In this document: piece after piece, positions 1 to 44,723 of the stretch | Numbering within the stretch: position 1 is the first letter of the stretch | Layout of the letters: every line of letters begins with the position of its first letter | Sequence record: NC_073316.1 | Direction: 5' to 3' (one strand) | DNA: 44,723 nt | Source of the DNA: Escherichia phage vB_EcoS_fFiEco02 | The notes under the pieces: model-generated | What the model was told of the DNA's origin: nothing | Seen by the model: the letters and a program-made list of their open reading frames with translations, nothing else | Database searches by the model: none | Translations under genes and position numbers: made by a program

Positions 1-1251
1 ATGAGTATTCAGCTATCCGCTCCTCAGGCGCTGTTCCTGAACTGCGATAACAAATACAAGGCCTATGTCGGTGGCTTCGGTAGCGGTAAGACGTTTGTTG
101 GCTGTCTGGACCTGCTTACATTCATGCTTAAGCACCCCGGTACGCGCCTTGGTTACTTCGGCCCGACCTACCCGGCTATCCGCGACATCTTCTACCCGAC
201 ATTCGAGGAAGCTGCTAACCTCCTGGGCCTTGATGTGCTGGTTAAATCCGGCGACAAAGAGGTCGTCGTTACGAGAGGTAAGACAGTAATCGGTACAGTA
301 ATCTGCCGTTCGATGGATAACCCAGGCTCTATCGTCGGTTTCAAAATAGCCGCGGCGGTCGTTGATGAACTGGACGTTCTGAGCCGCGAGAAAGCGGAAC
401 TGGCGTGGAACAAAATCGTAGCCCGTATGCGTCTGGTTATCCCTGGAGTGGTAAACCACATCTCCGTTACCACGACACCGGAGGGATTCAAGTTCGTCTA
501 CGCCAAGTTCAAAGAGAACCCGACACCGAGTTACTCAATGGTGCAGGCTTCCACCCACGAGAACGCGCGATTCCTGCCGCCTGACTACATTAGCTCGCTG
601 ACCGAGACTTACCCAGCGCAACTGATTAACGCGTACCTGAATGGGGAGTTCGTTAACCTGACATCCGGCAGCGTCTACTACGCCTACGACCGACGTAAGC
701 ATCGCAGCAAAGAGACAATCCAACCGGGCGACACGCTGTACATCGGGCAGGACTTCAACGTTACGAAGAACGCCAGCGCCGTGTATGTGCAACGTAAAGA
801 CGGCTGGCACGCGGTAGCAGAACTGAAGGGCCTGTTCGATACGCCAGATACCGTGCGTGTGATTACCGAGAAGTGGGAGTCGCAAGGCCACCGCATCGTC
901 GTTTACCCGGACGCCAGCGGCAAGAACCGCAAAACCAACTCGGCGTCAATCTCCGATATCGCCTTACTACAGCAGGCCGGTTTTGATGTTCGCGCTAAAT
1001 CCGCCAACCCACCGGTTAAAGACCGTGTTTTAGCCGTGAATACCGCGCTGGAAAAAGGTAAGCTGTGGGTTAACGACCACTTATGCCCTGAGATAGCGAA
1101 GACGCTGGAGCAGCAGGCATATGACGATAACGGAGAGCCTACTAAAGACGGCGTCATTGACCATATGGCGGATGCTCTCGGCTATCCTGTAGTTTATGAG
1201 ATGCCGGTGGTTAAACCAGTAATCAACATCCCGGTGACTTTCGCACTTTAA
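1..1251 (+). CDS. terL: terminase large subunit
   Basis: 416 aa; Walker A GGFGSGKT near N-terminus, Walker B-like VVDELD, C-terminal nuclease-like motifs (IGQDFN, YPDASG, DHMADAL); followed by portal. Confidence 0.85.
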   Translation: MSIQLSAPQALFLNCDNKYKAYVGGFGSGKTFVGCLDLLTFMLKHPGTRLGYFGPTYPAIRDIFYPTFEEAANLLGLDVLVKSGDKEVVVTRGKTVIGTVICRSMDNPGSIVGFKIAAAVVDELDVLSREKAELAWNKIVARMRLVIPGVVNHISVTTTPEGFKFVYAKFKENPTPSYSMVQASTHENARFLPPDYISSLTETYPAQLINAYLNGEFVNLTSGSVYYAYDRRKHRSKETIQPGDTLYIGQDFNVTKNASAVYVQRKDGWHAVAELKGLFDTPDTVRVITEKWESQGHRIVVYPDASGKNRKTNSASISDIALLQQAGFDVRAKSANPPVKDRVLAVNTALEKGKLWVNDHLCPEIAKTLEQQAYDDNGEPTKDGVIDHMADALGYPVVYEMPVVKPVINIPVTFAL

Positions 1252-1263
1252 GAGGATTATTCA

Positions 1264-2745
1264 ATGTTAACTATGAACGGTCAGAATCAGGGTGTTAAGG
1301 CAAAACACCGGGAATGGCTGCATCACTTCAATAAATGGCAGAAGGTGCGCCACGCGCTGGAAGGCGACCTCATCCGTTACCTGCGCAATGTCGGGAAGAA
1401 CGAGCCTGACCCGACCTATGCGGCACAGCGCCAGGAAGAATACGAGAACGGCGCTATCTGCTACAACTTCACTAAACGTACCCTGGCGGGGATGGTCGGC
1501 AGTGTTATGCGTAAAGACCCTGAGCAGATTATCCCGCCTGAACTTGAGTACCTGTTACGCAACGCTGACGGTTCGGGCGTCGGGCTATGGCAGCACGCGC
1601 AGGATACTTTGATGGAAATTGACTCGGTAGGTCGTGGCGGGTTGCTGGTGGACGCCCCGGAGACAGCTGCGGCAACGGCAGCAGAGCAGAACGCAGGATT
1701 ATTAAACCCGGTCATCGCATTCTACACCGCAGAGAACATCATCAACTGGCGATTGACTCGCGTCGGTTCAGTGAACCGCGTAACGATGGTCGTGCTGCGT
1801 GAGGTATGGGAATACTCTGAACCGGGAGCAGAGTTCGAAACAAAGTTCGGTGAGCAGTACCGTGTTCTCGATTTGATTGACGGGCGCTACCGCCAGCGCA
1901 TTTACCGCTTCGATGCCGAAGGTGGCGCTCAGGGCGACGTAATCGAAATCTTCCCGGAACTCGGCGAACAGTTACGCGGCAAAATCCCGTTCACGTTCAT
2001 CGGGGCAAGCAACAACGATGCGACCATCGACGACGCCCCTTTGCTGCCGTTAGCTGAGCTTAATATCGGGCATTTCCGCAACAGCGCGGACAACGAGGAA
2101 TCCAGCTTCGTTGTAGGCCAGCCTACTCTGTTCATCGCCCCTGGCGAGAACATGAGCATGGAACAGTGGAAAGAAGCCAACCCTCACGGCGTGCGCATGG
2201 GGTCGCGTTCGGGCCATAACATCGGTTACGGTGGCAATGCATTTCTTGTTCAGGCAGGAGAGAACAACCTCGCCAAACAGAATATGCTGGATAAAGAGAA
2301 TCAGGCCATTCAGATTGGTGCGCAGCTTATCACCCCGACGCAGCAAATCACCGCCGAATCCGCCCGCCTGCAACGTGGCGCGGATACGTCTGTTATGGCG
2401 ACAATCGCACGTAACGTAAGTATGGCGTATACCGATGCGTTGCGCTGGGTAGCGGCGATGCTAGGGTTGCGTGAAGGCACAGAGATTGAGTTCAAACTTA
2501 ACATGGAGTTCTTCCTGCAACCGATGACCGCTCAGGACCGCGCTCAGTGGATGGCGGACATTAATGCCGGTCTGCTGCCAGCGACCGCTTACTACGCCGC
2601 GTTGCGTAAAGCAGGGGTGACTGACTGGACCGACGAGGATATTCAGAACGCTATTGAGGACGCACCTCTGCCGTTAGGCGCTGTTACTCAGGTGGCAGGA
2701 GAGATTCCGCAGTCGGCGCAGCAGCAAGATGTCACTCAGCAGTAA
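1264..2745 (+). CDS. portal protein (putative)
   Basis: 493 aa ORF directly after terL with SD aagagga 7 nt upstream; position and size typical of portal. Confidence 0.6.
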   Translation: MLTMNGQNQGVKAKHREWLHHFNKWQKVRHALEGDLIRYLRNVGKNEPDPTYAAQRQEEYENGAICYNFTKRTLAGMVGSVMRKDPEQIIPPELEYLLRNADGSGVGLWQHAQDTLMEIDSVGRGGLLVDAPETAAATAAEQNAGLLNPVIAFYTAENIINWRLTRVGSVNRVTMVVLREVWEYSEPGAEFETKFGEQYRVLDLIDGRYRQRIYRFDAEGGAQGDVIEIFPELGEQLRGKIPFTFIGASNNDATIDDAPLLPLAELNIGHFRNSADNEESSFVVGQPTLFIAPGENMSMEQWKEANPHGVRMGSRSGHNIGYGGNAFLVQAGENNLAKQNMLDKENQAIQIGAQLITPTQQITAESARLQRGADTSVMATIARNVSMAYTDALRWVAAMLGLREGTEIEFKLNMEFFLQPMTAQDRAQWMADINAGLLPATAYYAALRKAGVTDWTDEDIQNAIEDAPLPLGAVTQVAGEIPQSAQQQDVTQQ

Positions 2746-2755
2746 GTTCACATAT

Positions 2756-2777
2756 AGCCCCGAAAGGGGCTTTCTTA
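2756..2777 (+). terminator. putative rho-independent terminator/attenuator after portal
   Basis: hairpin agcccc-gaaa-ggggct followed by T-rich tttctt. Confidence 0.35.
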
Positions 2778-2781
2778 TAGT

Positions 2782-3858
2782 ATGCTATTAACTTTAGCGC
2801 CACAGGGTTTATCTATGAGCTTACTTACATCTCTAATCAGCCACCAGATATGGCTGCAACGCACTGCATCCGGTGAGGTGAAAGACCTCGCGCCGTTCAT
2901 TAAGGAGATGCGGGACGAAATAAAACGGCAGGTGCTGTTATTCGGTGACGACGGGCGGAGCACTGCGCGACTGAATAAACTGTTACTCGACCTTGAAGAA
3001 GCACTGACGGGGCTTACAGGTGACTGGCAAACAAAGCTGACAGAAGACCTTAAGGAACTGGCCGCATATGAGGCTGAGTGGAACGTAAAAACACTGACCG
3101 CCAACGTTGACGCGGAATTTGTTACGCCTACTGCCGAACAGGTGTGGGCTGCTGCCGAGTTTCAGCCGCTGTCGTTAAGCGACAAGCCCGTCGATTTCAC
3201 TAAGCTGATGGCAGGCTGGGGTGAAACGGAGGCCGCGCGCCTCGTAACCGGCGTTAAGATGGGGTTTGTTCAGGGCCAAACCACACGGCAGATTGTTAAA
3301 AATGTCGTAGGCGCTGGTGGGCTGGCGGACATCTCTGAACGCAACGCGGCTACGGTAATCCGCACCGCGCTGTCTCACGTATCCAACGAAGCCCGCAACG
3401 AGACATACCGCCAGAACGACGACATCATCGAGAAATACGAATGGGTGTCAACGCTGGACAGCCGTACCAGTACGATTTGCAGGGCCAGAGACGGGATGAC
3501 GTGGGAAATCGGTAAAGGTCCGATGCCCCCCGCCCATTTTGGATGTCGAAGTACCACTGCACCGGTAATCAGTTCGGAGTTCGACTTCCTAGATAAAGGT
3601 GCAAAACGCGCGGCTAAGGGTGCGGACGGCGGTATGCAGGTAAGCGCAGACACCACCTATTACGAGTTCCTGAAACAGCAACCGGCATGGTTCGTGGATG
3701 AAGCACTCGGACCTACCCGCGGTGCTATATTCAGGAATAGTGGGATACCCCCAGAGGAATTCCGGGTAATATCCGTCGACGCTTTTGGTAGACCTTTAAC
3801 CTTGAAGGAGATGGCGGCGTTAGATAACAGGGTTGCTGAATATCTTAGGTCGGTATAA
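2782..3858 (+). CDS. head morphogenesis protein (SPP1 gp7 / Mu F-like minor head protein)
   Basis: 358 aa; motif STICRARDG...PPAHFGCRS characteristic of the phage head morphogenesis domain; follows portal. Start may be the ATG at 2815. Confidence 0.75.
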   Translation: MLLTLAPQGLSMSLLTSLISHQIWLQRTASGEVKDLAPFIKEMRDEIKRQVLLFGDDGRSTARLNKLLLDLEEALTGLTGDWQTKLTEDLKELAAYEAEWNVKTLTANVDAEFVTPTAEQVWAAAEFQPLSLSDKPVDFTKLMAGWGETEAARLVTGVKMGFVQGQTTRQIVKNVVGAGGLADISERNAATVIRTALSHVSNEARNETYRQNDDIIEKYEWVSTLDSRTSTICRARDGMTWEIGKGPMPPAHFGCRSTTAPVISSEFDFLDKGAKRAAKGADGGMQVSADTTYYEFLKQQPAWFVDEALGPTRGAIFRNSGIPPEEFRVISVDAFGRPLTLKEMAALDNRVAEYLRSV

Positions 3859-3916
3859 AGTATATCTAGTAGCTAGCTTTGGTCGGTGAACTACTAAAAA
3901 TAGAGAAAGAATATAA

Positions 3917-3971
3917 CCCCATGAAGGTATGCCTATCTCTGGCATCGACCAATCTTCATGGGGTTTTCTTA
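3917..3971 (+). terminator. rho-independent terminator (long hairpin + T-tract)
   Basis: 10-bp stem ccccatgaag/cttcatgggg with internal atgcc/ggcat pairing, followed by ttttctta. Confidence 0.5.
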
Positions 3972-3982
3972 TAGGGTTTAAT

Positions 3983-4552
3983 ATGGGAATTGTTTTTGGT
4001 GTGGGTATTAACGATGTTTCACCAATAAGTTGCGGAGGGGTGCATATAGCGTCCTACGCCGTATGGAAGAACATGTTAAAGAGGTGCTACGACAAGAAAT
4101 GGCCGCAAAGAAACAGAACTTATATAGGTTGCCGCGTGTCGGACGATTGGTTGGTGTTCAGTAATTTCAAGGTCTGGTTTGATGATTTTTATGTACCTGG
4201 GTGGCAGATAGATAAGGATTTACTTAACCCGGGAAATAAGGTTTACGATGCTTCTAACTGTGTTTTCATCCCTAAATCCCTCAATACTTTCCTAACAGCC
4301 CACGACGCTCTTCGAGGCGAACACCCACTCGGCGTACATTTCCATAAACAAAAGAAAAGATTCATCGCTCAAGTATCCGTGGATGGCGTATCTGAACAAA
4401 TAGGTGCTTACGAAACCGCTCAAGAGGCACACGTAGCATGGTTTCATAGAAAAATTGAATTAGCATATGAATACAAAGGTCTTTGCGATAGCGTAGACCC
4501 ACGCCTTTTCGAAGGCGTCTTACGTAAGATTAACTCAATGAAAGAGGTTTAG
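3983..4552 (+). CDS. HNH-like homing endonuclease with C-terminal AP2-like DNA-binding domain (putative)
   Basis: paralog of 12934-13566 (shared CxDWLxFSNFxxW, GWxxDKDLL, CxFxPxxLNxFL, C-terminal G..F.....EA motif); track start 3929 lies inside the terminator hairpin so the ATG at 3983 is preferred. Confidence 0.55.
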   Translation: MGIVFGVGINDVSPISCGGVHIASYAVWKNMLKRCYDKKWPQRNRTYIGCRVSDDWLVFSNFKVWFDDFYVPGWQIDKDLLNPGNKVYDASNCVFIPKSLNTFLTAHDALRGEHPLGVHFHKQKKRFIAQVSVDGVSEQIGAYETAQEAHVAWFHRKIELAYEYKGLCDSVDPRLFEGVLRKINSMKEV

Positions 4553-4555
4553 TTT

Positions 4556-5014
4556 ATGGGCTTTTTCAAAGTAACTGATGTACCGTCGCGACGCGTAGTC
4601 CAGTACGCCCGCGTGTCTGGCTCTGGTGAGAACGTGGTATTTATTGAGGACGAAAGTGTACTGGGTACGCCGGTAGATGATATGCCGTTTGCGGATAAAA
4701 CCGGTATTGCACTTCCAGCGGCAGGTATGCTTTATGAGATTCCGTATCTGGCGGATGCTGGCGATGGGTATTTCTCTGTGCAACCGAAAGACACCGAGCT
4801 GGCCGACGGTAGCGCCACCATCACTGTCGAAGTTAAGGCGGGTAAAGCGCCGTATGTACTGACCTGGTACAAAGACGGGAAGGAAGTGGTGAACGCCCCG
4901 GAAGAGGCTCTGTCTCTGACTGTTAATGCGGCTGGTGAATACTTCGTTAAAGTTACTGATGCCGATGGTGCGGAGGCCGTAAGCAAAGCGGCGAAGGTCT
5001 CTAAACCAGGATGA
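4556..5014 (+). CDS. Ig-like domain protein (possible virion decoration/adhesin)
   Basis: C-terminal beta-rich segment TVEVKAGKAPYVLTWYKDGKEV...GEYFVKVTDADG resembles a bacterial Ig-like repeat; similar domain in 8714-9049. Confidence 0.45.
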   Translation: MGFFKVTDVPSRRVVQYARVSGSGENVVFIEDESVLGTPVDDMPFADKTGIALPAAGMLYEIPYLADAGDGYFSVQPKDTELADGSATITVEVKAGKAPYVLTWYKDGKEVVNAPEEALSLTVNAAGEYFVKVTDADGAEAVSKAAKVSKPG

Positions 5015-5018
5015 TAAA

Positions 5019-5048
5019 AGGCCCCATAATGGGGCCTTAGTTTTATTT
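5019..5048. terminator. bidirectional terminator between convergent genes
   Basis: hairpin aggcccca-taa-tggggcct followed by tagttttattt; A/T-rich on both sides. Confidence 0.55.
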
Positions 5049-5564
5049 AAATCGCGCAGGCATTAACACCATAAAGGCCGTGTTTGAAAATTGTATTTTG
5101 CATCCTCTGGTTTGGTCCTGGAAATCGAAACGAGCAATTTCATTTTTGTATGCCTTAGAAATCTTGTACGCGTCTGCCAAATAGCGCAGAGTGAACCCTA
5201 TACTGTCGACAACACCCGGTGTGATGTGCGCCACGCGTCTCCAGTCAGGAAAGTTTCCTTCTACAACATCTACCGGAAGTGTACATATAAGCGCACGATT
5301 ATCGTCATAGAAAGATACACTGCCGTTGTCGTGGTTTACCTCTGCGTAGTTAAATTTAGAAGGCTCTCTCCCTTTGATGTCTATGAGAGTCCCTTTCTCA
5401 ACGTTGGTCTTCACATTGTCGCAGAACAATCTATGACCGTCCGTAGACACTATCAATCCTTCAGGGTCTATGTAAAAAGCGTTCAAATAGTAGCGAACAT
5501 CATTTTTAGCCCTGCATATTTTCGCCCCTACATACGCAGGGAAAGTAATTACTGTAGTAACCAT
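5043..5564 (-). CDS. hypothetical protein (moron with own promoter)
   Basis: 173 aa ORF on the opposite strand to the structural genes, with SD aggaga and its own strong promoter; no recognisable motif. Confidence 0.55.
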   Translation of the reverse strand: MVTTVITFPAYVGAKICRAKNDVRYYLNAFYIDPEGLIVSTDGHRLFCDNVKTNVEKGTLIDIKGREPSKFNYAEVNHDNGSVSFYDDNRALICTLPVDVVEGNFPDWRRVAHITPGVVDSIGFTLRYLADAYKISKAYKNEIARFDFQDQTRGCKIQFSNTAFMVLMPARFK

Positions 5565-5591
5565 TTATCATCTCCTGTTTAAGTTAACCGA

Positions 5592-5620
5592 ATAGTACCC
5601 TATTATATTGGGGTGCGCAA
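5592..5620 (-). promoter_or_regulatory. sigma70-type promoter TTGCGC-N17-TACTAT with GAATAG-N4-CTATTC palindrome
   Basis: 26 bp identical to the promoter at 15561-15589; drives 5043-5564. Confidence 0.6.
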
Positions 5621-5686
5621 ACTATTTGTTTACGTATTCCAGTTATTCCACTCAATTGTAAACGTTGGAATAAACTATTCGAATAG

Positions 5687-5715
5687 TTGACTTTTCACTG
5701 AAAATATGATAAGCT
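5687..5715 (+). promoter_or_regulatory. promoter TTGACT-N17-TAAGCT of structured RNA A
   Basis: near-identical to 37525-37553 (TTGACTTTT.ACT.AAAATATG.TAAGCT); palindrome CTATTCGAATAG directly upstream. Confidence 0.5.
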
Positions 5716-5721
5716 CCACCT

Positions 5722-5918
5722 GAGCTTGTGAAGTATGAACAAGCGACCGCGGCGCGGGCAGGTAACGGAGCGGGACGTAAGTCCTGAGTGTAGTTACGCT
5801 GACGCGTTCGGAAGGGCCATACTCTATTGCTTGTGTAAAAAGTAACTGGTTTACTGAGATTACGCCGTTTCTATGTTTAAATGATAAGGACTAGCGCCCC
5901 GCTTTAAGGCGGGGCTTT
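5722..5918 (+). ncRNA. structured RNA element A (paralog of 37560-37794); candidate cis-acting antiterminator-like RNA or small RNA
   Basis: about 110 nt core conserved with copy B; stems GCTTGT/ACAAGC, CAG-GTAAC/GTTAC-g-CTG and GGAC-GTAA-GTCC show compensatory changes relative to B; ends at hairpin gccccgc-tttaag-gcggggc + ttt; the only ORF inside is not conserved in B. Confidence 0.5.
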
Positions 5919-5939
5919 ACTTATCGAGAAAGGGGAAAC

Positions 5940-6326
5940 ATGAATCTTAAAGCAACTGTCGTAGCGGGAGCATGTTTCATCATCCTGTTATATGCGCACG
6001 GCTACTATCAATACCGCAGCGGCTGGGGTGAAGGCCGTGCTAATCTCGTTTCGCAGCAACAGCAGAAAGCACAGGCTGAGCTGACGAAGAAAACACAACG
6101 GCAGCAGCAGGATGAATCAAAGGCCGCCGCTGCTGACAACGAAGGCAAGACGAAATCAGAGGTGATTACCCGTGAAGTCGTTAAGTACATTAAAACGCCT
6201 GGCCGCAGCGTGTGCACTTTCGACGATGCTCGCGTCCTGCTCAAGTCCCACGCCGTTGTCAACGCCAATTCCATCCCCGGATACGACGATGATGCAGCCG
6301 CCGTGCAAACTGGCACCGCCAAGTAG
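5940..6326 (+). CDS. i-spanin (Rz-like)
   Basis: 128 aa; N-terminal transmembrane segment (VVAGACFIILLYAHGYY), Q/K-rich coiled-coil region; contains the start of a +1-frame lipoprotein ORF. Confidence 0.65.
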   Translation: MNLKATVVAGACFIILLYAHGYYQYRSGWGEGRANLVSQQQQKAQAELTKKTQRQQQDESKAAAADNEGKTKSEVITREVVKYIKTPGRSVCTFDDARVLLKSHAVVNANSIPGYDDDAAAVQTGTAK

Positions 6327-6435
6327 CGACGCTGACGAGGATTTAGCTATCGACGTTCAGAACGCCGAATGTGTACGGCAACTGAGACTGAAAGTGTTCA
6401 TGTTGCAGGATTACGTGAGGAATATTCTGGAATAG
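6172..6435 (+). CDS. o-spanin (Rz1-like lipoprotein), overlapping Rz in +1 frame
   Basis: GTG start with SD gaggtga; signal peptide MKSLSTLKRLAAACALSTMLAS|C with lipobox LASC; Pro-rich mature part; starts inside 5940-6326 and extends 109 nt beyond it. Confidence 0.65.
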   Translation: MKSLSTLKRLAAACALSTMLASCSSPTPLSTPIPSPDTTMMQPPCKLAPPSSDADEDLAIDVQNAECVRQLRLKVFMLQDYVRNILE

Positions 6436-6517
6436 TTGCCTTGTATGTTGGAATAATTTATTCTTGACATGTAAATCCGGGAGGCCCGGATTCCAACGTC
6501 CAGGGGACATACTGACT

Positions 6518-7219
6518 ATGAATCGTTTTTTACACTATCCGTTCCAGGAAGAAGCTGGGGCAGAAGATAAATCTGGCGGTGGCGACGCTCCAAAAATGTT
6601 CACCGCTGAAGAAGTTCAGGCGATGATTGAGAAAGAAGTTGCCGGACTTAAGGCCAATCAGGAAGCATTGCTGGCGGAGAAGAAAGAAGCCGCCCGTAAA
6701 GCAAAAGAGGCCGAAGAGGAACGTCAGCGCGCGCACCAGGAGGCGCTAAAAGCCGCCGGTAAGATGGACGAGTTCGAAAAGACGATTCGTAGCCAGTATG
6801 ACCCGGTGTTAGCCGAGAAAGATGGTCGCATCACCAAAATGGCTGAGCGCATCCTCGGCAGCGAACGTAAAGCGGTGTTAGGCTCTTTCGCAGGTGATTT
6901 CATCACACCGGAAGCAGTAGACATTCTTGCTCCGTTCGTTAAGACTGAGTTTGAAGGCGATGACGTGGTTACTAAGTTTGTTGGTGCAGACGGCAACGTA
7001 ATCACAACTGACCCGGAACAGTTCCGCAAGTACCTGCGCGAACATAAAGCGTTTTCGCATTTGATTAAAGCAAATGCAGCTTCCGGCGGCGGGGCTTCCG
7101 GTGGCAAAGGCGGCGGGGCCGCACCAGCGTTTAAAGACATGAGTGAAGCGGAGCGTTTAGCTCTGTATAAATCGAACCCTGCCGAATTTGAACGGCAACT
7201 TAAAGCCCTGAGGAAATAA
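6518..7219 (+). CDS. scaffolding protein (putative)
   Basis: directly upstream of major capsid gene; charged, Ala/Glu/Lys-rich helical sequence; Gly-rich C-terminus. Confidence 0.55.
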   Translation: MNRFLHYPFQEEAGAEDKSGGGDAPKMFTAEEVQAMIEKEVAGLKANQEALLAEKKEAARKAKEAEEERQRAHQEALKAAGKMDEFEKTIRSQYDPVLAEKDGRITKMAERILGSERKAVLGSFAGDFITPEAVDILAPFVKTEFEGDDVVTKFVGADGNVITTDPEQFRKYLREHKAFSHLIKANAASGGGASGGKGGGAAPAFKDMSEAERLALYKSNPAEFERQLKALRK

Positions 7220-7221
7220 TA

Positions 7222-8271
7222 ATGGCAATTACCACTATCGGCGATATCGTAACTGGCAACATCCCGGTCCTGGCGTCTTATATGACCGAAGACCCGGTAG
7301 AAAAAACAGCGTTCTTCCAGTCCGGTATTCTGACCCCGACTCCGTACGCCGCTGAGATTGCCCGTGGCCCGTCCAACATCGCCAACATTCCTTTCTGGAA
7401 AGCGATTGATACTTCTATTGAGCCTAATTACTCGAACGACGTGTACCAGGACATCGCTACCCCGCGTAATGTGCAAACCGGTGAGATGATGGCCCGCGTT
7501 GCGTACCTGAACGAAGGTTTTGGTCAGGCTGATTTGACTGTCGAACTGACCAGCCAGAACCCGCTGCAATCCGTAGCATCCCGTCTGGGTAACTTCTGGC
7601 AACGCCAGGCGCAACGCCGTCTAATTGCTACCGCGCTCGGTCTGTACAACGACAACGTAGCCGCTACCGATGCTTACCACGAGAAGGATGACATGGTTAT
7701 CGACGTGTCTGCTACTATGGGCTTCGACGCAGGCGCATTCATCGACGCTACCCAGACTATGGGTGATGCGCTGATGGGCAACGGTGGCGAGGTGCTGGGC
7801 GCTATCGCGATGCACAGCTTCGTTTATGCGCAGGCGCGTAAGCAGCAGCTTATCGACTTCATCAAAGATGCCGACAACGACACCTTGTTCGCCACCTACC
7901 AGGGCTACCGTGTGATTGTTGACGACAGCATGACCGTAGTTGGTACTGGCGATAGCCGTAAGTTCATTTCTATCATCTTCGGCAACGGTGCTATCGGTTA
8001 CGGTGAAGGCAATCCGTCCAACCCGCTGGAATACGAACGCGAAGCGTCTCGCGGTAACGGTGGCGGCGTCGAAACCCTGTGGACTCGTAAGGCCTGGCTG
8101 CTGCACCCGTTTGGTTACAGCTTCACCAGCGCGGTAATCACTGGCAACGGCACCGAGACTGTCGCACGTTCTGCCTCCTGGCAGGACCTGGCGAACGCCT
8201 CCAACTGGAACCGTGTTGTTGATCGTAAGCATGTACCGATTGCATTTCTGGTAACTGGTGTCGGTGCTTAA
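7222..8271 (+). CDS. major capsid protein (putative)
   Basis: 349 aa ORF after scaffold, followed by a strong terminator; position and size typical of HK97-fold capsid protein. Confidence 0.7.
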   Translation: MAITTIGDIVTGNIPVLASYMTEDPVEKTAFFQSGILTPTPYAAEIARGPSNIANIPFWKAIDTSIEPNYSNDVYQDIATPRNVQTGEMMARVAYLNEGFGQADLTVELTSQNPLQSVASRLGNFWQRQAQRRLIATALGLYNDNVAATDAYHEKDDMVIDVSATMGFDAGAFIDATQTMGDALMGNGGEVLGAIAMHSFVYAQARKQQLIDFIKDADNDTLFATYQGYRVIVDDSMTVVGTGDSRKFISIIFGNGAIGYGEGNPSNPLEYEREASRGNGGGVETLWTRKAWLLHPFGYSFTSAVITGNGTETVARSASWQDLANASNWNRVVDRKHVPIAFLVTGVGA

Positions 8272-8286
8272 GGTTAATATATAATC

Positions 8287-8311
8287 GAGAGGGACTTCGG
8301 TCCCTCTTTTC
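8287..8311 (+). terminator. rho-independent terminator after capsid gene
   Basis: hairpin gagagggac-ttcg-gtccctct followed by tttt. Confidence 0.6.
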
Positions 8312-8330
8312 ATTTACTAAGAGGTAATTT

Positions 8331-8702
8331 ATGGCTAAGACCGGAAAAGGCTTGCCGCGCAGCCTTCAGAATGTTGACTTCGGCGACTTGGATATCAGCG
8401 TAGGCTGGGAAGAAGTAACAGGTAAACCGGCGGTAATCGCCGCGGGGGCGACCCAAGAGGCGGCACGTACCGCTATTGGTGCAGGTACGTCAAGCCTTGC
8501 GATCGGAACAACTTCGACTACCGCGATGGCGGGAAATAAGTTCGTTCAGGGCGCTGCGGTTACAGACGTCGGCACGCAGACCGTTACGGGTGAAGAGGCT
8601 GCCGCGGTTGCTACGTCCGCACAGACTGCGGTTAACGCGGTAGGCACTCAACTTAACGCCTTACTGGCACAACTTCGTGCCGCTAAAATCATCGCATCCT
8701 GA
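8331..8702 (+). CDS. hypothetical virion protein (Ala/Thr/Gly-rich)
   Basis: 123 aa ORF with SD aagaggt; low-complexity A/T/G-rich sequence; location in head module. Confidence 0.4.
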   Translation: MAKTGKGLPRSLQNVDFGDLDISVGWEEVTGKPAVIAAGATQEAARTAIGAGTSSLAIGTTSTTAMAGNKFVQGAAVTDVGTQTVTGEEAAAVATSAQTAVNAVGTQLNALLAQLRAAKIIAS

Positions 8703-8713
8703 GGAGCTTAAAA

Positions 8714-9049
8714 ATGGTTGATGTAATTAAACGTCGTATTACTGGTGTGTCCGCCGATACCGTGGGTGCTAAAATCGATATGGCAAATATCTCGCCAGCG
8801 TCTTTCTCTTCCGCGCTGGCGGCTACTACCTCCGTTACCACAGGTGGAACCATGACACTGACCGTAACGGGCGGTCTGGAGCCGTGTTCCTACCAGTGGT
8901 ACAAGAACAACAACACCATCGACGGAGCCACCGCAGCTACCTATGCGAAGGCGTCCACTACTACCGCAGATTCAGGCACGTATAAAGTGGTTGTTCACGA
9001 TGTGTATGGTAATATTATCTCCAGCAGCACCGTAGCAACTGTGTCTTAA
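8714..9049 (+). CDS. Ig-like domain protein (possible decoration protein)
   Basis: motif SYQWYKNNNTIDGAT...SGTYKVVVHDVYG resembles an Ig-like repeat; paralogous domain to 4556-5014. Confidence 0.45.
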   Translation: MVDVIKRRITGVSADTVGAKIDMANISPASFSSALAATTSVTTGGTMTLTVTGGLEPCSYQWYKNNNTIDGATAATYAKASTTTADSGTYKVVVHDVYGNIISSSTVATVS

Positions 9050-9085
9050 TACAACGGCCCTTCGGGGCCGTAATAAGGAAAGGTC

Positions 9086-9265
9086 ATGGCAGATAATTAT
9101 GTAATCCGCGAAAAATACACCCACGTTGATGTTGTTGACGGTCAGGTGATACCAGTTCGCGGTGTTGTAGAAGCGGACGATCTGGTTGCAACCCAACCGG
9201 ACAGCGAAGAAGCGCACAACAACGGCGGCGGTACTAAGCGTCGTCGCCGTAAGTCAGAGGAATAA
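9086..9265 (+). CDS. small hypothetical protein (59 aa)
   Basis: ORF below the track cutoff; SD aaggaaagg upstream; basic C-terminus. Confidence 0.3.
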   Translation: MADNYVIREKYTHVDVVDGQVIPVRGVVEADDLVATQPDSEEAHNNGGGTKRRRRKSEE

Positions 9266-9268
9266 TTT

Positions 9269-9781
9269 ATGCCGCTAATCGTGGAAACGGGAGAAATCGT
9301 ACCTGGCGCTGACAGTTACATTAGTCTGGCTGACGCCCGCGCGTTAGCGGCTAATTATGGTCTGGAGCTACCCGCAGACGATACCGCAGCAGAGGTGGCC
9401 TTGCGCAACGGTGCTACTTATGTCGGGCTTGCAGAACCGCAGATGTGCGGGCGACGCGTATACGCCGAACAGTCTCTTGCGTACCCACGCACCGGTGTTA
9501 CGCTAAATGGCTTCCCTGTAGCAAACAATGTCATCCCGAAGCAGGTGATTCTTGCGCAGGTAATCGCCGCTGCTACATATGGCGCGGGTACGGAAGTGCG
9601 GGCCAACTCGGACGGTCGCGCAGTACAGACCGAGCGTGTCGAGGGTGCGGTAACAGTGACCTACTTCAACAACGGCAGCAGTGGGGCTACAACCGCGATT
9701 ACCGCCGCCGACGACGCCTTACGTCCGTTACTGTGCGGTGGTCTTAACAATGGCTTCTCGTTTAATGTGTACCGGGGTTAA
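9269..9781 (+). CDS. head-tail connector/adaptor protein (putative)
   Basis: 170 aa; position between head and tail genes. Confidence 0.4.
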   Translation: MPLIVETGEIVPGADSYISLADARALAANYGLELPADDTAAEVALRNGATYVGLAEPQMCGRRVYAEQSLAYPRTGVTLNGFPVANNVIPKQVILAQVIAAATYGAGTEVRANSDGRAVQTERVEGAVTVTYFNNGSSGATTAITAADDALRPLLCGGLNNGFSFNVYRG

Positions 9782-9783
9782 AA

Positions 9784-10398
9784 ATGGCGAAGACTAAATC
9801 TGAGATATTTACCCTTATAGGGCAGGAGTTACCCGACAACACGACGGGGCTTATCACTCCGGCCAAGCTGCGCGGTGTTCTTACGCAGATGGCTGACTCA
9901 GCTATTTACGCCACTCCTGGCGTTAAAGAGGTTGAAGTTCTCCGTGCCGCGTCTACCGTAACACAAGCGCCTACCGCGGTAGATACGACATTGCAGTTAA
10001 CTTTCGGTCCCGCGCAGGGTAGCGCATCTGACCCGGTAATGATTAATGCAGCGGGTCTGGTTACGTTCAACACTGCAGGCAACTACGCCGTTCGCATCAA
10101 GTTACAGGCGGGGCGCACTGGAGCGAGCGGGACGTCCGTCCTGTTATCGCGCATTCTTCTTAACGGCGCACAGTACGGCTCGCCAGCAGCTACTAAACTG
10201 GTAAGTGCTGATACTACAATCCCGATTGAATCTCGCGTCGTTATTAACACAACCGCAGGCCAGACGTTTGCCGTTCAGATTATGCGGGATAGTGCCGGGA
10301 CCAACTTCGGCGGCGTATACCCGCAAGTTGCTACCGTAACCGCATGGGGTACAGCACCATCCGCATTACTGGTTATTTCGAGACTGGAGGCCGCCTGA
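9784..10398 (+). CDS. hypothetical structural protein
   Basis: 204 aa; tightly packed in the structural operon. Confidence 0.4.
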   Translation: MAKTKSEIFTLIGQELPDNTTGLITPAKLRGVLTQMADSAIYATPGVKEVEVLRAASTVTQAPTAVDTTLQLTFGPAQGSASDPVMINAAGLVTFNTAGNYAVRIKLQAGRTGASGTSVLLSRILLNGAQYGSPAATKLVSADTTIPIESRVVINTTAGQTFAVQIMRDSAGTNFGGVYPQVATVTAWGTAPSALLVISRLEAA

Positions 10399-10492
10399 TG
10401 AATAAGTTCACATGTGGTGTAGTTTTTGGTTTTCTTACCGCGGTAGTCTTGCACAGTTACGGTGTTCTTTTGACGCTGCAAGAGGTGCTAAA

Positions 10493-10852
10493 ATGAGCAC
10501 CGCTTTCAGTAAACGTATGCAAGGCGTCGGCACACGCCTGCTAACCAAATTCGGTAGCACGGTATCTCTTGTTCGCGCTGGCTCGAAAGTGTGGGATGAA
10601 GTTCTCGGTGAGTATGTCCGGTCCGCGGATGAAGTGCTGCCGTTGAAAGCTGTTCCGGTTCCGGTAAACGCAAGCCTGGTAAACGGTACGACGATTCGGG
10701 CGGGCGACATGATTGTTAAAGCCGATTGCAGCGTCGTTCCGAAGATGGAAGACAAGGTACAATTCGGCGGCGAGCAATGGTCTGTCGCAGGTATCGAGAA
10801 GAAGATGGTTAACGATGATGTCGTGGCGTATTTTATTCAGGTGAGAAAATGA
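10493..10852 (+). CDS. head-tail joining / tail completion protein (putative)
   Basis: ATG at 10493 preceded by SD aagaggtg; track start 10412 is an upstream alternative start. Confidence 0.4.
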   Translation: MSTAFSKRMQGVGTRLLTKFGSTVSLVRAGSKVWDEVLGEYVRSADEVLPLKAVPVPVNASLVNGTTIRAGDMIVKADCSVVPKMEDKVQFGGEQWSVAGIEKKMVNDDVVAYFIQVRK

Positions 10853-11244
10853 GTTTCGCGCTTGATGTCTCTAAGTTCGTGGAAAAGGCGAAGAAGAATC
10901 CTGAGAAGGTGATGCGTCAGGTGTCTATTAAGCTGTTTTCCGCTATCATAAAGGCGAGTCCGGTAGATACAGGCCGCTTTCGTATGAACTGGATGGCATC
11001 TGGCGGTACTCCTGCTTCCGGGGTTACAGATGCTACGGATAAATCAGGAAACACGGCAACCGGAAACGCTACAAGTTTCGTACTGAAAGACGCAGACTGG
11101 CACGAGTTCACGCTGACAAATAATCTGCCGTATGCACAACGGCTGGAGTATGGCTGGTCGCAGCAAGCGCCACAAGGATTTGTCCGGGTGAATGTGTCCC
11201 GCTTCCAGCAACTCATTAACGAAGAAGCCAACAAGGTGAAATGA
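10849..11244 (+). CDS. neck/tail component (putative)
   Basis: 131 aa; ATGA overlap with the neighbouring gene suggests translational coupling. Confidence 0.4.
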   Translation: MSFALDVSKFVEKAKKNPEKVMRQVSIKLFSAIIKASPVDTGRFRMNWMASGGTPASGVTDATDKSGNTATGNATSFVLKDADWHEFTLTNNLPYAQRLEYGWSQQAPQGFVRVNVSRFQQLINEEANKVK

Positions 11245-11657
11245 TGGGCTACTTTGAGGACTTAACCAAAGCATTTGATGTGCCGCTGGTAGCCTTCGGA
11301 ACAACCAACGGCATCAAGGTCTCGCTTGAAAACATCGACGCGCCGACGTCAACCGATACGCCGTATCTGGCAAGTTACATGTTACTTGCGGATACAGAAC
11401 AGGCGGATTTGTTCTTCACAGAACAACGCTCAGGTGTTTATCAGGTCGACATTAACTACGCATCGGTGGAAGGTAGCGCGCCAATCAATAAAATGGCAGA
11501 CTTACTTAACACGGCATTTAAAGCAGGTAAGTCATTTTCACGTAACGACATCTGCGCCGAGGTTCAATCGGTAAGCCTGGGGCCGCTGATTGTAGAAAAC
11601 GGATGGGCCAAACGACCATTGTCAATTAACTTTATTGCATTCACCAAGAGGCTGTAA
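11241..11657 (+). CDS. tail component (putative)
   Basis: 138 aa; overlaps the upstream stop. Confidence 0.4.
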   Translation: MMGYFEDLTKAFDVPLVAFGTTNGIKVSLENIDAPTSTDTPYLASYMLLADTEQADLFFTEQRSGVYQVDINYASVEGSAPINKMADLLNTAFKAGKSFSRNDICAEVQSVSLGPLIVENGWAKRPLSINFIAFTKRL

Positions 11658-11659
11658 AT

Positions 11660-12826
11660 ATGGCTACAACTCCTTTTAAGGGCGCGAATACAGCGCAATT
11701 CTATGTGGCGGAAGTGACCCCGGGCGTAACCCCAGACAACCCTGTCTGGTTGCCGTTGCGCAATACGGGCGGTGTTCCTGCGGTAACCCGCGATGTGCTG
11801 ACCTCCAACGAACTCGACGGCAGCCGAGAAACTACATCCATCCGAACCGGCAACAAACAGGTTAGCGGGGAGTACGCCATCGAACTTAGCTCCCGTAGCC
11901 AGGATGATTTCCTCGCGGGTGCTATGGCTTCTACGTGGCAAGATGGGGTAGAGATTACGGGTGCAGAAATTACGGTCGCTCCAGCAGGTAAAACATTCAC
12001 CCGCGCTGCTGGTGACTTCATTACTGACGGTGTAGAAGTTGGCGACCTGATTGCGTTCACCGACTTAACCGGCGACAACGCAAAACCGTTTATCGTGACC
12101 GAGGTTTCTGCTCTTGTAGTTACGGGTTCTGGCATTCAACACACGCTGACAGCAGAGACTGTAACCACCGGCGCTAAAACTGGCGATAAACTGGAAACCG
12201 GTAACGCGTGTAAGACGTTCTCCATCATGACATGGTTCAAAGGACAGTGCGGGAACCCTAACGCGTACATGTTAACCAAAGGCGTGGAAATCTCCGGTTT
12301 CACCATTGAACAGGCCGTAAACGCGATGGTGACAGGCAGCTTCCCGTTCATCGGCCTGAGTCAGGAGATTCTTTCCAGCCCGCCGGCAGGTTCCAACTTC
12401 TCTCAGGTCACATTCACTGACAAGCCGTTCTCATCCGTAGATGTGTCTGTGTTCGATGGTTCTATGCCGTTGCGTTGCGATACTCTGACCATCACCAACG
12501 ACAACGGTGCTTCCGCGCAGTTCGAACTCGGCAACAGTAGCGTTGCGTTCGTGGAACGTGGCCGCGCGGCTAATACATTCTCCATCTCCGGCAAGCTGTA
12601 CGACATGGCGATGATTCAGAAGTTTATCAACGAACAGCAGGTAGAGATTAACTCTATTCTGGCGGGGGTAAACGGGGCTATGTCTTTCAGCCTGAAACGT
12701 GCCGAGTTGACCGCAGTTACGCCAGAAATATCTGGCCCAGAATCAATCACCCAGAGCATAGAGGGGCAGTCCACCGGCAATCAGTACCAGTCATCTATCG
12801 TAATTCAGCGTATTAGTTACACATAA
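11660..12826 (+). CDS. major tail protein (putative)
   Basis: 388 aa ORF upstream of the chaperone/tape-measure genes; beta-rich composition. Confidence 0.5.
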   Translation: MATTPFKGANTAQFYVAEVTPGVTPDNPVWLPLRNTGGVPAVTRDVLTSNELDGSRETTSIRTGNKQVSGEYAIELSSRSQDDFLAGAMASTWQDGVEITGAEITVAPAGKTFTRAAGDFITDGVEVGDLIAFTDLTGDNAKPFIVTEVSALVVTGSGIQHTLTAETVTTGAKTGDKLETGNACKTFSIMTWFKGQCGNPNAYMLTKGVEISGFTIEQAVNAMVTGSFPFIGLSQEILSSPPAGSNFSQVTFTDKPFSSVDVSVFDGSMPLRCDTLTITNDNGASAQFELGNSSVAFVERGRAANTFSISGKLYDMAMIQKFINEQQVEINSILAGVNGAMSFSLKRAELTAVTPEISGPESITQSIEGQSTGNQYQSSIVIQRISYT

Positions 12827-12933
12827 CTTGTGGTATAAGAAGAGTAAAGGATAGCTTTAGCGGGCGAAAAAGAGAGGGGTCGTGCCCTCTCTTTCCTTTA
12901 TACGGTAAATACACGAGCCTGACGAGGTGAATA

Positions 12934-13566
12934 ATGTTCTTGTATGAAGAATTTGAAAAGATACCAGCATCAAAACGGGCGGTATCATGCCGTAAAACAA
13001 TCTGCGGAGTCGGTGTCAACGATGCAGATTTCACCACCAGTATTTTCAACGGCAAAAAGTCTGTTAACCACCCGGTGTACGATATTTGGTGTGCGATGAT
13101 ATTCAGGTGCTACCATGGGTCCGTTAAGCATCCAACATACTCAGGAGTGGTAGTGTGTGAAGACTGGCTGTATTTCTCCAACTACTTTAAATGGTACAAA
13201 GATAACTACGTAGAGGGTTGGCATGTTGACAAAGATTTGCTTACGGATTCTAAAGAATACTCACCGGATACCTGTATATTTGTCCCAAGAGTTTTAAACA
13301 ACTTTCTAACCGACAGCGCAGCGGCTAGAGGTGACCTACCGATAGGCCTTACTTATAGGAAAACAAACGGCAAGATTCGATGCAGGGTTAATAATCCGCT
13401 AACCGGGGTGCGCGAAAACTTAGGCGATTTTACCGATTTGGATGAAGCCATCAAGGCCAGAACGCTGCGGAAGTTAGAGATAGCCGGAGAACTTAAGCCA
13501 CTTATGGATTCCATAGACGGGAGAATCTATCCGAGGGCCGTTTCTGTAATTAAGGCACAACGATAA
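12934..13566 (+). CDS. HNH-like homing endonuclease with AP2-like domain (paralog of 3983-4552)
   Basis: shared motifs CEDWLYFSNYFKW, GWHVDKDLL, CIFVPRVLNNFL and C-terminal LGDFTDLDEAIKA; SD gaggtga. Confidence 0.55.
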   Translation: MFLYEEFEKIPASKRAVSCRKTICGVGVNDADFTTSIFNGKKSVNHPVYDIWCAMIFRCYHGSVKHPTYSGVVVCEDWLYFSNYFKWYKDNYVEGWHVDKDLLTDSKEYSPDTCIFVPRVLNNFLTDSAAARGDLPIGLTYRKTNGKIRCRVNNPLTGVRENLGDFTDLDEAIKARTLRKLEIAGELKPLMDSIDGRIYPRAVSVIKAQR

Positions 13567-13570
13567 AACT

Positions 13571-13594
13571 AAGGCCCCTTTCGGGGCCTTTTTC
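13571..13594. terminator. bidirectional terminator
   Basis: hairpin aaggcccc-tttc-ggggcctt flanked by A/T runs on both strands; between convergent genes. Confidence 0.55.
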
Positions 13595-13825
13595 TTACTC
13601 ATCAATATTGCTTCGGTACTCCCGTAACTTCTCCAGACTTTCAATTGCTTCCGCTAAGTCTGTCCCGGTATCTTTGTGGCCGCGAAGACCCATGCACAAT
13701 AACTTCTTCAATGCGTGCTGTAACGCCGGGTCGCGTATACCGAATGCGCGTAGTACATCGTAAACGTCTACAGTCATAGTGCTGCCGTAGGTGTTTGTCA
13801 TTGTGCGGTTGTATTTATTTGTCAC
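13595..13825 (-). CDS. hypothetical small protein
   Basis: 76 aa, last gene of the - strand island. Confidence 0.45.
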   Translation of the reverse strand: MTNKYNRTMTNTYGSTMTVDVYDVLRAFGIRDPALQHALKKLLCMGLRGHKDTGTDLAEAIESLEKLREYRSNIDE

Positions 13826-14015
13826 TGTTAACTCTCTTAAATCTGGCTATGCCTGACTCGTTAATGTTGCCTATTTCAAAGAAGCTGCGATATTTAGGCG
13901 AATACATTCTTACATCGCCATTCTCTAGGGTGGTCCCTTCATATACAGCACCTACTTCGAATCCATTTTTCTCCGCGTACGGACTAACATCGGTACATTC
14001 ATACATGTCTTTCAT
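13815..14015 (-). CDS. hypothetical small protein
   Basis: 66 aa, overlaps the neighbouring genes in the island operon. Confidence 0.4.
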   Translation of the reverse strand: MKDMYECTDVSPYAEKNGFEVGAVYEGTTLENGDVRMYSPKYRSFFEIGNINESGIARFKRVNSDK

Positions 14016-15142
14016 CCCAGCATCTCCGGTGAAATAGTTAAACGTGCGACCTCGCCATATTCGGCGCTATAAGTAATTACGTTTGCACTGCGGCCCGACA
14101 TCCACCCACCACGGGAGGCATATGCATCTTTAGCCGCGAGAGTGCGGTGTTGCTCAACAATCATGTTATGGCTTTCTACAATCTTTTGGTGGTGCAGGTG
14201 ACCCACGTGGGCGTAGCTGTAAACACTCTCGCCGAACGCTTTGCGGAACTTGGCGATCATAACCGGTTCGATAGCGTCGAATCGTGCTTTATGCCCATGA
14301 TGGAAGAACAGCGTCGTTTTGCCGTGTTGCACCATCTTGTAAACATCCGGCGACGTATCGACGAACACACGCGGCTCGTTGTCGTATAGCGTACTGAACA
14401 TCTCAGCCAACCAAATCATGCCACTCTCGTCGTGGTTCCCTCGCACAATAAGCAAGCGAACATTTTTATGTTTAACCAGCGCCATATCTACAACACGGCG
14501 CACCATACGAATCATGTAGCGTACAAGTTTCTGATAGCGCGTGTCGGCGTCAAGAACGTGACCACTTGCGGGTGTAACCGCGTCCAGACTATTGAAGTGT
14601 GCAAGGTCGCCCAGCAGGTTAATAACTCCTGTTCCGGCGTCAGGCGCTTTCTGGAACGCAGCATCAAACCAGCGAGAGAACAGGTCTTCCGCGATTTTCA
14701 TATCCCAGTCGTCGCCGCTCTCGTCGGCCCACGCCAGCATACCGAGATGAAAATCAGATACCGTGTAAAGATTGAGTAACTTATCGTCGCGTTTGGCGCG
14801 AACGGCTTTAACAGGCGCAACGGGGGTAATCTCTGACTTCATGCCTTCGATTACGGCTTTCATCAACTCGACCTGACGTTCTGCGTCAGTGTCGGTCTTA
14901 ACCCATTGCAGTTTAGTGTTGCCGAACTCGTCCACCAGAGACGACGTACCTTTAATCTTGTAGCCGTCAGGCACAAGGTGACTAACGTCGCGACCGTGGC
15001 CTACACCTTTCTTAGCCAGCTTCGCTTTACGGATACGGATAACGCGGTCTGAGATGCCGTATTTACGGGCGATGTCGATATTCTTCATACCGGCGTTCAA
15101 TTCTTCCTGCAACTGTTCGTCGGTTATTTTCTTCCGGGCCAT
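14012..15142 (-). CDS. HTH domain + Mre11/SbcD-like calcineurin-type metallophosphoesterase
   Basis: N-terminal HTH-like NIDIARKYGISDRVIRIRKAKL; phosphoesterase motifs SDFHLG, GDLAH, GNHD, HHGH, GHLHH; SD aggaataagc. Confidence 0.6.
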   Translation of the reverse strand: MARKKITDEQLQEELNAGMKNIDIARKYGISDRVIRIRKAKLAKKGVGHGRDVSHLVPDGYKIKGTSSLVDEFGNTKLQWVKTDTDAERQVELMKAVIEGMKSEITPVAPVKAVRAKRDDKLLNLYTVSDFHLGMLAWADESGDDWDMKIAEDLFSRWFDAAFQKAPDAGTGVINLLGDLAHFNSLDAVTPASGHVLDADTRYQKLVRYMIRMVRRVVDMALVKHKNVRLLIVRGNHDESGMIWLAEMFSTLYDNEPRVFVDTSPDVYKMVQHGKTTLFFHHGHKARFDAIEPVMIAKFRKAFGESVYSYAHVGHLHHQKIVESHNMIVEQHRTLAAKDAYASRGGWMSGRSANVITYSAEYGEVARLTISPEMLG

Positions 15143-15206
15143 GCTTATTCCTCGTGCTTAGGATTTGTCCTATTTAACCACAGTGGATTCCTTTAAATAA
15201 AGGCGA

Positions 15207-15533
15207 CTATTTACTTTCCGCGCCTATCGCCCACCCAGTCATTACCATTTGCAGGCGGGTGGCGGTCAGTAGGCTGTAAAACGCGTCCCCGTTTTTCTCT
15301 ACCGAACGTATCACCGTATATGTTACGGCTTGCGGAGGTAGGCCAGATTTACCAACCCCTACGGCAGCATCACACTCGCGAACAGCAGAGTCCTTAAACG
15401 CCTTTACAATAGTAGGGTCGGCTTTCGCAAGTACACCAGAAGTAATAAGAACAGATTCACTAAATACCTGTTCGCACGGGGACCCAAAAGTAGCAAAAGA
15501 CATAAACCCCAGGGATAATACTAATTTACGCAT
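15207..15533 (-). CDS. secreted small protein (candidate superinfection-exclusion/periplasmic factor)
   Basis: 108 aa with N-terminal signal-peptide-like segment MRKLVLSLGFMSFATFG; own strong promoter. Confidence 0.5.
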   Translation of the reverse strand: MRKLVLSLGFMSFATFGSPCEQVFSESVLITSGVLAKADPTIVKAFKDSAVRECDAAVGVGKSGLPPQAVTYTVIRSVEKNGDAFYSLLTATRLQMVMTGWAIGAESK

Positions 15534-15560
15534 AATTATTTCCTCAGTAAGTTACAGGTG

Positions 15561-15589
15561 AATAGTACCCTATTATATTGGGGTGTGCA
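15561..15589 (-). promoter_or_regulatory. sigma70-type promoter TTGCAC-N17-TACTAT with GAATAG-N4-CTATTC palindrome
   Basis: 26-bp identity with the promoter at 5592-5620; drives the - strand island. Confidence 0.6.
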
Positions 15590-15697
15590 AGTAGTGTGCT
15601 AGAATAAGTTTGCGCCTAGTGTCGCACACGAAAAGCGGGTGGTTCCCGTCTGGCGCGTCAACCTTAACCTGTAACCTCTTAACCAAAGGATTAAAGA

Positions 15698-16114
15698 ATG
15701 AAACTTTCTGATTTTTATTTTGCTGACCGCCATGCTGTAGGCACTAAAATGCCTATCCTTCTGCCGAGTGGTAAAGACTCCGGTGAATGGTTGCAGGTCA
15801 TTGGCCCAGATTGTGATGCTGGCGTTCGTGCGGGCCGTGCTTACACCACGGCAATTCGACGCCTTACGGAAGAACTTGCGCCGTTAGATAAAGAGTGCGA
15901 GGCGCTGAATAACTGGGCGCGCTATAACGATGAGAAGGGCTGGCGGGTGATGGACCTGAACAAGCAGCTTGCCGTGGAAATTGTCACCGGTTGGTCATTC
16001 GACGAACCGTTCAGCAAAGAGGCTCTGGCTAACCTGTTTGACCAGTACAGCGGACTGGCAGAAGCCGTAGTTAAGCACCACACCGATAGCCGCGAGAAAC
16101 TCTCGGAAAAGTAA
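15698..16114 (+). CDS. tail assembly chaperone (gpG-like)
   Basis: 138 aa ORF immediately upstream of tape measure; the -1 frame is open from its 3' end into 16204-16476. Confidence 0.55.
   Translation: MKLSDFYFADRHAVGTKMPILLPSGKDSGEWLQVIGPDCDAGVRAGRAYTTAIRRLTEELAPLDKECEALNNWARYNDEKGWRVMDLNKQLAVEIVTGWSFDEPFSKEALANLFDQYSGLAEAVVKHHTDSREKLSEK
16105..16114 (+). other. candidate -1 programmed ribosomal frameshift site (GGAAAAG + stop)
   Basis: Lys codon AAG before TAA can slip to AAA in the -1 frame, which stays open (…KVKALYEF…) into the downstream ORF. Confidence 0.35.
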
Positions 16115-16203
16115 AAGCGCTGTATGAATTTGCGCAATGGTGCTTTGTTGACCGTCACAAGCGTAAGCAATTCGACGACATCGCGGCGGGGCACCAGGCG
16201 GCT

Positions 16204-16476
16204 TTGATTGCAATGGGCGTGATTAAAGAACCGCAGATGAAAGAAACGACGGGGCCAGAATGCCCCGTTTCTCTTATCGACGTGTTCGAGAAATACCGTG
16301 CCATTAAATTCCTACAGCGCGAAACAGATGATACTATCGTTATAATCCCGCGCGATGCGCTCAAATGGCAAGATTTGGTAGCGTTTCGTGATGTCGCCGG
16401 TTACGGCATAAGTTTGTTCGAAGCCGAGGTTATCATGGGCTTAGACGGAATATTTGAGGGCAGAGAAGATGGCTGA
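16204..16476 (+). CDS. tail assembly chaperone frameshift extension (gpT-like)
   Basis: -1 frame relative to 15698-16114 and open from 16090; probably expressed as a G-T fusion rather than from its own start. Confidence 0.45.
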   Translation: MIAMGVIKEPQMKETTGPECPVSLIDVFEKYRAIKFLQRETDDTIVIIPRDALKWQDLVAFRDVAGYGISLFEAEVIMGLDGIFEGREDG

Positions 16477-18781
16477 TACGGCTTCCCTAATTACCAGAGT
16501 AAAAACAGAAGGCGCCGACGTAGCCGCCAAACAGCTTGACGCTATGGCGTCGTCCGCAGACCGTGCGGATACCGCAGTAAACAAGCTGACCCCGGATGTT
16601 AATAAAGTTAACACAGCCACCTCTAAAGCGGCCTCTGACGGTTTCGCTAAGTTCCGTAACGCCGCCGGGCAGGTTGGCTTCCAGGTGCAGGACATGGTCG
16701 TCCAGTTGCAGTCCGGAACGTCCGCATTCGTAGCGATAGGACAGCAAGGTTCGCAGCTTGCAGGTGCTTTCGGCCCTGGTGGTGCGGTGCTTGGGGCCGT
16801 AATTGCTCTTGCGTCAGCAATCGGCGGTGTCCTGTACAAATCACTAACCGAAGCAGAAGGCAGTTCAAAAGACCTGGAAGCCGCGCAGAAACAGTTAAAA
16901 GACACCTTCCAGCAAACAGCATCCGGCTCTCTCGAACTGACAGACGGCCTTATCCAGCTCACCCAAATCAGCCGAGAAGCGGCGGAGACTCAGCTTGCTC
17001 TGGCTAAGGCTAACGCGGACCTTATCGCACAGCAAACAGCTAAAGCTGTTCGTGAGGACGCGGAATCATGGGAAACATGGAAAGCCTCCACTGCATCAGC
17101 TATTAGCCAGTACGATGCATTGGTTTCTAAGGGTGCTGATGTAGGCGACACTTTAGAAAAACTAGGCGGAACCTACGAGGGTAACATCGTAGGCGTAAAC
17201 ATGCTGGCGCAGAATATCGCGGAGCTTAGCAGTAAGTTCGGGGTTAACCGCGACCGGGCGCTGGAGATGATAGCGGCGCAGAGCGCGTTCAACAAAGAGC
17301 CTATCGCCGAGAATGCCCGTCGCATCGCCGATGTGTTTACCGATTGGCTCGGTAATACAAAACAGTTGAACCCGGAACTTATCCGCCTGACCGACAATGC
17401 CAACAAGAACGCCACGGCACTGGAGAACGCTGAGAAGTCAGCAAACGCGGCCGCAGAGGCCCAAAAGAATCTTGGTCGTAACGTCAACTCAACCACGCAG
17501 AGGTTCCAGGAACAGAACGAAGCTATCGTCAAAAACCAGCAAATCGCCACCCTCGGCGACCGAGAGCGTATCCGAGCGCAAGCTGAACTTGATAAACAGG
17601 CGTTCGCTAAACGTGAAGCGGTCACCAAAGAACAGATAGCCGCATATAACGCGGCCCGGGATGCGGAAGCGCAGCAAGACATCGCTCGCATCGACGCGAC
17701 CGAAAAAGAGAAGGCAGACCGAGAGGCTAAATCAAACGAGAAACGTCTGGCGGCACAAGCCAAACGCGAAGAAGCTGCAGCCGCACGGCAGAAAAAAGCG
17801 GCGGAAGATTTCCTGGCTACTGTCGACCGCACTACTGGAGACGAAATTTCTCGTATCACGGCAGCAGAAGAGCAGAAACTGGCGAAACTTGAAGAGTTCA
17901 ACCGCGCCGGGACGATAAGCCAGCAGCAGTATGAAGATGCCAAAACTCAAATTATGCTCACAGCCGAGCAGGCCAGACAGGAAGAACTGGATAAGAAAAG
18001 AAAAGAGCAGCAGGAAAAGCAGCAGAAAGGCGATGACTTCATGGCCCAGATTATGGGGCAGAACGCCGCCGAGCTTGAGCTTCTCGACATCCAGGAACAG
18101 CAGAAACTGGCTGTCGCAGATAAGTACCGCGAACAGGGTCTGATTAGCGAGAAGCAGTACCAGGCCGCGCTTAACGCCATCAACGAGCAGTACGCCACGA
18201 AACGCGCCGACGCAACGGCAACTGCTTTCGGTAACATGGCTTCAAACATCGGTTCAGCGTTGGGTGAGGCTTCTGGCGCATATAAGGCATTCGCTATTGT
18301 ACAGGCCACTATCGCCACGTACACCGCGGCTATTGAGGCGTATAAGTCAACGGCTGCCATCCCTGTTGTCGGCCCATTCCTGGCCCCTGTAGCCGCTGCC
18401 GCTGCCGTTGGGGCGGGTATGGCGCAGATTTCCGCTATCAGGTCAGCACGTGAACAGGGCGGTCAGTTATCTGCGGGGCAGGCTTCTACTATCGCCGAAC
18501 GTGGTAAACCAGAAGTTATCATGCCCGCTGGTGCGTCACGTGTACGCACTGCGCAGCAGATGAAAGAAATTATGGGACAAAACGGGTCTTCTTCCGGCCC
18601 GTCTAATGTTACTATCGTAAACAACACGAGTTCTCAAATCGGCAACGTATCCACTGAGCAAGATGATGAAGGCCGTTTGCGTATCATCATCGAGGAGCAA
18701 GTAGCTGCGTCTTTGCAGAACAGCAACAGTAAGATTAGCAAGGCCCGCAAGGCCACAAGAAACGCGCCTGGTTTCAAGTAA
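16469..18781 (+). CDS. tail tape measure protein
   Basis: 770 aa, Ala/Gln/Glu-rich coiled-coil sequence, position after chaperones; ATG at 16469 with SD gagggcagagaag. Confidence 0.8.
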   Translation: MADTASLITRVKTEGADVAAKQLDAMASSADRADTAVNKLTPDVNKVNTATSKAASDGFAKFRNAAGQVGFQVQDMVVQLQSGTSAFVAIGQQGSQLAGAFGPGGAVLGAVIALASAIGGVLYKSLTEAEGSSKDLEAAQKQLKDTFQQTASGSLELTDGLIQLTQISREAAETQLALAKANADLIAQQTAKAVREDAESWETWKASTASAISQYDALVSKGADVGDTLEKLGGTYEGNIVGVNMLAQNIAELSSKFGVNRDRALEMIAAQSAFNKEPIAENARRIADVFTDWLGNTKQLNPELIRLTDNANKNATALENAEKSANAAAEAQKNLGRNVNSTTQRFQEQNEAIVKNQQIATLGDRERIRAQAELDKQAFAKREAVTKEQIAAYNAARDAEAQQDIARIDATEKEKADREAKSNEKRLAAQAKREEAAAARQKKAAEDFLATVDRTTGDEISRITAAEEQKLAKLEEFNRAGTISQQQYEDAKTQIMLTAEQARQEELDKKRKEQQEKQQKGDDFMAQIMGQNAAELELLDIQEQQKLAVADKYREQGLISEKQYQAALNAINEQYATKRADATATAFGNMASNIGSALGEASGAYKAFAIVQATIATYTAAIEAYKSTAAIPVVGPFLAPVAAAAAVGAGMAQISAIRSAREQGGQLSAGQASTIAERGKPEVIMPAGASRVRTAQQMKEIMGQNGSSSGPSNVTIVNNTSSQIGNVSTEQDDEGRLRIIIEEQVAASLQNSNSKISKARKATRNAPGFK

Positions 18782-18785
18782 TAAT

Positions 18786-18803
18786 ATGGCCCTTTCGGGC
18801 CAT
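18786..18803. terminator. hairpin between convergent genes (weak terminator)
   Basis: atggccc-tttc-gggccat; no strong U-tract. Confidence 0.35.
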
Positions 18804-18806
18804 AAC

Positions 18807-19553
18807 TTACTCGCTGCGTACTTTTCCGTTACATAGCTCCGTGAACTCAGCTATTATCTCGCTGTTGGCCACCATCCACTCACTGGCCCCATCAAAGTTG
18901 CTTAGCTCCGCCGATACGTGTGCGCGGTGAAAGTATCGCTCTAACATACGGCAACGAGCACCATTAGCGTCTTGGTATACACTAAGCACATGGAACTCAA
19001 ACGGAGTGGAGCGCTCCAGTTGAGCAAGTCGCTGTTTTAACTTGTTAGTAATACCTATTTTAAGGTATTTACCACATGCAGAAAGAAGTCCGTAAATGTA
19101 CCCTGGTTTGTTAGAGTCGTAGCCGTGTTTGGCGCACGACGGACAACCATGCCTGTGCACTAAAATATTATTAACCCCTGTAGCAAACACCCCGTGGTCA
19201 TTACATGCGCGTATCGCTTTGGAGTTTTTGTTTAGGTACGCGCCGCCTTCAAAACCCACGAACGTATATCGAACATCCGCGGATTTTATTTGCTCAATAA
19301 CGGCATCTGTATTCTTGCGGTAGGCAGCCGCCGCGGCTTCTCGACTGCATTTCATACACCCGTGTCCTCCAGAGATGCTACGGGCTATAGCTGAAAATTC
19401 ACCGTGGGACGGGCAAATAAGTCTAATCTTGCTAGTCGAGTCAATGTACTCACTACCATCATAACTTGCGGATATTGTGTACTTCCCGCCGTGTTTCTTT
19501 AAATCTAACTCGACCATTTTCTTCCGTTCTTCCCAACCAATTTTAACGCTCAT
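18807..19553 (-). CDS. GIY-YIG-type nuclease with N-terminal CxxHG…GCxxC zinc-finger repeats (putative homing endonuclease)
   Basis: motif GYIYGLLSACGKYLKIGITNKLKQR (GIY…YIG…R); two repeats CPSHGEF…GCMKC and CNDHGVF…GCPSC; SD aaggaggag; opposite strand inside the tail module. Confidence 0.6.
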   Translation of the reverse strand: MSVKIGWEERKKMVELDLKKHGGKYTISASYDGSEYIDSTSKIRLICPSHGEFSAIARSISGGHGCMKCSREAAAAAYRKNTDAVIEQIKSADVRYTFVGFEGGAYLNKNSKAIRACNDHGVFATGVNNILVHRHGCPSCAKHGYDSNKPGYIYGLLSACGKYLKIGITNKLKQRLAQLERSTPFEFHVLSVYQDANGARCRMLERYFHRAHVSAELSNFDGASEWMVANSEIIAEFTELCNGKVRSE

Positions 19554-19686
19554 ACCTACCTCGCTCCTCCTTGTTGTAGTAGCATGCTATTCGACGACGC
19601 CCTGTTTGGCAACTTAAACGCGGTGACGCTATGCTTCTCACCATGGTAACATTGACCTTAACATCCAATCTATCGAGGTTCTAATA

Positions 19687-20187
19687 ATGGGTGACTTATA
19701 CTTCCCACGTAGCCTTAAGCCAATTGTATCGAAAGGCTACTCGATGACCAGACGTAACAACGTCTGGAGCGTTGATTTAGCCGGTGGCGGGGTGCGCCAG
19801 GGCCGTGACACGTATTACGACGTGTTCCCGATAAGCGTAACCCTGATTACCTCAGCACTAGGGCGGCAGGCGTTTCTGTCGTTCCTTGAGAAAGTCGATG
19901 GTGGTGCTTCAAGTTTCTGGATGGCGCATGACTTCGGCATGGGTATCGAGGATTATCAGGTAACTATCACGTCAACCATCGCAGAGTCCACAGAAGATGG
20001 CATTAACTGGACGATTACTTTCACGGCAACCGTTGAGAAATCGCCGTTCCAGGATGAGGATAACCAGTGCCTTGTCAACAATCTGCCTGATTTGTATGGC
20101 TGCTATGGTGACAGGCTAGGATGTTTCCTTAAAGCCTACGGAACTGCACAATCAACGTTTCCACGAATTTGGGACCCGATGCAATGA
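19687..20187 (+). CDS. minor tail protein (distal tail, gpM-like position)
   Basis: 166 aa, first gene after tape measure. Confidence 0.45.
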   Translation: MGDLYFPRSLKPIVSKGYSMTRRNNVWSVDLAGGGVRQGRDTYYDVFPISVTLITSALGRQAFLSFLEKVDGGASSFWMAHDFGMGIEDYQVTITSTIAESTEDGINWTITFTATVEKSPFQDEDNQCLVNNLPDLYGCYGDRLGCFLKAYGTAQSTFPRIWDPMQ

Positions 20188-20699
20188 GCCAGGAATCAGT
20201 AGAAGCCGCCTATCGCCGTAAGCTGGCCTCAAATCCCGACGGCGAGATGGACTACATCACGTTGCAAATCAGCCACCCGTTGCTGTCGAAGACGTACTAT
20301 CTTGTTCGAGGGCTACAGGAACTTACGGCAACACTGGAGACAGGCGAAACAATCACGTTCGAGCCAACACCGATGGAAGCGTCGGGAGCCGCTAACAATA
20401 ACGACATGGACCAGACGACGACGTTTACACTTCCTGACGTCGGAAATTTACTGGACGATGAACTGGATAATATTCCGATGGATAGTACTGAGTTGCCGAA
20501 GTTCATATTTCGCCGTTATGTCAGCACCGACCTGTCTTACCCGGCAGACGGCCCTGTGGCATACGAGGCGCAGACCATAGCTCAGGACAAGGGGCGATTC
20601 TCCGCTAATTTAGGGACACCTATGCTTAACCAACGAAGCACTGGTATACTCATGACACCTAAAGAGATACCTTTATTACGCGGCCTGTTAATAACATGA
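20184..20699 (+). CDS. minor tail protein (gpL-like position)
   Basis: ATG at 20184 overlaps the upstream stop (ATGA). Confidence 0.45.
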   Translation: MSQESVEAAYRRKLASNPDGEMDYITLQISHPLLSKTYYLVRGLQELTATLETGETITFEPTPMEASGAANNNDMDQTTTFTLPDVGNLLDDELDNIPMDSTELPKFIFRRYVSTDLSYPADGPVAYEAQTIAQDKGRFSANLGTPMLNQRSTGILMTPKEIPLLRGLLIT

Positions 20700-21061
20700 A
20701 CATTAACGACTACACGGGAATACCTTACGACTTTCGCAAACGCAATTGCTGGCATCACGTGCGTATTGTCCGTGCGGATGCCGGGTTAGCCACACCGGCG
20801 TTCGACGCTACAAGCCCAACGGCAATTAACGACGCGTTTGACGAAGGGCATCGCAACACGAAGGGGCTTACGAAAATTGATAAGCCTGAGAACTTGTGCG
20901 CGGTTCTTATGGGTAGGCGCCGCGGCGGCAGAATCGTGTGGCACGCCGGGGTCTACTTTGACGGAATGGTGAGTCATTGCGAGATGGCCTCCCGTCAGGT
21001 ACGGCTAGACCGGCTTGTTGACCTGAGCGACCTGTACACGGAGATTGAATTTTGGCGATAA
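20696..21061 (+). CDS. tail assembly protein with NlpC/P60-like motif (gpK-like)
   Basis: 121 aa; Cys in NCWHH and His in WHAGVYF consistent with an NlpC/P60 Cys-His pair. Confidence 0.5.
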   Translation: MNINDYTGIPYDFRKRNCWHHVRIVRADAGLATPAFDATSPTAINDAFDEGHRNTKGLTKIDKPENLCAVLMGRRRGGRIVWHAGVYFDGMVSHCEMASRQVRLDRLVDLSDLYTEIEFWR

Positions 21062-23598
21062 TCCTGCACTACACGCGAAATGCTAACGGTGTTTTCGACC
21101 GCACAAAACACGTCGGGATGCCGATGGAGTTTGTCGTTAACCGTATTCCTGACGGCGTGCCTGTGCGCGTCTACCTCGGCGAAATTGGTGATGATACAGA
21201 CGTAACGGACGACTTCGAAGCGCTTAAAGACGAAGACGCGGTGTATCACATAGTAGAAGGAGCTGGTGGGGGTGCGCTTGTAGTAGGTGCGCTTGTTGCG
21301 TTGGTCGTCGTCGCGGCTACGGTTTTACTAACTAAGAAACCGAATCTGGCGGTAACAGCGACAAATAACCAAGCAAAATCCGCTAATAACAGCCTTACTG
21401 ACCGCTCCAACAAGCCGCGTCCTTACGAGCGCTCCTATGACATCTGCGGGACTGTGCAGACAATCCCTAATGACCTGATGCAGACGTATAAGGCGTTCGA
21501 CAATATCGGGAATTTACTAGAATACTCGTACTATGACGCCGGGCGGGGGCATCTACATATTGAGGCTGATGGGGTCACAGAGGGCGATACCCTGATAAGT
21601 GACATCACAGGCTCCTCTGTTGCCGTGTATGCGCCATATACCTCCCCGAACAACACCACATCTCCGCAGCTACAAATCGGGGACGTCATTGACCAGAAAC
21701 TCTATGTGACATACTCCAACGACGACGTCGACGGTATTGTACTGAAAGCGCCAAACGACATCGGGGCTAACCCAAGCGCCGATGGCACCGCGAAACGTAT
21801 TTCAAACACCGGCTACATCTATGACCCGTCGGGTGACTCCGCTTTTTCTGAGTTTCTTAGCGTCGGTGATGTCGCGGTGCTGAGCAACTTTGACGTTGCA
21901 GGCGTCACTAACCTTAACGGCTCGTTTGAGGTTTTATATGTCGATGACTTCGAAGTAAGACTGGCGGTGAATGGTGCTTCTAATTGGGACGCGTTAACCA
22001 GTGGGCAGACGTATACCTTAACAGAGCGTTCTGATACTTTCATTGGTCCGAGAGACACCTACGACGTATCCCTGACCGACTGGTATTACATGGTGCGCGG
22101 AGAAGTTGACCGGGTGCTTGCTAACGTTGCCGGGCAGAACGGCCTCTACAAATACGACGGTGGTTATAGCCGAGCCAATGTAACCGTAGAACTCCAGTAC
22201 CAGATGATCGATTCTCAGCGTAACCCGATTGGTGATATCTACACCGTACAAGGCACCGTTACCGGTAATAGCACGGATTACGTTGGCACGTCTATCTACG
22301 GGCAATTGCCTACTGCATCGCGTTTCCGCGCCCGTATGCGTCGTATAACGAATTTTGATAAGGACTACGACGGTACCGTAAGCGATGAGATAACATTCAT
22401 CAACCTGTACGGGCAGTCTCTGGACACAACCCCGCACTACGGCAACCGGACAACAGTACATTGCACCCGTAAACAGACACCGCGGGCCACTAGTATTGAC
22501 AACCCTGAACTGCGCATGATTGCGACTGAGATGTGTTACAAATACCTCGGAAATGGGGTATTCGATACTGTAATGACCCCGAACACGCAGGCGGTGCAAT
22601 CACTAATTCGACTGGCCCGCGACCCGGCGGTAGGTAACTTAGAACTGACAACCGCAAACATGGACAAGTTACTTGCCGTGCAGGAAGAGATTGAGTCCTA
22701 TTTTGGCAGCGAATTAGCGGGACAATTCTGCTACACGTTCGACGACTACGACACCACGATGCAGGACATCGTTCAGACTATAGCCGAAGCCGTGTTTTGT
22801 ACTGCGTACCGTAAAGGCGCAGACATTATGCTGCGTTTCGACCGTCCGGTTGCAGGGCCTGAAATGGTGTTCACCCACCGCAGTAAAACTACCGGTACAG
22901 AGAAATGGACGCGCACATTCAACGATTCTACTACCTACGATAGCCTGTCGTTCTCGTACATCGACCCGGATACAAACGTACAGGAAACTATTTATATCCC
23001 GGAAGAACTCGGTGCAAACACTGAGGAATACGAATCGAAAGGCGTGCGCAACTATCAGCAGGCGTACTGGCTGGCGTGGCGTCGCTATCAGCGCAATGCG
23101 TTAAGTAAAGTTGTCGTAGAGTTCGAAGCTACCGAAGAGGGGGCACTCGCTACACCGGGCGGCGTAATCAGTGTCGTTAAAGGCTCGCGTATCGCGCCGC
23201 AGGATGGCTATGTTGTTGCCGTTAATGGGCTTACGCTGACACTGTCACAGCCGGTTACGTTTACCCCCGGCGATGACCACTCCATCATCCTCAAGAAGCG
23301 CGATGGCTCCGTGCAGAGTATTTCTGTTATCAAAGGAAACCACGACCGCGAAGTGATTATGCTCTCCGCGCCGGAGGAAGCAATATACACGGGGAATAGC
23401 GCACTAAAAACTGAGTTTTCATTCGGCAACGAAGCAAGGCATAATGCACAGAAGATAGTTGTTTCTTCAATCGACCCGGGCGACGACCGCACGGTCAAGA
23501 TTACAGGCTACAACTATGACGACGGATTCTATAAATACGACGGCGTCGCTCCATACGGTAGCGGTTTCTCCGACGGATTCAGCAATGGTTTTAATTAA
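21052..23598 (+). CDS. tail tip / host-specificity protein (gpI/J-like)
   Basis: 848 aa; hydrophobic segment near N-terminus; position after the K-like gene; start uncertain (non-ATG at 21052 or ATG at 21121). Confidence 0.55.
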   Translation: MAIILHYTRNANGVFDRTKHVGMPMEFVVNRIPDGVPVRVYLGEIGDDTDVTDDFEALKDEDAVYHIVEGAGGGALVVGALVALVVVAATVLLTKKPNLAVTATNNQAKSANNSLTDRSNKPRPYERSYDICGTVQTIPNDLMQTYKAFDNIGNLLEYSYYDAGRGHLHIEADGVTEGDTLISDITGSSVAVYAPYTSPNNTTSPQLQIGDVIDQKLYVTYSNDDVDGIVLKAPNDIGANPSADGTAKRISNTGYIYDPSGDSAFSEFLSVGDVAVLSNFDVAGVTNLNGSFEVLYVDDFEVRLAVNGASNWDALTSGQTYTLTERSDTFIGPRDTYDVSLTDWYYMVRGEVDRVLANVAGQNGLYKYDGGYSRANVTVELQYQMIDSQRNPIGDIYTVQGTVTGNSTDYVGTSIYGQLPTASRFRARMRRITNFDKDYDGTVSDEITFINLYGQSLDTTPHYGNRTTVHCTRKQTPRATSIDNPELRMIATEMCYKYLGNGVFDTVMTPNTQAVQSLIRLARDPAVGNLELTTANMDKLLAVQEEIESYFGSELAGQFCYTFDDYDTTMQDIVQTIAEAVFCTAYRKGADIMLRFDRPVAGPEMVFTHRSKTTGTEKWTRTFNDSTTYDSLSFSYIDPDTNVQETIYIPEELGANTEEYESKGVRNYQQAYWLAWRRYQRNALSKVVVEFEATEEGALATPGGVISVVKGSRIAPQDGYVVAVNGLTLTLSQPVTFTPGDDHSIILKKRDGSVQSISVIKGNHDREVIMLSAPEEAIYTGNSALKTEFSFGNEARHNAQKIVVSSIDPGDDRTVKITGYNYDDGFYKYDGVAPYGSGFSDGFSNGFN

Positions 23599-23610
23599 AG
23601 AGGACTCTAT

Positions 23611-25947
23611 ATGTCAAGCGGATGCGGTGACGTTTTAAGCCTGGCGGATTTACAGACCGCCAAGAAACACCAGATTTTCGAAGCCGAGGTTATCACCGGC
23701 AAATCCGGCGGTGTTGCAGGTGGCGCCGATATTGATTACGCGACAAATGCCGTTACAGGGCAGACCCAAAAGACGTTACCAGCCGTGTTGCGTGACGCTG
23801 GTTTTTCTCCGGTGTCATGGGACTTTTCCACTGGTGGTACGTTAACCGCTAATGACCGCGACAAAGTGGTGTATGACCCTGTAAGCAAGACGTGGTACTC
23901 GTATACCGGGACTCTGCCGGTTGTTGTCCCCGCATCGTTTAACCCGGTTGGTAACGCTAACTGGAAGCCGCAGACTGACCCGGATTTGCGCAATGATTTA
24001 TCCAGCACAGACAATGCGACATTAGGTGATGCCATGGTCGGCGTCCGACAACCATTTACCGACGCTGTCGGCAGGACGCAACACGATAAAAATAGAGAAG
24101 TAGTTTCCGTTCTGGACTTCTATTTAGGTACTGACCCTGATTACACAAACGCCCTTAACCGAGCGCTTACAGCTAGTAACGGGGTGCTTGTACCGCAAGG
24201 GGAGTATAGTACGTCGCTACTCTCCCACCCGACATGCTCTCTATTCGGAACAGGGGGTGGGGTTTTAAAACAATCAAACGATTCTGGAAACCACTTAATC
24301 TTTGATAAACCTGCAGGAGGGCTACTTAGCACCCTGAGTATTGTAGGAAATAAGGCAACGGACTCCACACAGGGTCAGCAGGTTTCCTTCGCCGGTGGGC
24401 AGGACGTTACTATTAAAGGTATTGATTTTAAAAATGCAAAGGGAACTGGATTTAGTTTAATAGCATACCCTAGTGGTGGGGGTCCGTCTGGATACATTGT
24501 AAGCGGCATACGGGGCGACTACTCCGGGTATGCTACAAATAAAACAGCGGGGTGCGTGATGTTTGAGTCCGCAAGTAATACTATAATCAACGATGTTATC
24601 GCCCGAAACTACCCCCAATTCGGGGCGGTTGAGTTGAAAACAGATGCTAAATGTAATGTTGTTAGTGGCGTCATTGGGCAAAGCTGTCAGCACGTTGTTT
24701 ATAATGGCACCGAGACGACCAATGCCCCTAGCAGTAATATTATCAGTAATGTTGTTGCTAATAACGCTAAGTATGCCGCTGTGGTCGCCGGCAAGGGTTC
24801 AGGTAATCTGGTGACAAATGTCGTAGCTGATTACTCCTCCTCCGAGGCCACGCAGGCACACGGCGTTACAATACAAGGCGACTATAATGCCGCTGATAAT
24901 ATTCTAATGGTTGGGTGCAGCGGAACTAATAGTTTAGGGCAAACGCAAACCGCGACTTCTATTAGGTTTTCAGACGGAGCTAGTAATAACTACGCATCGG
25001 TTTTCCCTATGTATAGTGCTTCCGGGGTTGTTACACTAGCGACAGGGGCTACCCGTAACTTTGTGGAAGTAAAGCACCCTGGACCCAAGAACAGTCTTCT
25101 TAGTTCACTATCTACTATAACCGGGGTCTCTAGCATTGATGGTACTGCCACCAGTAACGTGGTACACGCCCCCGCTATAGGACAATACATAGGGTCCATG
25201 TCCGGTAGGTTTGAGTGGTTCACTAAGTATATAGATACTTCTGCATTGCCTTTTGTGACAGCTGATAAATTCAGACTAATTTCCGATGGGGCTACATCTT
25301 TGGCTATTGGGGGAGGTACGACCTCTCAGATAAGATTACTCACATCTGATGGTACTTTTCGAACTATTTCTCTGGTTAATGGTAATTTACGCTTAGCCTC
25401 TGACACATCGGCGTATATTCAAATAGCCCCGACGGGTATTACACCATCCAGCGCAAACACCGTCGCTATCGGGTCGGCAAGTCGCGCTTTGTCCGGCGGA
25501 TTCACTCAAACAGCGTTTACGGTTACGTCCGACGAGAGAGCCAAGACACTACCCCTGGAATTAACTGACGCTATGTTAGACGCTTGGGCTGAAGTTAATT
25601 TAGTTCAATATAAGTACCTGGATAGGGTTGCAGAGAAGGGGGAGGATGCAGCTAGGTGGCACTTTGGAGTAGTAGCCCAACGAGCAATTGAGGCGTTTAC
25701 CCGGCACGGGTTGGACGCGACTAAGTACGGTTTCCTGTGCTACGATAAGTGGGAAGCGTCTCCGGAAATTATTGATGAGGAATCTGGGGAAGTATTAACA
25801 AAAGCTACGGCGGCAGGGGAGCGGTATGGTATTCGTTATGATGAGGTATTGATATTAGAGGCTGCGTTACAGCGACGTAAAGCAGCTCAGTTAGAGAAAA
25901 GGATTATAGCGCTTGAGGCATTAGTGGCTACCCTGACAAACAGTTAA
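23611..25947 (+). CDS. tailspike / tail fiber with beta-helix and C-terminal S74-type intramolecular chaperone
   Basis: 778 aa; central region with repetitive beta-helix-like short strands; C-terminal TVTSDERAKTLPLELTDAMLDAWAEVNLVQYKY… resembles the auto-cleaving chaperone of endosialidases and T5 L-shaped fibers. Confidence 0.7.
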   Translation: MSSGCGDVLSLADLQTAKKHQIFEAEVITGKSGGVAGGADIDYATNAVTGQTQKTLPAVLRDAGFSPVSWDFSTGGTLTANDRDKVVYDPVSKTWYSYTGTLPVVVPASFNPVGNANWKPQTDPDLRNDLSSTDNATLGDAMVGVRQPFTDAVGRTQHDKNREVVSVLDFYLGTDPDYTNALNRALTASNGVLVPQGEYSTSLLSHPTCSLFGTGGGVLKQSNDSGNHLIFDKPAGGLLSTLSIVGNKATDSTQGQQVSFAGGQDVTIKGIDFKNAKGTGFSLIAYPSGGGPSGYIVSGIRGDYSGYATNKTAGCVMFESASNTIINDVIARNYPQFGAVELKTDAKCNVVSGVIGQSCQHVVYNGTETTNAPSSNIISNVVANNAKYAAVVAGKGSGNLVTNVVADYSSSEATQAHGVTIQGDYNAADNILMVGCSGTNSLGQTQTATSIRFSDGASNNYASVFPMYSASGVVTLATGATRNFVEVKHPGPKNSLLSSLSTITGVSSIDGTATSNVVHAPAIGQYIGSMSGRFEWFTKYIDTSALPFVTADKFRLISDGATSLAIGGGTTSQIRLLTSDGTFRTISLVNGNLRLASDTSAYIQIAPTGITPSSANTVAIGSASRALSGGFTQTAFTVTSDERAKTLPLELTDAMLDAWAEVNLVQYKYLDRVAEKGEDAARWHFGVVAQRAIEAFTRHGLDATKYGFLCYDKWEASPEIIDEESGEVLTKATAAGERYGIRYDEVLILEAALQRRKAAQLEKRIIALEALVATLTNS

Positions 25948-25953
25948 ATAAAC

Positions 25954-25979
25954 AAGGCCCCGTTTGGGGCCTTTTCTCT
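25954..25979. terminator. bidirectional terminator at the late/replication convergence point
   Basis: hairpin aaggcccc-gttt-ggggcctt + ttctct. Confidence 0.55.
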
Positions 25980-26111
25980 ACTCTTCTGATAGCTTCTCCA
26001 GTATGAAAGCAAGTTGCGCATTAGCGGCGTCTCTCTGCTGACGTAGTCGTAGAACCTCTTCTTCCAGTTCCTTGATACGTTTTTGCAATGCCGGAATCGG
26101 GGCTATGATGT

Positions 26112-26297
26112 TCATTTCTTACCTTCGCTTTTCTTGAAACTGCGCTTTATGTCCGGCAGCGTGTAGCAGCGTGACTTTTCGTATTTACCGTCCGAGCTTA
26201 CCAAGACAAAGCTGTTGCCGTCTTTTGATATGTACTCGATGGTGAAAGTATTGAATGAATGTACGCTGTATATTTCATTGCCAACATTAAGTTTCAT
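26112..26297 (-). CDS. hypothetical small protein
   Basis: 61 aa, last gene of the - strand module. Confidence 0.4.
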   Translation of the reverse strand: MKLNVGNEIYSVHSFNTFTIEYISKDGNSFVLVSSDGKYEKSRCYTLPDIKRSFKKSEGKK

Positions 26298-27724
26298 TTC
26301 TTACTCCTACGTTTCATATAATTAAGTAGTTCATCCTGTACAGACCTTTTCTCGTCTGTACGCGCGGCGACAACTTCATCAAGAGTATCTCGGGCTATTA
26401 TTTGATAAATGAATACAGACCGTTTGTACCCAGACTGCATCTGCCTTACCGGACCTATGCGCTCGATAACCTGCAGATAATGCTCCAGGTTCCACCCCTG
26501 ACTCATAAAGGCCATGTGGTGTCCGCCGTGTTGTAGTGACAGCCCGTGACCCGCGGAGGCTGGGTGTATCAGGAGCATAGGTATCTCGCCGCGGTTCCAC
26601 GCTTCCATCTGCTTAGTACCCTTAGCGCCTTTGGCAAACGCCTGTGCCTGTGGGAAACGTTTCAGGATGCGCTCCAGTTCGTGCTTGAACTGATAGGCGA
26701 CCAGTAGTGGTGCGCCCTGTAACTCCTCAACAATTGACTCAAGCGCATCCAGTTTCGTGTCGTGCACTTTCTCCCAGTCTTTCGTTGCTTCTCCGTCCGG
26801 CCCTGACACATATACGGCACCAGATGCGATCTGCAAGCACTTCGACGTCTTCGCCGCGGCGTTAGCCGCTTCAACTTCCCCACTTTCCAGTTCTGCGAAT
26901 AGCTTCTCCTCCATATCTATGTACGCCTGACGCGCTTTCTTCGGCAGGTCAATTTCCACCGGCACGATAATAGGTGCTTCACAACCAAACCACTCGGCGG
27001 CGTCAATCGTCAGGCTGATGTCTTTCATCTTCTGGTGAATTTCATTATCCGCACCAGGGCGAGCGTGGTATTCTCGCGCCATAGCCGATTTGCCTTTCTG
27101 TACCGAGTTGAACCAGCGGTCGGTGAATGCCGTGTACGATGAGCCGAGGCGCTCGCCCGCGTCGATAAACCAGTTCTGGCCCCACAAGTCTTTGAGGCCG
27201 TTAGGTGATGGCGTTCCCGTCAGGTTTATAAAACGCTTGACCTTACCGAACGCAACCTTGCTAAGCGCCTTTGCCCGCTTGCTGCCGCCTGAACGACTGC
27301 GGAATGATTTCAGTTTCGTGCTCTCATCGGCAACGATAACCGTAAAAGGCCAGTCGTCTTTGCCGTAGTAGTCAATCAGCCACTCGATAACTTCGTAGTT
27401 GGTGCATACCACGTTAGCGTCCGACTCCAGCGCCGCGATGCGACGCCTCTCGCTACCGGTCGCATCGACGACACTCAGACAAGGGAAACCCCACTTAGTT
27501 TGTTCTGCGGGCCACGTACCGGATGCAACACGTAACGGGGCGAGGATTAACACGCGGTCCTCTTCCGTAAGCTGCCCGTTGCGGAACAGGCGGTTTAGAA
27601 CCCACATCGTTGCGGAACTTTTGCCCGCGCCCATCGAGGCCCAAATATTACAGCGCGGGTGTTGCAGCATGAACGAAGTCATGAGCTTCTGGTACTCTCG
27701 ACGGATAAATTTAGACATAATCAA
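26294..27724 (-). CDS. SNF2/DEAD-like helicase
   Basis: Walker A MGAGKS, DExx box VADESTKLK, helicase C-terminal block (LIHPASAGHGLSLQ). Confidence 0.75.
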   Translation of the reverse strand: MIMSKFIRREYQKLMTSFMLQHPRCNIWASMGAGKSSATMWVLNRLFRNGQLTEEDRVLILAPLRVASGTWPAEQTKWGFPCLSVVDATGSERRRIAALESDANVVCTNYEVIEWLIDYYGKDDWPFTVIVADESTKLKSFRSRSGGSKRAKALSKVAFGKVKRFINLTGTPSPNGLKDLWGQNWFIDAGERLGSSYTAFTDRWFNSVQKGKSAMAREYHARPGADNEIHQKMKDISLTIDAAEWFGCEAPIIVPVEIDLPKKARQAYIDMEEKLFAELESGEVEAANAAAKTSKCLQIASGAVYVSGPDGEATKDWEKVHDTKLDALESIVEELQGAPLLVAYQFKHELERILKRFPQAQAFAKGAKGTKQMEAWNRGEIPMLLIHPASAGHGLSLQHGGHHMAFMSQGWNLEHYLQVIERIGPVRQMQSGYKRSVFIYQIIARDTLDEVVAARTDEKRSVQDELLNYMKRRSKK

Positions 27725-27915
27725 CCCTTAACGTAGAGTACCAATTCCTTCCGCCCAAACGCCGTAACGTTACCGGTTACGTCTTCGATAACCAGTTTAC
27801 CGTTCGACTCGACGAACACCGTATCAACGGCAACAGGGCGACGGGTCTTAACGTTGAAAATCATGTCGCCCGGTACGATGTCACGTGCTGGTTTGCGGTC
27901 ATATTCGTGTTTCAT
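27721..27915 (-). CDS. hypothetical small protein
   Basis: 64 aa; overlaps the helicase start. Confidence 0.4.
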   Translation of the reverse strand: MKHEYDRKPARDIVPGDMIFNVKTRRPVAVDTVFVESNGKLVIEDVTGNVTAFGRKELVLYVKG

Positions 27916-27945
27916 TTCTCAATTCCTTATATTGTTGGTGTAGGG

Positions 27946-28230
27946 CTAACTATAATAGTTCGCTATTAGGTCGTCAACCTGTTTGAACGACCCGACGACA
28001 AAAACATTCGCGCCGCGTTTGCGCATACGCTCATGCTCACGTAACTGGTGTGGGTCTGGCTTCGTGTTTTCGTCTTTCTTAACCTCGACGAACCAGACGA
28101 TACCGTTGGGGAGAATTACCAGCAGGTCGGGGGCGCCGGAACGCCCCTCGTAGGAAAGTTTACGAACGAGGCCGCCGATAGCCTCGAATCGCTCTTTTGC
28201 GTATTTCTGGATGCGCCCCTCTTTAGTCAT
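27946..28230 (-). CDS. VRR-NUC domain nuclease
   Basis: PD-(D/E)xK-like GAPDLLVILPNGIVWFVEVKK motif; ATG at 28230 overlaps the upstream stop. Confidence 0.6.
   Translation of the reverse strand: MTKEGRIQKYAKERFEAIGGLVRKLSYEGRSGAPDLLVILPNGIVWFVEVKKDENTKPDPHQLREHERMRKRGANVFVVGSFKQVDDLIANYYS
27949..27977 (-). promoter_or_regulatory. promoter TTGACG-N17-TATAGT with AATAG-N4-CTATT palindrome in the spacer
   Basis: same architecture as the promoters at 31677-31705 and 34295-34324. Confidence 0.5.
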
Positions 28231-28379
28231 GAGCGCAGAACCCAAGTTATAAACGCCCCGCCTAAAATGGCAACACCAACAAACTTAAAGAACAGGCCAT
28301 AACAGAACATCGCGGCTATTCCTGCGCCGAGTAGCAGTGCGAGCATGGTTACTATCGTCCAAAATACAAACATTGTCAT
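28227..28379 (-). CDS. small hydrophobic protein (50 aa, putative)
   Basis: below track cutoff; MTMFVFWTIVTMLALLLGAGIAAMFCYGLFF…; ATGA coupling on both sides. Confidence 0.3.
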   Translation of the reverse strand: MTMFVFWTIVTMLALLLGAGIAAMFCYGLFFKFVGVAILGGAFITWVLRS

Positions 28380-28465
28380 AATACGCACCCCTCACGTTTC
28401 GTATGCTCAATCCCGCAGCGCGGACAGATTCGGCAGTCTTCTTCGTAGAACCAGTAAATTTTCAT
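28376..28465 (-). CDS. micro-ORF with Cys cluster (29 aa, putative)
   Basis: DCRICPRCG…C; ATGA overlaps with both flanking ORFs. Confidence 0.25.
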   Translation of the reverse strand: MKIYWFYEEDCRICPRCGIEHTKREGCVL

Positions 28466-28593
28466 TCCAGCACCCACAGATAAATTGCGATGAACATACC
28501 CAGTACGGCGGTCATCATGTCGTATTGACCCTCGTGGTAGTAGACACCGGCTGCGAATCCCGCCAGTACTGCAATAATCAGTTTACTTGGCAT
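28462..28593 (-). CDS. small hydrophobic protein (43 aa, putative)
   Basis: MPSKLIIAVLAGFAAGVYY…; start overlaps the last codons of the polymerase gene. Confidence 0.3.
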   Translation of the reverse strand: MPSKLIIAVLAGFAAGVYYHEGQYDMMTAVLGMFIAIYLWVLE

Positions 28594-30784
28594 AACGTTT
28601 TAACTCCTGACCTTCCGCTACAAGAGGGAACCCCTCCGCCCACTCTGGCAACGCACACATTAATTTTTCCAGTTCAGCCACCGTGTAATACGGCGTATCT
28701 GGAGTTTCACATACCAGTTCATCGTGTACCGAAAGCACGATGGGATACCCGCCACCCTCAACATTAATCATCGCATATGCGAGTAAATCACGGCACAGCG
28801 CCTGAACAATGTTTTCGCAGGCTTTGCCGCCGTGGGTGTACAGGGTAGTCCATTGGCGGGTTAACTGGTTTTCACCCTGATACTTGATTCGCACATTCGT
28901 GCTTACTCGTCCGTCTTCGTCTGTTTCCTTTGTCACACTAACGCCGATTCCCGGATACGAGAGGATGCGGCCCGACGGCAACTCCATACACAACCACCAA
29001 CCTGGAACCTTCCTACCGGATGAATCAAATTCTACCGTACGCCATATGCGGATAGCCCTTTCCCCATTCCTGCGCAAGTGTGCTCCCGCCCAAAATTCAC
29101 GACCAGGATTTCTTACAGCGGCTAAAATACCGTCTTTGATGTCGCGCCAGAACGCTACTGTTTCCGGGTGTGACTCGCGCCACATACGCTTGATTGCGTC
29201 GCAGGTGCGCCACACTTTCTTGTCCAGAATATACGATGGTCGGTCATCCTTCTCACCTGGATGCGGGGGGCGCTTGGCTTCCTGGATGCGCGCCCATTCA
29301 TATCCTCTCGCGGTGGCTGACCAGATGTGGTCCGGGAATGTACCGTCCATTGTTTTAGCCATCTCAATAAGGTCGAGGCCTAAGTTTTTGGTGAACGTAA
29401 CGAATGCTCCGACGCCTCCCTCGTAGCCGAGGCCCAGTTCACATGCTTTGCCTATCTGTCTGATTTCCTTAAAGTTTTTCTTAATATCGTCGGGGTCCAT
29501 GCCAAACATCTTACCTGCAGTTACGCAATAAATATCTAACCCGGCGCGGAAAGTATCAAGCGCGGTTTCTTCGCCTGCCAACCACGCAAGCCCACGACCC
29601 TCAACGTTAGAGTAATCGGCAACAACAAACTTATGCCCCACTTCCGGTATGATGCAGCTACGTACCGTCGATGCTGTTAGCTTGGCTACATCAAAACGGC
29701 GGTGTGCCCGGCCTTTAAGTAACGCTGAAATGCCTTTACCCAGTTCATCATCGTGATAGTACCCGCGCGCCAGGTTCTGTGGTTGGAAGCCTTTACCCGC
29801 CCACCGCAAAGTGCGTTTTGCCCCACCGTACTGTAAACAACCCCGGCGGCGGTCGTCCGATGAGCGGCCCAACAGCAGTGGGTTATATTTCGTTGACGCG
29901 GTGGACGCGGCCCCGAGGCGCATTTCGATAATTGTGCGTGCGTCGTCCGGTAAATCATCGTCCGCCAGCAGGTCGTTAAGCGTCGACTTCTGTGCGTTGT
30001 GTATGCGGTGTGCAGGGGCGAGTTCACGAAGAATCGGCAGAAAGTCCTTACCAGTAAGCGAGCCGCCGTATTTGCGTTGGGCTTCCTCCTGTAACTGCGC
30101 TTTGTGTTTCTCCACGGCTTCAATAGCGGCTTCCGCCAGTGCAACGTCAACCTTAAACCCGCGGTCGTTGATTAACTGGTCCAGTTCCAGTACACGGTCT
30201 TCGAACTCAGAGTTACCCCAACGCGGCAGCTTATGGAAGACTTCACGCATTGCAGTGATGTCGCTCACGGCGTACTTGATGAACAGCGCCCACTCGTCCG
30301 GGTGTGTTTCTGCGGTGTAGCGGCGGATTTTGTAATTCTTCGGTGTCGGTTTAGAGAAACGCTGAATCAGCGCCTTGCCGCGTTTATCTTTTGCATTGTC
30401 AGCAGACACGCCAAGCACTTCACACAGCGCATCAAGTGAACCCGGCAGCGCGTGACGAAACGCCCAAATCATCGTATCAATGGTGTTGCTTACGGGAATA
30501 TCAAAGCCCCAGCAGTGTTTCATGATGAGCCTGTCGAACATTGAGCCGTTGTGCCACACCATCTTAATACGACTGTTCGGCTTAACCAGGCGGCGCAGTG
30601 CGCGGTGCAAATCACCCGGCATGTCGCTGCCGTCGGTGCAATCCCATACCCGCACAGGCTCGTCGTCAAAAGCATATGTGCAGATAAGCACTTCGGTAGT
30701 CGGGTGTTCGGCGTAAGCGTAGGAGCCGACTTTCTTTAAATCGGCTTCGGAGAATGTTTCAAAGTCCAGGTATAAGTAGCTCAT
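28583..30784 (-). CDS. DNA polymerase I (family A) with 3'-5' exonuclease domain
   Basis: Exo I motif LDFETFS; pol motif A VADYSNVEGR, motif B RQIGKACELGLGYEGG, motif C SVHDELV; start taken at the ATG with SD aaggaaaaag. Confidence 0.9.
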   Translation of the reverse strand: MSYLYLDFETFSEADLKKVGSYAYAEHPTTEVLICTYAFDDEPVRVWDCTDGSDMPGDLHRALRRLVKPNSRIKMVWHNGSMFDRLIMKHCWGFDIPVSNTIDTMIWAFRHALPGSLDALCEVLGVSADNAKDKRGKALIQRFSKPTPKNYKIRRYTAETHPDEWALFIKYAVSDITAMREVFHKLPRWGNSEFEDRVLELDQLINDRGFKVDVALAEAAIEAVEKHKAQLQEEAQRKYGGSLTGKDFLPILRELAPAHRIHNAQKSTLNDLLADDDLPDDARTIIEMRLGAASTASTKYNPLLLGRSSDDRRRGCLQYGGAKRTLRWAGKGFQPQNLARGYYHDDELGKGISALLKGRAHRRFDVAKLTASTVRSCIIPEVGHKFVVADYSNVEGRGLAWLAGEETALDTFRAGLDIYCVTAGKMFGMDPDDIKKNFKEIRQIGKACELGLGYEGGVGAFVTFTKNLGLDLIEMAKTMDGTFPDHIWSATARGYEWARIQEAKRPPHPGEKDDRPSYILDKKVWRTCDAIKRMWRESHPETVAFWRDIKDGILAAVRNPGREFWAGAHLRRNGERAIRIWRTVEFDSSGRKVPGWWLCMELPSGRILSYPGIGVSVTKETDEDGRVSTNVRIKYQGENQLTRQWTTLYTHGGKACENIVQALCRDLLAYAMINVEGGGYPIVLSVHDELVCETPDTPYYTVAELEKLMCALPEWAEGFPLVAEGQELKRYAK

Positions 30785-30936
30785 TTCTTTTTCCTTAAAT
30801 CCAGTGCCTTCGTTTCGCTGAGTCTTATTTTCATACAATCACGGCAAATCCACACATGCCTGTACCCGGCGCGGTACTCATCCGCGTACCACGGAAGCGG
30901 TTTCATATATCGGTATACGTGCTTACAGAAAAACAT
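30781..30936 (-). CDS. small Cys/His-rich protein (51 aa, putative zinc ribbon)
   Basis: below track cutoff; MFFCKHVYRY…HVWICRDCMK; stop overlaps the polymerase ATG (ATGA). Confidence 0.3.
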   Translation of the reverse strand: MFFCKHVYRYMKPLPWYADEYRAGYRHVWICRDCMKIRLSETKALDLRKKK

Positions 30937-30952
30937 TATTTTCGACCCTTAG

Positions 30953-30975
30953 TAAAAAGGCCCAATGAAGGGCCT
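30953..30975 (-). terminator. rho-independent terminator after the 30996-31622 gene
   Basis: - strand hairpin aggccc-ttcatt-gggcct followed by ttttt. Confidence 0.5.
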
Positions 30976-30995
30976 CAGTTAAATTGATTCAGATA

Positions 30996-31622
30996 TTAAC
31001 GGCGGCGACGTTCGCGGCGCGGTGCTTCATCTTCTTCGTCGTCTTCCAGGTCATTGACGCTTGCGGCGACTTTAGAACCACCGAACGCTTTACCTTCACC
31101 GACGTACTTAATCGCCAGCAGGTTAACCCCGAGAACTTTATATTTCTGGCTGAACCAGATTTCGACGCTTACGTTAGCGACACAGCCACTGTAAACCTGT
31201 TCGCCTTCAATCTGTTCGCCGTCTACGTTGAAGTCCTGCTCCACCTGAGTCTCACCTTTTTTAGAGGTTACAATCAGCGGCTGCTTCTGCGCCTTCGCTT
31301 TGAAGTAGAAGCCTTCTGGGAAGTCTTCAAACGGGTTATCACGCTCAGCAATGTCTTTAATCGCGCATTTATCCATGTGCTTACCTTCGCCGTAGTTGGA
31401 CTTCATCCATTTCTCGGCAGCAGCTGCGCCTAACGCTTCTTCAACTACAGCGTAAACAGTGTCGTAGAGTGCATCGATTTGAGCGTGGTCAGGCGGCAGG
31501 ATGATAGTCGCGCTATACTGGCCTTTAGTGATGGAGCCATCATCGTTTTCACGGTCTTTTTCGCGTTCGAATACGTTAACCCATGCAGTGTTTACTTTAC
31601 GCAGATTCAGTTTAATTCCCAT
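30996..31622 (-). CDS. putative ssDNA-binding / annealing protein
   Basis: 208 aa; acidic C-terminal stretch DLEDDEEDE; lies downstream of the recombination exonuclease; own promoter. Confidence 0.4.
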   Translation of the reverse strand: MGIKLNLRKVNTAWVNVFEREKDRENDDGSITKGQYSATIILPPDHAQIDALYDTVYAVVEEALGAAAAEKWMKSNYGEGKHMDKCAIKDIAERDNPFEDFPEGFYFKAKAQKQPLIVTSKKGETQVEQDFNVDGEQIEGEQVYSGCVANVSVEIWFSQKYKVLGVNLLAIKYVGEGKAFGGSKVAASVNDLEDDEEDEAPRRERRRR

Positions 31623-31676
31623 CTTAATTTCTCGCTTTTCAGTTTACTCCTGGAAGCTGCCAGGCCAGTGATTAGA

Positions 31677-31705
31677 ACTATAATAGCTAACTATTCAGGT
31701 GTCAA
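31677..31705 (-). promoter_or_regulatory. promoter TTGACA-N17-TATAGT with AATAG-N4-CTATT palindrome
   Basis: consensus -35 and near-consensus -10; palindrome 31682-31695. Confidence 0.55.
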
Positions 31706-31709
31706 CACT

Positions 31710-32951
31710 TTATTCTAAATCTTCTTCACTAACCCGATTCCACTCAGGACGTTTGTCGTTTGCCGTTGCGACACATGGCGCTCCTGGCTTACGGGTAATG
31801 AAGTCTTTCAGTTCATCTTCCGGTATGACTTTAACAGCTTCGGTTGGCGTCATGAGCACTTGCTTCATTAGCGCTATGCCATACTTGCCAGCAACTTTCT
31901 CCGCGTCTTTCCACGCACGATTACCTGGGCGTCCTTCTACCAGTTTGTACCCCGGCACTTTCTTACCGGAATGCAGCGCGGCAGCCATAGCTTTCTCAAC
32001 CTTGTCGATGTGCTGGCGCAACAACGGCAACTTCTCATACTCAGCTACAAGTTGCTCCGGCGTCAGTTCCAGCGCAAAGTCGTCCTCCAGTTCTTCCGCC
32101 AGTACAGCGTTAACGGTTTTTGTACGCGCGGCGCATTGTTCAGAGAACCGACACCACTGACAACCATCGACCGACGGCTTAAAGTCAGACGCTTTCAGGT
32201 TCTTCTTGCCGCGGGAATAGGCATCGAGCGCTAACAGTGCTCGTTTTTGTGCAAACTTAGCGAACAGTTCAAGGCCTTCAACCGAGATGTCCCACTCCGA
32301 CGCACCGCCAGCGCACGGCTGGAAAATTACCAGACGAACCACGGTGATGTTATAACGCCTCTTGAGTCGGCGATAAACACCGAGAGCGTAAAGCATAAGC
32401 TGCTTGTTTTCTTTCGCTTCGACACGATGCCGTCCTGTTTTCAGGTCGCCGATAATGAGAATATGTTCGTCTGTGTTAGCCAGTTCCTGTACGGCAACAA
32501 GGTCAGCAGTCCCGAACGTCTCAACGCCTTCATACCCCGGATGCAATACCTCAGTAAGATTGACGCGCATTTCCAGCTTAGCGTAAGTCGCTACGTCAAT
32601 AATCGCTTTGCAGTAGTCGGTGTACTTGCGCACCTGCTCAATCATATCCGCCGTAATCAGTACCGCGCCTTTCATCGGGCTGATTAGCGCCCTAATCTGG
32701 CCTTTACCTTCATCCAGCACGTAAGCACCGACTTCACGCTCTAACGGCAACGCAGTACCGCGGATATAGGCGTTGAGATGGGCTTCAGCTATGGTGTGCA
32801 TAGCTGTGCCTAATACCGCAGCTTTACCGGACGTATTAGGAATATCTTTCTCGCAGGCCAGTGATGCGGCGCAGCTTAGCCACTTTTTAGCACCTGACGG
32901 CGACAGTAAGGCGTGCACATCGTTATTACCACCGCGCTCTTTTAGTTTCAT
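31710..32951 (-). CDS. PD-(D/E)xK exonuclease, Cas4/RecB-like with Fe-S cysteines
   Basis: motif IIGDLKTG; N-terminal Cys pair (LSCAASLAC) and C-terminal CQWCRFSEQC cluster typical of Cas4-like phage exonucleases. Confidence 0.75.
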   Translation of the reverse strand: MKLKERGGNNDVHALLSPSGAKKWLSCAASLACEKDIPNTSGKAAVLGTAMHTIAEAHLNAYIRGTALPLEREVGAYVLDEGKGQIRALISPMKGAVLITADMIEQVRKYTDYCKAIIDVATYAKLEMRVNLTEVLHPGYEGVETFGTADLVAVQELANTDEHILIIGDLKTGRHRVEAKENKQLMLYALGVYRRLKRRYNITVVRLVIFQPCAGGASEWDISVEGLELFAKFAQKRALLALDAYSRGKKNLKASDFKPSVDGCQWCRFSEQCAARTKTVNAVLAEELEDDFALELTPEQLVAEYEKLPLLRQHIDKVEKAMAAALHSGKKVPGYKLVEGRPGNRAWKDAEKVAGKYGIALMKQVLMTPTEAVKVIPEDELKDFITRKPGAPCVATANDKRPEWNRVSEEDLE

Positions 32952-32966
32952 CGTATGTATGCCTCG

Positions 32967-33155
32967 TTAATAGACCCGCTCTAGGGTGAACACCGCTCCA
33001 ATGAAAGCCTCCTGCTTAATCATTGCGTTTATTGCGGAATTGGCCTTGCGCTCAGTCAATTCAAGGTCATACCCTGCACATAGATAACTATATGTGCCGT
33101 CTTTGTGTCTTACTTTTATTTTGAATCTTGCTGTTTTCATACCCTGTTCTCCCAC
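32967..33155 (-). CDS. hypothetical small protein
   Basis: 62 aa, in operon. Confidence 0.4.
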   Translation of the reverse strand: MGEQGMKTARFKIKVRHKDGTYSYLCAGYDLELTERKANSAINAMIKQEAFIGAVFTLERVY

Positions 33156-33409
33156 TGGTCAATTAAATGCCGCGTCTTATGGTCGCAGTGCATAGCCCAC
33201 CCATACATCGACTCGAAGACATAAAAGTCTGGCTTGGCGAATGTTGTGCGCTTAATCTGTGACACGTGATGGCCTATATCTTTAGGCCGTGGTACTTTGC
33301 CTAAGTACGCCATCTCTTCCATCTGGTGCGCACCCGACGGCGCGCGCAACAGCCATAGCGACTCTGTGTTGTCTCGCCTGTCTACGGCGCGGTAGAGTTG
33401 GTAAATCAT
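33137..33409 (-). CDS. hypothetical small protein
   Basis: 90 aa, in operon. Confidence 0.4.
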   Translation of the reverse strand: MIYQLYRAVDRRDNTESLWLLRAPSGAHQMEEMAYLGKVPRPKDIGHHVSQIKRTTFAKPDFYVFESMYGWAMHCDHKTRHLIDQWENRV

Positions 33410-33624
33410 TTATCCACCTCATGCATTCTCAAGAAGACAATCATAGCGGCGCGTAGAGGGTTTTCGTGCGTACTTTTGGTGAACGAGGCGGAGTGATACG
33501 CTCTATATGTGAACGTATGCCGGTTAACCGTAACGCATTCAATTGATATGTGATTATCAATTATTATAGGCCATGCGTCCTCCACCCGATTACAATAATC
33601 GACTCCTCCGGAAGCTAATTCCAT
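33406..33624 (-). CDS. hypothetical small protein
   Basis: 72 aa, ATGA overlap downstream. Confidence 0.4.
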   Translation of the reverse strand: MELASGGVDYCNRVEDAWPIIIDNHISIECVTVNRHTFTYRAYHSASFTKSTHENPLRAAMIVFLRMHEVDK

Positions 33625-33750
33625 CTGATGCCCCGCGAAACATTTCCGTATAGCGCGCGGCTGACACGTGCATTGATTCCTATGTCTGTTAAATTTCCGT
33701 AGTTCATAATTCCGACCCTCAGTTAAAGCGGCCCGAAGGCCGCGGGATAG

Positions 33751-34263
33751 TTATTCTTCTTCGAAATACTTGTTCTTGATTGCCGTCAGGCGTTCCAGAT
33801 ACTCCACCAGGTCTTCGTCTTTAATCGCGGCAATCTTCATCTTCTTACCGGTGAACTCTTCCAGCAGTTCATCAGAATCATCACACGCGGCATCGCTCGG
33901 ACCTTCGTTAATGGCGTCGTCGATAGCCTGAATCTGGTCGCGCAGAGACTGGTAATCGACTTCTTCTTCCGGCTCTGGCGTCGGTTCCTCTGCTTTAGCT
34001 TTACGCTGCTTGCGTTTAGGCTTCTCTTCTTCTGCCGGTTTAGTGTCGACGATGTCTTCACCTTCGACTGGGAGTTCTTTCGCCTTCTCGACTTCTTCAA
34101 GTGCTTTAGCCAGTTCTTTTTTAACTGTCTCTACCCCCGTTACTGCGACGTCAACAGTCAATTCACCTACCGACTTACCAGTCGGTTGTCTCGCACTGTT
34201 CGCAGCAATCAGTTCATGTGCAACTACGAAACGTTCCAGTAATACTAAGAATTTCTCTAACAT
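33751..34263 (-). CDS. hypothetical acidic protein
   Basis: 170 aa; highly acidic with a central Lys/Pro/Glu-rich linker; own promoter. Confidence 0.45.
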   Translation of the reverse strand: MLEKFLVLLERFVVAHELIAANSARQPTGKSVGELTVDVAVTGVETVKKELAKALEEVEKAKELPVEGEDIVDTKPAEEEKPKRKQRKAKAEEPTPEPEEEVDYQSLRDQIQAIDDAINEGPSDAACDDSDELLEEFTGKKMKIAAIKDEDLVEYLERLTAIKNKYFEEE

Positions 34264-34294
34264 TTGTTTCTCTCCTCTCGTTTGGTATGGGCTA

Positions 34295-34324
34295 ACTATA
34301 ATAGTGAACTATTCACGTTGTCAA
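34295..34324 (-). promoter_or_regulatory. promoter TTGACA-N18-TATAGT with GAATAG-N4-CTATTC palindrome
   Basis: divergent from the XRE gene promoter; palindrome 34300-34314. Confidence 0.55.
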
Positions 34325-34334
34325 TGGGCTTTTC

Positions 34335-34357
34335 TAAAATAATTAATATGGTACTAT
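34335..34357 (+). promoter_or_regulatory. extended -10 promoter (TGgTACTAT) for the XRE regulator gene
   Basis: TACTATTCAC as in the early promoters; weak -35; SD aaggag 9 nt before the ATG. Confidence 0.5.
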
Positions 34358-34388
34358 TCACATATCAACTGACTAAGGAGTAATTGAC

Positions 34389-34604
34389 ATGCAACCATCT
34401 GAACTAGGCATACGTGTAGAACAACGCCGTAAAGAACTCGGCATCTCTCAGCGCCGTCTGGCTGTCCTGGCCGGCGTTTCCCAGGGCGCGATTAACCAGC
34501 TGGCACTCGGCGTAACTCAGGACGTCCGCCCGGCAACGCTGTTTAAACTGGCGGAAGTGCTGGAAGTAGACGCCAAGTGGCTGGCGTTCGGTGAAGGGGC
34601 TTAA
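34389..34604 (+). CDS. XRE-family (Cro/CI-type) HTH transcriptional regulator
   Basis: 71 aa; HTH signature ELGISQRRLAVLAGVSQGAINQLALG; opposite orientation to flanking replication genes. Confidence 0.75.
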   Translation: MQPSELGIRVEQRRKELGISQRRLAVLAGVSQGAINQLALGVTQDVRPATLFKLAEVLEVDAKWLAFGEGA

Positions 34605-34619
34605 CGCCCCTTTCTTTTT
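34595..34619 (+). terminator. rho-independent terminator after the XRE gene
   Basis: hairpin aggggc-ttaac-gcccct + ttcttttt. Confidence 0.55.
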
Positions 34620-34621
34620 AC

Positions 34622-36889
34622 CTATTCCAAATCTTCCTCTGTCGCTACCAGCATTTCATTCGGTTCGTATATTGTCTTCGGAATCTTGTTATCCGTTATC
34701 CTGGTGTTCAGCCTGTAACGGCCGGGTATTATCTGATTGTTTTCGTCAGTACCCGGAACAAGATACCCGGCCTCAACCATTTTCTTAATCTTCCCGCGTT
34801 CTATAGCTTCTTTGGAGTTAAACGCCTTTGCGTTGGGGTCGGACTGTGCCAGCTTATTCGCTGCGGCTACTGTGATACCTTCGTTTCCGTTGTAGGTTCC
34901 TTCCGCCAGTTCAAACGCTGCCAGTATCGTGGCTTCTGAGCTGTTGACGGCGTTCTCTACGGTTTTACGTACGTTTTCTTTACCTTCCTTAGTCAGCCCT
35001 TCTTCCCGCTCTTTCTCCTCGTCAGTTTTGAACGGCTCGAAACCCCACGGCATTAACACAAGCGCTTTGTGCGGCTCCGGCAGGTCCAGGTTTACGATTG
35101 TGCCGTATTCCTCTGTGTTACCCAGGAACTCAACCGCACGGTATTCTTTCGGCGGCGGCGCTTCACGGAACTGTACAGACTCCAGCACCATACCAACCGT
35201 CTTCTGTTGAGGTCCGTGCTTAAATTTAGAGTGGTATACATTTATCTGACGGTCGGTTGCGCGTTCAATTGTCAGTTCCACATCGACGCCTGCGTACAGC
35301 GCGCCACTGCCACGGGCTTTCTTTCCACCCTTCGGGGTATGGTGGACGACGCCTACCGCGGCTTTAGTTGTGTCGCGTACTTCTTTCATGATTGCGATAA
35401 CTTTACCCATACCGATTGCCGTTGATGAACTGTTCTCGTCGAACTTATCGATCGTCAGGGCCAGCGTCTGGTTGAGGGTGTCAAACGCAACCATGCCAAT
35501 AGGTTCATCCCCCGCAGTTTCACGCATCAACTTAATCAGGTTTTTCAGTTTGCCGACTTCACCCACGTCGATGACATGTACATAATCTTTACCTTCTTCG
35601 CCGTATTTAGCCGCAAGGGCATCGATACGTGTACGTGTAGCCGCACCACCTTCACCATCAATATAGAAGTGATGGCAACGCTGGGTATCCGCCCCGGCAA
35701 ACCGGTATCCGGAGGCACTCAGGTACATCATACCCAGTGTATAGAACGATTTATACGTGCCGGATTCCCCGACAATATCCCAGATGCAATCCGACGGCAT
35801 GTACCCTTCAACGACGAAATCAGCCTTTACCGGTTCCGGTAGCTCATCCTCTTCTGAGTCCTCGTCGCCCTCCAGGTCGTCCAGGCTGCATGAAACTGAT
35901 TCACGCGCACCCCAACCGATAGCCTCAGCCACTTTACTGAACGGCAGCCCGGTCGCATCACACACATACTTCCACACCTCTTTTGGTGGCATGCCTTCGG
36001 TTGCCGTAATGTCGGTGTCGTGAATCATGGTTACGTTAGGTGCTTCGTACCCCTCGCGCGGGAAGCACAGCAGGAAGTCATCCGGCCGCGGCGTCGGGTC
36101 GCTGTAGTTCTCTGCGTGTTCCGGCGTAGCTGGCATTTTCAGGCCGCGCGGCGTCATGATACCGCCGTACTCAAACGCCAGTGCTTCAAACGCATCAGTA
36201 AACGCGGTGCGCAGTTCTTCCGGTATCTGGTAATCCGATGCGCTGCTCACCTCGTAATCCGGTATGCCTTCCAGTAACTCATCCGGGTCAATCAGGTCGT
36301 TGCGGCGCGACCAGATAACAGTAGAGCCAACCGGCGGCAGGTACATCGGCTGAGACAGAGTGAACCCGCTGCGGTCCGCGCCCATACCTTTGAAGAAGTG
36401 CTCCAGCAATCCATGACGGACGCGGACGATGTCACCACCTTCAACCGGACGAGCCAGCGGCATGACAACACGAAAGCGCGGCGACTCATCAATATGTGAC
36501 GCCGTGGTATAGAGGCACATGGCTTTACGGCTGCGCTTAACCCGGTGCACCGCTTCCTGGTACTCTTCCGGCGTTGCACTGTCGAAGTCCAGATACGCCA
36601 GCGACGATTTGCTTACAGACGCGTCACAGCGATAAAAGAAGCCTTTACGGGCCTGCTTAAAGTCACCTGTTTCCGGGTCTTTTACGGTGCTGTGTATAGA
36701 ATCGCACGCGGCAGTGATATAACCTGGCGCGGTCTTAGGGTTAATCCCGTCGCGAACAGCATCAAGCGGCTGAATTAACTCTTTCAGGTCATCCAGTGTT
36801 GCCGTATGTGTGGTTCTGACGTTTATATCCTTTTTCTCCGCCCGCGCGTTGCGACGGGACCACGAGTAGGATAAAATTACATCGGACAT
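34622..36889 (-). CDS. primase-helicase (N-terminal primase-like domain, C-terminal RecA/DnaB-like P-loop domain)
   Basis: 755 aa; Walker A GESGTYKS, Walker B-like VAFDTLN; SD aaggaaa. Confidence 0.8.
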   Translation of the reverse strand: MSDVILSYSWSRRNARAEKKDINVRTTHTATLDDLKELIQPLDAVRDGINPKTAPGYITAACDSIHSTVKDPETGDFKQARKGFFYRCDASVSKSSLAYLDFDSATPEEYQEAVHRVKRSRKAMCLYTTASHIDESPRFRVVMPLARPVEGGDIVRVRHGLLEHFFKGMGADRSGFTLSQPMYLPPVGSTVIWSRRNDLIDPDELLEGIPDYEVSSASDYQIPEELRTAFTDAFEALAFEYGGIMTPRGLKMPATPEHAENYSDPTPRPDDFLLCFPREGYEAPNVTMIHDTDITATEGMPPKEVWKYVCDATGLPFSKVAEAIGWGARESVSCSLDDLEGDEDSEEDELPEPVKADFVVEGYMPSDCIWDIVGESGTYKSFYTLGMMYLSASGYRFAGADTQRCHHFYIDGEGGAATRTRIDALAAKYGEEGKDYVHVIDVGEVGKLKNLIKLMRETAGDEPIGMVAFDTLNQTLALTIDKFDENSSSTAIGMGKVIAIMKEVRDTTKAAVGVVHHTPKGGKKARGSGALYAGVDVELTIERATDRQINVYHSKFKHGPQQKTVGMVLESVQFREAPPPKEYRAVEFLGNTEEYGTIVNLDLPEPHKALVLMPWGFEPFKTDEEKEREEGLTKEGKENVRKTVENAVNSSEATILAAFELAEGTYNGNEGITVAAANKLAQSDPNAKAFNSKEAIERGKIKKMVEAGYLVPGTDENNQIIPGRYRLNTRITDNKIPKTIYEPNEMLVATEEDLE

Positions 36890-36947
36890 GTTGTATTTCC
36901 TTCAGCAAGTAATTTAGCCTCGGCGTTCACCGCGTCGGGGCTTTCTT

Positions 36948-37238
36948 TTATCTTTTAGCCAGACATTCCATCAAATGCTCGTACTTACGGTAATAATCTA
37001 CGACAATCTCATCACCGAAATACTGATACACGTACGCTAAGTGGTCAGAGACATCGATGGAAGCCGACATTGCGCTGAGGCTTCTTAGACTAATCAACTG
37101 CAATTCTTCTGTAACGCAAAACGGCGAATATGAGTCCAGTTTACAGGAAACGTTAAAACACAACGCGTATTCACCTTGCACTAAATAAACCATATAAGCA
37201 TTGTCGTTCTCTTTATCGTGGAAAATTACACCTTTCAT
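36948..37238 (-). CDS. hypothetical protein
   Basis: 96 aa, second gene of the leftward operon. Confidence 0.45.
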   Translation of the reverse strand: MKGVIFHDKENDNAYMVYLVQGEYALCFNVSCKLDSYSPFCVTEELQLISLRSLSAMSASIDVSDHLAYVYQYFGDEIVVDYYRKYEHLMECLAKR

Positions 37239-37417
37239 TTCACGTTCTCCTTAATCCACGCTTCAACTTTATTGCGGTCAAATGTCCCTGGTAAACGGCG
37301 GCCCATAACCTTAATACAGCAATCCGGGAATTTGCCACTGCGCAACCAGTTATTAATTGTCTGACGTGTCACCCCGATACGTTCAGCTACTTCATTCTGG
37401 GTCATGTAACGCTGCAT
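37235..37417 (-). CDS. small HTH DNA-binding protein (AlpA/excisionase-like fold)
   Basis: MTQNEVAERIGVTRQTINNWLRSGKFP; ATG at 37417 with SD aggaga; first gene of the leftward operon. Confidence 0.55.
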   Translation of the reverse strand: MQRYMTQNEVAERIGVTRQTINNWLRSGKFPDCCIKVMGRRLPGTFDRNKVEAWIKENVK

Positions 37418-37448
37418 TTTTATATCTCCTGTTTGTTTAGTGGAACCG

Positions 37449-37477
37449 AGTATAGGATAGCGGGAATGTAAAAGCAA
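37449..37477 (-). promoter_or_regulatory. promoter TTGCTT-N17-TATACT for the leftward replication operon
   Basis: hexamers at correct spacing about 30 nt upstream of the HTH gene start. Confidence 0.45.
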
Positions 37478-37524
37478 CCAAAACTGAACACAAAGTTACT
37501 AAGATGCAAAAGATGCTACTGGTA

Positions 37525-37553
37525 TTGACTTTTACTTAAAAATATGCTAAGCT
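37525..37553 (+). promoter_or_regulatory. promoter TTGACT-N17-TAAGCT of structured RNA B
   Basis: paralog of 5687-5715. Confidence 0.5.
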
Positions 37554-37559
37554 TCACTG

Positions 37560-37794
37560 AGCTTGTGAGATATCGCAAGCGACCGCGGAGCGGCAGGGAA
37601 CGCAACGCGTGCCATTAGGCACTTGAGTGTAGTTCCGCTGGCGCTTTCGGAAGGGCCAAAGTCTATTGTTAATCCCGCCTAAATACCCAAGTCACTGATA
37701 ATTAAAAGTTTATATAGTTGCCGTAAGCAAGGTAGAGAGTACTTCACTCCGCTGGGGTGGGCTAACGCCCACCCACTGCGTTGCGTACTCTTTT
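37560..37794 (+). ncRNA. structured RNA element B (paralog of 5722-5918)
   Basis: conserved core; stems GCTTG/CAAGC, CAG-GGAAC/GTTCC-g-CTG, GTGCC-ATTA-GGCAC; ends in a long hairpin + tctttt. Confidence 0.5.
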
Positions 37795-37833
37795 AAGAAA
37801 CGAAAGAATCACAACGGCAACGTAACTATTTTC

Positions 37834-37862
37834 TTGCACACCCCAACATAATAGGATACTAT
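37834..37862 (+). promoter_or_regulatory. early promoter TTGCAC-N17-TACTAT with AATAG-N4-CTATTC palindrome
   Basis: consensus-like hexamers; conserved leader …ATCGAAACGAGA… shared with 39344 and 42424 promoters. Confidence 0.6.
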
Positions 37863-37896
37863 TCACTTATCGAAACGAGACAGATGAGTGAGGGTT

Positions 37897-38085
37897 ATGT
37901 TTAGGAAGGGTCAGTTGGTTAAAGCCGTAGATTATTATTATAGTATTGTTGAAACAGAGTCTGTCGTTTTTCCCGGAACTTATAGGGTGCGTTTTCTCGT
38001 GAAAAGATTAGGTGCGGTAGATTGGTTCCGGGAAGACGAGCTAACACTCATCGGCAACAATTTTAAATTCAAAGGGGCGAAGTGA
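37897..38085 (+). CDS. hypothetical early protein
   Basis: 62 aa from the ATG at 37897. Confidence 0.4.
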   Translation: MFRKGQLVKAVDYYYSIVETESVVFPGTYRVRFLVKRLGAVDWFREDELTLIGNNFKFKGAK

Positions 38086-38321
38086 TGCAAATCATAATTA
38101 CAGATAACACCGTTACCTGTGAAACGGCTAACGATACTCTGGAGAGCATAGGCGTAAATATCGGTGATGTTTTCGATGTACTGGATTCCTGTAACGGTGG
38201 CTGGTGGATTAAGACGGGAAGATACACAATCCCGGTAACTAAGGCCGAAGCGCAAATATACACAACGGCATCGAATCATGATGCTCGCGCCGACGACTCT
38301 GAGGGAGGTTGCCGTAAATGA
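38085..38321 (+). CDS. hypothetical early protein (paralog family with 38654-38845)
   Basis: shared segment IGVNIGDVFDVLDS vs FGVAVGDVFEVVEA. Confidence 0.45.
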   Translation: MQIIITDNTVTCETANDTLESIGVNIGDVFDVLDSCNGGWWIKTGRYTIPVTKAEAQIYTTASNHDARADDSEGGCRK

Positions 38322-38593
38322 ATAACACTGAACTGAAAACAGTAGCGGAATATAACCATAAAATACGTGTCATGCGTCGGGGTGCCGGGCTGGAGCAGTT
38401 TTATAACATGCGGCGCACTGCGACGCGCGACCCCGAGTTTCCGCGAACAGGTTATTATTTCACTGAAGGCATTATTCCGATTCGTGCCCGCAAGGATTAC
38501 GGTTGGGTGCGCGAGACACCTAATCTTATGTGGTGCTGGTATTGTGGTGAGTTCTGGGTGCACGTTAAAGAGAAGATGGTGGGTTATGAATAA
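38318..38593 (+). CDS. hypothetical early protein
   Basis: 91 aa, ATGA-type overlap with the upstream gene. Confidence 0.4.
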   Translation: MNNTELKTVAEYNHKIRVMRRGAGLEQFYNMRRTATRDPEFPRTGYYFTEGIIPIRARKDYGWVRETPNLMWCWYCGEFWVHVKEKMVGYE

Positions 38594-38653
38594 TTACCCG
38601 TTTATTTTAATCGTCAGCGCCGTTTATGAGGCGCACGCGTTGTGGGGGCTGGT

Positions 38654-38845
38654 ATGAGAATTCGAATAACAAAGGTAAACAGTTTTCAACCCGCACCCTA
38701 TGACGACCATCCGCTCTACCATTTCGGCGTGGCTGTCGGTGATGTGTTCGAGGTTGTGGAAGCGCATGGGTACGGGTTTATAGTCGAAACTGATGATGGA
38801 CCGCTATTCATTAGACGCAGTGAGTGCGAAGTTCTGGAGGACTAA
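38654..38845 (+). CDS. hypothetical early protein
   Basis: 63 aa from the ATG at 38654. Confidence 0.4.
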   Translation: MRIRITKVNSFQPAPYDDHPLYHFGVAVGDVFEVVEAHGYGFIVETDDGPLFIRRSECEVLED

Positions 38846-38848
38846 TTT

Positions 38849-38992
38849 ATGAGAGAAGCATTTGAACGGTGGGCCGTCGTCGAGGGTCTGCCGGTTAACA
38901 AGGGTTCAAAGAAAGAGTACCTGAACGTTAAGACGCGTCTCGCGTGGCGGGCGTGGAAAGCTGGTGTGTTGTCTGTTGTGAATCCGAGGTGA
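38849..38992 (+). CDS. hypothetical small protein (47 aa)
   Basis: below track cutoff; tightly packed between neighbours. Confidence 0.3.
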   Translation: MREAFERWAVVEGLPVNKGSKKEYLNVKTRLAWRAWKAGVLSVVNPR

Positions 38993-38995
38993 GAT

Positions 38996-39187
38996 ATGGG
39001 TAAGTGGATTAAGTGTAGTGAGCGGATGCCGGAAAAGCTTGATGATGTGCTGGTTACTGATGGCGAGCATGTCGAGGTTAAATGGTGGAACGGTCGTATT
39101 TGGGATTGTTGGGCACCGCGTAACTCAGATATTAGTTACAAAGATGTAACTCACTGGATGCCGTTACCCGAGCCGCCGGAAGTGTGA
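38996..39187 (+). CDS. small protein resembling DUF551-type phage proteins
   Basis: C-terminal THWMPLPEPPEV, Trp-rich. Confidence 0.4.
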   Translation: MGKWIKCSERMPEKLDDVLVTDGEHVEVKWWNGRIWDCWAPRNSDISYKDVTHWMPLPEPPEV

Positions 39188-39229
39188 TGTTATATTGTAA
39201 CAATAGTTTGGGATTTTACTGAGTGACTT

Positions 39230-39258
39230 ACGCTGCTACACCGCAGCGTATCATTTTT
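39230..39258 (+). terminator. rho-independent terminator
   Basis: hairpin acgctgc-tacacc-gcagcgt + atcattttt. Confidence 0.55.
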
Positions 39259-39343
39259 CTCATTTTTGTTCTATTTCACCAAACGCAACAATCGAAGCGA
39301 CTATTGCAGGAGATGCAACGATACAAACACCAATAAAATTTAC

Positions 39344-39372
39344 TTGCACACTGGGATAGAATAGGCTACTAT
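39344..39372 (+). promoter_or_regulatory. early promoter TTGCAC-N17-TACTAT with GAATAG-N4-CTATTC palindrome
   Basis: palindrome 39359-39374; leader contains ACGAGAGGAGAG. Confidence 0.6.
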
Positions 39373-39403
39373 TCATTTACACGAACGAGAGGAGAGACGG
39401 AAT

Positions 39404-39592
39404 ATGAGTAACAAAAACGAGCATTTGATTAAAGTTACCCCAGTATGGTCGGCGTGGGTTATTGCCTCTGATGGGGAGCACGTACCAAAATTCGTGTTCA
39501 CTGATGAGAAAGTTGCGCGTGAGTGGCTTCGCGCCGGCAAGAAAGGTGAACGCGGCATCATGAAGGTTGGGCTTGTAGGAGACGTATTATGA
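39404..39592 (+). CDS. hypothetical early protein
   Basis: 62 aa; starts MSNKNE with the same 17 nt as the next gene. Confidence 0.45.
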   Translation: MSNKNEHLIKVTPVWSAWVIASDGEHVPKFVFTDEKVAREWLRAGKKGERGIMKVGLVGDVL

Positions 39593-40239
39593 GTAACAAA
39601 AACGAAGTATTCGAGTACCTGATTGACCAGTTACGGCGGCAGCTACCGGTCGTAGATGTTATGGGTGAGATTGAACGGTGGAGTATCGACCGTAGTATCG
39701 CGGGTCGCGGTAACTATACCGACGAGGAAAACGCCATAATCGATGCTTACATCGGCCTGGAGCACAACCCGTACAAGCAACAGTGCGAAGGCCTGGCCCA
39801 TGAAGTGCTGTCACTTAAGAATCAGTTACGTGATGCGTCGGCGCTGGTGGCTGAGTTACAGAAAGAACTTGATATCGCCAATAGCACCGTCGTTCGTTTG
39901 CGTAAAGAGATAGCTAAGTCTACCGGTGACATTGGAGAATACATCGATGCCATGGAGCAATCCGGTTGCTGCAAAGAAGATACTCAGTACAACGCCTGGA
40001 GGCCGCATTATGGTGCGCGACAACCTGTGCCGGATGGGACTATGGTATTTATCCGGTATCGCAACGGGGAGGAGCCGAAACACAGTGTAGCAGCAGAAAA
40101 GCGGTCGTGGATTTGGGATGGAACATACGCAGACATAGTGGAATACAAGATTGACACACAGGAATGTGAACATGACTATCGTTTGGTTCTGTGGTGTAAC
40201 GACTTACAGCAGTGCTCTAAATGCGGGGTGATCAAATGA
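39589..40239 (+). CDS. hypothetical early protein (coiled-coil N-terminal, Cys/Trp-rich C-terminal)
   Basis: 216 aa; ATGA overlap with the upstream gene. Confidence 0.5.
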   Translation: MSNKNEVFEYLIDQLRRQLPVVDVMGEIERWSIDRSIAGRGNYTDEENAIIDAYIGLEHNPYKQQCEGLAHEVLSLKNQLRDASALVAELQKELDIANSTVVRLRKEIAKSTGDIGEYIDAMEQSGCCKEDTQYNAWRPHYGARQPVPDGTMVFIRYRNGEEPKHSVAAEKRSWIWDGTYADIVEYKIDTQECEHDYRLVLWCNDLQQCSKCGVIK

Positions 40240-40499
40240 CCAGCATCTTATTTATCTGGGTATTGTCCGCAGGCCAGATGCAACTAGCGGCATCAGAAAC
40301 GTTTTATTCGATGGAGGCGTGCCAGTCAGCGGCACGCGCCGCAGAGAACGCGCACTTTCTGTTTCAGGGTGACAAGCCCAACGACTCAGAGGTACGCGCC
40401 GCAGAGAACGCGCACTTTCTGTTTCAGGGTGACAAGCCCAACGACTCAGAGGTACGCGCTATCTGCTCGCCTAAGCGACTTGGTAAACAGGAGAAGTGA
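40236..40499 (+). CDS. small protein with N-terminal hydrophobic segment and internal 20-aa tandem duplication
   Basis: MTSILFIWVLSAGQMQLAAS…; AAENAHFLFQGDKPNDSEVR repeated twice. Confidence 0.45.
   Translation: MTSILFIWVLSAGQMQLAASETFYSMEACQSAARAAENAHFLFQGDKPNDSEVRAAENAHFLFQGDKPNDSEVRAICSPKRLGKQEK
40334..40453 (+). repeat. perfect 60-bp tandem duplication (2 copies, plus 7-bp partial third)
   Basis: acgcgccgcagagaacgcgcactttctgtttcagggtgacaagcccaacgactcagaggt repeated head-to-tail. Confidence 0.9.
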
Positions 40500-40501
40500 T
40501 T

Positions 40502-40705
40502 ATGGTACAGAGATACTCTAAGTATGGGTCTGACAACCATTTCGGGGACCGTCACGGGGCGTGGGTTAAGTTTGAGGACTACCAGAATCTTGACCACAAG
40601 CTGTTGGAAGTTGAAGCCGAGTTACAGAAATACAAAGACCAGTTCCCTGATTACGTAGAGTGCGCGAACTGTGGGTCAGTTACACATTTGGAAGGGGTGG
40701 AGTGA
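40502..40705 (+). CDS. hypothetical early protein (MVQRY paralog 1)
   Basis: 68 aa; SD aggaga. Confidence 0.45.
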   Translation: MVQRYSKYGSDNHFGDRHGAWVKFEDYQNLDHKLLEVEAELQKYKDQFPDYVECANCGSVTHLEGVE

Positions 40706-40899
40706 TGGTACAGAGGTATGAGGTGGAAAAATGGGGCCTGCCAGAGCCTGAGATGGCTGAGTACGCATACGGCGATTATGTAGAATACGACGCTTATCTT
40801 AAACTGGAAGCAAAGTTACGTGAATTCGCTGAACAGGTAATGTACGAACCTTGTTCGAAAGTTACAGAAGAAATGGCCCGCGAGATTCTCGGAATATGA
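40705..40899 (+). CDS. hypothetical early protein (MVQRY paralog 2)
   Basis: 64 aa; same N-terminus MVQRY and similar helical YxxYLKLE pattern. Confidence 0.45.
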   Translation: MVQRYEVEKWGLPEPEMAEYAYGDYVEYDAYLKLEAKLREFAEQVMYEPCSKVTEEMAREILGI

Positions 40900-41189
40900 G
40901 CCTTGCAACTGACATCCTGAAACGAAGCGGCCTTGCGCCGCTGTCGCCGAGAGCGAATACACGAATACACAAGCGCCGCCGTAACGCGCTGTTCCCTGAG
41001 ATACAAGAACGGCGCAAAGCCATCCGCGCCTGCGGATTCCAGAGCGGGAAGGCCGTTAATCTAGGCGAGTTTAAGACGAAGGAACGCGCAGCAATCGCTA
41101 ATCGGTTATTTAATTACTGGAAATCGCTGGGATATGATGATATTCCGACGAAACCGCAGAGACGACAATACATCTGGAGACATAAATAA
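40896..41189 (+). CDS. hypothetical basic protein
   Basis: 97 aa from the ATG at 40896 (ATGA overlap); Arg/Lys-rich. Confidence 0.4.
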   Translation: MSLATDILKRSGLAPLSPRANTRIHKRRRNALFPEIQERRKAIRACGFQSGKAVNLGEFKTKERAAIANRLFNYWKSLGYDDIPTKPQRRQYIWRHK

Positions 41190-41219
41190 ACCGTTATTAA
41201 GATAATTCCTACCCGTGGT

Positions 41220-41259
41220 ATCCTCCAGTTACTGCATACTTAATACGCACCTGGAGGAT
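41220..41259 (+). promoter_or_regulatory. stem-loop sequestering the holin ribosome-binding site
   Basis: 9-bp stem atcctccag/ctggaggat; SD ggagga lies in the 3' arm, 6 nt upstream of the TTG start. Confidence 0.4.
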
Positions 41260-41264
41260 TCATC

Positions 41265-41573
41265 TTGGATAAATTTACCGAAACAGTGACGGGGTGGCTT
41301 CTCGCTGCCGCACTAGCCGGAGGGGTAATTGGACTACGACAGCATAAGTCCGTTATTTCTGACCCTATCGACGGCTTCTGCTTTATCGCAACTGGCTTCA
41401 CTTGCGCCGTGTTTGGCGCACCTCTTGCCGCCCAATGGTTTGGCATTACCGGTGAGCGTGAGATAGCTGGCCTCGGATTCATCATTGCCATTCTCTGGAT
41501 ACCCATCTATTCCCGCCTATCCGGTATCGTCGCCGGAGAATACATCGCACGTCGAGGAGGCACAGATGAATGA
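41265..41573 (+). CDS. holin (putative, three transmembrane segments, TTG start)
   Basis: 102 aa with three hydrophobic segments; no in-frame ATG/Met; immediately upstream of second membrane protein and endolysin. Confidence 0.5.
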   Translation: MDKFTETVTGWLLAAALAGGVIGLRQHKSVISDPIDGFCFIATGFTCAVFGAPLAAQWFGITGEREIAGLGFIIAILWIPIYSRLSGIVAGEYIARRGGTDE

Positions 41574-41838
41574 GTTATTCTGGTTCGGTGGTATGCTGGC
41601 AATCGGAGGCGCATCGCTGTTTAATGTGTATCACCCCCGCGTGGACGACGGACTATTTGGCCGGGTGCTCTATATCCTGACAGCTATCGTCTGCGCAGCC
41701 GGGTGTATCCACCTGTTACAGGGCAGCATGTCGCCAACGCTGCCCGAGACGTTAATCACATTAGTTGCGCTGCGCCAGATTCGCCAGGCGTGGCTGTCAT
41801 ACGGAGGACATAAGCGTGTCTCGAAACATTTCAGATAA
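41566..41838 (+). CDS. second small membrane protein (holin/antiholin candidate)
   Basis: 90 aa from the ATG at 41566 with SD gaggagg; two hydrophobic segments. Confidence 0.45.
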   Translation: MNELFWFGGMLAIGGASLFNVYHPRVDDGLFGRVLYILTAIVCAAGCIHLLQGSMSPTLPETLITLVALRQIRQAWLSYGGHKRVSKHFR

Positions 41839-42304
41839 TGGATTGCATTTTACCGCTGCGTTCGAGGGGTTCCGTGGAACTGCATATCGTGCTACGCCGA
41901 ATGAGAAGTACCTGACTATTGGGTACGGTCACTATGGGCCGGACGTAACACCAGGTAAGACCATCACCCCTGGCCAAGGCCTCCTGTTACTGAATCGCGA
42001 TATGGCTAAGGCCGTAGCTGCGGTTGATGCAGCAGCACACCATTCGCTGACACAGGCGCAGTTCGACGCCGTGTGTGACCTGGTCTATAACGCCGGTGCA
42101 GGTGTGGTTGCAGCTACTACTGGCACGGGTAAGGCGCTGCGTTCCGGTGATGTCGCGACGCTACGGGCTAAACTGGCGCTGTTTATCAACCAGAACGGCA
42201 AACCGCTACTCGGCTTGCGTCGCCGTACTGCGGGCCGTCTGGCCCTGTTCGACGGCAAACCGTGGCAGGAGGCAGAGGCTATCGGGCGCGCGGTGAAAGG
42301 TTGA
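41816..42304 (+). CDS. endolysin, T4-lysozyme-like (GH24) muramidase
   Basis: motif EGFRGTAYRATPNEKYLTIGYGH matches the E-G-x-R…Y…T-I-G-x-G-H catalytic region; GTG start with SD ggagga overlapping the upstream gene. Confidence 0.8.
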   Translation: MSRNISDNGLHFTAAFEGFRGTAYRATPNEKYLTIGYGHYGPDVTPGKTITPGQGLLLLNRDMAKAVAAVDAAAHHSLTQAQFDAVCDLVYNAGAGVVAATTGTGKALRSGDVATLRAKLALFINQNGKPLLGLRRRTAGRLALFDGKPWQEAEAIGRAVKG

Positions 42305-42370
42305 CACCTGAGACTAATCCGACGATACTTAAATCACCTCCTGTTCCATCCCTCTGCTCTCCAGTTTTAT

Positions 42371-42401
42371 CCCGGCCCTGACCCAGCCGGGATTTTTTTT
42401 T
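42371..42401 (+). terminator. strong rho-independent terminator after the lysis cassette
   Basis: hairpin cccggc-cctgaccca-gccggg followed by nine T. Confidence 0.7.
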
Positions 42402-42423
42402 ATCTATTTTCTGCAATGACTAG

Positions 42424-42452
42424 TTGACTATTAACATCGACCCTATTATATT
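42424..42452 (+). promoter_or_regulatory. promoter TTGACT-N17-TATATT with conserved early leader
   Basis: leader …ATCGACAACGAGAGGAGAG… as in the other early promoters. Confidence 0.5.
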
Positions 42453-42484
42453 TACTCCATCGACAACGAGAGGAGAGGCAGAGA

Positions 42485-42673
42485 ATGGTGACTAAGATTA
42501 AGCATACCGATAATTGGGGCGATTTCCTGGAGATATATAAGTGCAGGGACGGGTCATTACTTATAACTTGTACCGACGGTGCTATCGACGAATCAGCTAA
42601 TGTTAATATGAGCCTGGATGATTTTATTATCATTGTTGGGCAAGTGGCGGCTTTTTACAGAGATGATAAATGA
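42485..42673 (+). CDS. hypothetical small protein
   Basis: 62 aa. Confidence 0.4.
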   Translation: MVTKIKHTDNWGDFLEIYKCRDGSLLITCTDGAIDESANVNMSLDDFIIIVGQVAAFYRDDK

Positions 42674-42819
42674 AAATCACAGATATCGAAGCATTCGAAG
42701 ACGCGCAACTGATGGCACGTATCGCTGTCAGTAACCTGAGCACTACTGTACCAGCGGACGCGTTCTGGTTCGCCGCGATGCAGACACTGAAAGCAGCTTA
42801 TGCAGGAGAGAAGAAATGA
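42670..42819 (+). CDS. hypothetical small protein (49 aa)
   Basis: below track cutoff; ATGA overlaps on both sides. Confidence 0.3.
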   Translation: MKITDIEAFEDAQLMARIAVSNLSTTVPADAFWFAAMQTLKAAYAGEKK

Positions 42820-42977
42820 GCGAACAAGGTCAAGTAAGCCAACCATTACGAGTAGGCCGTAAAGTCAGTCACACACCGTTCCCGACACGCGAGGAACTGA
42901 TGAAACGTAACAGTTTCCCCGGGCCGGACAAGAACAAGTATCTCAATCGCATGTGGGGAGAGCGTAAAAATGACTGA
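42816..42977 (+). CDS. hypothetical small protein (53 aa)
   Basis: below track cutoff; ATGA overlap. Confidence 0.3.
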   Translation: MSEQGQVSQPLRVGRKVSHTPFPTREELMKRNSFPGPDKNKYLNRMWGERKND

Positions 42978-43158
42978 CCGTGAATACGAGAAAGCGTGTG
43001 TAGAAGCGGCGCTCCGCCCCACCGACAACGGCGAATCGGAGATCGCTTGCCTGGACACTATGATTCAGTACTACGCAAATAAGGTTGACCGCCTGATGGA
43101 GCAACGCCGTGAACTGATTAACCGCTTCAACCTGAACAAAGGTGACACCAATGCCTAA
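42970..43158 (+). CDS. hypothetical small protein
   Basis: 62 aa. Confidence 0.4.
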   Translation: MTDREYEKACVEAALRPTDNGESEIACLDTMIQYYANKVDRLMEQRRELINRFNLNKGDTNA

Positions 43159-43390
43159 AATCACAATTGCATCGCTCGAGCGTCGTATCCTGGTGCTCGA
43201 GTCGGAGAAACAGACGTTAGGCGGGCAACTGTCTATCAATGGTGAGTTTCAACTGGAGGCGTTTAAGTTGCTTCTTGATAAGTTGAGGGCGGACGAAAAG
43301 CCTTGTGCGCATGACTACTACTTACATGTGGTTGGCGGGTTACATCGAGCCACGTGCATTAAATGTGGTGAAGCGTATGGAGTCGCCTAA
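43151..43390 (+). CDS. hypothetical protein with C-terminal CxxC/H cluster
   Basis: 79 aa; coiled-coil N-terminus, PCAHDYY…CIKCGEAYG. Confidence 0.4.
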   Translation: MPKITIASLERRILVLESEKQTLGGQLSINGEFQLEAFKLLLDKLRADEKPCAHDYYLHVVGGLHRATCIKCGEAYGVA

Positions 43391-43559
43391 GCCAGTAGTA
43401 ATTGATGGTGTCCTGTGGAAACCCTACTCGGTTGACCACATCGACGCCGACGGGAAGAAGTTTAGCTTCTACATTTTTGCAATTAGCCGTGAGCACGCCG
43501 CTTGTGTGGTCGATGATATACGAGAAACGGCGTGGCTTGGCGATGAGGTAGTGGGGTGA
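43377..43559 (+). CDS. hypothetical small protein
   Basis: 60 aa from the ATG at 43377. Confidence 0.35.
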   Translation: MESPKPVVIDGVLWKPYSVDHIDADGKKFSFYIFAISREHAACVVDDIRETAWLGDEVVG

Positions 43560-43561
43560 TT

Positions 43562-43732
43562 ATGTTCAGTGACATCGACGCAGCAATCGAAGAAGCAATA
43601 TGGCGGCGCTATAACGGCGAGCAACAGCGGCACTTTTGCCTCGTGCAACGCGGTAACATGATTGCCGTAGCGCAGGACCGGGATAACAAATATCCGAATG
43701 CGATGTGGTCAACGAGGAATTTCTTAGGATGA
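43562..43732 (+). CDS. hypothetical small protein (56 aa)
   Basis: below track cutoff; ATGA overlap with the next gene. Confidence 0.3.
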   Translation: MFSDIDAAIEEAIWRRYNGEQQRHFCLVQRGNMIAVAQDRDNKYPNAMWSTRNFLG

Positions 43733-43971
43733 TTACCAGCATTCCTAACCTGATTAAAGAATTCGGCACGATGGCGGAGACATGCCGACAAACTGGCCTC
43801 AACGAAATGACGATTGCTAAGTACAGCAAAGACGTGAAATGTGAGCGCCACGTAATCTATAACAACCGTCTAATGACGCACGTTAAGACAAGCCCGGTAT
43901 TATTCACGCGCCGCGGTATCACTAAAACCGAGCAACGTATTGCTAAAGAGGAGAACGAATGCGGCTACTAA
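43729..43971 (+). CDS. hypothetical protein (possible HTH)
   Basis: 80 aa; segment QTGLNEMTIAKYSKDV is HTH-like. Confidence 0.35.
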   Translation: MITSIPNLIKEFGTMAETCRQTGLNEMTIAKYSKDVKCERHVIYNNRLMTHVKTSPVLFTRRGITKTEQRIAKEENECGY

Positions 43972-44062
43972 TCATCACTAACGTCTGGGCTATCGCTGTA
44001 GCTAACAACCATTACGGCGGCGATGGTAAAAGAGCCCCACGACACGACCTGTATAACTGATA

Positions 44063-44086
44063 CAAGCCCTCTACGGAGGGCTTTTC
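44063..44086 (+). terminator. rho-independent terminator closing the early region
   Basis: hairpin agccctc-tacg-gagggct + tttt. Confidence 0.6.
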
Positions 44087-44101
44087 TGTACATCCCGCCC
44101 A

Positions 44102-44181
44102 ATCCCCTTATATAATCCCTTTAGACGCGTAGGGCGCGTCTGGTGCGCTCTGATGGTCAGACGCATATGCAAGGGGATTAT
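44102..44181 (+). promoter_or_regulatory. candidate late promoter and/or packaging-initiation region upstream of terS
   Basis: TTATATAAT -10-like box with no -35; inverted repeat atataatccc…gggattatat flanking GC-rich palindromes agacgcg-taggg-cgcgtct and gcgtctg…cagacgc. Confidence 0.4.
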
Positions 44182-44723
44182 ATGAAGCTGAAACTCAAGC
44201 AGCCATCGCCAGAGGTGGTGCAAGCTGCACATGAAGAAGCTGTTAGCGCAAACCGTCGCCGTAAACGACCGCGCGGTAAACAGAGCCTTTATCAATCGTC
44301 CCGTAATTCTGCGGCATTGTGGGACCCGGACTATTGCGACGAGTTAATCCGGTTCTTTGACCGCAACTCATGGGAACTCGTACCTACGTCCAAGGGTGAC
44401 GAACGCCCGCTGATTCAGGATAAACCCCCGTCACTGGCCCGCTTCGCCTTACACATCGGCGTAACTATCCCTATTATTAAGCTGTGGTTGCGTGAGATTC
44501 CGGCGTTTGCAGAAGCCTGTGAAACCGCTCAGGCGCTGGAAGAGGCGTATTTCACTGAGACAGGCGCTGCCGGTATCTCCGCTACGTTTGCTGCGGCTAA
44601 GCTGGGCTTAAGCAAAGAGAAACCTGTTGAATCCTCCGAAGAAACTGCGCCGACTGAGATTGTGTTCACCGTAGCGGAGCCGGTAGGTAAAATCGTTACC
44701 ACGAACATGGGTGAGGTAGGGGA
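44182..44723 (+). CDS. terminase small subunit (putative), 3'-partial in window
   Basis: ORF with SD aagggga runs off the window end; joining the ends gives …GEVGE + TGA at positions 2-4 overlapping terL ATG; directly upstream of terL. Confidence 0.5.
   Translation, partial: MKLKLKQPSPEVVQAAHEEAVSANRRRKRPRGKQSLYQSSRNSAALWDPDYCDELIRFFDRNSWELVPTSKGDERPLIQDKPPSLARFALHIGVTIPIIKLWLREIPAFAEACETAQALEEAYFTETGAAGISATFAAAKLGLSKEKPVESSEETAPTEIVFTVAEPVGKIVTTNMGEVG

What the first reader, a model, noticed from the sequence alone, without database searches (positions are those of the whole stretch)
5043..5620. Second moron with a 26-bp promoter identical to that of the tail-module island
The 173-aa - strand ORF 5043–5564 has no recognisable motif and sits inside the + strand head module. 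Its promoter (gaatagtaccctattatattggggtg, 5590–5615 on +) is an exact copy of the one at 15559–15584, so the two opposite-strand cassettes are co-regulated and probably expressed independently of late transcription.
Basis: seen in the sequence. Interest (0 to 1): 0.5.

Follow-up and report, generated by a model that had tools for sequence, protein, structure and literature searches.

The report
Swappable gene cassette behind shared promoter
A small backward-facing gene in the head-gene block of an E. coli phage sits behind one copy of a promoter/operator box that the phage uses at seven or eight places; related phages carry other genes at this spot, and here the gene encodes a half-size copy of the bacterial DNA sliding clamp that keeps the clamp's partner-binding pocket but not the parts that close the ring.

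Summary
The 173-aa minus-strand ORF (5043-5564) exists.

The pair is not private. It belongs to a family of 7-8 sites sharing the core GAATAG-N4-CTATTATAKT. These sites head nearly all non-structural transcription units of this Kagunavirus. A 2023 paper on phage fBC-Eco01 already reported the motif as 7 PHIRE-detected 'phage promoters'.

Read towards the gene, the box is TTGCRC-17 nt-TACTAT. This is a host sigma-70-type frame wrapped around a 14-bp palindrome that looks like an operator.

The ORF is not motif-free. It is a high-confidence beta-clamp fold covering domain II plus the C-terminal half of domain III. It keeps 14 of 18 partner-binding pocket residues and lacks every ring-interface residue.

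Comparative genomics supports a moron-like cassette. At least 8 different genes occupy this slot behind the same promoter in relatives. The clamp cassette sits in three different slots across relatives, and phage Bas74 lacks it.

No transcript data exist, so promoter activity, timing and protein function are inferred. Interest is modest.

The 246-nt non-coding element next door (5680-5925) may be the more unusual object.

The parts
5016..5046 (.). Terminator hairpin AAGGCCCC-ATAAT-GGGGCCTT (stem 5018-5038). It is shared by the rightward decoration gene and the leftward clamp-like gene and forms the left boundary of the cassette.
   Evidence: calls it a terminator on the + strand. On the - strand the tail has only 4 T in 8. 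Schulenburg's GenBank record annotates terminators on both strands here. A near-identical stem flanks the tail island at 13571-13590 (I4). The hairpin travels with the clamp gene into other slots.
5043..5564 (-). 173-aa half-size beta-clamp homologue: domain II plus the C-terminal half of domain III. The partner-binding pocket is kept and the ring interfaces are absent.
   Evidence: ORF and translation; phmmer to E. coli beta, residues 16-116 to 144-252 and 117-171 to 312-365. AlphaFold2 pLDDT 96, pTM 0.91. Foldseek top hits are E. coli beta clamp, E 4e-8, TMq 0.69; dN/dS 0.125; phrog_3007, E 3.6e-36.
5565..5589 (-). Short 5' leader with Shine-Dalgarno AGGAG (5576-5572 on the - strand). The inferred transcription start is near 5585.
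   Evidence: Sequence. The leader motif AACTTAAAC..GGAG accompanies the clamp gene even in Salmonella relatives that use a different promoter.
5590..5620 (-). Class I promoter/operator box. On the - strand it reads TTGCGC (5620-5615), a 17-nt spacer, then TACTAT (5597-5592). A TATAAT lies inside the spacer (5607-5602). The palindrome AATAG-N4-CTATT spans 5591-5604.
   Evidence: Across 64 distinct sites, TTGC and ATAATAG..TACTATTC are near-invariant; the S102 tail-island copy keeps TTGCAT-17-TATTAT but loses TATAAT.
15560..15590 (-). Second, identical copy of the class I box. It heads the 4-gene leftward tail-module island.
13595..15533 (-). Tail-module island driven by the second copy. It holds a 108-aa signal-peptide protein (15207-15533), a 376-aa Mre11/SbcD-like metallophosphoesterase (14012-15142) and two small ORFs (13815-14015 and 13595-13825). 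It ends at hairpin 13571-13590.
   Evidence: The promoter-proximal gene is replaced by an Imm-like superinfection-immunity gene in fPoEco01 and Bas74.
37839..37869 (+). Third class I copy (2 mismatches), reading TTGCAC-17-TACTAT. It heads the rightward operon of small early-type ORFs.
   Evidence: The site is positionally conserved in fPoEco01, Bas74 and S102.
39344..39374 (+). Fourth class I copy with a diverged spacer and TTGCAC-17-TACTAT kept. It heads the next rightward gene block.
   Evidence: (I2).
27949..27968 (-). Class II site: TTGACG-17-TATAGT with the palindrome in the spacer. It heads a leftward replication-module unit.
31677..31696 (-). Class II site: TTGACA-17-TATAGT with the palindrome in the spacer. 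It heads the leftward DUF2815 and DNA-polymerase unit.
34295..34358 (.). Divergent control region with two palindrome sites: a class II site at 34295-34314 pointing left, and a class I-like site at 34345-34358 pointing right to the XRE gene.
34389..34604 (+). 71-aa XRE/Cro-type helix-turn-helix protein. It is the candidate binder of the palindrome, which is inference only.
   Evidence: HTH_3, E 2.3e-12. DicA-like. Two palindrome sites lie in its own upstream region. Present in Bas74 at 96% identity, in S102 at 51% and in SE1 at 40%.

Best explanation
The region 5016-5620 is an autonomous leftward transcription unit set inside the rightward head-gene operon.

Promoter (inferred). Host RNA polymerase with sigma-70 starts near 5585 from a moderately weak promoter, TTGCGC-17 nt-TACTAT. 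The transcript has a roughly 20-nt leader with an AGGAG ribosome-binding site, then the 173-codon ORF. It stops at the hairpin 5018-5038, which also ends the oppositely oriented decoration gene.

Operator (inferred). The promoter contains the 14-bp palindrome AATAG-N4-CTATT. The same palindrome lies over the -10 element or in the spacer of 7-8 promoters that head the non-structural units: two leftward islands in the structural block, the rightward small-ORF operons and the leftward replication operons. One phage DNA-binding protein could therefore switch them together. The 71-aa XRE/Cro-type protein at 34389-34604 is the best candidate. Its own upstream region carries two sites.

Cargo slot (shown by comparison). 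The position just behind this promoter holds different genes in different phages. Relatives carry a methyltransferase, small membrane or secreted proteins, or unknown ORFs. Promoter-gene-terminator units also move between three intergenic sites of the head module. This resembles morons and the PeSL cassettes of T4-type phages.

Cargo protein (fold and pocket conservation shown; function inferred). The cargo here is a half-size beta-clamp homologue. It keeps the hydrophobic cleft that binds clamp-binding motifs and lacks domain I and the first half of domain III, so it cannot make the head-to-tail ring. It most likely binds clamp-binding-motif proteins of the host, for example the clamp-loader delta subunit, the Pol III alpha subunit, Hda, MutL or translesion polymerases. 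It would act as a decoy or an adaptor during infection, not as a sliding clamp.
For: Anatomy:
- The repeat is exact and non-random.
- All class I copies have a Shine-Dalgarno sequence and start codon at a constant 25-35 nt downstream, despite different leaders and cargos.

Promoter frame:
- TTGC and TACTAT are near-invariant in 64 distinct sites from about 40 genomes, while the first T of the internal TATAAT varies.
- In Jerseyvirus S102 the tail-island copy reads TTGCAT-17-TATTAT and has lost TATAAT.
- Salmonella relatives SE1 and SaI drive the same gene, with the same leader, from ordinary TTGACA/TTGACT-17-TAnnnT promoters at the same distance.
- Class II sites are textbook TTGACA-17/18-TATAGT promoters with the same palindrome in the spacer.
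- No RNA polymerase gene is annotated in fPoEco01 or Bas74.

Regulon:
- The window has 7 exact palindromes against about 1 expected.
- The same 7 sites are positionally conserved in fPoEco01 and Bas74, and 5 in S102.
- Two sites lie upstream of the XRE gene.

Cargo slot:
- At least 8 cargos follow the same box.
- The clamp cassette occupies three slots.
- The copy in another slot of fBC-Eco01 is 99.2% identical at the nucleotide level.
- Bas74 and S102 have no clamp gene.
- The gene's GC content is 43% against 51% for the window.

Protein:
- pLDDT 96 and a beta-clamp fold.
- Of the 18 pocket residues listed in PMC11139829, 14 are identical under the alignment, against about 18% overall identity.
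- The family's invariant columns (T41 D42 G43 R45 P106 W108, and others) are pocket positions.
- All seven listed dimer-interface residues lie in segments that have no counterpart.
- dN/dS is 0.125.
- The family of short homologues is large.
- No clamp-binding motif was found in the phage's own replication proteins.
Against: - No transcription start or expression data exist. The only RNA-seq study of a relative did not resolve this gene.
- TTGCGC/TACTAT matches only 7 of 12 consensus positions, and the consensus scanner did not call it.
- TATAAT inside the box is a rival -10 element. The core is nearly symmetric, so it could fire in the opposite direction or both. At 15560 the scanner calls a plus-strand GTTACA-17-TATATT.
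- The XRE-operator link is untested. The palindrome is kept in S102, where XRE is only 51% identical.
- Three of eight subsite II pocket residues differ (N320T, V344T, M364A).
- Family members also occur in T1-like phages. From my own knowledge, not checked here, these phages lack a DNA polymerase. That argues against a simple inhibitor of host replication.
- The oligomeric state is unknown, so a non-canonical ring cannot be excluded.
Confidence: 0.6

Rival explanations
1. The ORF encodes a true processivity clamp for the phage replisome, as GenBank annotations say ('DNA polymerase III sliding clamp'). It would be expressed with other replication functions.
For: - Homology and fold match the beta clamp.
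- In Skarpretter and Bas78 the homologue lies in DNA-metabolism operons next to Dam methyltransferase, primase and helicase genes.
- In this window it shares a promoter box with the replication units.
- Four copies of 1.5 domains could in principle make a six-domain ring (my speculation).
Against: - The protein has only 173 aa. Domain I and residues 253-311 of domain III are missing, including all listed ring-interface residues.
- It scores far below the DnaN model cut-offs: TIGR00663 20.3 against 137.65, and PF02767 17.2 against 27.
- Bas74 and S102 carry the same type of polymerase, primase and helicase but have no such gene, so it is dispensable for replication.
- No clamp-binding motif was found in the phage polymerase, helicases or nucleases.
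Confidence: 0.15
2. The 26-31-nt box is not the promoter of the adjacent minus-strand gene. It would be only a protein-binding or recombination boundary element, or a promoter firing the other way, and the cassette would be transcribed from elsewhere.
For: - The core GAATAG-N4-CTATTATAKT has the same polarity as the class II promoters. In class I sites that polarity points away from the adjacent gene.
- At 15560 a plus-strand GTTACA-17-TATATT scores 9/12 and could serve the tail-chaperone gene.
- The minus-strand hexamers are weak.
- Cassette breakpoints coincide with the box.
Against: - There is no other promoter-like sequence between the box and the strong rightward promoter at 5687-5715.
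- Spacing from box to start codon is constant across variable cargos.
- A -35-like TTGC is conserved exactly 17 nt from TAYTAT on the gene side in class I only.
- Orthologous genes in SE1 and SaI have canonical promoters at the same place and in the same orientation.
Confidence: 0.15
3. The box is a promoter for a phage-encoded RNA polymerase, as stated for the 7 PHIRE motifs of fBC-Eco01.
For: The conserved block is long (about 31 nt), which resembles single-subunit RNA polymerase promoters. The claim is made in PMC9825357.
Against: - No RNA polymerase gene is annotated in fPoEco01, Bas74, SE1 or S102.
- No large unassigned non-structural ORF exists in the window.
- The box contains sigma-70-type -35 and -10 elements at 17-nt spacing, and class II members are consensus sigma-70 promoters.
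Confidence: 0.03
4. The two identical 26-mers are a recent neutral duplication or gene-conversion tract with no regulatory meaning.
For: The exact identity is genome-specific. fPoEco01 has 2 differences between the two copies. The promoter variants travel with their cargo.
Against: The box is conserved at the same 5-7 positions across genera that are only about 76% identical overall. It always lies at the 5' end of a transcription unit.
Confidence: 0.02

Closest known systems
PHIRE 'phage promoter' motif tgAATAGTa-ccTATTat-T of Kagunavirus fBC-Eco01 (PMC9825357)
   Same: It is the same sequence motif in a close relative with the same copy number (seven). One copy lies upstream of a 100%-identical clamp-like gene.
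   Different: The paper assigns the motif to a phage-encoded RNA polymerase, and no such gene is annotated. It does not describe the sigma-70 frame, the palindrome, the two orientation classes or the variable cargo.
PeSL mobile regulatory cassettes of T4-type phages (Arbiol et al. 2010, PMC2839356; Comeau et al. 2014, PMC4122927)
   Same: Both involve repeated, highly similar sigma-70-type promoters and stem-loop terminators that flank non-essential, variable ORFs. Insertions, deletions and replacements between close relatives are bounded by these elements.
   Different: Here the promoter and terminator sit at opposite ends of the cargo instead of forming one composite terminator-promoter unit. 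The host is a 44-kb siphovirus. The cassettes face against the structural operon. Mini-circles were not tested.
Morons of lambdoid phages (Juhala/Hendrix definition; my own knowledge)
   Same: It is an autonomous promoter-gene-terminator unit found between genes that are adjacent in related phages. Its GC content is lower than its surroundings: 43% against 51%.
   Different: Classical morons are expressed from a repressed prophage and benefit the lysogen. This is a virulent phage, and the promoter is shared with its own early and replication units.
Bacterial beta sliding clamp DnaN (PF00712/PF02767/PF02768, TIGR00663)
   Same: The fold is the same. Of 18 clamp-binding-motif pocket residues, 14 are identical, including the TDGHRL, PDxRRV and MPxR motifs.
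   Different: The protein has 173 aa against 366. It lacks domain I and residues 253-311, lacks all dimer-interface residues, and scores below both curated model cut-offs.
Cro/CI-type operator sets of temperate phages (my own knowledge)
   Same: Both have multiple copies of a short palindrome overlapping core promoter elements, including sites upstream of a small XRE-family gene.
   Different: Binding is untested. The sites are dispersed over the whole genome rather than clustered at one immunity region. No lysogeny functions are annotated.

Membership tests
Beta sliding clamp (DnaN) | Three-domain architecture of about 366 aa | tested here: not met
   The protein has 173 aa. It aligns only to E. 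coli beta residues 144-252 and 312-365.
Beta sliding clamp (DnaN) | Score above the curated family cut-offs | tested here: not met
   TIGR00663 scores 20.3 bits against a cut-off of 137.65. PF02767 scores 17.2 against 27.
Beta sliding clamp (DnaN) | Beta-clamp fold | tested here: met
   The AlphaFold2 model has pLDDT 96. The top 50 Foldseek PDB hits are all beta clamps, with E as low as 4e-8 and TMq up to 0.69.
Beta sliding clamp (DnaN) | Hydrophobic clamp-binding-motif pocket (subsites I and II) | tested here: met
   14 of 18 residues listed in PMC11139829 are identical: 11 of 12 in subsite I and 5 of 8 in subsite II. These positions are the invariant columns of the family alignment.
Beta sliding clamp (DnaN) | Head-to-tail dimer interface (I78, F106, R103; I272, L273, E298, E304) | tested here: not met
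   All seven residues lie in domain I or in residues 253-311, which have no counterpart in the 173-aa protein.
Beta sliding clamp (DnaN) | Forms a ring around DNA and confers processivity | not testable with these tools
   This needs oligomeric-state and processivity assays.
Moron (autonomous extra transcription unit) | Own terminator | tested here: met
   The hairpin is at 5018-5038. It is annotated on both strands in Schulenburg. It moves with the gene.
Moron (autonomous extra transcription unit) | Own promoter | tested here: inconclusive
   A conserved TTGCRC-17-TACTAT box lies at constant distance from the start codon. The match to consensus is weak and there are no transcription-start data.
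Moron (autonomous extra transcription unit) | Present between genes that are adjacent in related phages | tested here: met
   Portal and head-morphogenesis genes are adjacent in the window and in Bas74, but the clamp cassette separates them in fBC-Eco01 and phage 26. Bas74 and S102 lack the gene.
Moron (autonomous extra transcription unit) | Expressed from the prophage and benefits the lysogen | not testable with these tools
   No integrase or lysogeny module is annotated in relatives. The feature probably does not apply.
PeSL-type mobile regulatory cassette | Repeated near-identical sigma-70-type promoter plus stem-loop terminator | tested here: met
   The promoter box is repeated 4-8 times. 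The terminator stems AAGGCCCC/GGGGCCTT are repeated at 5018 and 13571. Promoter and terminator flank the cargo and are not one composite element.
PeSL-type mobile regulatory cassette | Insertions, deletions and replacements between close relatives are bounded by the motif | tested here: met
   Homology breaks at the terminator and about 20 nt beyond the box. Slot 2 holds at least 8 cargos, and slot 1 is also variable.
PeSL-type mobile regulatory cassette | Recombination between motifs yields mini-circles | not testable with these tools
   This needs PCR or sequencing of infected-cell DNA.
Phage-RNA-polymerase promoter | Phage encodes its own RNA polymerase | tested here: not met
   No RNA polymerase gene is annotated in four relatives, and the window has no large unassigned ORF.
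XRE/Cro-type operator | Short palindrome in several copies overlapping promoter elements, including upstream of the regulator's own gene | tested here: met
   There are 7 exact AATAG-N4-CTATT sites against about 1 expected. Two lie upstream of the HTH_3 gene.
XRE/Cro-type operator | Bound by the cognate helix-turn-helix protein | not testable with these tools
   Co-variation is weak. SE1 has XRE at 40% identity and no palindromes. S102 has XRE at 51% and keeps the palindromes.

The most novel reading that the evidence does not exclude
The 173-aa protein represents a large, uncharacterised phage family of 'pocket-only' beta-clamp mimics. These would be non-ring proteins that present the clamp's partner-binding cleft and capture host proteins carrying clamp-binding motifs, such as the clamp-loader delta subunit, Pol III alpha, Hda, MutL or translesion polymerases. 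They would either shut down or redirect host replication and repair. The family is traded between phages as a promoter-equipped cassette.
Probability: 0.3. Interest if true: 0.7.

Novelty: new member of a known kind. Interest (0 to 1): 0.35.

Why it matters
For this genome, the result turns an 'unknown moron' into a defined object with three properties:
- It is an accessory cargo cassette.
- Its promoter belongs to the phage's non-structural regulon.
- Its product is a truncated clamp that keeps only the protein-docking cleft.

For phage biology more broadly, two points are testable.

1. Kagunavirus and Jerseyvirus genomes, which are widely used in phage-therapy collections, appear to exchange accessory genes at fixed slots. 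These genes include methyltransferases, exclusion-type proteins and clamp mimics. The slots are marked by a conserved promoter/operator box, a PeSL-like mechanism outside the T4 group.

2. Short beta-clamp-like proteins are very common in phages. A profile search found 10,160 cluster representatives at E <= 1e-10, and the best 150 are all 141-255 aa. They are routinely mislabelled 'sliding clamp', 'DNA polymerase III' or 'RusA-like resolvase'. If they bind clamp-binding motifs off the ring, they would be a new way for phages to tap the host's central replication and repair hub.

Tried and rejected
- RNA-seq of relative vB_Eco_K1B4 (PMC12645636). Time classes are coarse, the phage gene table was not retrievable, and nothing could be assigned to this gene.
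- Rfam, at gathering score on the whole window and by E-value on 5560-5960. No meaningful hit.
- ARAGORN. No tRNA or tmRNA.
- PADLOC models for the clamp-like protein, the 108-aa protein and the phosphoesterase. No hit.
- Clamp-binding-motif scan of the phage proteome. Only 4 internal matches, all in structural proteins and about what chance gives; none in replication proteins or at termini.
- boxA-like antitermination motif search. Not enriched: 15 found against 12.5 expected.
- Literature searches for truncated or 'DnaN-like' phage clamps, and for non-coding RNAs of Guernseyvirinae. Nothing relevant.
- TATAAT inside the box as the -10 element. Considered and ranked second, because its first T varies, it has no -35 partner at 16-18 nt, and it is lost in one S102 copy.
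- T4 MotA-box-type middle promoter. Rejected because the TTGC box is only 7-8 nt from TATAAT.
- XRE as a proven regulator. Not accepted, because co-variation across SE1 and S102 is ambiguous.
- The 36-aa ORF inside the neighbouring non-coding element. Rejected as coding, because it is frame-shifted in the paralogue and in two orthologues.
Full report
**What the window is.**
The window is a Kagunavirus (Guernseyvirinae) genome. It is 99% identical to Escherichia phage vB_EcoS_fPoEco01 over the region tested. Transferring that record's annotation gives this layout:
- A rightward (+) block carries the small-ORF genes, lysis genes, terminase, head and tail genes.
- A leftward (-) replication block spans about 26-37.5 kb.
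- Short leftward islands are embedded in the structural block.

**Checking the observation.**
The ORF at 5043-5564 (-) is present and encodes 173 aa. The 26-mer GAATAGTACCCTATTATATTGGGGTG lies at 5590-5615. With one mismatch the identity runs to 31 nt. Both copies lie just upstream of the first codon of a minus-strand gene.

**The pair belongs to a family.**
A third copy with 2 mismatches lies at 37839-37864 on the other strand. A fourth copy, with a diverged spacer, lies at 39349-39374. Each precedes a plus-strand gene.

The common core is the palindrome AATAG-N4-CTATT. The window has seven exact copies against about one expected. The extended core GAATAG-N4-CTATTATAKT has seven sites with at most 2 mismatches, plus a 3-mismatch site at 6430. 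Shuffles give 0.4 sites at up to 3 mismatches.

The sites fall into two classes:
- Class I (5590, 15560, 37845, 39355, and a variant at 34345) reads, towards the adjacent gene, cTTGC(A/G)CACCCCAATATAATAGGGTACTATTC. This is TTGCRC, 17 nt, then TACTAT.
- Class II (27949, 31677, 34295) reads TTGAC(A/G)-17/18-TATAGT towards the leftward replication genes, with the palindrome in the spacer.

The same seven positions are occupied in fPoEco01 and Bas74. Five are occupied in Jerseyvirus S102, which is only about 76% identical over the aligned part of the genome.

This motif is already published. The fBC-Eco01 paper reports seven PHIRE 'phage promoters' with consensus tgAATAGTa-ccTATTat-T. That paper attributes them to a phage RNA polymerase, but no such gene is annotated in four relatives.

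**Which way does the box fire, and with what?**
There are no usable transcript data, so this is inference. The following points favour a host sigma-70 promoter directed at the adjacent gene:
- A Shine-Dalgarno sequence and start codon follow the box at 25-35 nt in all class I sites, although leaders and cargos vary.
- Across 64 distinct sites from about 40 genomes, TTGC and ATAATAG..TACTATTC are near-invariant. The first T of the internal TATAAT is T, C or G.
- The S102 tail-island copy reads TTGCAT-17-TATTAT and has no TATAAT.
- The Salmonella relatives SE1 and SaI drive the orthologous gene, with the same leader AACTTAAAC..GGAG, from ordinary TTGACA/TTGACT-17-TAnnnT promoters at the same place.

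Against this reading:
- The hexamers match only 7 of 12 consensus positions, and the consensus scanner did not call them.
- The core is nearly symmetric, so opposite or bidirectional firing cannot be excluded.

**A shared operator?**
The palindrome overlaps the -10 element in class I and fills the spacer in class II. A bound protein would block both. The sites head essentially all non-structural units. The long rightward operons instead begin with a different, strong promoter (see 'A neighbour worth attention' below).

The 71-aa HTH_3/DicA-like protein at 34389-34604 has two sites in its own upstream region, which makes it the obvious candidate. The comparative evidence is thin. SE1 has XRE at 40% identity and no palindromes. 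S102 has XRE at 51% and keeps the palindromes.

**The cassette is swappable and mobile.**
Aligning the window with Bas74 and fBC-Eco01 shows conserved boundaries, with unrelated ORFs between them. The boundaries are the terminator hairpin on the left and the promoter box with its upstream flank on the right.

I surveyed about 30 genomes, mostly IMG/VR contigs. The first ORF behind the same box at this slot is:
- the clamp-like gene in 11 genomes;
- a 67-aa ORF;
- a 33/37-aa membrane peptide;
- a 70/75-aa signal-peptide protein;
- ORFs of 81, 83 and 94 aa;
- a roughly 245-aa DNA methyltransferase.

S102 also has a methyltransferase there.

The clamp cassette, meaning terminator, ORF, leader and box together, occupies three different places:
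- between the portal and head-morphogenesis genes in fBC-Eco01 and phage 26;
- between the spanin and scaffold genes in SE1;
- between the decoration and spanin genes here.

The fBC-Eco01 copy is 99.2% identical at the nucleotide level although it sits in a different slot. Bas74 and S102 have no homologue at all. The gene's GC content is 43% against 51% for the window.

The promoter-proximal position of the tail island is variable too:
- Here it holds a 108-aa signal-peptide protein.
- fPoEco01 and Bas74 have an Imm-like superinfection-immunity gene, with a box variant that travels with it.

That also explains why the 26/26 identity is peculiar to this genome.

Structurally this matches the definition of a moron. 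It also matches the PeSL cassettes of T4-type phages.

**The protein.**
Relatives annotate the gene as 'DNA polymerase III sliding clamp', 'beta clamp domain protein', 'POL3Bc superfamily' or, through PHROG 3007, 'RusA-like resolvase'. No RusA signal was found.

- phmmer aligns residues 16-116 to E. coli beta 144-252 and residues 117-171 to 312-365.
- AlphaFold2 on 52 homologues gives pLDDT 96 and pTM 0.91.
- The top 50 Foldseek PDB hits listed are all beta clamps.
- BFVD holds many phage proteins of 163-266 aa with the same compact fold, at TM up to 0.87.
- Curated DnaN models are not reached.

I used the pocket definition from a 2024 review. Of 18 pocket residues, 14 are identical, against roughly 18% identity overall:

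| Position in E. coli beta | Residue in the 173-aa protein | Status |
|---|---|---|
| R152, L155, T172, G174, H175, R176, L177, P242, R246, V247, M362, Y323, P363, R365 | same residue | identical |
| V360 | M | changed |
| N320 | T | changed |
| V344 | T | changed |
| M364 | A | changed |

The invariant columns of the family alignment are these same positions. All seven interface residues named in the review fall in parts the protein does not have.

The gene is under purifying selection, with dN/dS 0.125. A profile search finds 10,160 cluster representatives at E <= 1e-10, and the best 150 are all 141-255 aa. In other phages the homologue sits beside Dam methyltransferase and replication genes, or as a reverse island in the head module.

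The phage's own replication proteins show no clamp-binding motif. My reading is a pocket-bearing, non-ring module that binds host clamp-binding-motif proteins. Whether it acts as a decoy or as an adaptor is open.

**Verdict.**
The finding is real and the 'moron-like, co-regulated cassette' idea is partly right. The promoter repeat is a known genus-wide motif. The ORF has a clear and already annotated homology. No expression data exist. The added value is the cargo-slot picture and the pocket-only reading of the clamp homologue. Interest is modest.

**A neighbour worth attention.**
Immediately to the right of the finding lies a non-coding unit with these parts:
- a strong extended -10 promoter, with TTGACT at 5687-5692 and TGaTAAGCT at 5707-5715;
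- a transcript of about 200 nt;
- a terminator at 5896-5915.

It is at least 95% identical in 177 of 179 phage records across Kagunavirus and Jerseyvirus. In S102 it is 99.2% identical, although that genome is about 76% identical overall. It is absent from E. coli genomes.

A paralogue lies at 37525-37670, at the head of the other rightward operon. Two base pairs in a long hairpin show compensatory changes between the paralogues. One-base insertions or deletions break the annotated 36-aa ORF in the paralogue and in two orthologues. No Rfam family matches.

The layout recalls the putL/putR antitermination RNAs of HK022. That comparison comes from my own knowledge and is untested.

Noticed in passing
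window 5680-5925 (+), paralogue 37525-37670 (+): An ultra-conserved non-coding unit: promoter TTGACT-17-TAAGCT with an extended -10, a transcript of about 200 nt, and a terminator at 5896-5915. It is at least 95% identical in 177 of 179 phage records across two genera. In S102 it is 99.2% identical although that genome is about 76% identical overall. It has no match in E. coli genomes and no Rfam hit. The paralogue at the head of the other rightward operon shows 2 compensatory base-pair changes in a long hairpin. The annotated 36-aa ORF is frame-shifted in the paralogue and in two orthologues. It may be a put-like antitermination RNA or a small RNA.
   Followed up: partly
window 5673-5688: A perfect 16-bp palindrome, AACTATTCGAATAGTT, is built from the same pentamers as the operator but in the opposite arrangement. 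It overlaps the -35 element of the strong rightward promoter. It is conserved in almost all orthologues and absent from the paralogue at 37525.
   Followed up: no
window 18807-19553 (-), with site 19578-19591: A third leftward island lies in the tail module. It encodes a 248-aa T5orf172/MUG113 (GIY-YIG-like) protein with CapR and zinc-ribbon hits, probably a homing endonuclease. fPoEco01 and Bas74 lack it. A degenerate copy of the palindrome, AGTAGCATGCTATT, precedes it.
   Followed up: partly
window 2776-2789 and 6430-6449: Degenerate copies of the core motif lie in the two 'empty' intergenic slots, portal|head-morphogenesis and spanin|scaffold, where other phages carry the clamp cassette. 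They may be relics of former cassettes or recombination targets.
   Followed up: partly
window 15207-15533 (-): The promoter-proximal gene of the tail island encodes a 108-aa protein with an N-terminal signal-peptide-like segment. It matches phrog_14165 (function unknown) and no Pfam family. fPoEco01 and Bas74 carry an Imm-like superinfection-immunity gene in its place. It may be an exclusion function.
   Followed up: partly
window 14012-15142 (-): The 376-aa Mre11/SbcD-like metallophosphoesterase (phrog_704) has faint N-terminal helix-turn-helix-type hits: GerE at E 0.012, and phrog_836 'late transcriptional activator' at E 8.6e-4, residues 3-36.
   Followed up: no
window 3929-4552 (+) and 12934-13566 (+): Two ORFs are annotated in relatives as I-HmuI-like HNH endonucleases, although Pfam gives no hit here. 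They sit next to the two cassette slots. The first is absent from Bas74, fBC-Eco01 and Ivi. Homing could help co-convert the neighbouring cargo.
   Followed up: no
window 40326-40445 (+): A 60-nt unit is duplicated in perfect tandem register at 97% identity, inside a small rightward ORF of the early-type region (D1).
   Followed up: no
PHROG 3007 label, seen in Bas78, Skarpretter, SaI_NFG_5579 and other records: Pharokka-type annotations call this family 'RusA-like Holliday junction resolvase'. The Pfam scan (E up to 1) and the PDB fold search returned only beta-clamp matches and nothing RusA-like. The label looks like a propagated misnomer.
   Followed up: partly

Follow-up and report, generated by a model that had tools for sequence, protein, structure and literature searches.

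The window, by which we mean the entire 44.7 kb stretch of DNA analysed here, was placed by megablast and blastn in a Kagunavirus-like siphophage of the subfamily Guernseyvirinae. Its relatives in the same searches were Escherichia phages K1G, K1H and K1ind, the Bas70-73 collection and Salmonella Jersey-like phages. Guernseyvirinae relatives carry their own set of replication genes, and no RNA polymerase was seen among their annotations; transcription is thus expected to run on the host enzyme.

Two loci of the window, A and B, are considered here. At locus A, a leader containing the first copy of the element precedes an operon of spanin, scaffold, major capsid and head/tail genes; the first ATG, of the gene for an Rz-like spanin, is at 5940 and its ribosome-binding site at 5931-5936 (plus strand), just after the hairpin that ends the leader. 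Upstream of copy A lie a terminator (5018-5038) and a divergent gene, and between these and the operon the promoter of copy A is the sole recognisable one for the spanin-scaffold-capsid genes. A terminator scan detected an internal terminator of this operon after the capsid gene, at 8287-8308. Copy B heads the rightward early/lysis/terminase unit, in which the first early ORF starts from 37888; an internal early terminator at 39229-39250 is retained in phages with or without copy B.

The two loci had been reported in the earlier note to share a near-identical promoter, TTGACT-N17-TAAGCT, and this was confirmed. Promoter A (5687..5715, plus strand) consists of the -35 hexamer TTGACT (5687-5692), a TG (5707-5708) and the -10 hexamer TAAGCT (5710-5715); in promoter B (37525..37553, plus strand) the same elements occupy 37525-37530, 37545-37546 and 37548-37553. 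Both can be written as TTGACT-N14-TGn-TAAGCT, with a 17-bp spacer, and the spacers are alike. The pattern TTGACW-N13-15-TGNTANNNT was found at two places in the window, these two loci only, against a chance expectation of 0.14. The hexamer TAAGCT matches TATAAT in three of six positions; given the TG one base upstream of it in both copies, we characterized the two sites as extended -10 promoters. The TG is retained in relatives, where it is followed by A, C or G. Judged by this promoter, transcript A would start at ~5722-5723, ~7 nt past the -10 hexamer and 2 nt before the first hairpin.

Right after each promoter comes an element of ~110 nt. A covariance model of the core (model R1, built on 21 distinct cores) found exactly two copies in the window: copy A (match 5719-5832, 142 bits) and copy B (37556-37671, 99 bits). 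The next best match in the window scored <11 bits, and no third or weaker copy was detected by the model in the window, K1H or Jersey. Over promoter and core, A and B have 76% column identity.

Structure prediction gave the same architecture for both copies. In copy A (core RNA 5722..5829, plus strand, a covariance-model match) the minimum-energy fold equals the consensus fold (z = -2.0). It starts with a short 5' hairpin, P1 (5724-5729/5739-5744). The long irregular helix P2 is built from the closing helix CCG/CGG (5747-5749/5809-5811) with a bulged C at 5750, GGCGCG/CGCGUU (5751-5756/5803-5808), CAG/CUG (5759-5761/5799-5801) and GUAAC/GUUAC (5762-5766/5793-5797); it carries the apical hairpin P3 (5771-5776/5781-5786) and is followed by the invariant tail AAGGGCC..UAUUG (5812-5829), all on the plus strand. 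Copy B (37559..37668, plus strand; -49.3 kcal/mol, z = -3.9) has P1 lengthened to 8 bp and GUGCC-AUUA-GGCAC as P3. Generalized to the family, the architecture is P1, a 2-nt joiner, the long irregular P2, a variable P3 and a tail CGGAAGGGCC...UAUUG, the P2 consensus being CCG/CGG, bulged C, GGNGCG/CGCNUU with two G.U pairs, an internal loop, CAG/CUG and GUAAC/GUUAC. The purine-rich tail motif CGGAAGGGCC, 3' of P2, is invariant in both copies and is found at 37648-37657 (plus strand) in copy B; no consistent partner was found for a pseudoknot with the tail.

Where the two copies differ, pairing is preserved. The replacement of GUAAC/GUUAC in A by GGAAC/GUUCC in B, and the exchange of the whole P3 from GGGAC-GUAA-GUCCU to GUGCC-AUUA-GGCAC, had been named correctly in the earlier note, which missed a third change, C-G to A-U, seen on comparing GGCGCG/CGCGUU (A) with GGAGCG/CGCUUU (B). 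Between A and B we counted three compensatory events, plus the full P3 exchange. Covariation was found also in related phages, with compensatory support for the fold from five K/B sequence types and from the divergent Jersey type. One stem pair occurs among relatives as C-G, A-U and U-A, and P3 is represented by at least five unrelated yet self-complementary sequences.

Folding of single sequences produced the family architecture in six cases out of eight. In a model-guided alignment of 32 distinct sequences, 94.8% of the cells were paired, 16 of the 29 pairs had changed on both sides, and the covariation score was 0.314 vs 0.109 in shuffles (none of 500 reached it), with slid partners scoring at most 0.068. 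An alignment of the K/B types made with MAFFT only, i.e. not fitted to structure, had 94.0% paired and a covariation score of 0.161 vs 0.071 for shuffled alignments (0 of 500). The Jersey-type sequences taken alone gave the same architecture in RNAalifold. The two invariant G.U pairs indicate an RNA transcribed from the plus strand.

These data bear on whether the locus could encode a small protein or carry a structured DNA site. Copy A does have an ORF (5735-5845, 36 codons), which is annotated as a hypothetical protein in Bas70, Bas72, Bas73, Snoke and other records. As had been claimed for this sole ORF of copy A, it lacks an equivalent in B: neither a start codon nor a corresponding frame is present there, nor is there one in the Jersey type. 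Also, one-base indels among near-identical copies (113-117 nt) shift the frame, and substitutions compensate across helices. A DNA site fares no better, as the two strands would have G.T and A.C mismatches where the RNA has its invariant G.U pairs. With the ORF not conserved, its frame broken by indels and the substitutions compensatory, we consider the protein or DNA-site reading effectively refuted. The claim that the conserved unit is RNA rather than protein now has measured covariation, the two invariant G.U pairs and the frame-breaking length changes behind it; we are all but sure that the element is a structured RNA, not a protein.

The K-type element was found in 179 phage records and the Jersey type in 269 records (Salmonella phage Jersey and 268 others). 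As a leader of the capsid operon, copy A is present in ~448 of ~462 related phage records, the latter being records with a major capsid protein match of at least 60% identity in tblastn; nearly every sequenced member of the subfamily thus has it. Its position is constant: the genes that come next are those of the Rz-like spanin, the scaffold and the capsid. The Jersey type occupies the same place and scores 39 bits, with P1, the middle stem and P3 all different. At the same locus of Cornellvirus FSL SP-031 there is a rearranged version that reaches only 8 bits with the model; it retains the extended -10 promoter, a 5' hairpin, the GUGCC/GGCAC hairpin and CGGAAGGGUC, and when forced into the family architecture it is 6 kcal/mol above its minimum free energy.

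The early-region copy B is found in ~41 of the 179 records. Relatives have extra types as well, namely B2 and B3/B4 at the B locus and a variant A', and core types move between loci: one relative (L046) has a B2-like core at the A locus. K1H has no copy B; at the B position it has a consensus, strong promoter and an unrelated leader, then the same long-stem terminator and the same second promoter as the window (see below), and Jersey has an analogous arrangement at its early locus. Pattern scans of viral and metagenomic contigs returned only Guernseyvirinae-like contigs (~41-45 kb); matches from soil and other sources failed the model. No related sequence was found in E. coli genomes, and in Serratia phage ZDD2, whose capsid is distantly related, the corresponding position is without this leader. 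We found no description of the element in the literature. We regard the element as a genuine structured RNA, not described before, that is specific to the subfamily and occurs across it at the head of the structural operon; the second copy is optional.

In leader A, the core is followed by a linker of 53 nt (5830..5882, plus strand), which opens with a repeat of the 5' strand of P1, GCUUGUG (5829-5835). The linker is conserved as strongly as the core in K-type phages, and its 3' half is partly kept in the Jersey type. Among 45 distinct K sequences, the whole leader A, linker included, was 97-99.8% conserved vs 83-96% in the spanin ORF. The 3' strand of P1 could pair over a long range with the repeat that follows UAUUG; the A and Jersey types have this potential helix, and the B types do not.

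Leader A ends in a hairpin (5883..5925, plus strand) that was the top-ranked terminator-like site of the scan (-17.2 kcal/mol, z = -2.9). It has two parts, a lower stem GAUAAG/CUUAUC (5883-5888/5920-5925), which pairs part of the U-rich tail (UUUACUUAUC), and a GC-rich upper stem GCCCCGC/GCGGGGC (5896-5902/5909-5915) spanning 5896-5915 and followed by UUUACUU. A compensatory variant of this hairpin, GCCCUGC/GCAGGGC, occurs in one relative (L004), and in another (L009) the hairpin before the ribosome-binding site is a perfect 17-bp helix. The Jersey and Cornell types have a tail that is paired throughout and not rich in U. The earlier note had taken the hairpin after A for a terminator; judged from the predicted folds, this label appears plausible for the K types, even with a two-part hairpin and a partly paired tail, and doubtful for the Jersey and Cornell types.

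In leader B, the linker (37669..37733, plus strand) is C-rich and G-poor in its first half (AAUCCCGCCUAAAUACCCAAGUCACU), and from 37694 on the leader has sequence in common with phages that lack the B core. It leads to a long-stem terminator, T_B (37734..37797, plus strand), of ~22 pairs with interruptions, then UUUU (-32.6 kcal/mol, z = -3.95); T_B is 97% identical in K1H, which has no B core. The distance from core to terminator-like hairpin is 65-100 nt. Between T_B and the first early ORF there is a second promoter-like site, TTGCAC-N17-TACTAT (37834..37862, plus strand; hexamers 37834-37839 and 37857-37862). K1H and Jersey have this motif too, and the window has it again at 5620-5592 (minus strand). 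From the site at 37834..37862, the early ORFs (37888 onward) would be transcribed without the need for promoter B. The element was said to lie directly downstream of its promoter and upstream of a terminator that precedes an operon; it does start a few bases from the predicted transcript start and upstream of a terminator-like hairpin, but with this second promoter-like site in between copy B is not directly on its operon.

We consider the element to be a cis-regulatory leader or a small RNA, possibly representing a new family of antitermination RNAs. The reading that we rank first, tentatively and at less than even probability, is that of a cis-acting antitermination leader. Each transcript, initiated at its dedicated sigma-70 promoter of the extended -10 kind, would begin with an RNA domain of ~95-110 nt. 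Once synthesized, this nascent core would act in cis on its own polymerase, unaided in the manner of HK022 put, or together with a factor of the host or the phage in the manner of a nut site. Thus modified, the enzyme would read through the terminator-like hairpin 65-100 nt downstream and through the internal terminators of the operon, which would be the spanin-scaffold-major capsid-head/tail operon for copy A and the rightward early/lysis/terminase unit for copy B. What the data show is the fold of the RNA, its conservation, its position and the lack of a further recognisable promoter for operon A; where the transcripts start, that they terminate at the hairpins and that elongation is affected is what we infer.

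Several observations are in line with this reading. Two diverged copies are each located right after their own copy of one promoter type, with a terminator-like hairpin before the first gene. Since promoter A is the sole recognisable promoter for its operon, all capsid transcription must cross the hairpin 5896-5915. The strongest single argument for antitermination comes from copy A, where a GC-rich hairpin with a U-rich tail is predicted before the capsid operon and the terminator 8287-8308 after the capsid gene. Further, the core is conserved while the downstream hairpins differ completely between the A, B, Jersey and Cornell types.

This independence of the core from the downstream hairpin, together with the lack of an alternative pairing, fits a mechanism that does not depend on a particular terminator, and it argues against a riboswitch-like or attenuator leader in which the terminator is switched by mutually exclusive pairing. 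Such a leader would be expected to look much as ours does in outline, with a conserved structured domain ahead of a variable 'expression platform', the last part of which is a terminator-like hairpin. Still, duplexes of core or linker with the 5' arm of the terminator were no better than in shuffled sequences (from 0.11 to 1.0 of the shuffles were at least as good in A, B and Jersey), the terminator is 65-100 nt away from the core, and no Rfam family matches. We regard switching of this kind as very improbable.

The antitermination reading stays below even probability because copy B fits a small RNA gene at least as well, because the whole leader is conserved and not the core alone, and because the assignment of function rests on layout. 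Counting against antitermination, copy B is optional, phages without it keep both T_B and the terminator 39229-39250, a separate promoter lies beyond the long-stem terminator of leader B, and K1H has an unrelated leader before the same T_B. The lack of homology to put, and of boxA and ops sites in the leaders, counts against it too. As a hypothesis, the antitermination reading of the earlier note is reasonable, but it passed over the features of copy B that point the other way. In the Jersey and Cornell types, where the hairpin is without an unpaired U-rich tail, there may be little termination to overcome. Also, the 97-99.8% conservation of the whole K-type leader is not required by a put-like mechanism and counts against antitermination. 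According to one study of a Gram-positive plasmid system, long-stem terminators resist processive antitermination (PMC10325885). The stem of T_B is unusually long; it may thus be resistant to antitermination, and we counted this against that reading. The published transcriptome study of a Kagunavirus gives gene-level counts only (PMC12645636).

Much of the same evidence would suit a discrete, abundant, trans-acting small RNA of ~195 nt (A) or ~235 nt (B), running from its own promoter to its own terminator, which would base-pair through its invariant single-stranded tail or else bind or titrate a host or phage protein; at locus A, the late operon would then be transcribed by leak-through past the terminator. 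Copy B makes a complete promoter-RNA-terminator unit, with a very stable T_B plus UUUU and a separate promoter for the downstream genes, it is optional and exchangeable for another leader before the same terminator, and phages without B retain the same internal terminators. The full leader A (linker plus hairpin) is more conserved than the adjacent coding sequence. There is precedent in a report in which early termination at PR' gives a regulatory small RNA (PMC7547250). The layout of a gene running from promoter to terminator is predicted for B and only in part for A, where the operon has no other promoter and the Jersey and Cornell types have no free U tract. Against a small RNA, copy A is universally at one position as an obligatory leader of the capsid operon, never free-standing elsewhere, and in the Jersey and Cornell types, where the 3' hairpin has no free U tract, the RNA would have to be processed to obtain a defined 3' end. 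The phage genome was found to contain no complement of the invariant tail, and E. coli genomes no related sequence, and a long irregular helix with a conserved base is typical of RNAs that bind protein or polymerase rather than of seed-type small RNAs. On balance this reading, the alternative named in the earlier note, is a close rival of the antitermination leader, and we place it second with a somewhat lower probability.

It is also conceivable that the element is a 5' untranslated leader whose function in cis is other than antitermination: protection of the 5' end, processing by RNase III or RNase E, or control of translation or stability through a bound protein. In K-type copies P1 begins ~2 nt past the predicted start; a hairpin at the 5' end reportedly blocks 5'-end-dependent decay, as Emory, Bouvet and Belasco are said to have described in 1992. 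Two-part long hairpins precede the ribosome-binding site in the K, Jersey and Cornell types, with the 17-bp helix of L009 as an extreme form, and the RNase III sites of phage T7 resemble such long helices. The element heads the most highly expressed operon, and conservation spans the entire leader. On the other hand, the invariant part is the P2 base with the tail and not P1, some of which may even precede the start site in the Jersey and Cornell types; simple 5' protection does not call for ~100 nt of conserved structure; and copy B, severed from its genes by a terminator and a further promoter, is left unexplained. We hold this to be a close rival as well, with a low probability slightly below that of a small RNA.

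Among known systems, the put sites of phage HK022, to which the placement of the element had earlier been likened, are the closest in layout. Like the element, putL and putR are two diverged paralogous copies in one genome with compensatory stem changes; a copy lies downstream of a phage promoter used by the host RNA polymerase, with terminators further downstream; and each has two adjacent irregular stem-loops, here P1 and P2/P3. The put RNA acts in cis and without protein on the beta' zinc-binding domain, suppressing intrinsic and Rho-dependent terminators. It is known that putL starts at +2/+3 of its transcript, as our element appears to do, and that put, of ~74 nt, has a stem I with a minor-groove triplex, an A9-G35 platform and a stem II with a bulged U68 (PMC9378689). 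In contrast, our element has ~95-110 nt, the signature residues of put cannot be aligned with it, and copy B is followed by an independent promoter; HK022 is a lambdoid phage, unlike the strictly lytic siphophage considered here, which has its own replication genes. We located putL in the HK022 immunity region (sequence L063, minus strand, ~4316-4243), its numbering agreeing with the cryo-EM paper (PMC9378689). Model R1 gave no match there or at putR, the best match in 10 kb being elsewhere with 6.6 bits (E = 1.8). While the analogy of layout holds, homology does not, either in sequence or in structure, and we rejected membership in the put family.

In a search of the whole window, Rfam 15 gave no match at gathering thresholds, and sensitive scans of both loci gave at best 16.2 bits (threshold 42) at locus A and 17.8 bits (threshold 60) at locus B, so that no family reached threshold. 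As Rfam has no put family, its silence is uninformative with respect to put.

In position, leader A also resembles the lambda PR'-6S RNA-tR' region: in both, a strong promoter gives ~195 nt of non-coding RNA, and a terminator comes immediately ahead of a late operon (Rz/Rz1, head genes). A small RNA of the kind considered above would be a parallel to this region and to the StxS small RNA of Shiga-toxin phages; in such a system the short transcript may itself act as a regulatory RNA (PMC7547250). Lambda Q differs in that it acts via a DNA site and a sigma-dependent pause, whereas here the RNA structure itself is under selection; no Q-like protein was seen among the annotations of relatives.

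With lambda nutL/nutR and the rrn leader the element shares the arrangement of paired cis sites in the leaders of two units, and an RNA that would load on elongating polymerase. However, there is no conserved short hairpin with a GNRA-like pentaloop, as in boxB, and no boxA (GCUCUUUAACAA-like) on the plus strand of 5720-5939 or 37557-37887. The window as a whole has 34 boxA matches at up to three mismatches vs 38.8 expected; a nut-type site was rejected. A search for N-like arginine-rich peptides found ORFs that were only off-frame or unconvincing. An RfaH/ops-dependent operon was rejected as well: the ops element GGCGGTAGnnTG is absent from the plus strand of the leaders, its total of 43 matches is near the 40.4 expected, and the ops-like matches near the leaders (5740-5751 and 37576-37587, two mismatches) are on the minus strand only. 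A further likeness is to EAR (eps-associated RNA), a structured RNA of ~100-120 nt for which read-through of distal terminators has been proposed; neither it nor any other cis-regulatory leader family of Rfam reached its threshold in the window.

To our knowledge, control of elongation by RNA only is limited to very few systems, with HK022 put as the paradigm and EAR as a candidate. A bolder form of the antitermination reading is that of a second, evolutionarily independent family of RNA-only processive antiterminators, residing in lytic non-lambdoid phages and driving an entire structural-gene operon; to this we give a low probability, somewhere between those of the small RNA and of the 5' leader with another function. 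The nascent RNA of ~100 nt would bind the E. coli or Salmonella polymerase and render it terminator-resistant, with the CCG/CGG helix and its bulged C, the two G.U pairs and the CGGAAGGGCC tail as a putative polymerase-binding surface. If this were true, the breadth of RNA routes to the terminator-resistant state would become apparent from a new family, unrelated to the known ones, that works on the same E. coli polymerase; this family would lend itself directly to structural studies and to use in synthetic biology.

Whatever its function, a covariation-supported RNA stands at the head of the capsid operon in ~450 sequenced phages, many of them under development for biocontrol of Salmonella and E. 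coli, and it is currently unannotated or mis-annotated as a hypothetical protein of 36 residues. Study of the element is easy, since host and phages alike (K1G/K1H, the Bas70-73 collection, Jersey) are in routine laboratory use.

One more site was seen near locus A. An inverted repeat, TTATTCC-N16-GGAATA (5643..5673), with its centre ~64 bp before the predicted start of transcript A, is a candidate binding site for a regulator. Promoter B has no such repeat; the occurrence at 5643..5673 is the single one in the window, with 0 chance matches expected. Upstream of promoter A the repeat is kept in Kagunavirus, Jerseyvirus and Cornellvirus, and its column conservation is 93-98% among 45 distinct K-type sequences.

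In every genome with two copies of the structured RNA element, the copies differ in type. The contig IMGVR_UViG_3300045988_039442 is a recombinant: it carries a B2-like core at the A locus (L046, 2217-2331) within flanks of A type, along with a B-type copy in its early region (L017).

A 36-codon ORF in core A (window 5735-5845) is labelled 'hypothetical protein' in several GenBank records, e.g. Bas70, Bas72, Bas73 and Snoke, and as Jersey_08 in Jersey. Covariation, indels and the lack of this ORF in copy B all point to spurious annotation in these records. The Jersey-type element itself was already present, without annotation, in the 1995 record of Salmonella phage MB78 (X87092, 830-1060), where it lies between ORFs p21 and p11.5 of a 2.3-kb fragment sequenced in the 1990s.

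In Jersey (L048, 7297-7320) the -10 hexamer TACGCT recurs exactly 3 nt downstream (TACGCT ACC TACGCT), and the second TACGCT is the 5′ strand of P1, the 5′ hairpin of the RNA; this hairpin would be partly untranscribed if transcription started 7 nt after the -10 hexamer. The K types have TAAGCT followed by TGAGCT (window 5710-5730). The P1 5′ strand and loop recur once more right after UAUUG, as GCUUGUG in K-A (window 5829-5835) and GCUUUCAG in Jersey. Sigma-dependent pausing, which has been proposed for putL, could result from such a -10-like element lying where transcription begins.

Upstream of promoter A we found a dyad, TTATTCC-N16-GGAATA(A), with another TTATTCC in front of it; the dyad is kept in Kagunavirus, Jerseyvirus and Cornellvirus (window 5643-5673; L048 ~7228-7262; comparison sequence L065 ~25408-25440). 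Its single occurrence within the window lies ~64 bp upstream of the inferred promoter A start; promoter B has no such dyad. It looks like a candidate binding site for a late-gene regulator. The promoter A counterpart in Cornellvirus has a weak -35 hexamer, GTGGAT, which would fit a promoter dependent on an activator.

At the B locus, the first half of the linker between core B and the long-stem terminator T_B (window 37672-37698; AAUCCCGCCUAAAUACCCAAGUCACU) is rich in C and poor in G and is conserved among the B, B2 and B3 types; such a composition is expected of a Rho-loading site or a C-rich small-RNA seed. In K1H (L047, 34870-35100), as in other phages without a B core, the place of that core is taken by a consensus promoter, TTGACA-N17-TAAAAT, and a non-coding leader of ~250 nt, unrelated to B, runs into the same T_B. 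The first bases of the K1H-type leader, AUCGAAGGACC, are similar to the invariant CGGAAGGGCC motif; this likeness may be due to chance.

Promoters of a second, conserved class, with the sequence TTGCRCACCCCAAYATAATAGGRTACTAT (TTGCAC-N17-TACTAT), occur twice in the window: the predicted promoter downstream of T_B (37834-37862, plus strand) would serve the early ORFs, while that at 5620-5592 (minus strand) would drive the minus-strand ORF 5043-5564. The class is found in K1H (L047 ~35237-35265) and, as a variant, in Jersey (L048 ~39171-39200).

Follow-up and report, generated by a model that had tools for sequence, protein, structure and literature searches.

Two overlapping genes lie at 5940–6435 on the plus strand of the window, i.e., the whole 44,723-nucleotide stretch of DNA that was analyzed. 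The upstream gene is referred to as the i-spanin gene and the downstream gene as the o-spanin gene. They are preceded by a putative promoter, a structured leader RNA, and a GC-rich hairpin, and followed by the scaffold gene. The holin and endolysin genes lie near the other end of the window. The features are listed in Table 1.

Table 1. Position and description of the features around the spanin pair, the second leader copy, and the holin–endolysin genes.
Feature	Position	Strand	Description
Head-morphogenesis gene	2782–3858		
Intervening gene	3929–4552		between head morphogenesis and spanins
Decoration gene	4556–5014		between head morphogenesis and spanins
Terminator-like hairpin	5018–5038		on the endolysin-to-spanin path
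Clamp-like gene	5043–5564	−	between head morphogenesis and spanins
GGAATA/TATTCC half-site cluster	5643–5684		includes inverted repeat GGAATA-N3-TATTC at 5667–5680; just upstream of promoter P1
Promoter-like site P1 (putative)	5687–5715	+	TTGACT, 17 nt, TGa-TAAGCT (extended −10)
Structured leader RNA (RNA element A)	5724–5815	+	P0 hairpin, then irregular hairpin P1-P1b-P2-P3 (5747–5811), tail GGAAGGGCC
GC-rich hairpin, terminator-like	5896–5915	+	weak U tract (CUUUACUUAUC); 25 nt upstream of i-spanin ATG; −17.2 kcal/mol
i-spanin ribosome-binding site	5930–5936	+	AAGGGGA
i-spanin gene	5940–6326	+	128 aa; N-terminal TM anchor at about residues 5–21, from ORF and hydropathy
o-spanin ribosome-binding site	6159–6164	+	GAGGTG
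Doubly read region	6172–6326	+	155 bp; i-spanin C-terminus and o-spanin signal peptide/linker
o-spanin gene	6172–6435	+	87 aa; GTG start; Pro-rich linker
Hairpin	6474–6492	+	AAUCCGGG-AGG-CCCGGAUU; between o-spanin stop and scaffold start
Scaffold gene start	6518		downstream of o-spanin stop
Copy B	37525–37654	+	promoter P1 and leader RNA paralogue; heads gene run 37888–42304, which ends with holin–endolysin
Terminator-like site	39229–39250		inside gene run 37888–42304
Weak promoter-like site	41177–41206		inside gene run 37888–42304
Holin/antiholin-type membrane protein	41265–41573	+	first cassette gene; PHROG 2359 'holin', 1.3e-28
Second holin/antiholin-type membrane protein	41566–41838	+	PHROG 2508 'holin', 6.6e-33
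GH24 endolysin	41816–42304	+	GTG start; Pfam PF00959 Phage_lysozyme, 6.3e-27
Strong intrinsic terminator	42369–42401	+	8-bp GC-rich stem, 9-nt loop, U9; on the endolysin-to-spanin path
Terminator-like hairpin	44065–44088		on the endolysin-to-spanin path

Position 1 of the window is the ATG of the large terminase gene (TerL). The TerS ORF from 44182 runs past the last base and stops within an ATGA that it shares with the TerL start at position 1. Since the TerS ORF reads across the ends into this overlap, the window ends are contiguous and the genome is complete. By sequence comparison and end continuity, the window was identified as the whole genome of a Kagunavirus (Jersey-like coliphage, Guernseyvirinae). 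In a megablast search, 5500–7300 matched 482 GenBank phage records, and the best matches were Escherichia phages fPoEco01 (97.9%), Ivi, Snoke, and Schulenburg. The top relatives were all Guernseyvirinae, mostly Kagunavirus by classification. Schulenburg (also spelled Schulenberg; MK931438), Snoke, Ivi, fBC-Eco01, and Golestan were the Kagunavirus genomes used for comparison. Schulenburg and other Kagunavirus genomes share the gene order and have 97–98% nucleotide identity over 5500–7300 (Schulenburg, 97%). The spanin residues show few differences from fPoEco01, Snoke, and Ivi, and an i-spanin and an o-spanin are annotated at the same spot in the curated records of Snoke, Ivi, and others.

The N-terminus of the i-spanin was hydrophobic, with a Kyte–Doolittle 19-residue maximum of 1.76 at residue 1 and a 17-residue maximum of 2.06. 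No second hydrophobic segment was found by Kyte–Doolittle analysis of the whole protein beyond the first ~21 residues. This hydropathy profile, a single N-terminal TM anchor with the remainder periplasmic, is a hallmark of spanins, and the N-in/C-out topology is recorded by TMHMM for the Snoke homologue. The protein has two poly-Q runs (QQQQ at 39–42 and QQQ at 55–57) and a single periplasmic cysteine, Cys92. It matched PHROG 2536 'Rz-like spanin' (2e-54), and DUF2514 was the only Pfam match, at a sub-threshold score. The Rz-like i-spanin with an N-terminal TM helix at 5940, as proposed in the original prediction, is supported by both the hydropathy and PHROG 2536. In tblastn, the i-spanin matched 544 phage records, 506 of them with at least 80% protein coverage. 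It was 90.6% identical to the K1ind1 homologue; the pairwise identity with SETP3 was 60%, and the spanin identities with SETP3-type phages ranged from 60 to 66%. A single-sequence AlphaFold2 model of the i-spanin placed helices at 3–84 and 94–103 with modest confidence (mean pLDDT 60.8). The model is consistent with a membrane anchor and a helical periplasmic domain, and stops short of proving the coiled coil of the original prediction.

The o-spanin gene is in the +1 frame relative to the i-spanin gene, since (6172 − 5940) mod 3 = 1. The signal peptide MKSLSTLKRLAAACALSTMLAS ends directly before Cys23 of the lipobox LASC, and the mature protein starts with CSSPTPL, with Ser24 at +2. The lipobox is preceded by K2, K8, R9, and a hydrophobic core, and the sequence passed a PROSITE-style lipobox rule. 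The 87-aa product carries the outer-membrane lipoprotein signal expected of a spanin, i.e., a lipobox Cys with no Asp at +2. The 65-residue mature protein contains nine prolines and two further cysteines, Cys45 and Cys67. Together with Cys92 of the i-spanin, these provide periplasmic cysteines on both partners, at positions kept in relatives. The o-spanin matched PHROG 5672 (4.6e-30) and PHROG 1267 (4.9e-18), both labelled 'Rz-like spanin'; no Pfam match was found for this protein. Its pairwise identity with SETP3 was 64%, and the lipoprotein signal was retained in seven relatives despite varying sequence. The Pro-rich, +1-frame Rz1-like lipoprotein of the original prediction was confirmed by the canonical signal with Cys23, the nine prolines, and the two PHROG families.

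The two genes share 155 bp in the +1 frame, an overlap that is itself characteristic of spanins, and the o-spanin gene extends 109 bp beyond the i-spanin stop. Selection on both frames was estimated from pairwise Nei–Gojobori counts, with ER23, SETP3, and Shelanagig as the Jerseyvirus set. The dN/dS of the non-overlapped i-spanin codons was 0.15–0.25 against these three relatives and Serratia Smarc3, and 0.52 against Pantoea AH01. The dN/dS of the o-spanin over the 35 codons beyond the i-spanin stop was 0.07 against the Jerseyvirus set; in this part, dS was saturated for the two more distant phages tested. Within the overlap, the i-spanin frame (0.21–0.43) was more constrained than the o-spanin frame (0.6–1.4). 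Both frames are real genes, because the dN/dS data show purifying selection.

Many records omit the +1 ORF or give a truncated 48-aa version (Schulenburg, ER23), as would be expected if the frame were open by chance and the 128-aa protein alone were real. This explanation is refuted by the conservation data and retains practically no probability. The non-overlapped o-spanin codons are under the strong constraint given above, and every relative checked had the +1 frame open and carrying a lipobox, including some with only ~50% protein identity. A lipobox scan of the whole genome by the PROSITE-style rule, covering six frames and every start codon, gave 15 hits, several of which were alternative starts of one ORF. 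Only two of the 15 also had an RBS-like motif: the 6172 ORF and 38484–38657. The latter is far from the endolysin and is without family or conservation support, which leaves the 6172 ORF as the sole one with both. Gene callers have a documented bias that leaves overlapped o-spanins under-annotated (PMC6139136).

Truncated or missing o-spanins are common in deposited records, e.g., the 48-aa version in Schulenburg (6882–7028) and in ER23. The Schulenburg version is without the signal peptide, while the annotation of Snoke and Ivi agrees with the 87-aa GTG-start protein. The correct reading of the o-spanin is the full 87-aa GTG-start version.

The holin, the second membrane protein, and the GH24 endolysin had been placed at 41265–42304, and the PHROG and Pfam matches agreed with this assignment. 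The product of 41265–41573 has two TM-like segments by the hydropathy threshold, and its Schulenburg homologue is predicted to have three TM domains. The ATG of 41566–41838 overlaps the preceding stop (ATGAATGA), and its product has a TM-like segment at residues 29–55. The endolysin is soluble; hydropathy analysis found no hydrophobic segment and no N-terminal signal-anchor in it. The three genes end an uninterrupted plus-strand gene run, 37888–42304. The strong terminator predicted behind the endolysin was also found: the hairpin 42369–42393 with U9 folds at −13.8 kcal/mol. It was missed by the terminator scan because its 9-nt loop exceeds the 8-nt limit of the scan, and was read by eye and then folded.

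A lambda-type contiguous cassette, with spanins directly after the endolysin in the same operon, is absent; the endolysin is followed by the terminator and then by small soluble ORFs. No TM-like segment or lipobox was found in the eight small downstream ORFs tested. No credible second spanin was found by the six-frame lipobox scan and the hydropathy of small ORFs around the endolysin, in line with the original prediction, which depended on no separate spanin being adjacent to the endolysin. A unimolecular spanin of the T1 gp11 type was also considered. The o-spanin has no further hydrophobic segment after the signal peptide (maximum Kyte–Doolittle value 1.06), and no ORF in the genome combined both features of this type in the lipobox scan and the hydropathy of small ORFs.

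On the circular map only, going clockwise over the window ends, the i-spanin ATG lies 8,358 nt beyond the endolysin stop; within the linear window the two are 34.8 kb apart. The predicted distance of about 8 kb between the spanins and the cassette holds across the window ends and fails inside the window. Along the endolysin-to-spanin path, every gene but one is on the plus strand. The spanins belong to a different transcription unit from holin–endolysin, as predicted, because at least three terminator-like hairpins (42369–42401, 44065–44088, and 5018–5038) intervene. The order of head morphogenesis, spanins, and scaffold was predicted correctly, but the pair does not adjoin the head-morphogenesis gene: three further genes (3929–4552, 4556–5014, and 5043–5564) intervene. 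The flanks of the spanin pair are both hot spots of variable cargo on the minus strand. This cargo is the clamp-like gene in the window, methylases in ER23 and dunkel, and unrelated small genes in AH01, TS6, Shemara, and SECphi18; SETP3 has none.

The location inside the head module would be explained if the membrane protein and the lipoprotein had a non-lysis role, e.g., in superinfection exclusion or as a head-assembly accessory. Neither protein has a Pfam domain above threshold, and spanin function in the family is derived from homology and signals, which would leave room for such a role. However, the single N-terminal anchor, the lipoprotein signal, the gene overlap, and the periplasmic cysteines of two-component spanins are present, and the family is catalogued as spanins (PMC6139136). 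The genome has no other spanin candidate, despite a Gram-negative host and a standard holin–endolysin pair. In addition, in the lambdoid Klebsiella phage 2b LV-2017, an i-spanin of 38.5% identity, overlapped by a lipoprotein ORF of its own, occupies the canonical place, directly after 'lysis S family protein' and 'lysozyme' and downstream of a Q-like antiterminator gene. The Klebsiella pair shows that the family is linked to lysis and that either location is possible. A non-lysis role is therefore highly improbable. The products of 5940–6326 and 6172–6435, encoded by a Kagunavirus, very probably form a two-component spanin of conventional type that belongs to the published 'Jersey' family, with a lysis function predicted from homology and targeting signals.

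The 'Jersey' spanin family comprises 27 phages, including K1G, K1H, and K1ind1-3 (Kongari et al. 2018, PMC6139136). Its traits are overlapped genes (155-bp overlap in Jersey), two poly-Q runs in the i-spanin, and invariant cysteines at o-spanin positions 45 and 67 (PMC6139136). For the periplasmic part of the i-spanin, the same paper predicts two helices and, in the linker between them, two beta strands. The overlap, the poly-Q runs, and the cysteines of the family (Jersey, SETP3, SE2, K1G, K1H, K1ind1-3, and HK578-like phages) are all present in the window. In these phages the pair likewise lies ahead of the scaffold gene, and no substantive difference from the pair of the window was found. 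The pre-scaffold position was kept in every relative inspected: the Jerseyvirus phages SETP3, ER23, L223, CTH7, dunkel, and Shelanagig, the Cornellvirus-type phages Shemara and TS6, and also Serratia Smarc3, Pantoea AH01, and SECphi18. The spanin overlap is only 8 bp in the Cornellvirus-type phages and AH01.

The layout of the seemingly unrelated Dhillonvirus (HK578-like) SECphi18 is similar. Its two holin genes and the endolysin gene lie at 5068–6078; the terminase, portal, and head-morphogenesis genes come next, then the spanin pair and the scaffold gene, whose start is preceded by the hairpin also found in the window. The i-spanin identity is low, at 51% in a local match of 37 residues. Unlike in the window, the Dhillonvirus i-spanin gene begins within the last part of the head-morphogenesis gene, without a promoter or leader RNA in front. 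The split between spanins and holin–endolysin is common to Guernseyvirinae and Dhillonvirus, and is thus old and stable. In the Schulenberg paper, the holin/antiholin and endolysin genes are described as genetically separate from the overlapping spanins (PMC6763661). The same separation is implicit in fBC-Eco01 (spanins gp11/12; holins and endolysin gp68-70) and Golestan (spanins ORF7/8; holins and endolysin ORF66-68). Both the spanin family and its separation from holin–endolysin are therefore already published, and the layout is ordinary.

Compared with lambda Rz/Rz1, the pair has the same components, a type II inner-membrane protein and a +1-frame outer-membrane lipoprotein, with periplasmic Cys, a Pro-rich o-spanin, and presumably the same mechanism (PMC6139136). 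However, Rz1 is wholly embedded in Rz, whereas the o-spanin gene of the window runs 109 bp past the i-spanin stop. Rz/Rz1 closes the S-R-Rz cassette behind pR'-tR', whereas the pair of the window is in the head module. No sequence similarity was detectable between lambda Rz and the i-spanin, whose best Pfam match is the sub-threshold DUF2514. T4 PseT.3/PseT.2 resembles the window in that the spanin genes are remote from the holin and endolysin genes (PMC6139136). The T4 spanin genes are separated and non-overlapping, and its holin and endolysin genes are themselves unlinked, whereas holin, antiholin, and endolysin lie together in the window.

The transcription signals around the spanin pair were investigated. 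Promoter P1 was absent from the output of the consensus scan, presumably because its −10 hexamer matches only three of six positions, and was read by eye. SETP3-type phages have a counterpart at the same place, TAGACT-17-TGt-TACGCT. The GGAATA/TATTCC cluster upstream of P1 is conserved in Jerseyvirus and is operator-like, i.e., a candidate operator. Its inverted repeat GGAATA-N3-TATTC occurs again at 6450–6463, ahead of the scaffold gene. A search for this pattern gave three sites (six strand-wise matches) vs 0.61 matches expected. In SETP3-type phages, a C-G pair of the hairpin 5896–5915 is replaced by G-C, a compensatory change, and the tail is poorer in U; the hairpin could halt part of the transcripts ahead of the spanins. 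The hairpin 6474–6492 is not a terminator, because it is without a U tract. Its core CCGGGWGGCCCGG is kept across Guernseyvirinae, and has a compensated end pair in Dhillonvirus SECphi18. No terminator was found between 6435 and 6518, and the next one downstream of the spanins is 8287–8308, after the capsid gene. A Jerseyvirus or Kagunavirus transcriptome was not found in the literature. From these signals, the spanin genes would be the first cistrons of a late scaffold–capsid transcript.

The leader RNA contains a long irregular hairpin of ~65 nt and a conserved tail GGAAGGGCC. No Rfam match was found for the whole window at the gathering threshold or for 5600–6560 at E ≤ 10, where the best noise hits scored 16 bits vs cut-offs of 42–75. 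Each of 12 distinct core variants folded separately into one architecture (P1, P1b, P2, and P3), with widely differing apical stems. One pair of helix P1 was U-A, C-G, or A-U in all 15 sequences. Consensus folding of MAFFT alignments with RNAalifold found helix P1 alone, as the inner stems vary too much to be aligned correctly. In total, 71 occurrences were obtained from a pattern search of IMG/VR plus the previously identified loci, and 51 of them end 111–124 nt before the start of an i-spanin homologue. Eight occurrences lie ahead of the first copy-B operon gene, 10 have neither homologue downstream and have cores of copy-B type, and two have too little flanking DNA to judge. In Jerseyvirus and Kagunavirus, the spacing between the leader RNA and the i-spanin gene downstream of it is fixed, which bears out the prediction that the pair is directly downstream of RNA element A. 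A 36-aa ORF at 5735–5845, annotated in Snoke and Schulenburg, was rejected as a gene, because its start, frame, and most of its sequence are not conserved in SETP3-type phages. The only conserved stretch is the part over the conserved RNA core.

The spanin pair could instead be its own short unit, with the leader and hairpin 5896–5915 acting as an attenuator or antitermination target, and the scaffold and capsid genes transcribed from a separate regulator-dependent start near 6464. This would fit the occurrence of GGAATA-N3-TATTC with a TTGAC(T/A) hexamer both before the leader (5667–5692) and before the scaffold gene (6450–6469). It would also fit a conserved structured leader at a fixed distance from the i-spanin start, and a hairpin conserved with a compensatory change. 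However, the site before the scaffold gene is without an acceptable −10 hexamer (CGGATT), the conserved hairpin fills its spacer, and no terminator follows the o-spanin gene. The spanin genes of Dhillonvirus and Serratia Smarc3 follow head genes with little or no gap and without such a leader. No Q-like or other antiterminator was recognized by PHROGs and Pfam among the ten small plus-strand ORFs at 39.6–44.0 kb, which gave only families of unknown function and a weak NinH match. A separate spanin unit is considered unlikely. In the preferred arrangement, a sigma-70-like promoter at 5687–5715 would drive a transcript with the structured leader, the leaky hairpin, the i-spanin, o-spanin, scaffold, and major capsid genes, ending at the terminator 8287–8308, and the spanins would be expressed alongside the late head genes.

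A second copy of the leader RNA (copy B), with the same promoter, is present in Kagunavirus, while SETP3 has copy A only. Copy B is 79% identical to copy A over 146 nt; its P3 apical stem is wholly replaced and still paired. One RNA element at the head of both holin–endolysin and spanins does not hold as a general rule: at the B position, SETP3 carries a different leader. The leader RNA might act in cis, like HK022 put or the lambda nut/pR'-tR' leaders, and cause RNA polymerase to read through 5896–5915, 8287–8308, and 39229–39250, so that one RNA-based device switches on both lysis halves and the head genes. This idea is speculative and rather improbable.

By analogy with the lambda and T4 spanins, a mechanism can be proposed. 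The N-terminal helix of the i-spanin would lie in the inner membrane, with its mostly helical periplasmic domain directed outward. After export and lipidation at Cys23, the o-spanin would be directed to the inner leaflet of the outer membrane, as its +2 residue is Ser and not Asp. The C-terminal domains of both proteins would bind, probably stabilized by disulfides via Cys92, Cys45, and Cys67, and the complexes would cross the periplasm through the peptidoglycan mesh. They would remain inert until the holin releases the GH24 endolysin. After degradation of the wall, the spanins would disrupt the outer membrane, probably by fusion with the inner membrane. Spanins would be harmless before wall degradation, and therefore tight linkage to holin–endolysin would be unneeded.

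The practical value of the analysis is in annotation, since many Guernseyvirinae records call one or both spanin genes 'hypothetical' or shorten the o-spanin. Beyond the published descriptions, the results add the age and stability of the split layout and the position of the spanins as the first genes behind a conserved leader RNA. The feature that deserves more work is the leader RNA, rather than the spanins. If the cis-acting role of the leader were true, a single RNA-based switch would control the head genes together with both parts of the divided lysis system.

A promoter followed by a structured leader RNA was found twice in the window, as two paralogous copies. The leader consisted of a P0 hairpin, an irregular hairpin of about 65 nt (P1-P1b-P2-P3) and the tail GGAAGGGCC. 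No match to the leader was found in Rfam, and covariation supports the predicted fold. Copy A was located 111–124 nt upstream of the i-spanin gene in all 51 cases. Copy B was at the head of the operon ending with holin-endolysin; it was found in Kagunavirus and was absent from SETP3.

Features of the window and of phage SECphi18
Feature	Position	Strand	Remarks
Promoter + structured leader RNA, copy A	5687–5815		Paralogous to copy B
Promoter + structured leader RNA, copy B	37525–37654		Paralogous to copy A
Inverted repeat GGAATA-N3-TATTC	5643–5684		Extra GGAATA/TATTCC half-sites; immediately 5' of the spanin leader promoter
Inverted repeat GGAATA-N3-TATTC	6450–6463		Immediately 5' of the scaffold gene
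Inverted repeat GGAATA-N3-TATTC	9259–9272		One mismatch; overlaps the start of ORF 9269–9781
Hairpin, core CCGGG-WGG-CCCGG	6474–6492		About 25 nt 5' of the scaffold start codon
Counterpart hairpin, SECphi18	about 4140–4160		
ORF, 207 aa	3929–4552		Between head-morphogenesis and decoration genes
Clamp-like gene, 173 aa	5043–5564	−	PHROG 3007 and 947; weak Pfam DNA_pol3_beta_2
Tandem repeat, 60-bp unit × 2.2	40326–40459		97% match; within ORF 40221–40499

The annotation of the o-spanin differed between public records. It was cut to the C-terminal 48 aa, without a signal peptide, in Schulenburg (6882–7028) and was missing from the ER23 record; in its place, the L223 and CTH7 records gave short ORFs labelled "hypothetical". 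The full-length lipoprotein frame, with a GTG or ATG start, was open in every one of these records checked.

The clamp-like gene lay midway through the head module on the opposite strand, and its product was related to sliding-clamp and processivity-factor families, although the bacterial beta clamp is more than twice as long. Since other Guernseyvirinae had methylases or small, unrelated genes in this slot, which was empty in SETP3, it acts as a cargo hot spot. The 207-aa ORF, inserted between the head-morphogenesis and decoration genes, had no Pfam match at E ≤ 0.01. The head-morphogenesis gene adjoined the decoration gene directly in Ivi and SETP3; the equivalent slot was occupied by an HNH endonuclease in Schulenburg, and Snoke had an intein inside the morphogenesis gene instead. 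The 207-aa ORF is probably a free-standing homing endonuclease.

As a result of the tandem repeat, 20 residues (AAENAHFLFQGDKPNDSEVR) were duplicated; the protein concerned was small, belonged to PHROG 3766 and had a hydrophobic N-terminus.

The core of the hairpin before the scaffold gene was nearly unchanged throughout Guernseyvirinae, and the RBS region TCCAGGGGACAT 3' of it was likewise conserved. Dhillonvirus retained the hairpin (GCGGG...CCCGC), with a compensatory change at the end pair. It could be an element of RNA processing, stability or translation or, at the DNA level, a palindrome recognised by a protein. The GGAATA-N3-TATTC repeat occurred at three sites in the window (six strand-wise matches, against 0.61 matches expected), and it looks like an operator for a putative dimeric regulator of late genes.

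Follow-up and report, generated by a model that had tools for sequence, protein, structure and literature searches.

Two stand-alone phage metallophosphoesterases (MPEs) are known to degrade the DNA of the host. In phage T5, breakdown of the host DNA requires the A1 protein, a putative metallophosphatase, and A1 alone suffices for it (bioRxiv 10.64898/2026.04.02.716235); gp48 of mycobacteriophage A10ZJ24, an MPE from a cluster A phage, is a phosphodiesterase and DNase in vitro, is toxic to the host and degrades the host genome in vivo (PMC12287305). A further family, PHROG 704, is reported to be persistent in 508 of 522 Drexlerviridae, in which its gene closes the replication module, often beside polynucleotide or dNMP kinases (PMC13164509). 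Its members are annotated as "DNA repair exonuclease", a label given purely by homology. We found no paper that characterises this very large and strongly conserved HTH-MPE family, to which the main gene of the locus described here belongs.

The window analysed, 44,723 nucleotides of Escherichia phage vB_EcoS_fFiEco02 (NC_073316.1), is a near-complete Kagunavirus (Guernseyvirinae) genome. A PHROG 704 gene lies in its tail region, within a cluster of four minus-strand genes that had been proposed in a preliminary description of the sequence and that is real. The cluster and its surroundings contain the following features.

12934-13566, plus strand: HNH-type homing-endonuclease-like gene, between the tail-tube stop codon and the terminator (phrog_953, E = 1e-68)
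13571-13590, both strands: bidirectional intrinsic terminator, common to the plus-strand tail-tube/HNH transcript and the minus-strand cluster
13595-13825, minus strand: 76-aa ORF with a GTG start, a small conserved protein, last gene of the cluster
13815-14015, minus strand: 66-aa ORF, a sporadic cassette at the junction of the MPE stop and the 76-aa gene start
14012-15142, minus strand: 376-aa HTH-metallophosphoesterase (MPE) of PHROG 704 ("DNA repair exonuclease" in annotations), predicted to act alone as a DNA nuclease
14015-14788, minus strand: metallophosphoesterase catalytic domain, residues 119-376, with motifs as read from the sequence
14189-14203, minus strand: GHLHH motif of the MPE
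14291-14302, minus strand: HHGH motif of the MPE
14429-14440, minus strand: GNHD motif of the MPE
14597-14611, minus strand: GDLAH motif of the MPE
14741-14758, minus strand: SDFHLG motif of the MPE
15011-15121, minus strand: N-terminal three-helix HTH, residues 8-44 of the 376-aa protein
15207-15533, minus strand: 108-aa ORF for a protein with a putative signal peptide and an all-helical mature part; first gene after the promoter, in a variable slot
15562-15590, minus strand: candidate sigma-70 promoter of the cluster (TTGCAC, 17-nt spacer, TACTAT), identified from sequence

All four ORFs are present where they had been placed. Each behaves as a real gene, because synonymous codon differences against relatives exceed non-synonymous ones throughout (7:3 for the 66-aa ORF, 23:4 for the 76-aa ORF, 22:7 and 89:21 for the other two). 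The locus is the standard one between the tail tube and the tail chaperones of Kagunavirus and Jerseyvirus phages. The sequence itself is not new, as the cluster is already annotated in hundreds of GenBank phage records and public proteins of 97-99% identity exist. The HNH gene on the plus strand, 100% identical to FE3_019 of fFiEco03, is absent in Bas75, SETP7 and VLCpiS11a and adds to the variability of the locus.

The four genes are probably transcribed together as a short minus-strand operon, from a sigma-70-type promoter of their own to the terminator that they would share with the convergent tail-tube transcript. The terminator was correctly recognised as bidirectional: the stem-loop at 13571-13590 has an 8-bp stem with six G-C pairs, is followed by a T-run on both strands and was scored as a terminator in either orientation. 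Bas75 and SETP7 have this same hairpin after their tail-tube stop codons, and in VLCpiS11a a similar G+C-rich hairpin stands there. The "strong promoter" of the preliminary description (15561-15589) survives as a plausible one, but its strength does not. TTGCAC (15590-15585) and TACTAT (15567-15562), separated by 17 nt, match the consensus at 7 of 12 positions, and the element was not among the hits of a promoter scan. It is plausible because the same layout is kept at the equivalent position in Jerseyvirus SETP7, where TTGCAT-17-TATTAT aligns with it although the downstream gene differs. A perfect TATAAT is additionally present at 15577-15572. Near the cluster the scan gave a single minus-strand hit, TTCACC-16-AATAAT (15562-15535); we discarded it, since a transcript from there would begin at or past the ribosome-binding site.

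The 376-residue protein had been described as an HTH joined to a calcineurin-type domain, and both parts are borne out. Matches of GerE/LuxR type (Pfam, E = 7.8e-4 with the N-terminal fragment as query and below the gathering score; PDB profile search, E = 0.03) agree with helices at residues 8-16, 21-28 and 32-44 of the predicted structure, in which the N-terminal part also contains a beta-hairpin. The HTH region is kept in most homologues and missing from those of Campylobacter and Flavobacterium phages. In the translation, the five motifs SDFHLG, GDLAH, GNHD, HHGH and GHLHH are all found, so that the full PF00149 (calcineurin-like metallophosphoesterase) series DxH, GDxxH/D, GNH[DE], H and GHxH is present; the Pfam score is 22.8 bits against a cut-off of 21.5. 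Conservation was assessed on 51 homologues at 30-50% identity: none departs from the metal-binding residues D130, H132, D179, N236, H237, H282 and H317, and at H315 conservation is at least 90%. Structure prediction was needed because searches of the PDB with the sequence and with the 51-member profile gave just weak HTH and generic MPE matches. The model has the beta-sandwich MPE fold, and its top fold matches are the Mre11/SbcD nucleases and archaeal PolD DP1, a 3'-5' proofreading exonuclease. The domain is thus a calcineurin-type two-metal phosphoesterase of the Mre11/SbcD/PolD-DP1 structural branch. The 59 residues from motif V to the C-terminus supply, in the model, just the strands that close the core, and therefore leave no room for a capping domain. 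PHROG 704 matches over the full length (E = 4.7e-166; residues 4-375 aligned to positions 2-389 of the 390-position profile). Overall, the profile and structure-based homology searches placed the enzyme (PHROG 704, MPE fold) and the 76-aa protein (phrog_2452), but returned nothing in NCBIfam or Pfam for the three small proteins.

Likeness in fold does not extend to family membership. "Mre11/SbcD-like", in the sense of belonging to that family, had to be abandoned: Mre11 and SbcD possess a capping domain and Rad50-binding helices, whereas the phage protein is without either and has the HTH and beta-hairpin instead. In Pfam and NCBIfam it matches generic Metallophos only, and not the SbcD, Mre11_DNA_bind or SbcD_C profiles, and its PDB profile E-values for SbcD and Mre11 are 0.45-2.1. 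The enzyme is indeed free-standing, as had been stated. The genome has no SbcC/Rad50 gene, all ORFs of at least 400 aa being assigned to other functions (terminase, portal, tail tube, tail, TMP, helicase, PolA, exonuclease and helicase-primase). With PolD DP1, the PDE core alone aligns (209 residues, 11% identity). The N-terminal module of DP1 is an OB fold, in place of the HTH and hairpin, and DP1 has the partner polymerase DP2, whereas the MPE has no such partner and the phage polymerase is of family A. Membership in the PolD DP1/B-subunit family therefore fails, with neither an OB fold nor a catalytic polymerase subunit as partner.

Among phage proteins, T5 A1 is likewise a partner-less MPE with the same motif order, and it shows local similarity around NHD..S.WL and a C-terminal W...ITY..G pattern. 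Unlike the 376-aa protein, A1 has 556 aa and no recognisable HTH; it is pre-early and is also needed for second-step DNA transfer. The comparisons do not suffice to place the enzyme in the A1 family, since single-sequence comparison, hhalign and hmmsearch recovered the GNHD segment only; hhalign against an alignment of eight A1 sequences gave a probability of 18.6%, confident over the GNHD region only. The gp48 protein is also a stand-alone phage metallophosphoesterase. That protein differs in its early expression and its catalytic residues D10, D41 and H175, which place the MPE domain at the N-terminus and thus indicate that gp48 is without an HTH. The "DNA repair exonuclease" of the Drexlerviridae is of the same family and the same full-length architecture. 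In T1-like phages, the homologues of which are 41-46% identical to the enzyme, this gene is the last of the replication module and lies upstream of the lysis cassette, whereas here it is in an opposite-strand unit inside the tail module.

A full-length enzyme of this type occurs in 2,038 phage records of several families, and the family comprises about 4,500 clusters at 50% identity. Its gene neighbours vary between phage families; in a Vibrio phage the homologue adjoins an OB-fold protein. None of 5,426 complete E. coli genomes gave a match, and a search of plasmids gave five hits, four of them in records of 44-50 kb, the size of a phage genome. As far as tested, the enzyme is confined to virulent phages. 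Compared between Kagunavirus and Jerseyvirus, it is conserved better than any neighbouring gene, with 85-88% amino-acid identity where the tail tube has 69% and the chaperone 47%. It is gone entirely from one Guernseyvirinae phage, Klebsiella phage VLCpiS11a, in which the whole cluster unit is missing and the gene is found nowhere in the genome, while the helicase-primase, PolA, exonuclease and SSB are the same as here. The locus is a mosaic, with a conserved MPE and 76-aa protein, an interchangeable promoter-proximal slot and a sporadic 66-aa gene. These data divide the earlier proposal of a "moron position". The variable slot is there, in that HNH genes, the 66-aa cassette and alternative envelope proteins are gained and lost among relatives and the enzyme is missing in VLCpiS11a. 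The enzyme itself does not behave as a moron-type accessory gene, given its 2,038 records, its persistence in 508 of 522 Drexlerviridae (PMC13164509) and its conservation within the neighbourhood. Taking a moron as a gene with its own promoter and terminator and a sporadic presence, the 66-aa gene (24 records), the 108-aa gene (97 records) and the HNH gene are sporadic; the MPE and the 76-aa gene (769 records) are not, though the whole unit is missing in VLCpiS11a.

As a whole, these observations are best explained by a DNA nuclease that works alone, is tethered by its HTH and probably has host DNA as its target, an account that we hold with some reserve as falling a little short of probable. 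The MPE would be a metal-dependent DNA nuclease that needs no partner, and the HTH would hold it on DNA in place of the Rad50/SbcC clamp and the capping domain of Mre11-type enzymes. DNA is suggested as the substrate because the HTH is fused to the enzyme in most of the family. It would act on DNA in the infected cell, most probably by breaking down or nicking the host chromosome, leading to shut-off and nucleotide salvage as with T5 A1 and A10ZJ24 gp48. Phage T1 may have a host-DNA-degradation function ("gene 2.5"), which we take as a lead only, and we found no report of Guernseyvirinae degrading host DNA. The timing of expression bears on this proposal. In the RNA-seq of vB_Eco_K1B4, the only Kagunavirus dataset found, four genes are classed as early and the enzyme is not reported; the only annotated early gene is the HTH-domain gene 008, and expression of the superinfection-immunity gene peaks late (PMC12645636). 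By our reading of the gene numbering, gene 008 lies elsewhere in the genome than the MPE cluster, and we infer that the superinfection-immunity gene is the promoter-proximal gene of the equivalent cluster. The late peak and the few early genes in this coarse dataset therefore argue against a T5-like pre-early takeover role. Should an HTH-guided host DNase be confirmed, it would explain host shut-off and nucleotide salvage in many common small virulent siphoviruses, therapeutic candidates included, would represent a minimal alternative to the Mre11-Rad50 architecture and would bear on transduction risk.

The same fold matches, with SbcD/Mre11 and DP1 at the top, would also suit a nuclease of replication, recombination or repair whose substrate is phage DNA. 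Its tasks on replication or concatemer intermediates might be end trimming, hairpin opening or the removal of blocked 3' ends, in a role like that of SbcCD/Mre11 or of a DP1-like proofreader. The gene ends the replication module in Drexlerviridae (PMC13164509), adjoins the OB-fold protein in the Vibrio phage and is conserved to a degree typical of core DNA-metabolism genes, and the K1B4 data do not put the enzyme among the early genes (PMC12645636). We nevertheless regard this reading as unlikely. VLCpiS11a keeps the same replication genes without the MPE, which is thus not obligate for replication; the enzyme has no clamp, ATPase partner or capping domain; and in Guernseyvirinae its gene is outside the replication module, in an independently transcribed unit beside exclusion-type genes.

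Two further readings are far less probable. One, a counter-defence role put forward in the preliminary description, would have the enzyme act as a phosphodiesterase on nucleotides or cyclic (oligo)nucleotides and so destroy the second messengers of immunity (CBASS, Pycsar, type III CRISPR, Thoeris). It finds little place here: PADLOC gave no hits for any of the four cluster proteins, phosphodiesterase fold matches of this kind rank below the nuclease branch, and a fused HTH, which suggests a DNA substrate, has no obvious use on a small molecule. Acb1 has a 2H-phosphoesterase fold and Apyc1 a metallo-beta-lactamase fold, unlike the calcineurin-type fold of the MPE. Strong conservation and near-universal presence in Drexlerviridae are also unlike arms-race genes, and the BASEL Kagunaviruses, according to their description, show broad sensitivity to the defence systems tried (PMC11990801). 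Equally remote is a protein whose chief task is DNA-binding regulation, say of middle or late transcription, or the dephosphorylation of proteins in the manner of lambda PP, its MPE domain being regulatory or protein-directed. In favour of this, the HTH is LuxR/GerE- or sigma-70 region-4-like, a weak "late transcriptional activator" PHROG match (E = 8.6e-4) covers the HTH alone, one GenBank annotator named a homologue a Ser/Thr phosphatase and the gene is beside a divergent promoter region with a conserved leader, but the PPP-type signatures GDxHG, GDxVDRG and GNHE are not found in the MPE.

The promoter-proximal slot holds a different protein in different relatives. In SETP7, S104 and fFiEco03 the occupant is an Imm_superinfect protein (for SETP7, PF14373 at E = 4.8e-15), and in VLCpiS11a it is a TM protein. 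Here, the 108-aa protein, of a family restricted to this lineage, begins with MRK, a 13-residue hydrophobic run and G-S-P. The signal peptide that had been claimed for it is supported by this N-terminal pattern, judged by eye, and by the invariant C20 and C54, but export is only predicted. Like the T4 Imm-type proteins, it would be a small envelope protein, and it occupies the slot that they fill in related Guernseyvirinae. The Imm_superinfect proteins are two-TM membrane proteins, whereas the 108-aa protein looks secreted and helical and is without sequence or fold similarity to them; it had no Pfam hit, including PF14373, even at E <= 10. The slot may thus carry interchangeable small envelope proteins, plausibly superinfection-exclusion factors. 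That the 108-aa protein works in the periplasm to exclude superinfecting phage or block injection, as a functional equivalent of Imm_superinfect, is a possibility of some substance yet not a likely one. The signal-peptide-like N-terminus, the two invariant cysteines, the occupants of the slot in relatives and the lineage-limited family are in its favour; neither homology nor fold linked the protein to any known exclusion protein, and a common position is no evidence of a common function. The exclusion role proposed earlier thus keeps its positional support and nothing from similarity. The slot offers a compact natural system in which to compare alternative exclusion proteins. In its broadest and quite tentative form, which we judge somewhat unlikely in its entirety, the host-DNA nuclease reading would make PHROG 704 the host-chromosome-degrading nuclease of T1-like, Dhillonvirus and Jersey/Kaguna-like siphoviruses: a counterpart of T5 A1 with a built-in HTH replacing the Rad50-type clamp, possibly controlled by the 76-aa protein and packaged in Guernseyvirinae with an interchangeable exclusion gene as a takeover-exclusion cassette.

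The 76-aa protein matches the C-terminal domain of phrog_2452 (E = 1.8e-36) and has the invariant core KY...DVYDVL.AF..PA.QHALKK...GLRGHKD, with no relative in Pfam or PDB; a suspected resemblance to DUF3310 was dropped, unconfirmed by Pfam. In Bas75 and SETP7, the ATG of its gene overlaps the MPE stop codon as ATGA. The 76-aa protein would be co-transcribed with and translationally coupled to the MPE, and could be a modulator. In the present genome this junction is interrupted by the 66-aa ORF, which had no hit in Pfam, PHROG or NCBIfam, occurs in no more than 24 Kagunavirus records and aligns as a precise 198-bp insertion relative to Bas75 and SETP7. Salmonella phage S104 has an HNH gene at the same junction.

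The four minus-strand open reading frames between the tail tube and the tail chaperones are present at the coordinates claimed in a preliminary description of this DNA, and in all four the synonymous codon differences from relatives outnumber the non-synonymous ones:

15207-15533, minus strand: 108-aa protein with a signal peptide (called by eye), the promoter-proximal gene
14012-15142, minus strand: 376-aa helix-turn-helix (HTH) metallophosphoesterase, here the enzyme
13815-14015, minus strand: 66-aa protein
13595-13825, minus strand: 76-aa protein

A nucleotide search with the 2.4-kb cluster region matched 441 phage records at 60-95% identity, chiefly from Guernseyvirinae (Kagunavirus, Jerseyvirus) that infect Salmonella and Escherichia. 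The observation in the preliminary description is confirmed and its interpretation is partly supported; the cluster is an ordinary, already-annotated feature of this subfamily and reveals no new kind of system. By sequence comparison, the locus is a mosaic of conserved and variable parts. The enzyme and the 76-aa gene constitute the conserved part. The 108-aa gene occurs in only 97 records (22 protein clusters), and its position is held by an Imm_superinfect protein of ~59 aa in phages SETP7 (Jerseyvirus), S104 and fFiEco03. The 66-aa gene, confined to 24 Kagunavirus records, corresponds to 198 bp inserted precisely where the enzyme stop and the 76-aa gene start otherwise join as ATGA; in S104, an HNH gene lies at the junction of the same two genes. 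In VLCpiS11a, a Klebsiella phage of the Guernseyvirinae (39.8 kb), the promoter-proximal position holds an 84-aa membrane protein only, and a tblastn search of its whole genome detected homologues of neither the enzyme nor the 76-aa or 108-aa protein. The same replication genes are kept in this phage though the enzyme is missing, and its genome is an apparent natural deletion of the enzyme.

The 376-aa protein is matched over its full length by PHROG 704 ('DNA repair exonuclease', E 4.7e-166) and barely clears the Pfam Metallophos cut-off; all five phosphoesterase motifs previously quoted for it were found in the translation. The metal ligands D130, H132, D179, N236, H237, H282 and H317 are invariant among 51 homologues of 30-50% identity, in which H315 is at least 90% conserved. 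The AlphaFold model (input of 51 diverse sequences, pLDDT 92) comprises a three-helix HTH (residues 8-44), a long beta-hairpin and helix (residues 61-104, with an invariant W80) and the phosphoesterase core (residues 119-376). Homologues were found by tblastn in 2,038 phage records, with at least 80% protein coverage in 1,956, and 50%-identity cluster representatives gave 4,556 matches. The range spans Guernseyvirinae, Dhillonvirus, Drexlerviridae, Klebsiella T1-like, Vibrio, Rhodobacter, Campylobacter and Flavobacterium phages. For Drexlerviridae the gene has been reported as persistent (508/522 genomes) and as the closing gene of the replication module (PMC13164509), and its position in JLBYU07 matches this report; in Dhillonvirus it comes after the lysis genes. 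Kagunavirus and Jerseyvirus enzymes share 85-88% identity, while the figure is 69% for their tail tubes and 46-48% for their chaperones. None of 5,426 complete E. coli genomes had a match to the gene, and four of its five plasmid matches are records of phage-genome size. Because of this conservation, the variable neighbours, the VLCpiS11a genome and the host-genome searches, the enzyme is best described as a strongly constrained virulent-phage gene in a variable locus, neither a typical moron nor an indispensable replication component.

Some Jerseyvirus genomes, such as MT074484.1 (celemicas, 20553-22004), carry at the same locus a second enzyme allele of ~55% identity, whereas the 76-aa gene next to it has 91% identity; this disparity suggests allelic replacement by recombination inside the subfamily. 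In several phages the enzyme is split into two or three annotated fragments, N- and C-terminal halves (BFVD and PHROG; Salmonella phage 36, Roseobacter phage RDJL Phi 1, Escherichia phage Jk06; phrog_20703, phrog_20762), which may be sequencing frameshifts or real gene interruptions.

A stand-alone DNA nuclease, tethered through its own DNA-binding domain, is predicted from four features of the enzyme: the HTH, a two-metal site that is intact, a fold of the nuclease branch and the absence of any partner. The enzyme does not qualify as a member of the Mre11/SbcD family: the capping domain of that family is absent from the model, the window has no gene for a Rad50/SbcC partner, and a Pfam and NCBIfam search gave no Mre11/SbcD-specific profile match. 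Phage T5 requires A1 to degrade host DNA, and A1 by itself suffices for this (bioRxiv 10.64898/2026.04.02.716235); gp48 of mycobacteriophage A10ZJ24 is a DNase in vitro, with the host genome lost in vivo (PMC12287305); these phage phosphoesterases, shown to destroy host DNA, are partner-less, as is the enzyme. Since a profile comparison with T5 A1 reached a probability of 18.6% and specific homology is not established, the likeness to A1 would concern how the enzyme works and not its family. RNA-seq of vB_Eco_K1B4, the one such dataset located for a Kagunavirus, classed only four genes as early, the sole annotated one being an HTH-domain gene, and made no report on the enzyme; expression of the superinfection-immunity gene peaked late (PMC12645636). 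By our own placement the early HTH-domain gene lies elsewhere in the genome and not in the cluster, and we infer that the superinfection-immunity gene is promoter-proximal in the equivalent cluster. This pattern counts against an early takeover role, and processing of phage DNA is a serious rival as the enzyme's function. The proposal of a cyclic-nucleotide phosphodiesterase or counter-defence factor is unlikely, given the HTH, the unfavourable ranking of fold matches, zero PADLOC matches and the conservation pattern. The phage family of this predicted tethered nuclease is very large and uncharacterised, and it merits an experiment.

The mature part of the 108-aa protein has two invariant cysteines, a pair that fits the predicted export. 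Its model is a helical bundle with a disordered signal peptide in front (pLDDT 79.8), for which a structure search returned no informative neighbour. The protein is a putative exclusion factor, the one basis for this being the Imm_superinfect proteins at its position in relatives. For the fFiEco03 'superinfection immunity protein' (4782-5111, annotated as 109 aa), an internal Met is the probable start, which would leave ~64 aa; the first ~45 annotated codons overlap a conserved non-coding leader, and the SETP7 homologue has 59 aa. The 76-aa protein, whose gene is found in 769 records, has a strikingly conserved core, and larger phage proteins in replication regions carry the protein as a C-terminal domain; Pfam and PDB searches found no relative. 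Relatives of the 66-aa protein were found in Kagunavirus only.

A terminator score was obtained in both directions for the stem-loop at 13571-13590, as had been proposed, and Bas75, SETP7 and VLCpiS11a have a hairpin at the matching position, 3' of the tail-tube stop codon. The weak point of the earlier observation is the candidate promoter:

15590-15562, minus strand: candidate cluster promoter, TTGCAC-17-TACTAT (7/12 consensus positions; absent from the promoter-scan output)
15551-15579, plus strand: candidate chaperone-operon promoter, GTTACA-17-TATATT (9/12 consensus, promoter scan)

The former had been called strong. A candidate is present and its position is kept in SETP7, where TTGCAT-17-TATTAT aligns with it yet a different gene lies downstream; the strength is not borne out by the consensus count or the scan. 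The latter predicts a chaperone-operon start ~110 nt 5' of the chaperone ATG. The two candidates overlap, facing each other, which suggests that both transcription units may be jointly controlled or compete.

In the 164-nt gap between the cluster and the chaperone gene lies a structured element (15612-15656, plus strand), a 5-bp closing stem around two hairpins, inside a conserved leader (15600-15697). The leader matched 481 Guernseyvirinae records, with ~80% nucleotide identity between genera; the adjoining chaperone protein is only 46-48% identical. Compensatory changes occur at 4/14 pairs (8 sequences, 3 genera), and 97% of cells are paired vs 33-62% with partners slid. As its G-U pairs suit the plus strand, the element probably serves the chaperone/tape-measure operon as a 5' leader RNA. 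Rfam int-alpA (RF02996) gave a sub-threshold match to exactly 15612-15656 (27.7 bits vs 35.8). VLCpiS11a is without the element and also without the enzyme.

The remainder of the window is a complete small siphovirus (PHROG scans):

Window, plus strand: terminase, portal, capsid, tail tube, two tail chaperones, tape measure, tail tip, tailspike
Window, minus strand: helicase, family-A polymerase, gp2.5-like SSB, exonuclease, helicase-primase
5043-5564, minus strand: 173-aa RusA-like ORF, head region (phrog_3007, E 3.6e-36)
12934-13566, plus strand: HNH-type homing-endonuclease-like gene (phrog_953, E 1e-68)
18807-19553, minus strand: 248-aa endonuclease, immediately past the tape-measure gene (phrog_681, E 3e-49)

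The HNH-like gene, not found in Bas75, SETP7 or VLCpiS11a, stands right behind the tail-tube stop codon, before the terminator; that of fFiEco03 is 100% identical and likewise placed. The genes at 18807-19553 and 5043-5564 are two further opposite-strand breaks in the structural module, and the RusA-like ORF overlaps a plus-strand ORF (5091-5582).

Follow-up and report, generated by a model that had tools for sequence, protein, structure and literature searches.

The intergenic stretch between the leftward gene 33751-34263 and the XRE-type regulator gene 34389-34604 of Escherichia phage vB_EcoS_fFiEco02 carries two copies of an inverted repeat that recurs at promoters elsewhere in the genome, which raises the question of what this palindrome does and which protein might bind it. 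The first-pass annotation had proposed that at least eight promoters sharing the palindrome form the regulon of a single repressor. We examined this proposal in the whole 44,723-nucleotide stretch of DNA (the window), which represents a complete or near-complete genome of Kagunavirus (Guernseyvirinae, 44.7 kb). A search with the 10-kb portion 30000-40000, which is 97.7% identical to Escherichia phage vB_EcoS_fPoEco01, retrieved 457 related records, chiefly Salmonella Jerseyviruses and E. coli Kagunaviruses. Members of both genera are among the commonest isolates for therapy and biocontrol of E. coli and Salmonella, with hundreds of genomes deposited, and the presence in these genomes of a gene annotated as "transcriptional repressor DicA/CI" raises questions of lifestyle and safety. 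Kagunavirus genome papers describe the phages as virulent (PMC9825357, PMC7203180). The annotation of the 97.7%-identical relative fPoEco01 lists no integrase, no cI and no RNA polymerase, and Rfam and tRNA scans of the window gave no matches.

The palindrome is strongly overrepresented. Its exact form, KAATAG-N4-CTATTM, occurs seven times in the window, whereas 100 dinucleotide-preserving shuffles average 0.01 copies; the core AATAG-N4-CTATT with at most one mismatch is found at 12 sites (1.15 expected). In fPoEco01, a genome that is 93.3% coding and 6.7% intergenic, there are six exact copies, where a first-order Markov background trained on A/T-rich intergenic DNA only predicts 0.0045, and 10 copies with at most one mismatch, where it predicts 0.26. 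The palindrome thus lies far above what A/T-rich promoter-type sequence would yield by itself, the explanation that the first-pass annotation had named as fatal to its proposal. In a census of all palindromes made of a 5-mer, a gap and the reverse complement, the motif came first with seven copies, the runners-up being terminator stems with three copies. All copies in the window are intergenic or at the end of a gene, as are those of fPoEco01 (9/11 intergenic, 2/11 at gene ends), where matches with two mismatches fall mostly in coding sequence and look like noise. The eight sites listed previously were all recovered, seven as exact 16-mers and one as the degenerate copy at 34345-34358 (Table 1). 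Four one-mismatch copies, at 2776, 5682, 19578 and 42419, come in addition to that list; all are intergenic.

Table 1. Palindrome copies, the promoters in which they lie and two candidate regulators (window coordinates)
Feature	Position	Strand	Sequence or elements	Context
One-mismatch copy	2776..2789		TATAGTATGCTATT	Just past terminator 2756-2771, before head-morphogenesis gene; putative site
Perfect palindrome	5591..5604 (16-mer 5590-5605)			Over -10 of leftward promoter 5592-5620
Promoter	5592-5620	-	TTGCGC (5615-5620)-17-TACTAT (5592-5597)	For gene 5043-5564
One-mismatch copy	5682..5695		AATAGTTGACTTTT	Over -35 TTGACT (5687-5692) of rightward promoter
Perfect palindrome	15561..15574 (16-mer 15560-15575)			Over -10 of leftward promoter 15562-15590
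Promoter	15562-15590	-	TTGCAC (15585-15590)-17-TACTAT (15562-15567)	For 15207-15533 and metallophosphoesterase operon
One-mismatch copy	19578..19591	-	AATAGCATGCTACT (minus strand)	Weak promoter TTGCCA-17-TAGCAT
Perfect palindrome	27954..27967 (16-mer 27953-27968)			Spacer of leftward promoter 27949-27977
Promoter	27949-27977	-	TTGACG (27972-27977)-17-TATAGT (27949-27954)	For 27721-27915 and SNF2 helicase
Perfect palindrome	31682..31695 (16-mer 31681-31696)			Spacer of leftward promoter 31677-31705
Promoter	31677-31705	-	TTGACA (31700-31705)-17-TATAGT (31677-31682)	ssDNA-binding protein and DNA polymerase operon
Perfect palindrome	34300..34313 (16-mer 34299-34314)		AATAGTGAACTATT	Spacer of leftward promoter 34295-34324
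Promoter	34295-34324	-	-35 TTGACA (34319-34324), -10 TATAGT (34295-34300)	11/12 sigma-70 match
One-mismatch palindrome	34345..34358		AATATGGTACTATT	Over -10 TACTAT (34352-34357) of XRE gene's own promoter
XRE/HTH_3 protein, 71 aa	34389..34604	+		434 Cro-like; proposed repressor
HTH_17 (excisionase/MerR-like) protein, 60 aa	37238..37417	-		Pfam, HTH_17 only
Perfect palindrome	37850..37863 (16-mer 37849-37864)			Over -10 of rightward promoter 37834-37862
Promoter	37834-37862	+	TTGCAC (37834-37839)-17-TACTAT (37857-37862)	Small genes 37888-38845
Perfect 16-bp palindrome	39359-39374 (14-mer 39360..39373)		GAATAGGCTACTATTC	Over -10 of rightward promoter 39344-39372
Promoter	39344-39372	+	TTGCAC (39344-39349)-17-TACTAT (39367-39372)	For 39404 onward
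One-mismatch copy	42419..42432		ACTAGTTGACTATT	Centred on -35 TTGACT (42424-42429) of rightward promoter

When the sites are oriented by the downstream gene, they fall into two promoter classes in which the dyad keeps a fixed register with the sigma-70 hexamers. In the TACTAT class (TTGCAC-17-TACTAT), which comprises the sites at 5591, 15561, 37850 and 39360 together with the XRE gene's own promoter (34345), the dyad extends from about -19 to -6 and covers the -10 element. In the TATAGT class (TTGACA-17/18-TATAGT; sites 27954, 31682 and 34300), it extends from about -25 to -12 and fills the spacer, its last T being the first base of the -10. The two classes have only the palindrome in common, and their registers are 6 bp apart. 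This arrangement, over the -10 in one class and in the spacer touching it in the other, is the one originally described, and the hexamer coordinates that we derived agree with it; the earlier promoter intervals were likewise reproduced, except that 15562-15590 is shifted by one base from 15561-15589. In an independent sigma-70 scan, the TATAGT promoters took the first three ranks in 25000-44723 (11, 11 and 10 of 12 consensus positions). Such near-consensus promoters (11/12) need no activator, and the presence of a site within them therefore implies repression. The promoters of the TACTAT class agree with the consensus at just 7/12 positions and were not listed by the scan, and the motif may have some positive role there.

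The motif is present at almost all early and middle promoters of the phage, and the units downstream of the motif-bearing promoters are replication, recombination, immunity and small early-gene operons. The promoter at 34295-34324 drives 33751-34263 and a downstream nuclease operon, and the palindrome at 27954 overlaps the final codons of a VRR-NUC ORF. In the XRE gene's own promoter, which has no good -35, the mismatch in the palindrome creates a TGg, that is, an extended -10; written as a 16-mer, this site reads TAATATGGTACTATTC. Two of the weaker copies, 5682 and 42419, place the dyad on a -35 TTGACT. The promoter at 5682 precedes a structured-RNA-like element and the spanin gene, and the same copy is found in phage ST20. 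That at 42419, which lies downstream of the endolysin gene, has a TATATT -10 at 42447-42452 (10/12 match), and orthologous palindromes occur in ST20 and, with the mismatch in the opposite half-site, in Jerseyvirus SETP7. The 19578 copy lies upstream of an inserted T5orf172/MUG113 gene (18807-19553, minus strand). The full site is absent from the promoter of the HTH_17-primase operon and from two TTGACT-17-TAAGCT promoters.

Conservation in relatives reveals which bases of these promoters are held constant. We collected the 150 nt preceding the XRE start codon from 36 Kagunavirus sources, anchoring the set independently of the motif, and obtained 33 distinct sequences. In all 33, the two half-sites and the -35 and -10 hexamers are unchanged; the versions differ only in the N4 and in the 4-5 nt that separate the dyad from the -35, one of the differences being a 1-nt indel. 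The imperfect copy in the XRE gene's own promoter is itself identical in 32/33 distinct versions. A second set, with the first 60 codons of each of two downstream genes as the anchor and both Kagunavirus and Jerseyvirus covered, gave a similar picture: the dyad is perfect in 37/40 distinct regions upstream of the ssDNA-binding gene, with one mismatch in the other 3/40, and in 31/40 distinct regions upstream of the helicase operon (27954 site). Overall, Kagunavirus sites have 28 different N4 centres. Half-sites that stay invariant while the N4 drifts are, judged from these alignments, the footprint of an operator.

We then surveyed loci fetched around XRE homologues. The dyad ranked top or joint top in 34/34 Kagunavirus loci and 11/12 Jerseyvirus loci (it was second in L042), with zero copies in four Cornellvirus loci and in all the more distant XRE-bearing phages surveyed. 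Cornellvirus SP-031 has instead TATTA-N6-TAATA, with nine sites at no more than one mismatch versus 0.94 expected, located on the TAATAT -10 of syntenic promoters, but its symmetry is weaker and it is partly a direct repeat. Since Jerseyvirus and Cornellvirus both infect Salmonella and only one of them has the motif, a host factor is a less natural binder than a phage protein. The outermost operator base differs between the genera, being T (TAATAG) in 30/30 Jerseyvirus half-sites, whereas of 96 Kagunavirus half-sites 38 have G and 46 have T. That this base follows the type of XRE protein is suggestive, but it is confounded by phylogeny.

The XRE gene is monocistronic, with an intrinsic terminator (34593-34613) after it. 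Its product matches Pfam HTH_3 PF01381 (E 2.3e-12; 47 bits, cutoff 23), and its best solved relative is 434 Cro, a protein of the same length (71 aa) to which it aligns nearly end to end (residues 6-68, E 5.4e-7). It is predicted to consist of one five-helix domain, without C-terminal peptidase or oligomerisation domain. A single-sequence AlphaFold (AF2) model (pLDDT 84) has helices at 5-17, 21-28, 32-39, 48-57 and 62-66, and a Foldseek search with this model returned 2cro on top (TM 0.73-0.79), followed by the N-terminal domain of 434 repressor. Matches to XRE were found in 561 phage records, and XRE is the sole HTH protein found in every motif-bearing genome. Its distant relatives adjoin different palindromes of the same 5-N4-5 layout, TAAAG-N4-CTTTA or TGTAG-N4-CTACA; two of these loci (L054 and L055) have two palindrome copies 46 bp apart, directly upstream of the gene for the XRE relative. 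The 34300 and 34345 copies preceding the XRE gene are 45 bp apart.

Taken at the level of function, it is quite likely from these sequence patterns that the palindromes are operators of a dimeric regulator encoded by the phage. The more specific reading that we favour, to which we assign a probability of roughly 0.58, is that this regulator would be a dimeric HTH repressor, most probably the XRE protein, and that its effect would be repression. We infer protein binding, XRE as the binder, repression and its timing, all four. As regards the single-repressor regulon of the first-pass annotation, the operator part is supported by the enrichment, the fixed register, the footprint and the recurrence in a second genus, while XRE as the lone repressor is a prediction, in which it is the best candidate.

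According to this reading, the repressor would be absent at the start of infection, and host sigma-70 RNA polymerase would fire all operator-bearing promoters, thereby driving the replication, recombination, immunity and small early-gene operons. XRE, made from its own weak extended -10 promoter, would accumulate and bind the 14-16 bp sites, whose position is over the -10 in the TACTAT class, in the spacer and in contact with the -10 in the TATAGT class, and over the -35 at two weaker sites. Binding would occlude the polymerase, turning down the early and middle units. Because its own site is imperfect, XRE would limit its own synthesis only at a higher concentration. The net circuit would be a Cro-like lytic shut-off without a lysogeny module.

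The identity of the binder is where the favoured reading is most open to challenge. The operators may be genuine and yet belong to a host transcription factor or to an unrecognised small phage protein common to Kagunavirus and Jerseyvirus, with XRE having a local or unrelated role, which we regard as rather unlikely. The difficulty for XRE is that the Kagunavirus and Jerseyvirus proteins are only 52% identical and have different recognition helices (QGAINQ and QSLITH, respectively), the latter being nearer to that of Cornellvirus (QSAISH), and yet the core motif is the same in both genera. For this reason, we dropped a clean co-variation of XRE helix and operator as an argument, and the association between motif and XRE type is in any case confounded by phylogeny. 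An identical core motif with a different helix is just as compatible with another binder as with specificity that has been retained. Every motif-bearing genome also encodes several uncharacterised small proteins, such as the product of 27721-27915 (92-98% identical, absent from Cornellvirus), and a weak NinH-like HTH protein is encoded at 43705-43971. However, no domain for dimeric, sequence-specific DNA binding is recognisable in any of the small shared proteins: when 30 small early proteins were scanned with Pfam for further DNA-binding domains, only the sub-threshold NinH-like match came up, the 27721-27915 product appears strand-rich with no helix-turn-helix motif in its sequence, and the NinH-like protein is better kept in Cornellvirus (71%) than in Jerseyvirus (62%). 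A host factor has to contend with the two Salmonella-infecting genera, which share the host species and not the motif, and, to our knowledge, neither E. coli nor Salmonella has a regulator with such a consensus. The 5-N4-5 geometry of the site, for its part, fits the 434 Cro family. Another named candidate is the HTH_17 protein encoded at 37238-37417, and it is very improbable. It shares the distribution of the motif, being 82% identical between Kagunavirus and Jerseyvirus and without a match in Cornellvirus; its own promoter (TTGCTT-17-TATACT, ~37440-37475) is free of the palindrome; and an HTH gene is among the four earliest in K1B4 RNA-seq (PMC12645636). Against this, neither tblastn nor phmmer detects HTH_17 in the complete genome of Kagunavirus ST20, in which the gene and its neighbour are replaced by an unrelated zinc-ribbon protein and a 149-aa protein; this genome nevertheless retains six perfect and three one-mismatch sites at orthologous promoters and an XRE protein that is 98.6% identical. 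The same module replacement, again with palindromes retained, is seen in two metagenomic loci (L023 and L030). In addition, members of Kagunavirus differ in the HTH_17 recognition helix (TRQTINNW, TRRTLNNW, SPMTLNRW) with an unchanged motif. Together, these genomes with sites and without HTH_17 and the varying helix effectively exclude HTH_17 as the binder. Members of the HTH_17 family usually bind direct repeats. MerR-type activators, which bind in the spacer, act at promoters with an over-long spacer of 19-20 bp and have a coiled-coil dimerisation domain, whereas the spacers of the motif-bearing promoters are 17-18 bp and the protein is a 60-aa HTH_17 domain only.

Two other explanations dispense with a repressor altogether. 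The symmetry could be a by-product of promoter architecture and duplicated cassettes, with bidirectional -10 elements and no dedicated binder. Indeed, a perfect TATAAT is present on the other strand at each TATAGT-class site (34297-34302, 31679-31684 and 27951-27956), the 5591 and 15561 sites have a TATATT on the plus strand, which at 15561 gives a promoter-like match at 15551-15579(+), and the TACTAT-class promoters are alike well beyond the palindrome (TTGCACACCCCAAYAT), as duplicated cassettes would be. We consider this improbable, since the spacer half-site of the TATAGT class (34309-34313 and equivalents) overlaps no hexamer on either strand and is nevertheless invariant while the N4 and the adjacent spacer vary. 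RNA polymerase has no requirement for mirror symmetry in the spacer. It also counts against a by-product that the palindrome is all that two promoter classes with offset registers share, and that this dyad is retained in the weaker copies that lie over a -35. Alternatively, the phage could encode an RNA polymerase or sigma factor for which the motif is the promoter, as implied by the PHIRE label of the motif: seven "phage promoters" with the consensus tgAATAGTa-ccTATTat-T were reported in Kagunavirus fBC-Eco01 (PMC9825357) and seven PHIRE promoters in Kagunavirus Golestan (PMC7203180). These are the same element, in the same number of seven per genome, in papers that attribute it to a phage RNA polymerase and give it no dyad, operator or repressor reading. 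Of all the explanations, this is the one that we find hardest to credit. There is no RNA polymerase gene, since all ORFs longer than 300 aa are otherwise accounted for (terminase, portal, head, tail, tape measure, tailspike, helicase, DNA polymerase, nuclease, primase and phosphoesterase), although a small sigma-like factor of unrecognised type is formally conceivable. Moreover, the extended consensus tGAATAG-N4-CTATTATAKT faces the gene in the TATAGT class but faces away from it in the TACTAT class, and the sites are embedded in sigma-70 hexamers with a proper spacing of 17-18 bp. The opposite-strand -10 elements and the occurrence of the extended consensus in both orientations explain why PHIRE picked up the motif, but not why it is a dyad.

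The favoured reading, with XRE as the repressor, can be compared to several known systems. The closest is 434 Cro, the best match in both sequence and fold (38-41% identity in Foldseek alignments), which is likewise a single-domain five-helix HTH protein of 71 aa. Operators of 434 are 14-bp dyads (ACAA-N6-TTGT) in a 5-N4-5 layout, with conserved outer bases and a free centre. The sites described here are also 14-bp dyads that have conserved outer bases and a free centre and overlap core promoter elements, for a binder that is predicted; the proposed role, turning down early transcription in lytic growth, would be shared as well. In contrast to 434, there is one operator per promoter, the operators are scattered over 8-12 promoters in 44.7 kb, and the half-site is AATAG rather than ACAA. 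The layout around the XRE gene had been described as the classic one of an autoregulated repressor. What holds is that the XRE gene and 33751-34263 diverge from an intergenic region with a perfect and a degenerate copy, the latter at the XRE gene's own promoter. What does not hold is the remainder of a lambdoid immunity region, since a cI partner, a tripartite OR/OL and a lysogeny module are all lacking; the product of the divergent gene 33751-34263 has no Pfam domain, and in place of the three adjacent, tightly packed sites of a lambdoid OR there are two operators near the XRE promoter at their 45-bp distance.

Regulons in which one repressor acts at many short genome-wide sites at or near promoters are known from P1 (C1), mycobacteriophage L5 (gp71 and its stoperators) and Streptomyces phage phiC31. 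The phiC31 sites are inverted repeats, those of P1 and L5 are asymmetric, and these repressors maintain lysogeny in temperate phages. Here, by contrast, the phage is virulent and the sites are symmetric. The C-proteins of restriction-modification systems (C.AhdI, C.BclI, C.Esp1396I) are small XRE-fold dimers that were among the Foldseek matches to the XRE model, and they autoregulate via dyad operators over their own promoter, but they do so at one promoter with a dual operator, as an activation-then-repression switch, and no restriction-modification genes lie beside XRE here. Literature searches on operators or a repressor regulon in Guernseyvirinae, Jerseyvirus and MB78 found nothing relevant. 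The sole time course is RNA-seq of the Kagunavirus K1B4 (5-120 min), in which phage reads reach no more than 8.9%, infection is poorly synchronised, the "late" class includes DNA polymerase and the operator classes are not resolved (PMC12645636).

The reading is probably right in kind, and the switch that it describes, with a Cro-type repressor acting on dispersed operators of a virulent phage, is a familiar one; as the circuit is of an expected type, the gain is one of clarification rather than surprise. If true, it would correct the published "phage promoter" and "DicA/CI" annotations, define the early/middle regulon together with the few promoters that escape it, and offer, for the engineering of these phages, a compact and orthogonal repressor/operator pair whose natural operator variants are graded.

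A broader, three-part scheme would make Guernseyvirinae the carriers of a lambda-like lytic circuit stripped of lysogeny. In it, a Cro-type repressor with dispersed operators would shut essentially all early and middle promoters; late expression would come from two operator-poor promoters, each followed by one of two paralogous, putative and previously undescribed structured RNAs (5716-5835 and 37554-37670) acting as a put-like cis-antiterminator; and the conserved 40-60 bp promoter/operator cassettes would serve as recombination joints for swapping modules between Kagunavirus and Jerseyvirus. That all three parts hold jointly is unlikely. If the cassettes were such joints, this would explain how the operators stay identical across genera while the repressor drifts to 52% identity.

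The window carries a pair of structured-RNA-like paralogues, each about 120 nt long, which share 79% identity across about 145 nt. Each is immediately preceded by a promoter, TTGACTTTT...TAAGCT. Copy 1 is followed by a terminator (5896-5915) and then by the spanin gene, and copy 2 by a hairpin and then by the rightward promoter at 37834. Variants of the element from other Kagunaviruses display compensatory stem changes; when these variants were analyzed with RNAalifold, 25 pairs were predicted, with double changes in four of them. Rfam and tRNA scans gave no match. One possibility is that they act as a cis-acting leader near the promoter, or as a put-like antiterminator.

The palindrome shared by the promoters (AATAG-N4-CTATT) also occurs in altered forms. 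At 5673-5688, AACTATTCGAATAGTT is a perfect 16-bp "everted" palindrome, whose half-sites are the same but face outward with a gap of 0; it adjoins both a one-mismatch palindrome (5682-5695) and a -35 hexamer (5687-5692). At 39202-39215, just 5' of the terminator at 39229-39250, AATAGTTTGGGATT is a relic with two mismatches. In several other Kagunaviruses a perfect palindrome, cAATAGGTTACTATTt, occupies this position; judged by eye, the displayed flanks of that perfect copy have no apparent promoter hexamers.

Of the four promoters in the TACTAT class, where the palindrome covers the -10, three have in common a conserved spacer segment, ACCCCAAYAT, that separates the palindrome from the -35; a related form, AACCAAACAT, is found in Jerseyvirus. 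The equivalent segment is variable in the TATAGT class, where the palindrome lies in the spacer. Opposite TATAGT promoters, the plus strand reads consensus TATAAT at 34297-34302, 31679-31684 and 27951-27956, and a GTTACA-17-TATATT match (15551-15579, plus strand) lies opposite the 15561 promoter and is directed toward the tail-assembly genes. These promoters may be bidirectional, and the XRE gene could have an additional promoter in the hexamer at 34297-34302.

A mosaic junction, seen at about 34240-34275 and at orthologous positions in related phages (loci L004-L037), directly follows the leftward promoter and its RBS, which are conserved. Since at least four unrelated first genes sit behind one and the same promoter/operator cassette across Kagunaviruses, such cassettes may be recombination joints. 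A module exchange is also found 5' of the primase gene, where phage ST20 and loci L030 and L023 carry genes for a 47-aa zinc-ribbon-like protein and a 149-aa protein (no Pfam match for the latter) in place of the window's excisionase/MerR-like HTH_17 protein and a 96-aa protein. Finally, the T5orf172/MUG113/CapR-domain gene, missing in all five other complete genomes compared, comes with its own weak promoter (about 19584-19612), inside which lies a one-mismatch palindrome.

Coordinates of the RNA-like elements, exchanged module, additional gene and spacer segments
Feature	Sequence	Position	Strand
Structured-RNA-like element copy 1 region and promoter	Window	5687-5915	
Structured-RNA-like element copy 2 region and promoter	Window	37525-37775	
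Swapped module	ST20 (L080)	6954-7539	
Swapped module	L030	12559-13144	
Swapped module	L023	3627-4209	
Counterpart of swapped module	Window	36948-37417	
T5orf172/MUG113/CapR-domain gene, 248 aa	Window	18807-19553	-
ACCCCAAYAT spacer segment	Window	5605-5614, 15575-15584, 37840-37849

Follow-up and report, generated by a model that had tools for sequence, protein, structure and literature searches.

A divergent control region in Kagunavirus vB_EcoS_fFiEco02 carries one of two copies of a structured RNA of predicted regulatory role

In Escherichia phage vB_EcoS_fFiEco02, about 480 bp of non-coding DNA separate the replication genes, read leftward, from early genes read rightward, and the question is whether this gap is a spacer or a site at which transcription is controlled. 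The phage, a virulent siphovirus, belongs to the genus Kagunavirus in the subfamily Guernseyvirinae, and its complete genome of 44.7 kb (44,723 nucleotides, NC_073316.1) is the window analyzed here. The closest relative is Escherichia phage vB_EcoS_fPoEco01 (99.4-99.7% identity), in whose annotation an RNA polymerase gene is absent. The minus strand carries the replication module (24.6-37.4 kb), and the plus-strand genes form two rightward blocks. Block 1 starts at ~37.9 kb with small early genes, continues through holins, endolysin, terminase, portal and head, and wraps to ~5.0 kb. Block 2, which holds structural genes, begins with the spanin gene at 5.9 kb, continues with scaffold, capsid and tail, and reaches 24.5 kb. 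The control region is the gap that begins after the last leftward gene and extends to the first early gene on the rightward side (Table 1). An ORF check of this gap found no reading frame longer than 34 aa within 37478-37887, and no tRNA or tmRNA was found.

An initial annotation of this DNA had proposed a genetic-switch or transcription-elongation control point composed of a leftward promoter, a promoter-driven RNA (RNA-B), a hairpin at its end and an early promoter with a palindrome. All four sequence features are present at the positions listed in Table 1. The best explanation of the region is a divergent control hub that separates the leftward replication genes from the rightward early, lysis and packaging genes. 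That it is a control point rather than spacer DNA is well supported because a repeated operator-like element covers the early -10 hexamer, the back-to-back promoters are conserved and the RNA has accumulated compensatory changes. This part of the initial proposal stands, whereas the mechanism of control is more than sequence alone can establish.

Table 1. Sequence features of the control region and of its paralogous locus in the 44,723-nt window; all promoters and the operator are predictions.
Feature	Position	Strand	Evidence or remark
HTH_17 (excisionase-family) DNA-binding protein gene, 60 aa, first of the leftward unit	37235..37417	-	Pfam HTH_17, 1.6e-8
Leftward sigma-70 promoter, TTGCTT-17-TATACT	37449..37477	-	hexamers conserved in relatives
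AT-rich region upstream of P_B with direct repeat AAGATGC-AA-AAGATGC	37501..37516	+	conserved in all B-type loci
P_B, TTGACT-17-TAAGCT, extended -10 TG (TGcTAAGCT)	37525..37553	+	repeated 29-nt pattern
RNA-B core: P1 (37561-37580), interrupted P2 (37583-37650), conserved tail GGAAGGGCCAAAGUCUAUUG	37559..37669	+	covariance model
RNA-B linker	37670..37733	+	less conserved, diverges from RNA-A
RNA-B 3' interrupted hairpin, ~22 bp, ending UUUU	37734..37794	+	-32.6 kcal/mol, z = -5.8
Conserved block upstream of the early promoter, AACTATT half-site at 37824-37830	37800..37833	+	
Early promoter, TTGCAC-17-TACTAT	37834..37862	+	31-nt block repeated
Operator-like palindrome AATAGGATACTATT (AATAG-N4-CTATT)	37850..37863	.	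overlaps early -10
First early gene, 62 aa	37897..38085	+	PHROG 12538, function not assigned
P_A, paralogous promoter of RNA-A	5687..5715	+	same 29-nt pattern as P_B
RNA-A core, paralogue of RNA-B, same fold	5722..5830	+	130.9 bits
RNA-A 3' hairpin, GCCCCGC-UUUAA-GGCGGGGC, then UUUACUUAU	5896..5915	+	passes terminator scan
XRE/DicA-like repressor gene	34389..34604	+	Pfam HTH_3, 2.3e-12; NCBIfam DicA

First, we focus on the promoters, each of which is a prediction backed by conservation. The leftward promoter matches the consensus at 8 of 12 hexamer positions and thus falls under the threshold of the promoter scan, which did not list it. The HTH gene, whose product belongs to PHROG 66 ("excisionase and transcriptional regulator"), has its ribosome-binding site and ATG (37417) ~24 nt downstream of this promoter. 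In the related locus L058 the spacer sequence has diverged, yet the two hexamers and their distance of 17 nt are unchanged. This is the pattern expected of a promoter and suggests that the site is real, so that the leftward promoter of the initial annotation holds as a prediction through the conservation of its hexamers, though its consensus match is weak. The rightward promoter proposed for RNA-B at 37525 is likewise a prediction that conservation supports. The 29-nt P_B pattern has exactly two matches in the window, at 5687 and 37525, against 0.00 expected, and P_B is conserved in IMG/VR relatives. The spacer is conserved between P_A and P_B, and the cores of both promoters lack the AATAG-N4-CTATT operator. 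Another palindrome, CTATTCGAATAG, abuts the -35 hexamer of P_A. The repeat-bearing AT-rich region upstream of P_B is kept even at B-type loci whose left-hand gene differs.

The second rightward promoter belongs to a different class. Three copies of its 31-nt block are present in the window where 0 are expected, the other two on the minus strand at 5590-5620 and 15560-15590, and a looser fourth copy is found at 39346. Each of the three copies has a ribosome-binding site and the start of a gene within ~25-35 nt downstream. The block that precedes this promoter at 37800-37833 is near-identical in all B-site variants, that of phage K1H included, and its half-site AACTATT occurs 13 times in all (5.7 expected). 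The palindrome AATAG-N4-CTATT is present in seven exact copies, and 12 sites with at most one mismatch are found in the window against 1.15 expected. Promoter regions that were checked contain most of the exact copies, and these regions include the near-consensus minus-strand promoters of the replication module. These counts support the early promoter and the operator-like palindrome that had been assigned to 37834-37862, and the palindrome at this promoter can be read as one site of a genome-wide putative operator set of ~12 sites. Copies at 34300 and 34345 flank the XRE gene, and the XRE protein probably binds the palindrome. Since two of the operators flank its own gene, it is a better candidate than the HTH_17 protein encoded next to the control region. 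A repeated palindrome on a core promoter, with further copies at a regulator gene, is the sequence arrangement of a Cro/XRE operator-controlled promoter. As in Cro/CI-type control, a 14-bp palindrome covers an early -10 hexamer and copies lie beside a repressor gene, but here the candidate sites are spread over ~10 promoters around a virulent genome and not gathered in one immunity region. In a paper on a related phage the same palindrome motif was found with PHIRE and labeled a phage-polymerase promoter (PMC9825357). It is likely that such "phage RNA polymerase promoters" are actually operator sites, and that "hypothetical protein" CDSs placed on the RNA are mis-annotations.

Between the two rightward promoters lies the RNA-B element, which has a paralogue, RNA-A, at the head of the second rightward block (whole element 5687-5915). 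Their common part comprises the promoter and a core of ~110 nt, beyond which the sequences diverge; between the two copies the core is much better conserved than the linker. The RNA-B core matches the covariance model with 101.8 bits (E = 2.6e-22) and its folding energy stands out from shuffled controls (z = -4.4). In both copies a 5' hairpin (P1) and a long interrupted helix (P2) are joined by 2 nt. P1 begins at the predicted start of the transcript. P2 has conserved internal-loop sequences, ACGGAGC and UGAGUGUAG, as well as tandem G-U pairs, and is followed by the conserved tail GGAAGGGCCA.A.UCUAUUG, which is single-stranded and contains GGA.

The fold is maintained by compensatory substitutions and is under selection. 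When Kagunavirus A, Kagunavirus B and Jerseyvirus sequences are each folded alone, they give the same architecture. In a model alignment of 36 sequences from Kagunavirus and Jerseyvirus relatives, both sides have changed in 16 of 29 pairs and 95.3% of the cells are paired, against 30-37% with slid partners, numbers that are somewhat inflated as this alignment was fitted to the model. An alignment made with MAFFT only gives 96% pairing and four doubly changed pairs. Two tandem G-U pairs at the base of P2 are invariant, and the opposite strand would have A·C mismatches at these positions, which shows that the plus-strand RNA is the selected molecule.

Several alternative pairings were considered. 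Minimum-free-energy folding predicted that in RNA-A the loop of P1 (AGUAUG) pairs with the tail (CAUACU) to form a pseudoknot, which we rejected because the tail variants CAUAGU, CAUAUU and CAUAGG are uncompensated and RNA-B lacks the pairing. A local hairpin at the base of P2 (CCGC-GGN-GCGG) shows one compensatory change (in L015) and reaches 5 bp in types C and D of the B site. The long-range helix P2b is nevertheless preferred, since three pair types (C-G, A-U and U-A) occur at one of its positions, and the local hairpin may be a co-transcriptional intermediate. A riboswitch-style competition between antiterminator and terminator was also set aside, as no convincing alternative pairing between core and 3' hairpin was seen in either copy.

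How widespread is this RNA? Pattern scans of IMG/VR and metagenomes, followed by searches with a model built from the matches, recovered ~30 distinct versions. The set includes several variants of the B copy and a far more divergent Jerseyvirus version, which lies at the RNA-A position and scores 38.6 bits on the first Kagunavirus model (R1). The family is confined to Kagunavirus, where copy A is accompanied by copy B in a subset, and to Jerseyvirus, which has copy A only. No match was found in 5,426 E. coli genomes, and 185,579 species genomes yielded only two small contaminant-like contigs. Metagenomes added no new variants, and their matches lie mostly on contigs of Kagunavirus size (~44 kb). 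Rfam 15 has no match in the whole window at gathering thresholds, and over both RNA loci at E <= 10 gives weak matches alone (E of at least 1), far under the gathering scores. In the literature, we found no description of this RNA and no transcript map for these phages. Hence, RNA-A and RNA-B represent an undescribed, covariation-supported RNA family of predicted regulatory role.

The B site is modular across the subfamily. In K1H another structured RNA, which follows a different strong promoter, takes the place of the core, although the GUCUAUU motif, the linker, the long hairpin and the early promoter are retained. The Jerseyvirus SETP7 has a different RNA at its B site, and the core was detected neither there nor in the Cornellvirus Shemara, searches with filters off included. 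The replacement in K1H and SETP7 can be taken in either of two ways: it weakens the case for an essential role, or it parallels the exchange of put and nut modules among lambdoid phages. The initial annotation had included neither these modules nor the sharing of the core family with Jerseyvirus, nor the placement of each copy at the head of a rightward block.

The 3' ends of the two elements differ. The RNA-B hairpin (60 nt, 37734-37793) is followed by only four U (37791-37794), most of which are paired in the predicted stem, and a simple terminator scan did not report it. It might be a weak non-canonical terminator or an element that defines or stabilizes the RNA 3' end, and the term terminator is doubtful. 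The earlier claim that transcription of RNA-B heads for the early genes and stops at a terminator just before the second promoter is thus right in direction and in the position of the hairpin, but with four U the hairpin is a poor canonical terminator. In types C and D of the B site a short hairpin (GGUGCC-UUCG-GGCACC) replaces the long one. A (CTCA)n run of variable length precedes this short hairpin, within the 3' portion of RNA-B in other Kagunaviruses. The RNA-A hairpin has an 8-bp stem followed by UUUACUUAU. It heads the list of terminator-like sites for the first 20 kb, and a terminator is a plausible reading of this sequence. In Jerseyvirus the hairpin after RNA-A keeps its position through compensatory changes and has almost no U-tract (UUAGCGUAU). 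The spanin ATG (5940) follows the RNA-A hairpin at a distance of 24 nt, and no promoter fits between them. Expression of the spanin would thus require read-through, with transcription starting either at P_A or at a point further upstream. Further plus-strand hairpins with U-tracts lie inside the blocks, at 2756 (after the portal gene), 5018, 8287 (after the capsid gene), 13571 and 39229, and one with nine U lies at ~42370 after the endolysin gene.

What might a conserved RNA at the start of such blocks do? The strongest clue is position, as each of the two rightward blocks begins with one promoter-plus-RNA module. This leads to the reading that we favor tentatively, at a probability of about 0.4: the element may be a put-like RNA that acts in cis and renders transcripts from its own promoter resistant to termination. 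In phage HK022, the nascent two-stem RNAs of putL and putR bind the very polymerase that transcribes them, so that pausing and termination are suppressed for many kilobases, and the put sites are carried where lambda has nut (PMC9378689). The likenesses are several: two similar copies per genome, each after a major host-polymerase promoter that heads an operon; one copy that starts at the transcript 5' end, with terminators downstream; two stems joined by 1-2 unpaired bases, the second with conserved bulges; and other modules at equivalent positions in related phages (PMC9378689). The architecture found here, two promoter-proximal stem-loops in copies at 5722 and 37559 behind identical promoters that head the blocks, agrees with that of put. 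The core is longer (~110 nt against ~70 nt for put), the phage is a virulent siphovirus and not a lambdoid prophage, and the activity is predicted.

The proposed sequence of events would be as follows. Host sigma-70 RNA polymerase would start at P_B, ~6 nt before P1, and the nascent RNA would fold on emerging and stay with the polymerase that made it, as put RNA does in HK022. This polymerase would then resist pausing and termination, pass the 3' hairpin of RNA-B itself and read through the later plus-strand terminators at 39229, ~42370, 2756 and 5018. RNA-A would act likewise on the terminators at 5896, 8287 and 13571. The operator-bearing promoters (at 37834, 39346, 5620 and 15590 and in the replication module) would serve early expression and later be shut off by the XRE repressor, while P_A and P_B, with no operator in their cores, would keep driving both rightward blocks late in infection.

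In favor of a put-like function, P1 lies at the predicted transcript start, as in putL; the spanin gene needs read-through and strong plus-strand terminators are found inside the blocks; and related phages have other structured RNAs at the same site. No recognizable protein antiterminator was found among the proteins scanned, which were part of the proteome. Homology to put is rejected. A put model (R3), derived from putL and putR, detects the two HK022 sites (E ~1e-21) and finds nothing in the window at E <= 10; with filters off, its best hit over RNA-B has 4.2 bits and lies on the wrong strand. Conversely, the new models R1 and R2 have no match in HK022. The similarity between putL stem II and P2 (CGCGGCG..GG..CAGG..AACGG) is taken as chance, since the positions are non-equivalent, a loop in put and a helix strand here. 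This lack of resemblance in both directions counts against the put-like reading. Furthermore, most downstream gene groups have promoter-like sites of their own (37834, 39346, 42424 and ~6437), so that processive antitermination is not strictly required. The 3' hairpin of RNA-B is also unusually long, and long stems protect terminators against antitermination in the conAn system (PMC10325885); a hairpin of this kind fits a discrete RNA better. Moreover, the B sites of K1H and SETP7 lack the core, which is therefore dispensable there, and the hairpin after the Jerseyvirus RNA-A has almost no U-tract.

The length of the RNA-B hairpin, which favors a defined 3' end, is one of the points in favor of a second reading, which we consider less likely but a serious rival. 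Here, RNA-A (~195 nt) and RNA-B (~235 nt) would be stand-alone, abundant small RNAs that act in trans, made from a strong constitutive promoter, with a protective 5' hairpin and a 3' hairpin, and for instance sequester a host protein or pair with host or phage mRNAs; two copies would raise the dose. Promoter, structured RNA and GC-rich 3' hairpin together form the classic layout of a small-RNA gene, an independent promoter follows directly after RNA-B, the GGA-containing tail is conserved as a single strand, and the core is far better preserved than the linker. This reading is opposed by the spanin start, where the lack of a promoter behind the RNA-A hairpin means that read-through must happen, and by the weak U-tracts (four U in RNA-B, UUAGCGUAU in the Jerseyvirus A copy). 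It also leaves to coincidence that both rightward blocks start with a copy, and neither a complementary target nor a protein partner was identified.

Temporal control, which a mechanism based on RNA only lacks, would be supplied if the element were the loading site of a phage-encoded elongation factor, through binding to the folded RNA, as N does to nut, or through loading of a Q/AlpA-like DNA-binding antiterminator by the conserved promoter spacer together with the initial transcribed region. The factor would be the adjacent HTH_17 protein or a small early protein, and its synthesis would time the read-through. A strong constitutive promoter, a short non-coding transcript to a hairpin ~200 nt on and late (lysis or structural) genes beyond recall the lambda PR'-6S RNA-tR' arrangement, at which Q acts, and Pseudomonas AlpA. 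The conserved promoter spacer, the excisionase-family HTH gene adjoining P_B and the many early proteins without known function also agree with such a site. However, no Q, N or AlpA match was found for the HTH protein or 12 early proteins scanned. For the HTH_17 protein, family profiles gave neither AlpA nor Q and a PDB sequence search gave no AlpA; a role as an AlpA/Q antiterminator found no support, since it matches HTH_17/excisionase only. Q-type systems, furthermore, need no conserved RNA fold, yet here the fold itself is selected. A pause-like element, AAGTAT (-10-like), occurs in the P1 loop of RNA-A and is not kept in RNA-B, which has GAGATATC, or in Jerseyvirus, which has a UUC loop. 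With lambda nutL/nutR, used by N and the Nus factors, the element shares the pairing of RNA sites at the head of two operons, but boxA (GCTCTTTAACAA) has no match at <= 3 mismatches inside 5687-5930 or 37525-37800, and neither a small boxB-type hairpin nor an N-like protein was identified. On balance, a protein-loading site appears improbable, though it too is a serious rival.

Less probable still is a 5'-leader device with no effect on polymerase, in which the 5' hairpin and a compact helix would shield transcripts from RNase E or Rho or offer a processing site, or in which the P_B-RNA-hairpin cassette would insulate the early promoter. P1 is located at the very 5' end, the untranslated leaders of ~220-340 nt would otherwise be Rho targets, and related phages have different structured modules at the same site. 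Stability would not, though, explain the sequence conservation of the internal loops, the tandem G-U pairs and the single-stranded tail, nor why the same elaborate core occurs at two loci. Finally, it is highly improbable that the transcripts, made from strong promoters next to the primase-helicase gene, prime replication or activate an origin (ColE1 RNA II-like or T7-origin-like): RNA-B does lie beside the replication module, its promoter is strong, its conserved tail is G-rich and the region upstream is AT-rich and carries repeats, but RNA-A lies among morphogenesis genes, Jerseyvirus has the A copy only, a downstream AT-rich unwinding region and iterons are absent, and each copy is followed by a hairpin and then a gene or promoter.

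Returning to the put-like reading, a wider form of it may be considered, for which we would put the chances low. The P1/P2 RNA might represent a second, independently evolved class of RNA-only processive antiterminators in virulent Guernseyvirinae, analogous to put without homology, and the different structured RNAs that K1H, Jerseyvirus and Cornellvirus carry at this position might be interchangeable modules of the same kind. Processive antitermination is also described for conAn of Gram-positive conjugative plasmids, again mobile elements, where the system is placed at the point at which a long operon begins; as far as that description goes, the system has two components and belongs to a different phylum, and the comparison is by description only (PMC8191782).

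RNA-A and RNA-B occur in phages (Kagunavirus and Jerseyvirus) that were isolated with phage therapy in mind in several papers. To our knowledge, HK022 put is essentially the one example of RNA-only control of polymerase elongation in phages. If the put-like reading is true, a second, unrelated fold would do the job of put, which would make RNA-only antitermination a recurrent solution and would offer a new RNA-polymerase interface to study. Together, the putative operator set and the two promoter classes provide a testable model of an early-to-late switch in phages without a polymerase of their own.

Matches to the palindrome AATAG-N4-CTATT number 12 in the window against 1.15 expected, and their placement over promoter -10 or spacer regions points to a genome-wide, operator-like set (see table). 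In a related phage the same motif has been described as a 'phage RNA polymerase promoter' (PMC9825357); the annotation of the closest relative, fPoEco01, contains no RNA polymerase gene. Two copies (34300, 34345) lie together with a predicted near-consensus leftward promoter upstream of the XRE/DicA-like gene (34389-34604), which probably encodes a repressor and is a candidate source of the palindrome-binding protein. Judged from sequence, this layout looks like a miniature immunity region, though the phage is virulent.

Features of the window and of related phage genomes (promoters and terminators are predictions)
Feature	Position	Sequence	Strand
AATAG-N4-CTATT, exact copies	5591, 15561, 27954, 31682, 34300, 37850, 39360	window	
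AATAG-N4-CTATT, near copies	34345, 2776, 19578, 42419	window	
Divergent promoter region upstream of XRE/DicA-like gene	34264-34388	window	
Near-consensus leftward promoter TTGACA-18-TATAGT	34324->34295	window	minus
Strong terminator between ORF 36948-37238 and primase gene	36916-36942	window	plus
Intrinsic terminator	39229-39250	window	
Fourth TTGCAC-17-TACTAT promoter, with own palindrome (39360)	39346-39374	window	
Very strong terminator and promoter downstream of endolysin gene	~42366-42452	window	
B site of K1H	3870-4240	L152	
B site of SETP7	36440-36830	L061	
Spanin leader of Cornellvirus Shemara: own promoter TGTATAAT and structured RNA	6985-7150	L062	
Scaffold-gene leader	6428-6510	window	
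Scaffold-gene leader, Shemara	8290-8375	L062	

Among the rightward genes, the fourth TTGCAC-17-TACTAT promoter directly follows the intrinsic terminator, and the small early genes are thus divided into two units. ORF 40221-40499 contains a 60-bp tandem duplication (40326-40445, 97% identical), which doubles a 20-aa segment of the PHROG 3766 protein. The terminator downstream of the endolysin gene combines an 8-bp stem, a 9-nt loop and nine T, and was absent from the output of the terminator scan because of its loop length; a promoter-like site (TTGACT-17-TATATT) lies immediately downstream. In the replication module, the predicted plus-strand terminator at 36916-36942 is oriented so as to oppose rightward, antisense reading of the replication genes; it poses no barrier to the leftward operon.

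The B site, where RNA-B precedes the early promoter, varies among relatives. In other Kagunaviruses (L046 ~4340-4370, L058 and L050) the 3' part of RNA-B contains 4-7 units of a (CTCA)n microsatellite, and their number differs from isolate to isolate. At the B sites of K1H and SETP7, both the strong predicted sigma-70 promoter and the structured RNA differ from those of the window. What these sites retain is a motif of the GUCUAUU type, which reads CUCUAUU in SETP7, together with the early promoter and its operator-like palindrome; K1H retains the long 3' hairpin as well. In a 6.7-kb IMG/VR contig (L060 4302-4462), the exact consensus of P_A and P_B, the promoters of RNA-A and RNA-B, is followed by unrelated sequence.

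In SETP7 (L061 5775-5894) and the Bas70/72/75 records, the RNA-A homologue is overlain by 'hypothetical protein' CDSs, which are probably false gene calls. The spanin-leader RNA of Shemara has a similar inner helix (CAGGGAC...GUCCCUG), a GUAA loop and the motif AUAGUCUAUU. It scores only 6 bits against the covariance model of the RNA-A/RNA-B family, to which it may be very distantly related.

The scaffold-gene leader contains the hairpin AAUCCGGG-AGG-CCCGGAUU, which compensatory changes preserve in Cornellvirus. P_A and the putative scaffold-gene promoter have GAATAGTTG(A/C)C in common, suggesting that late promoters share an upstream site for a regulator.
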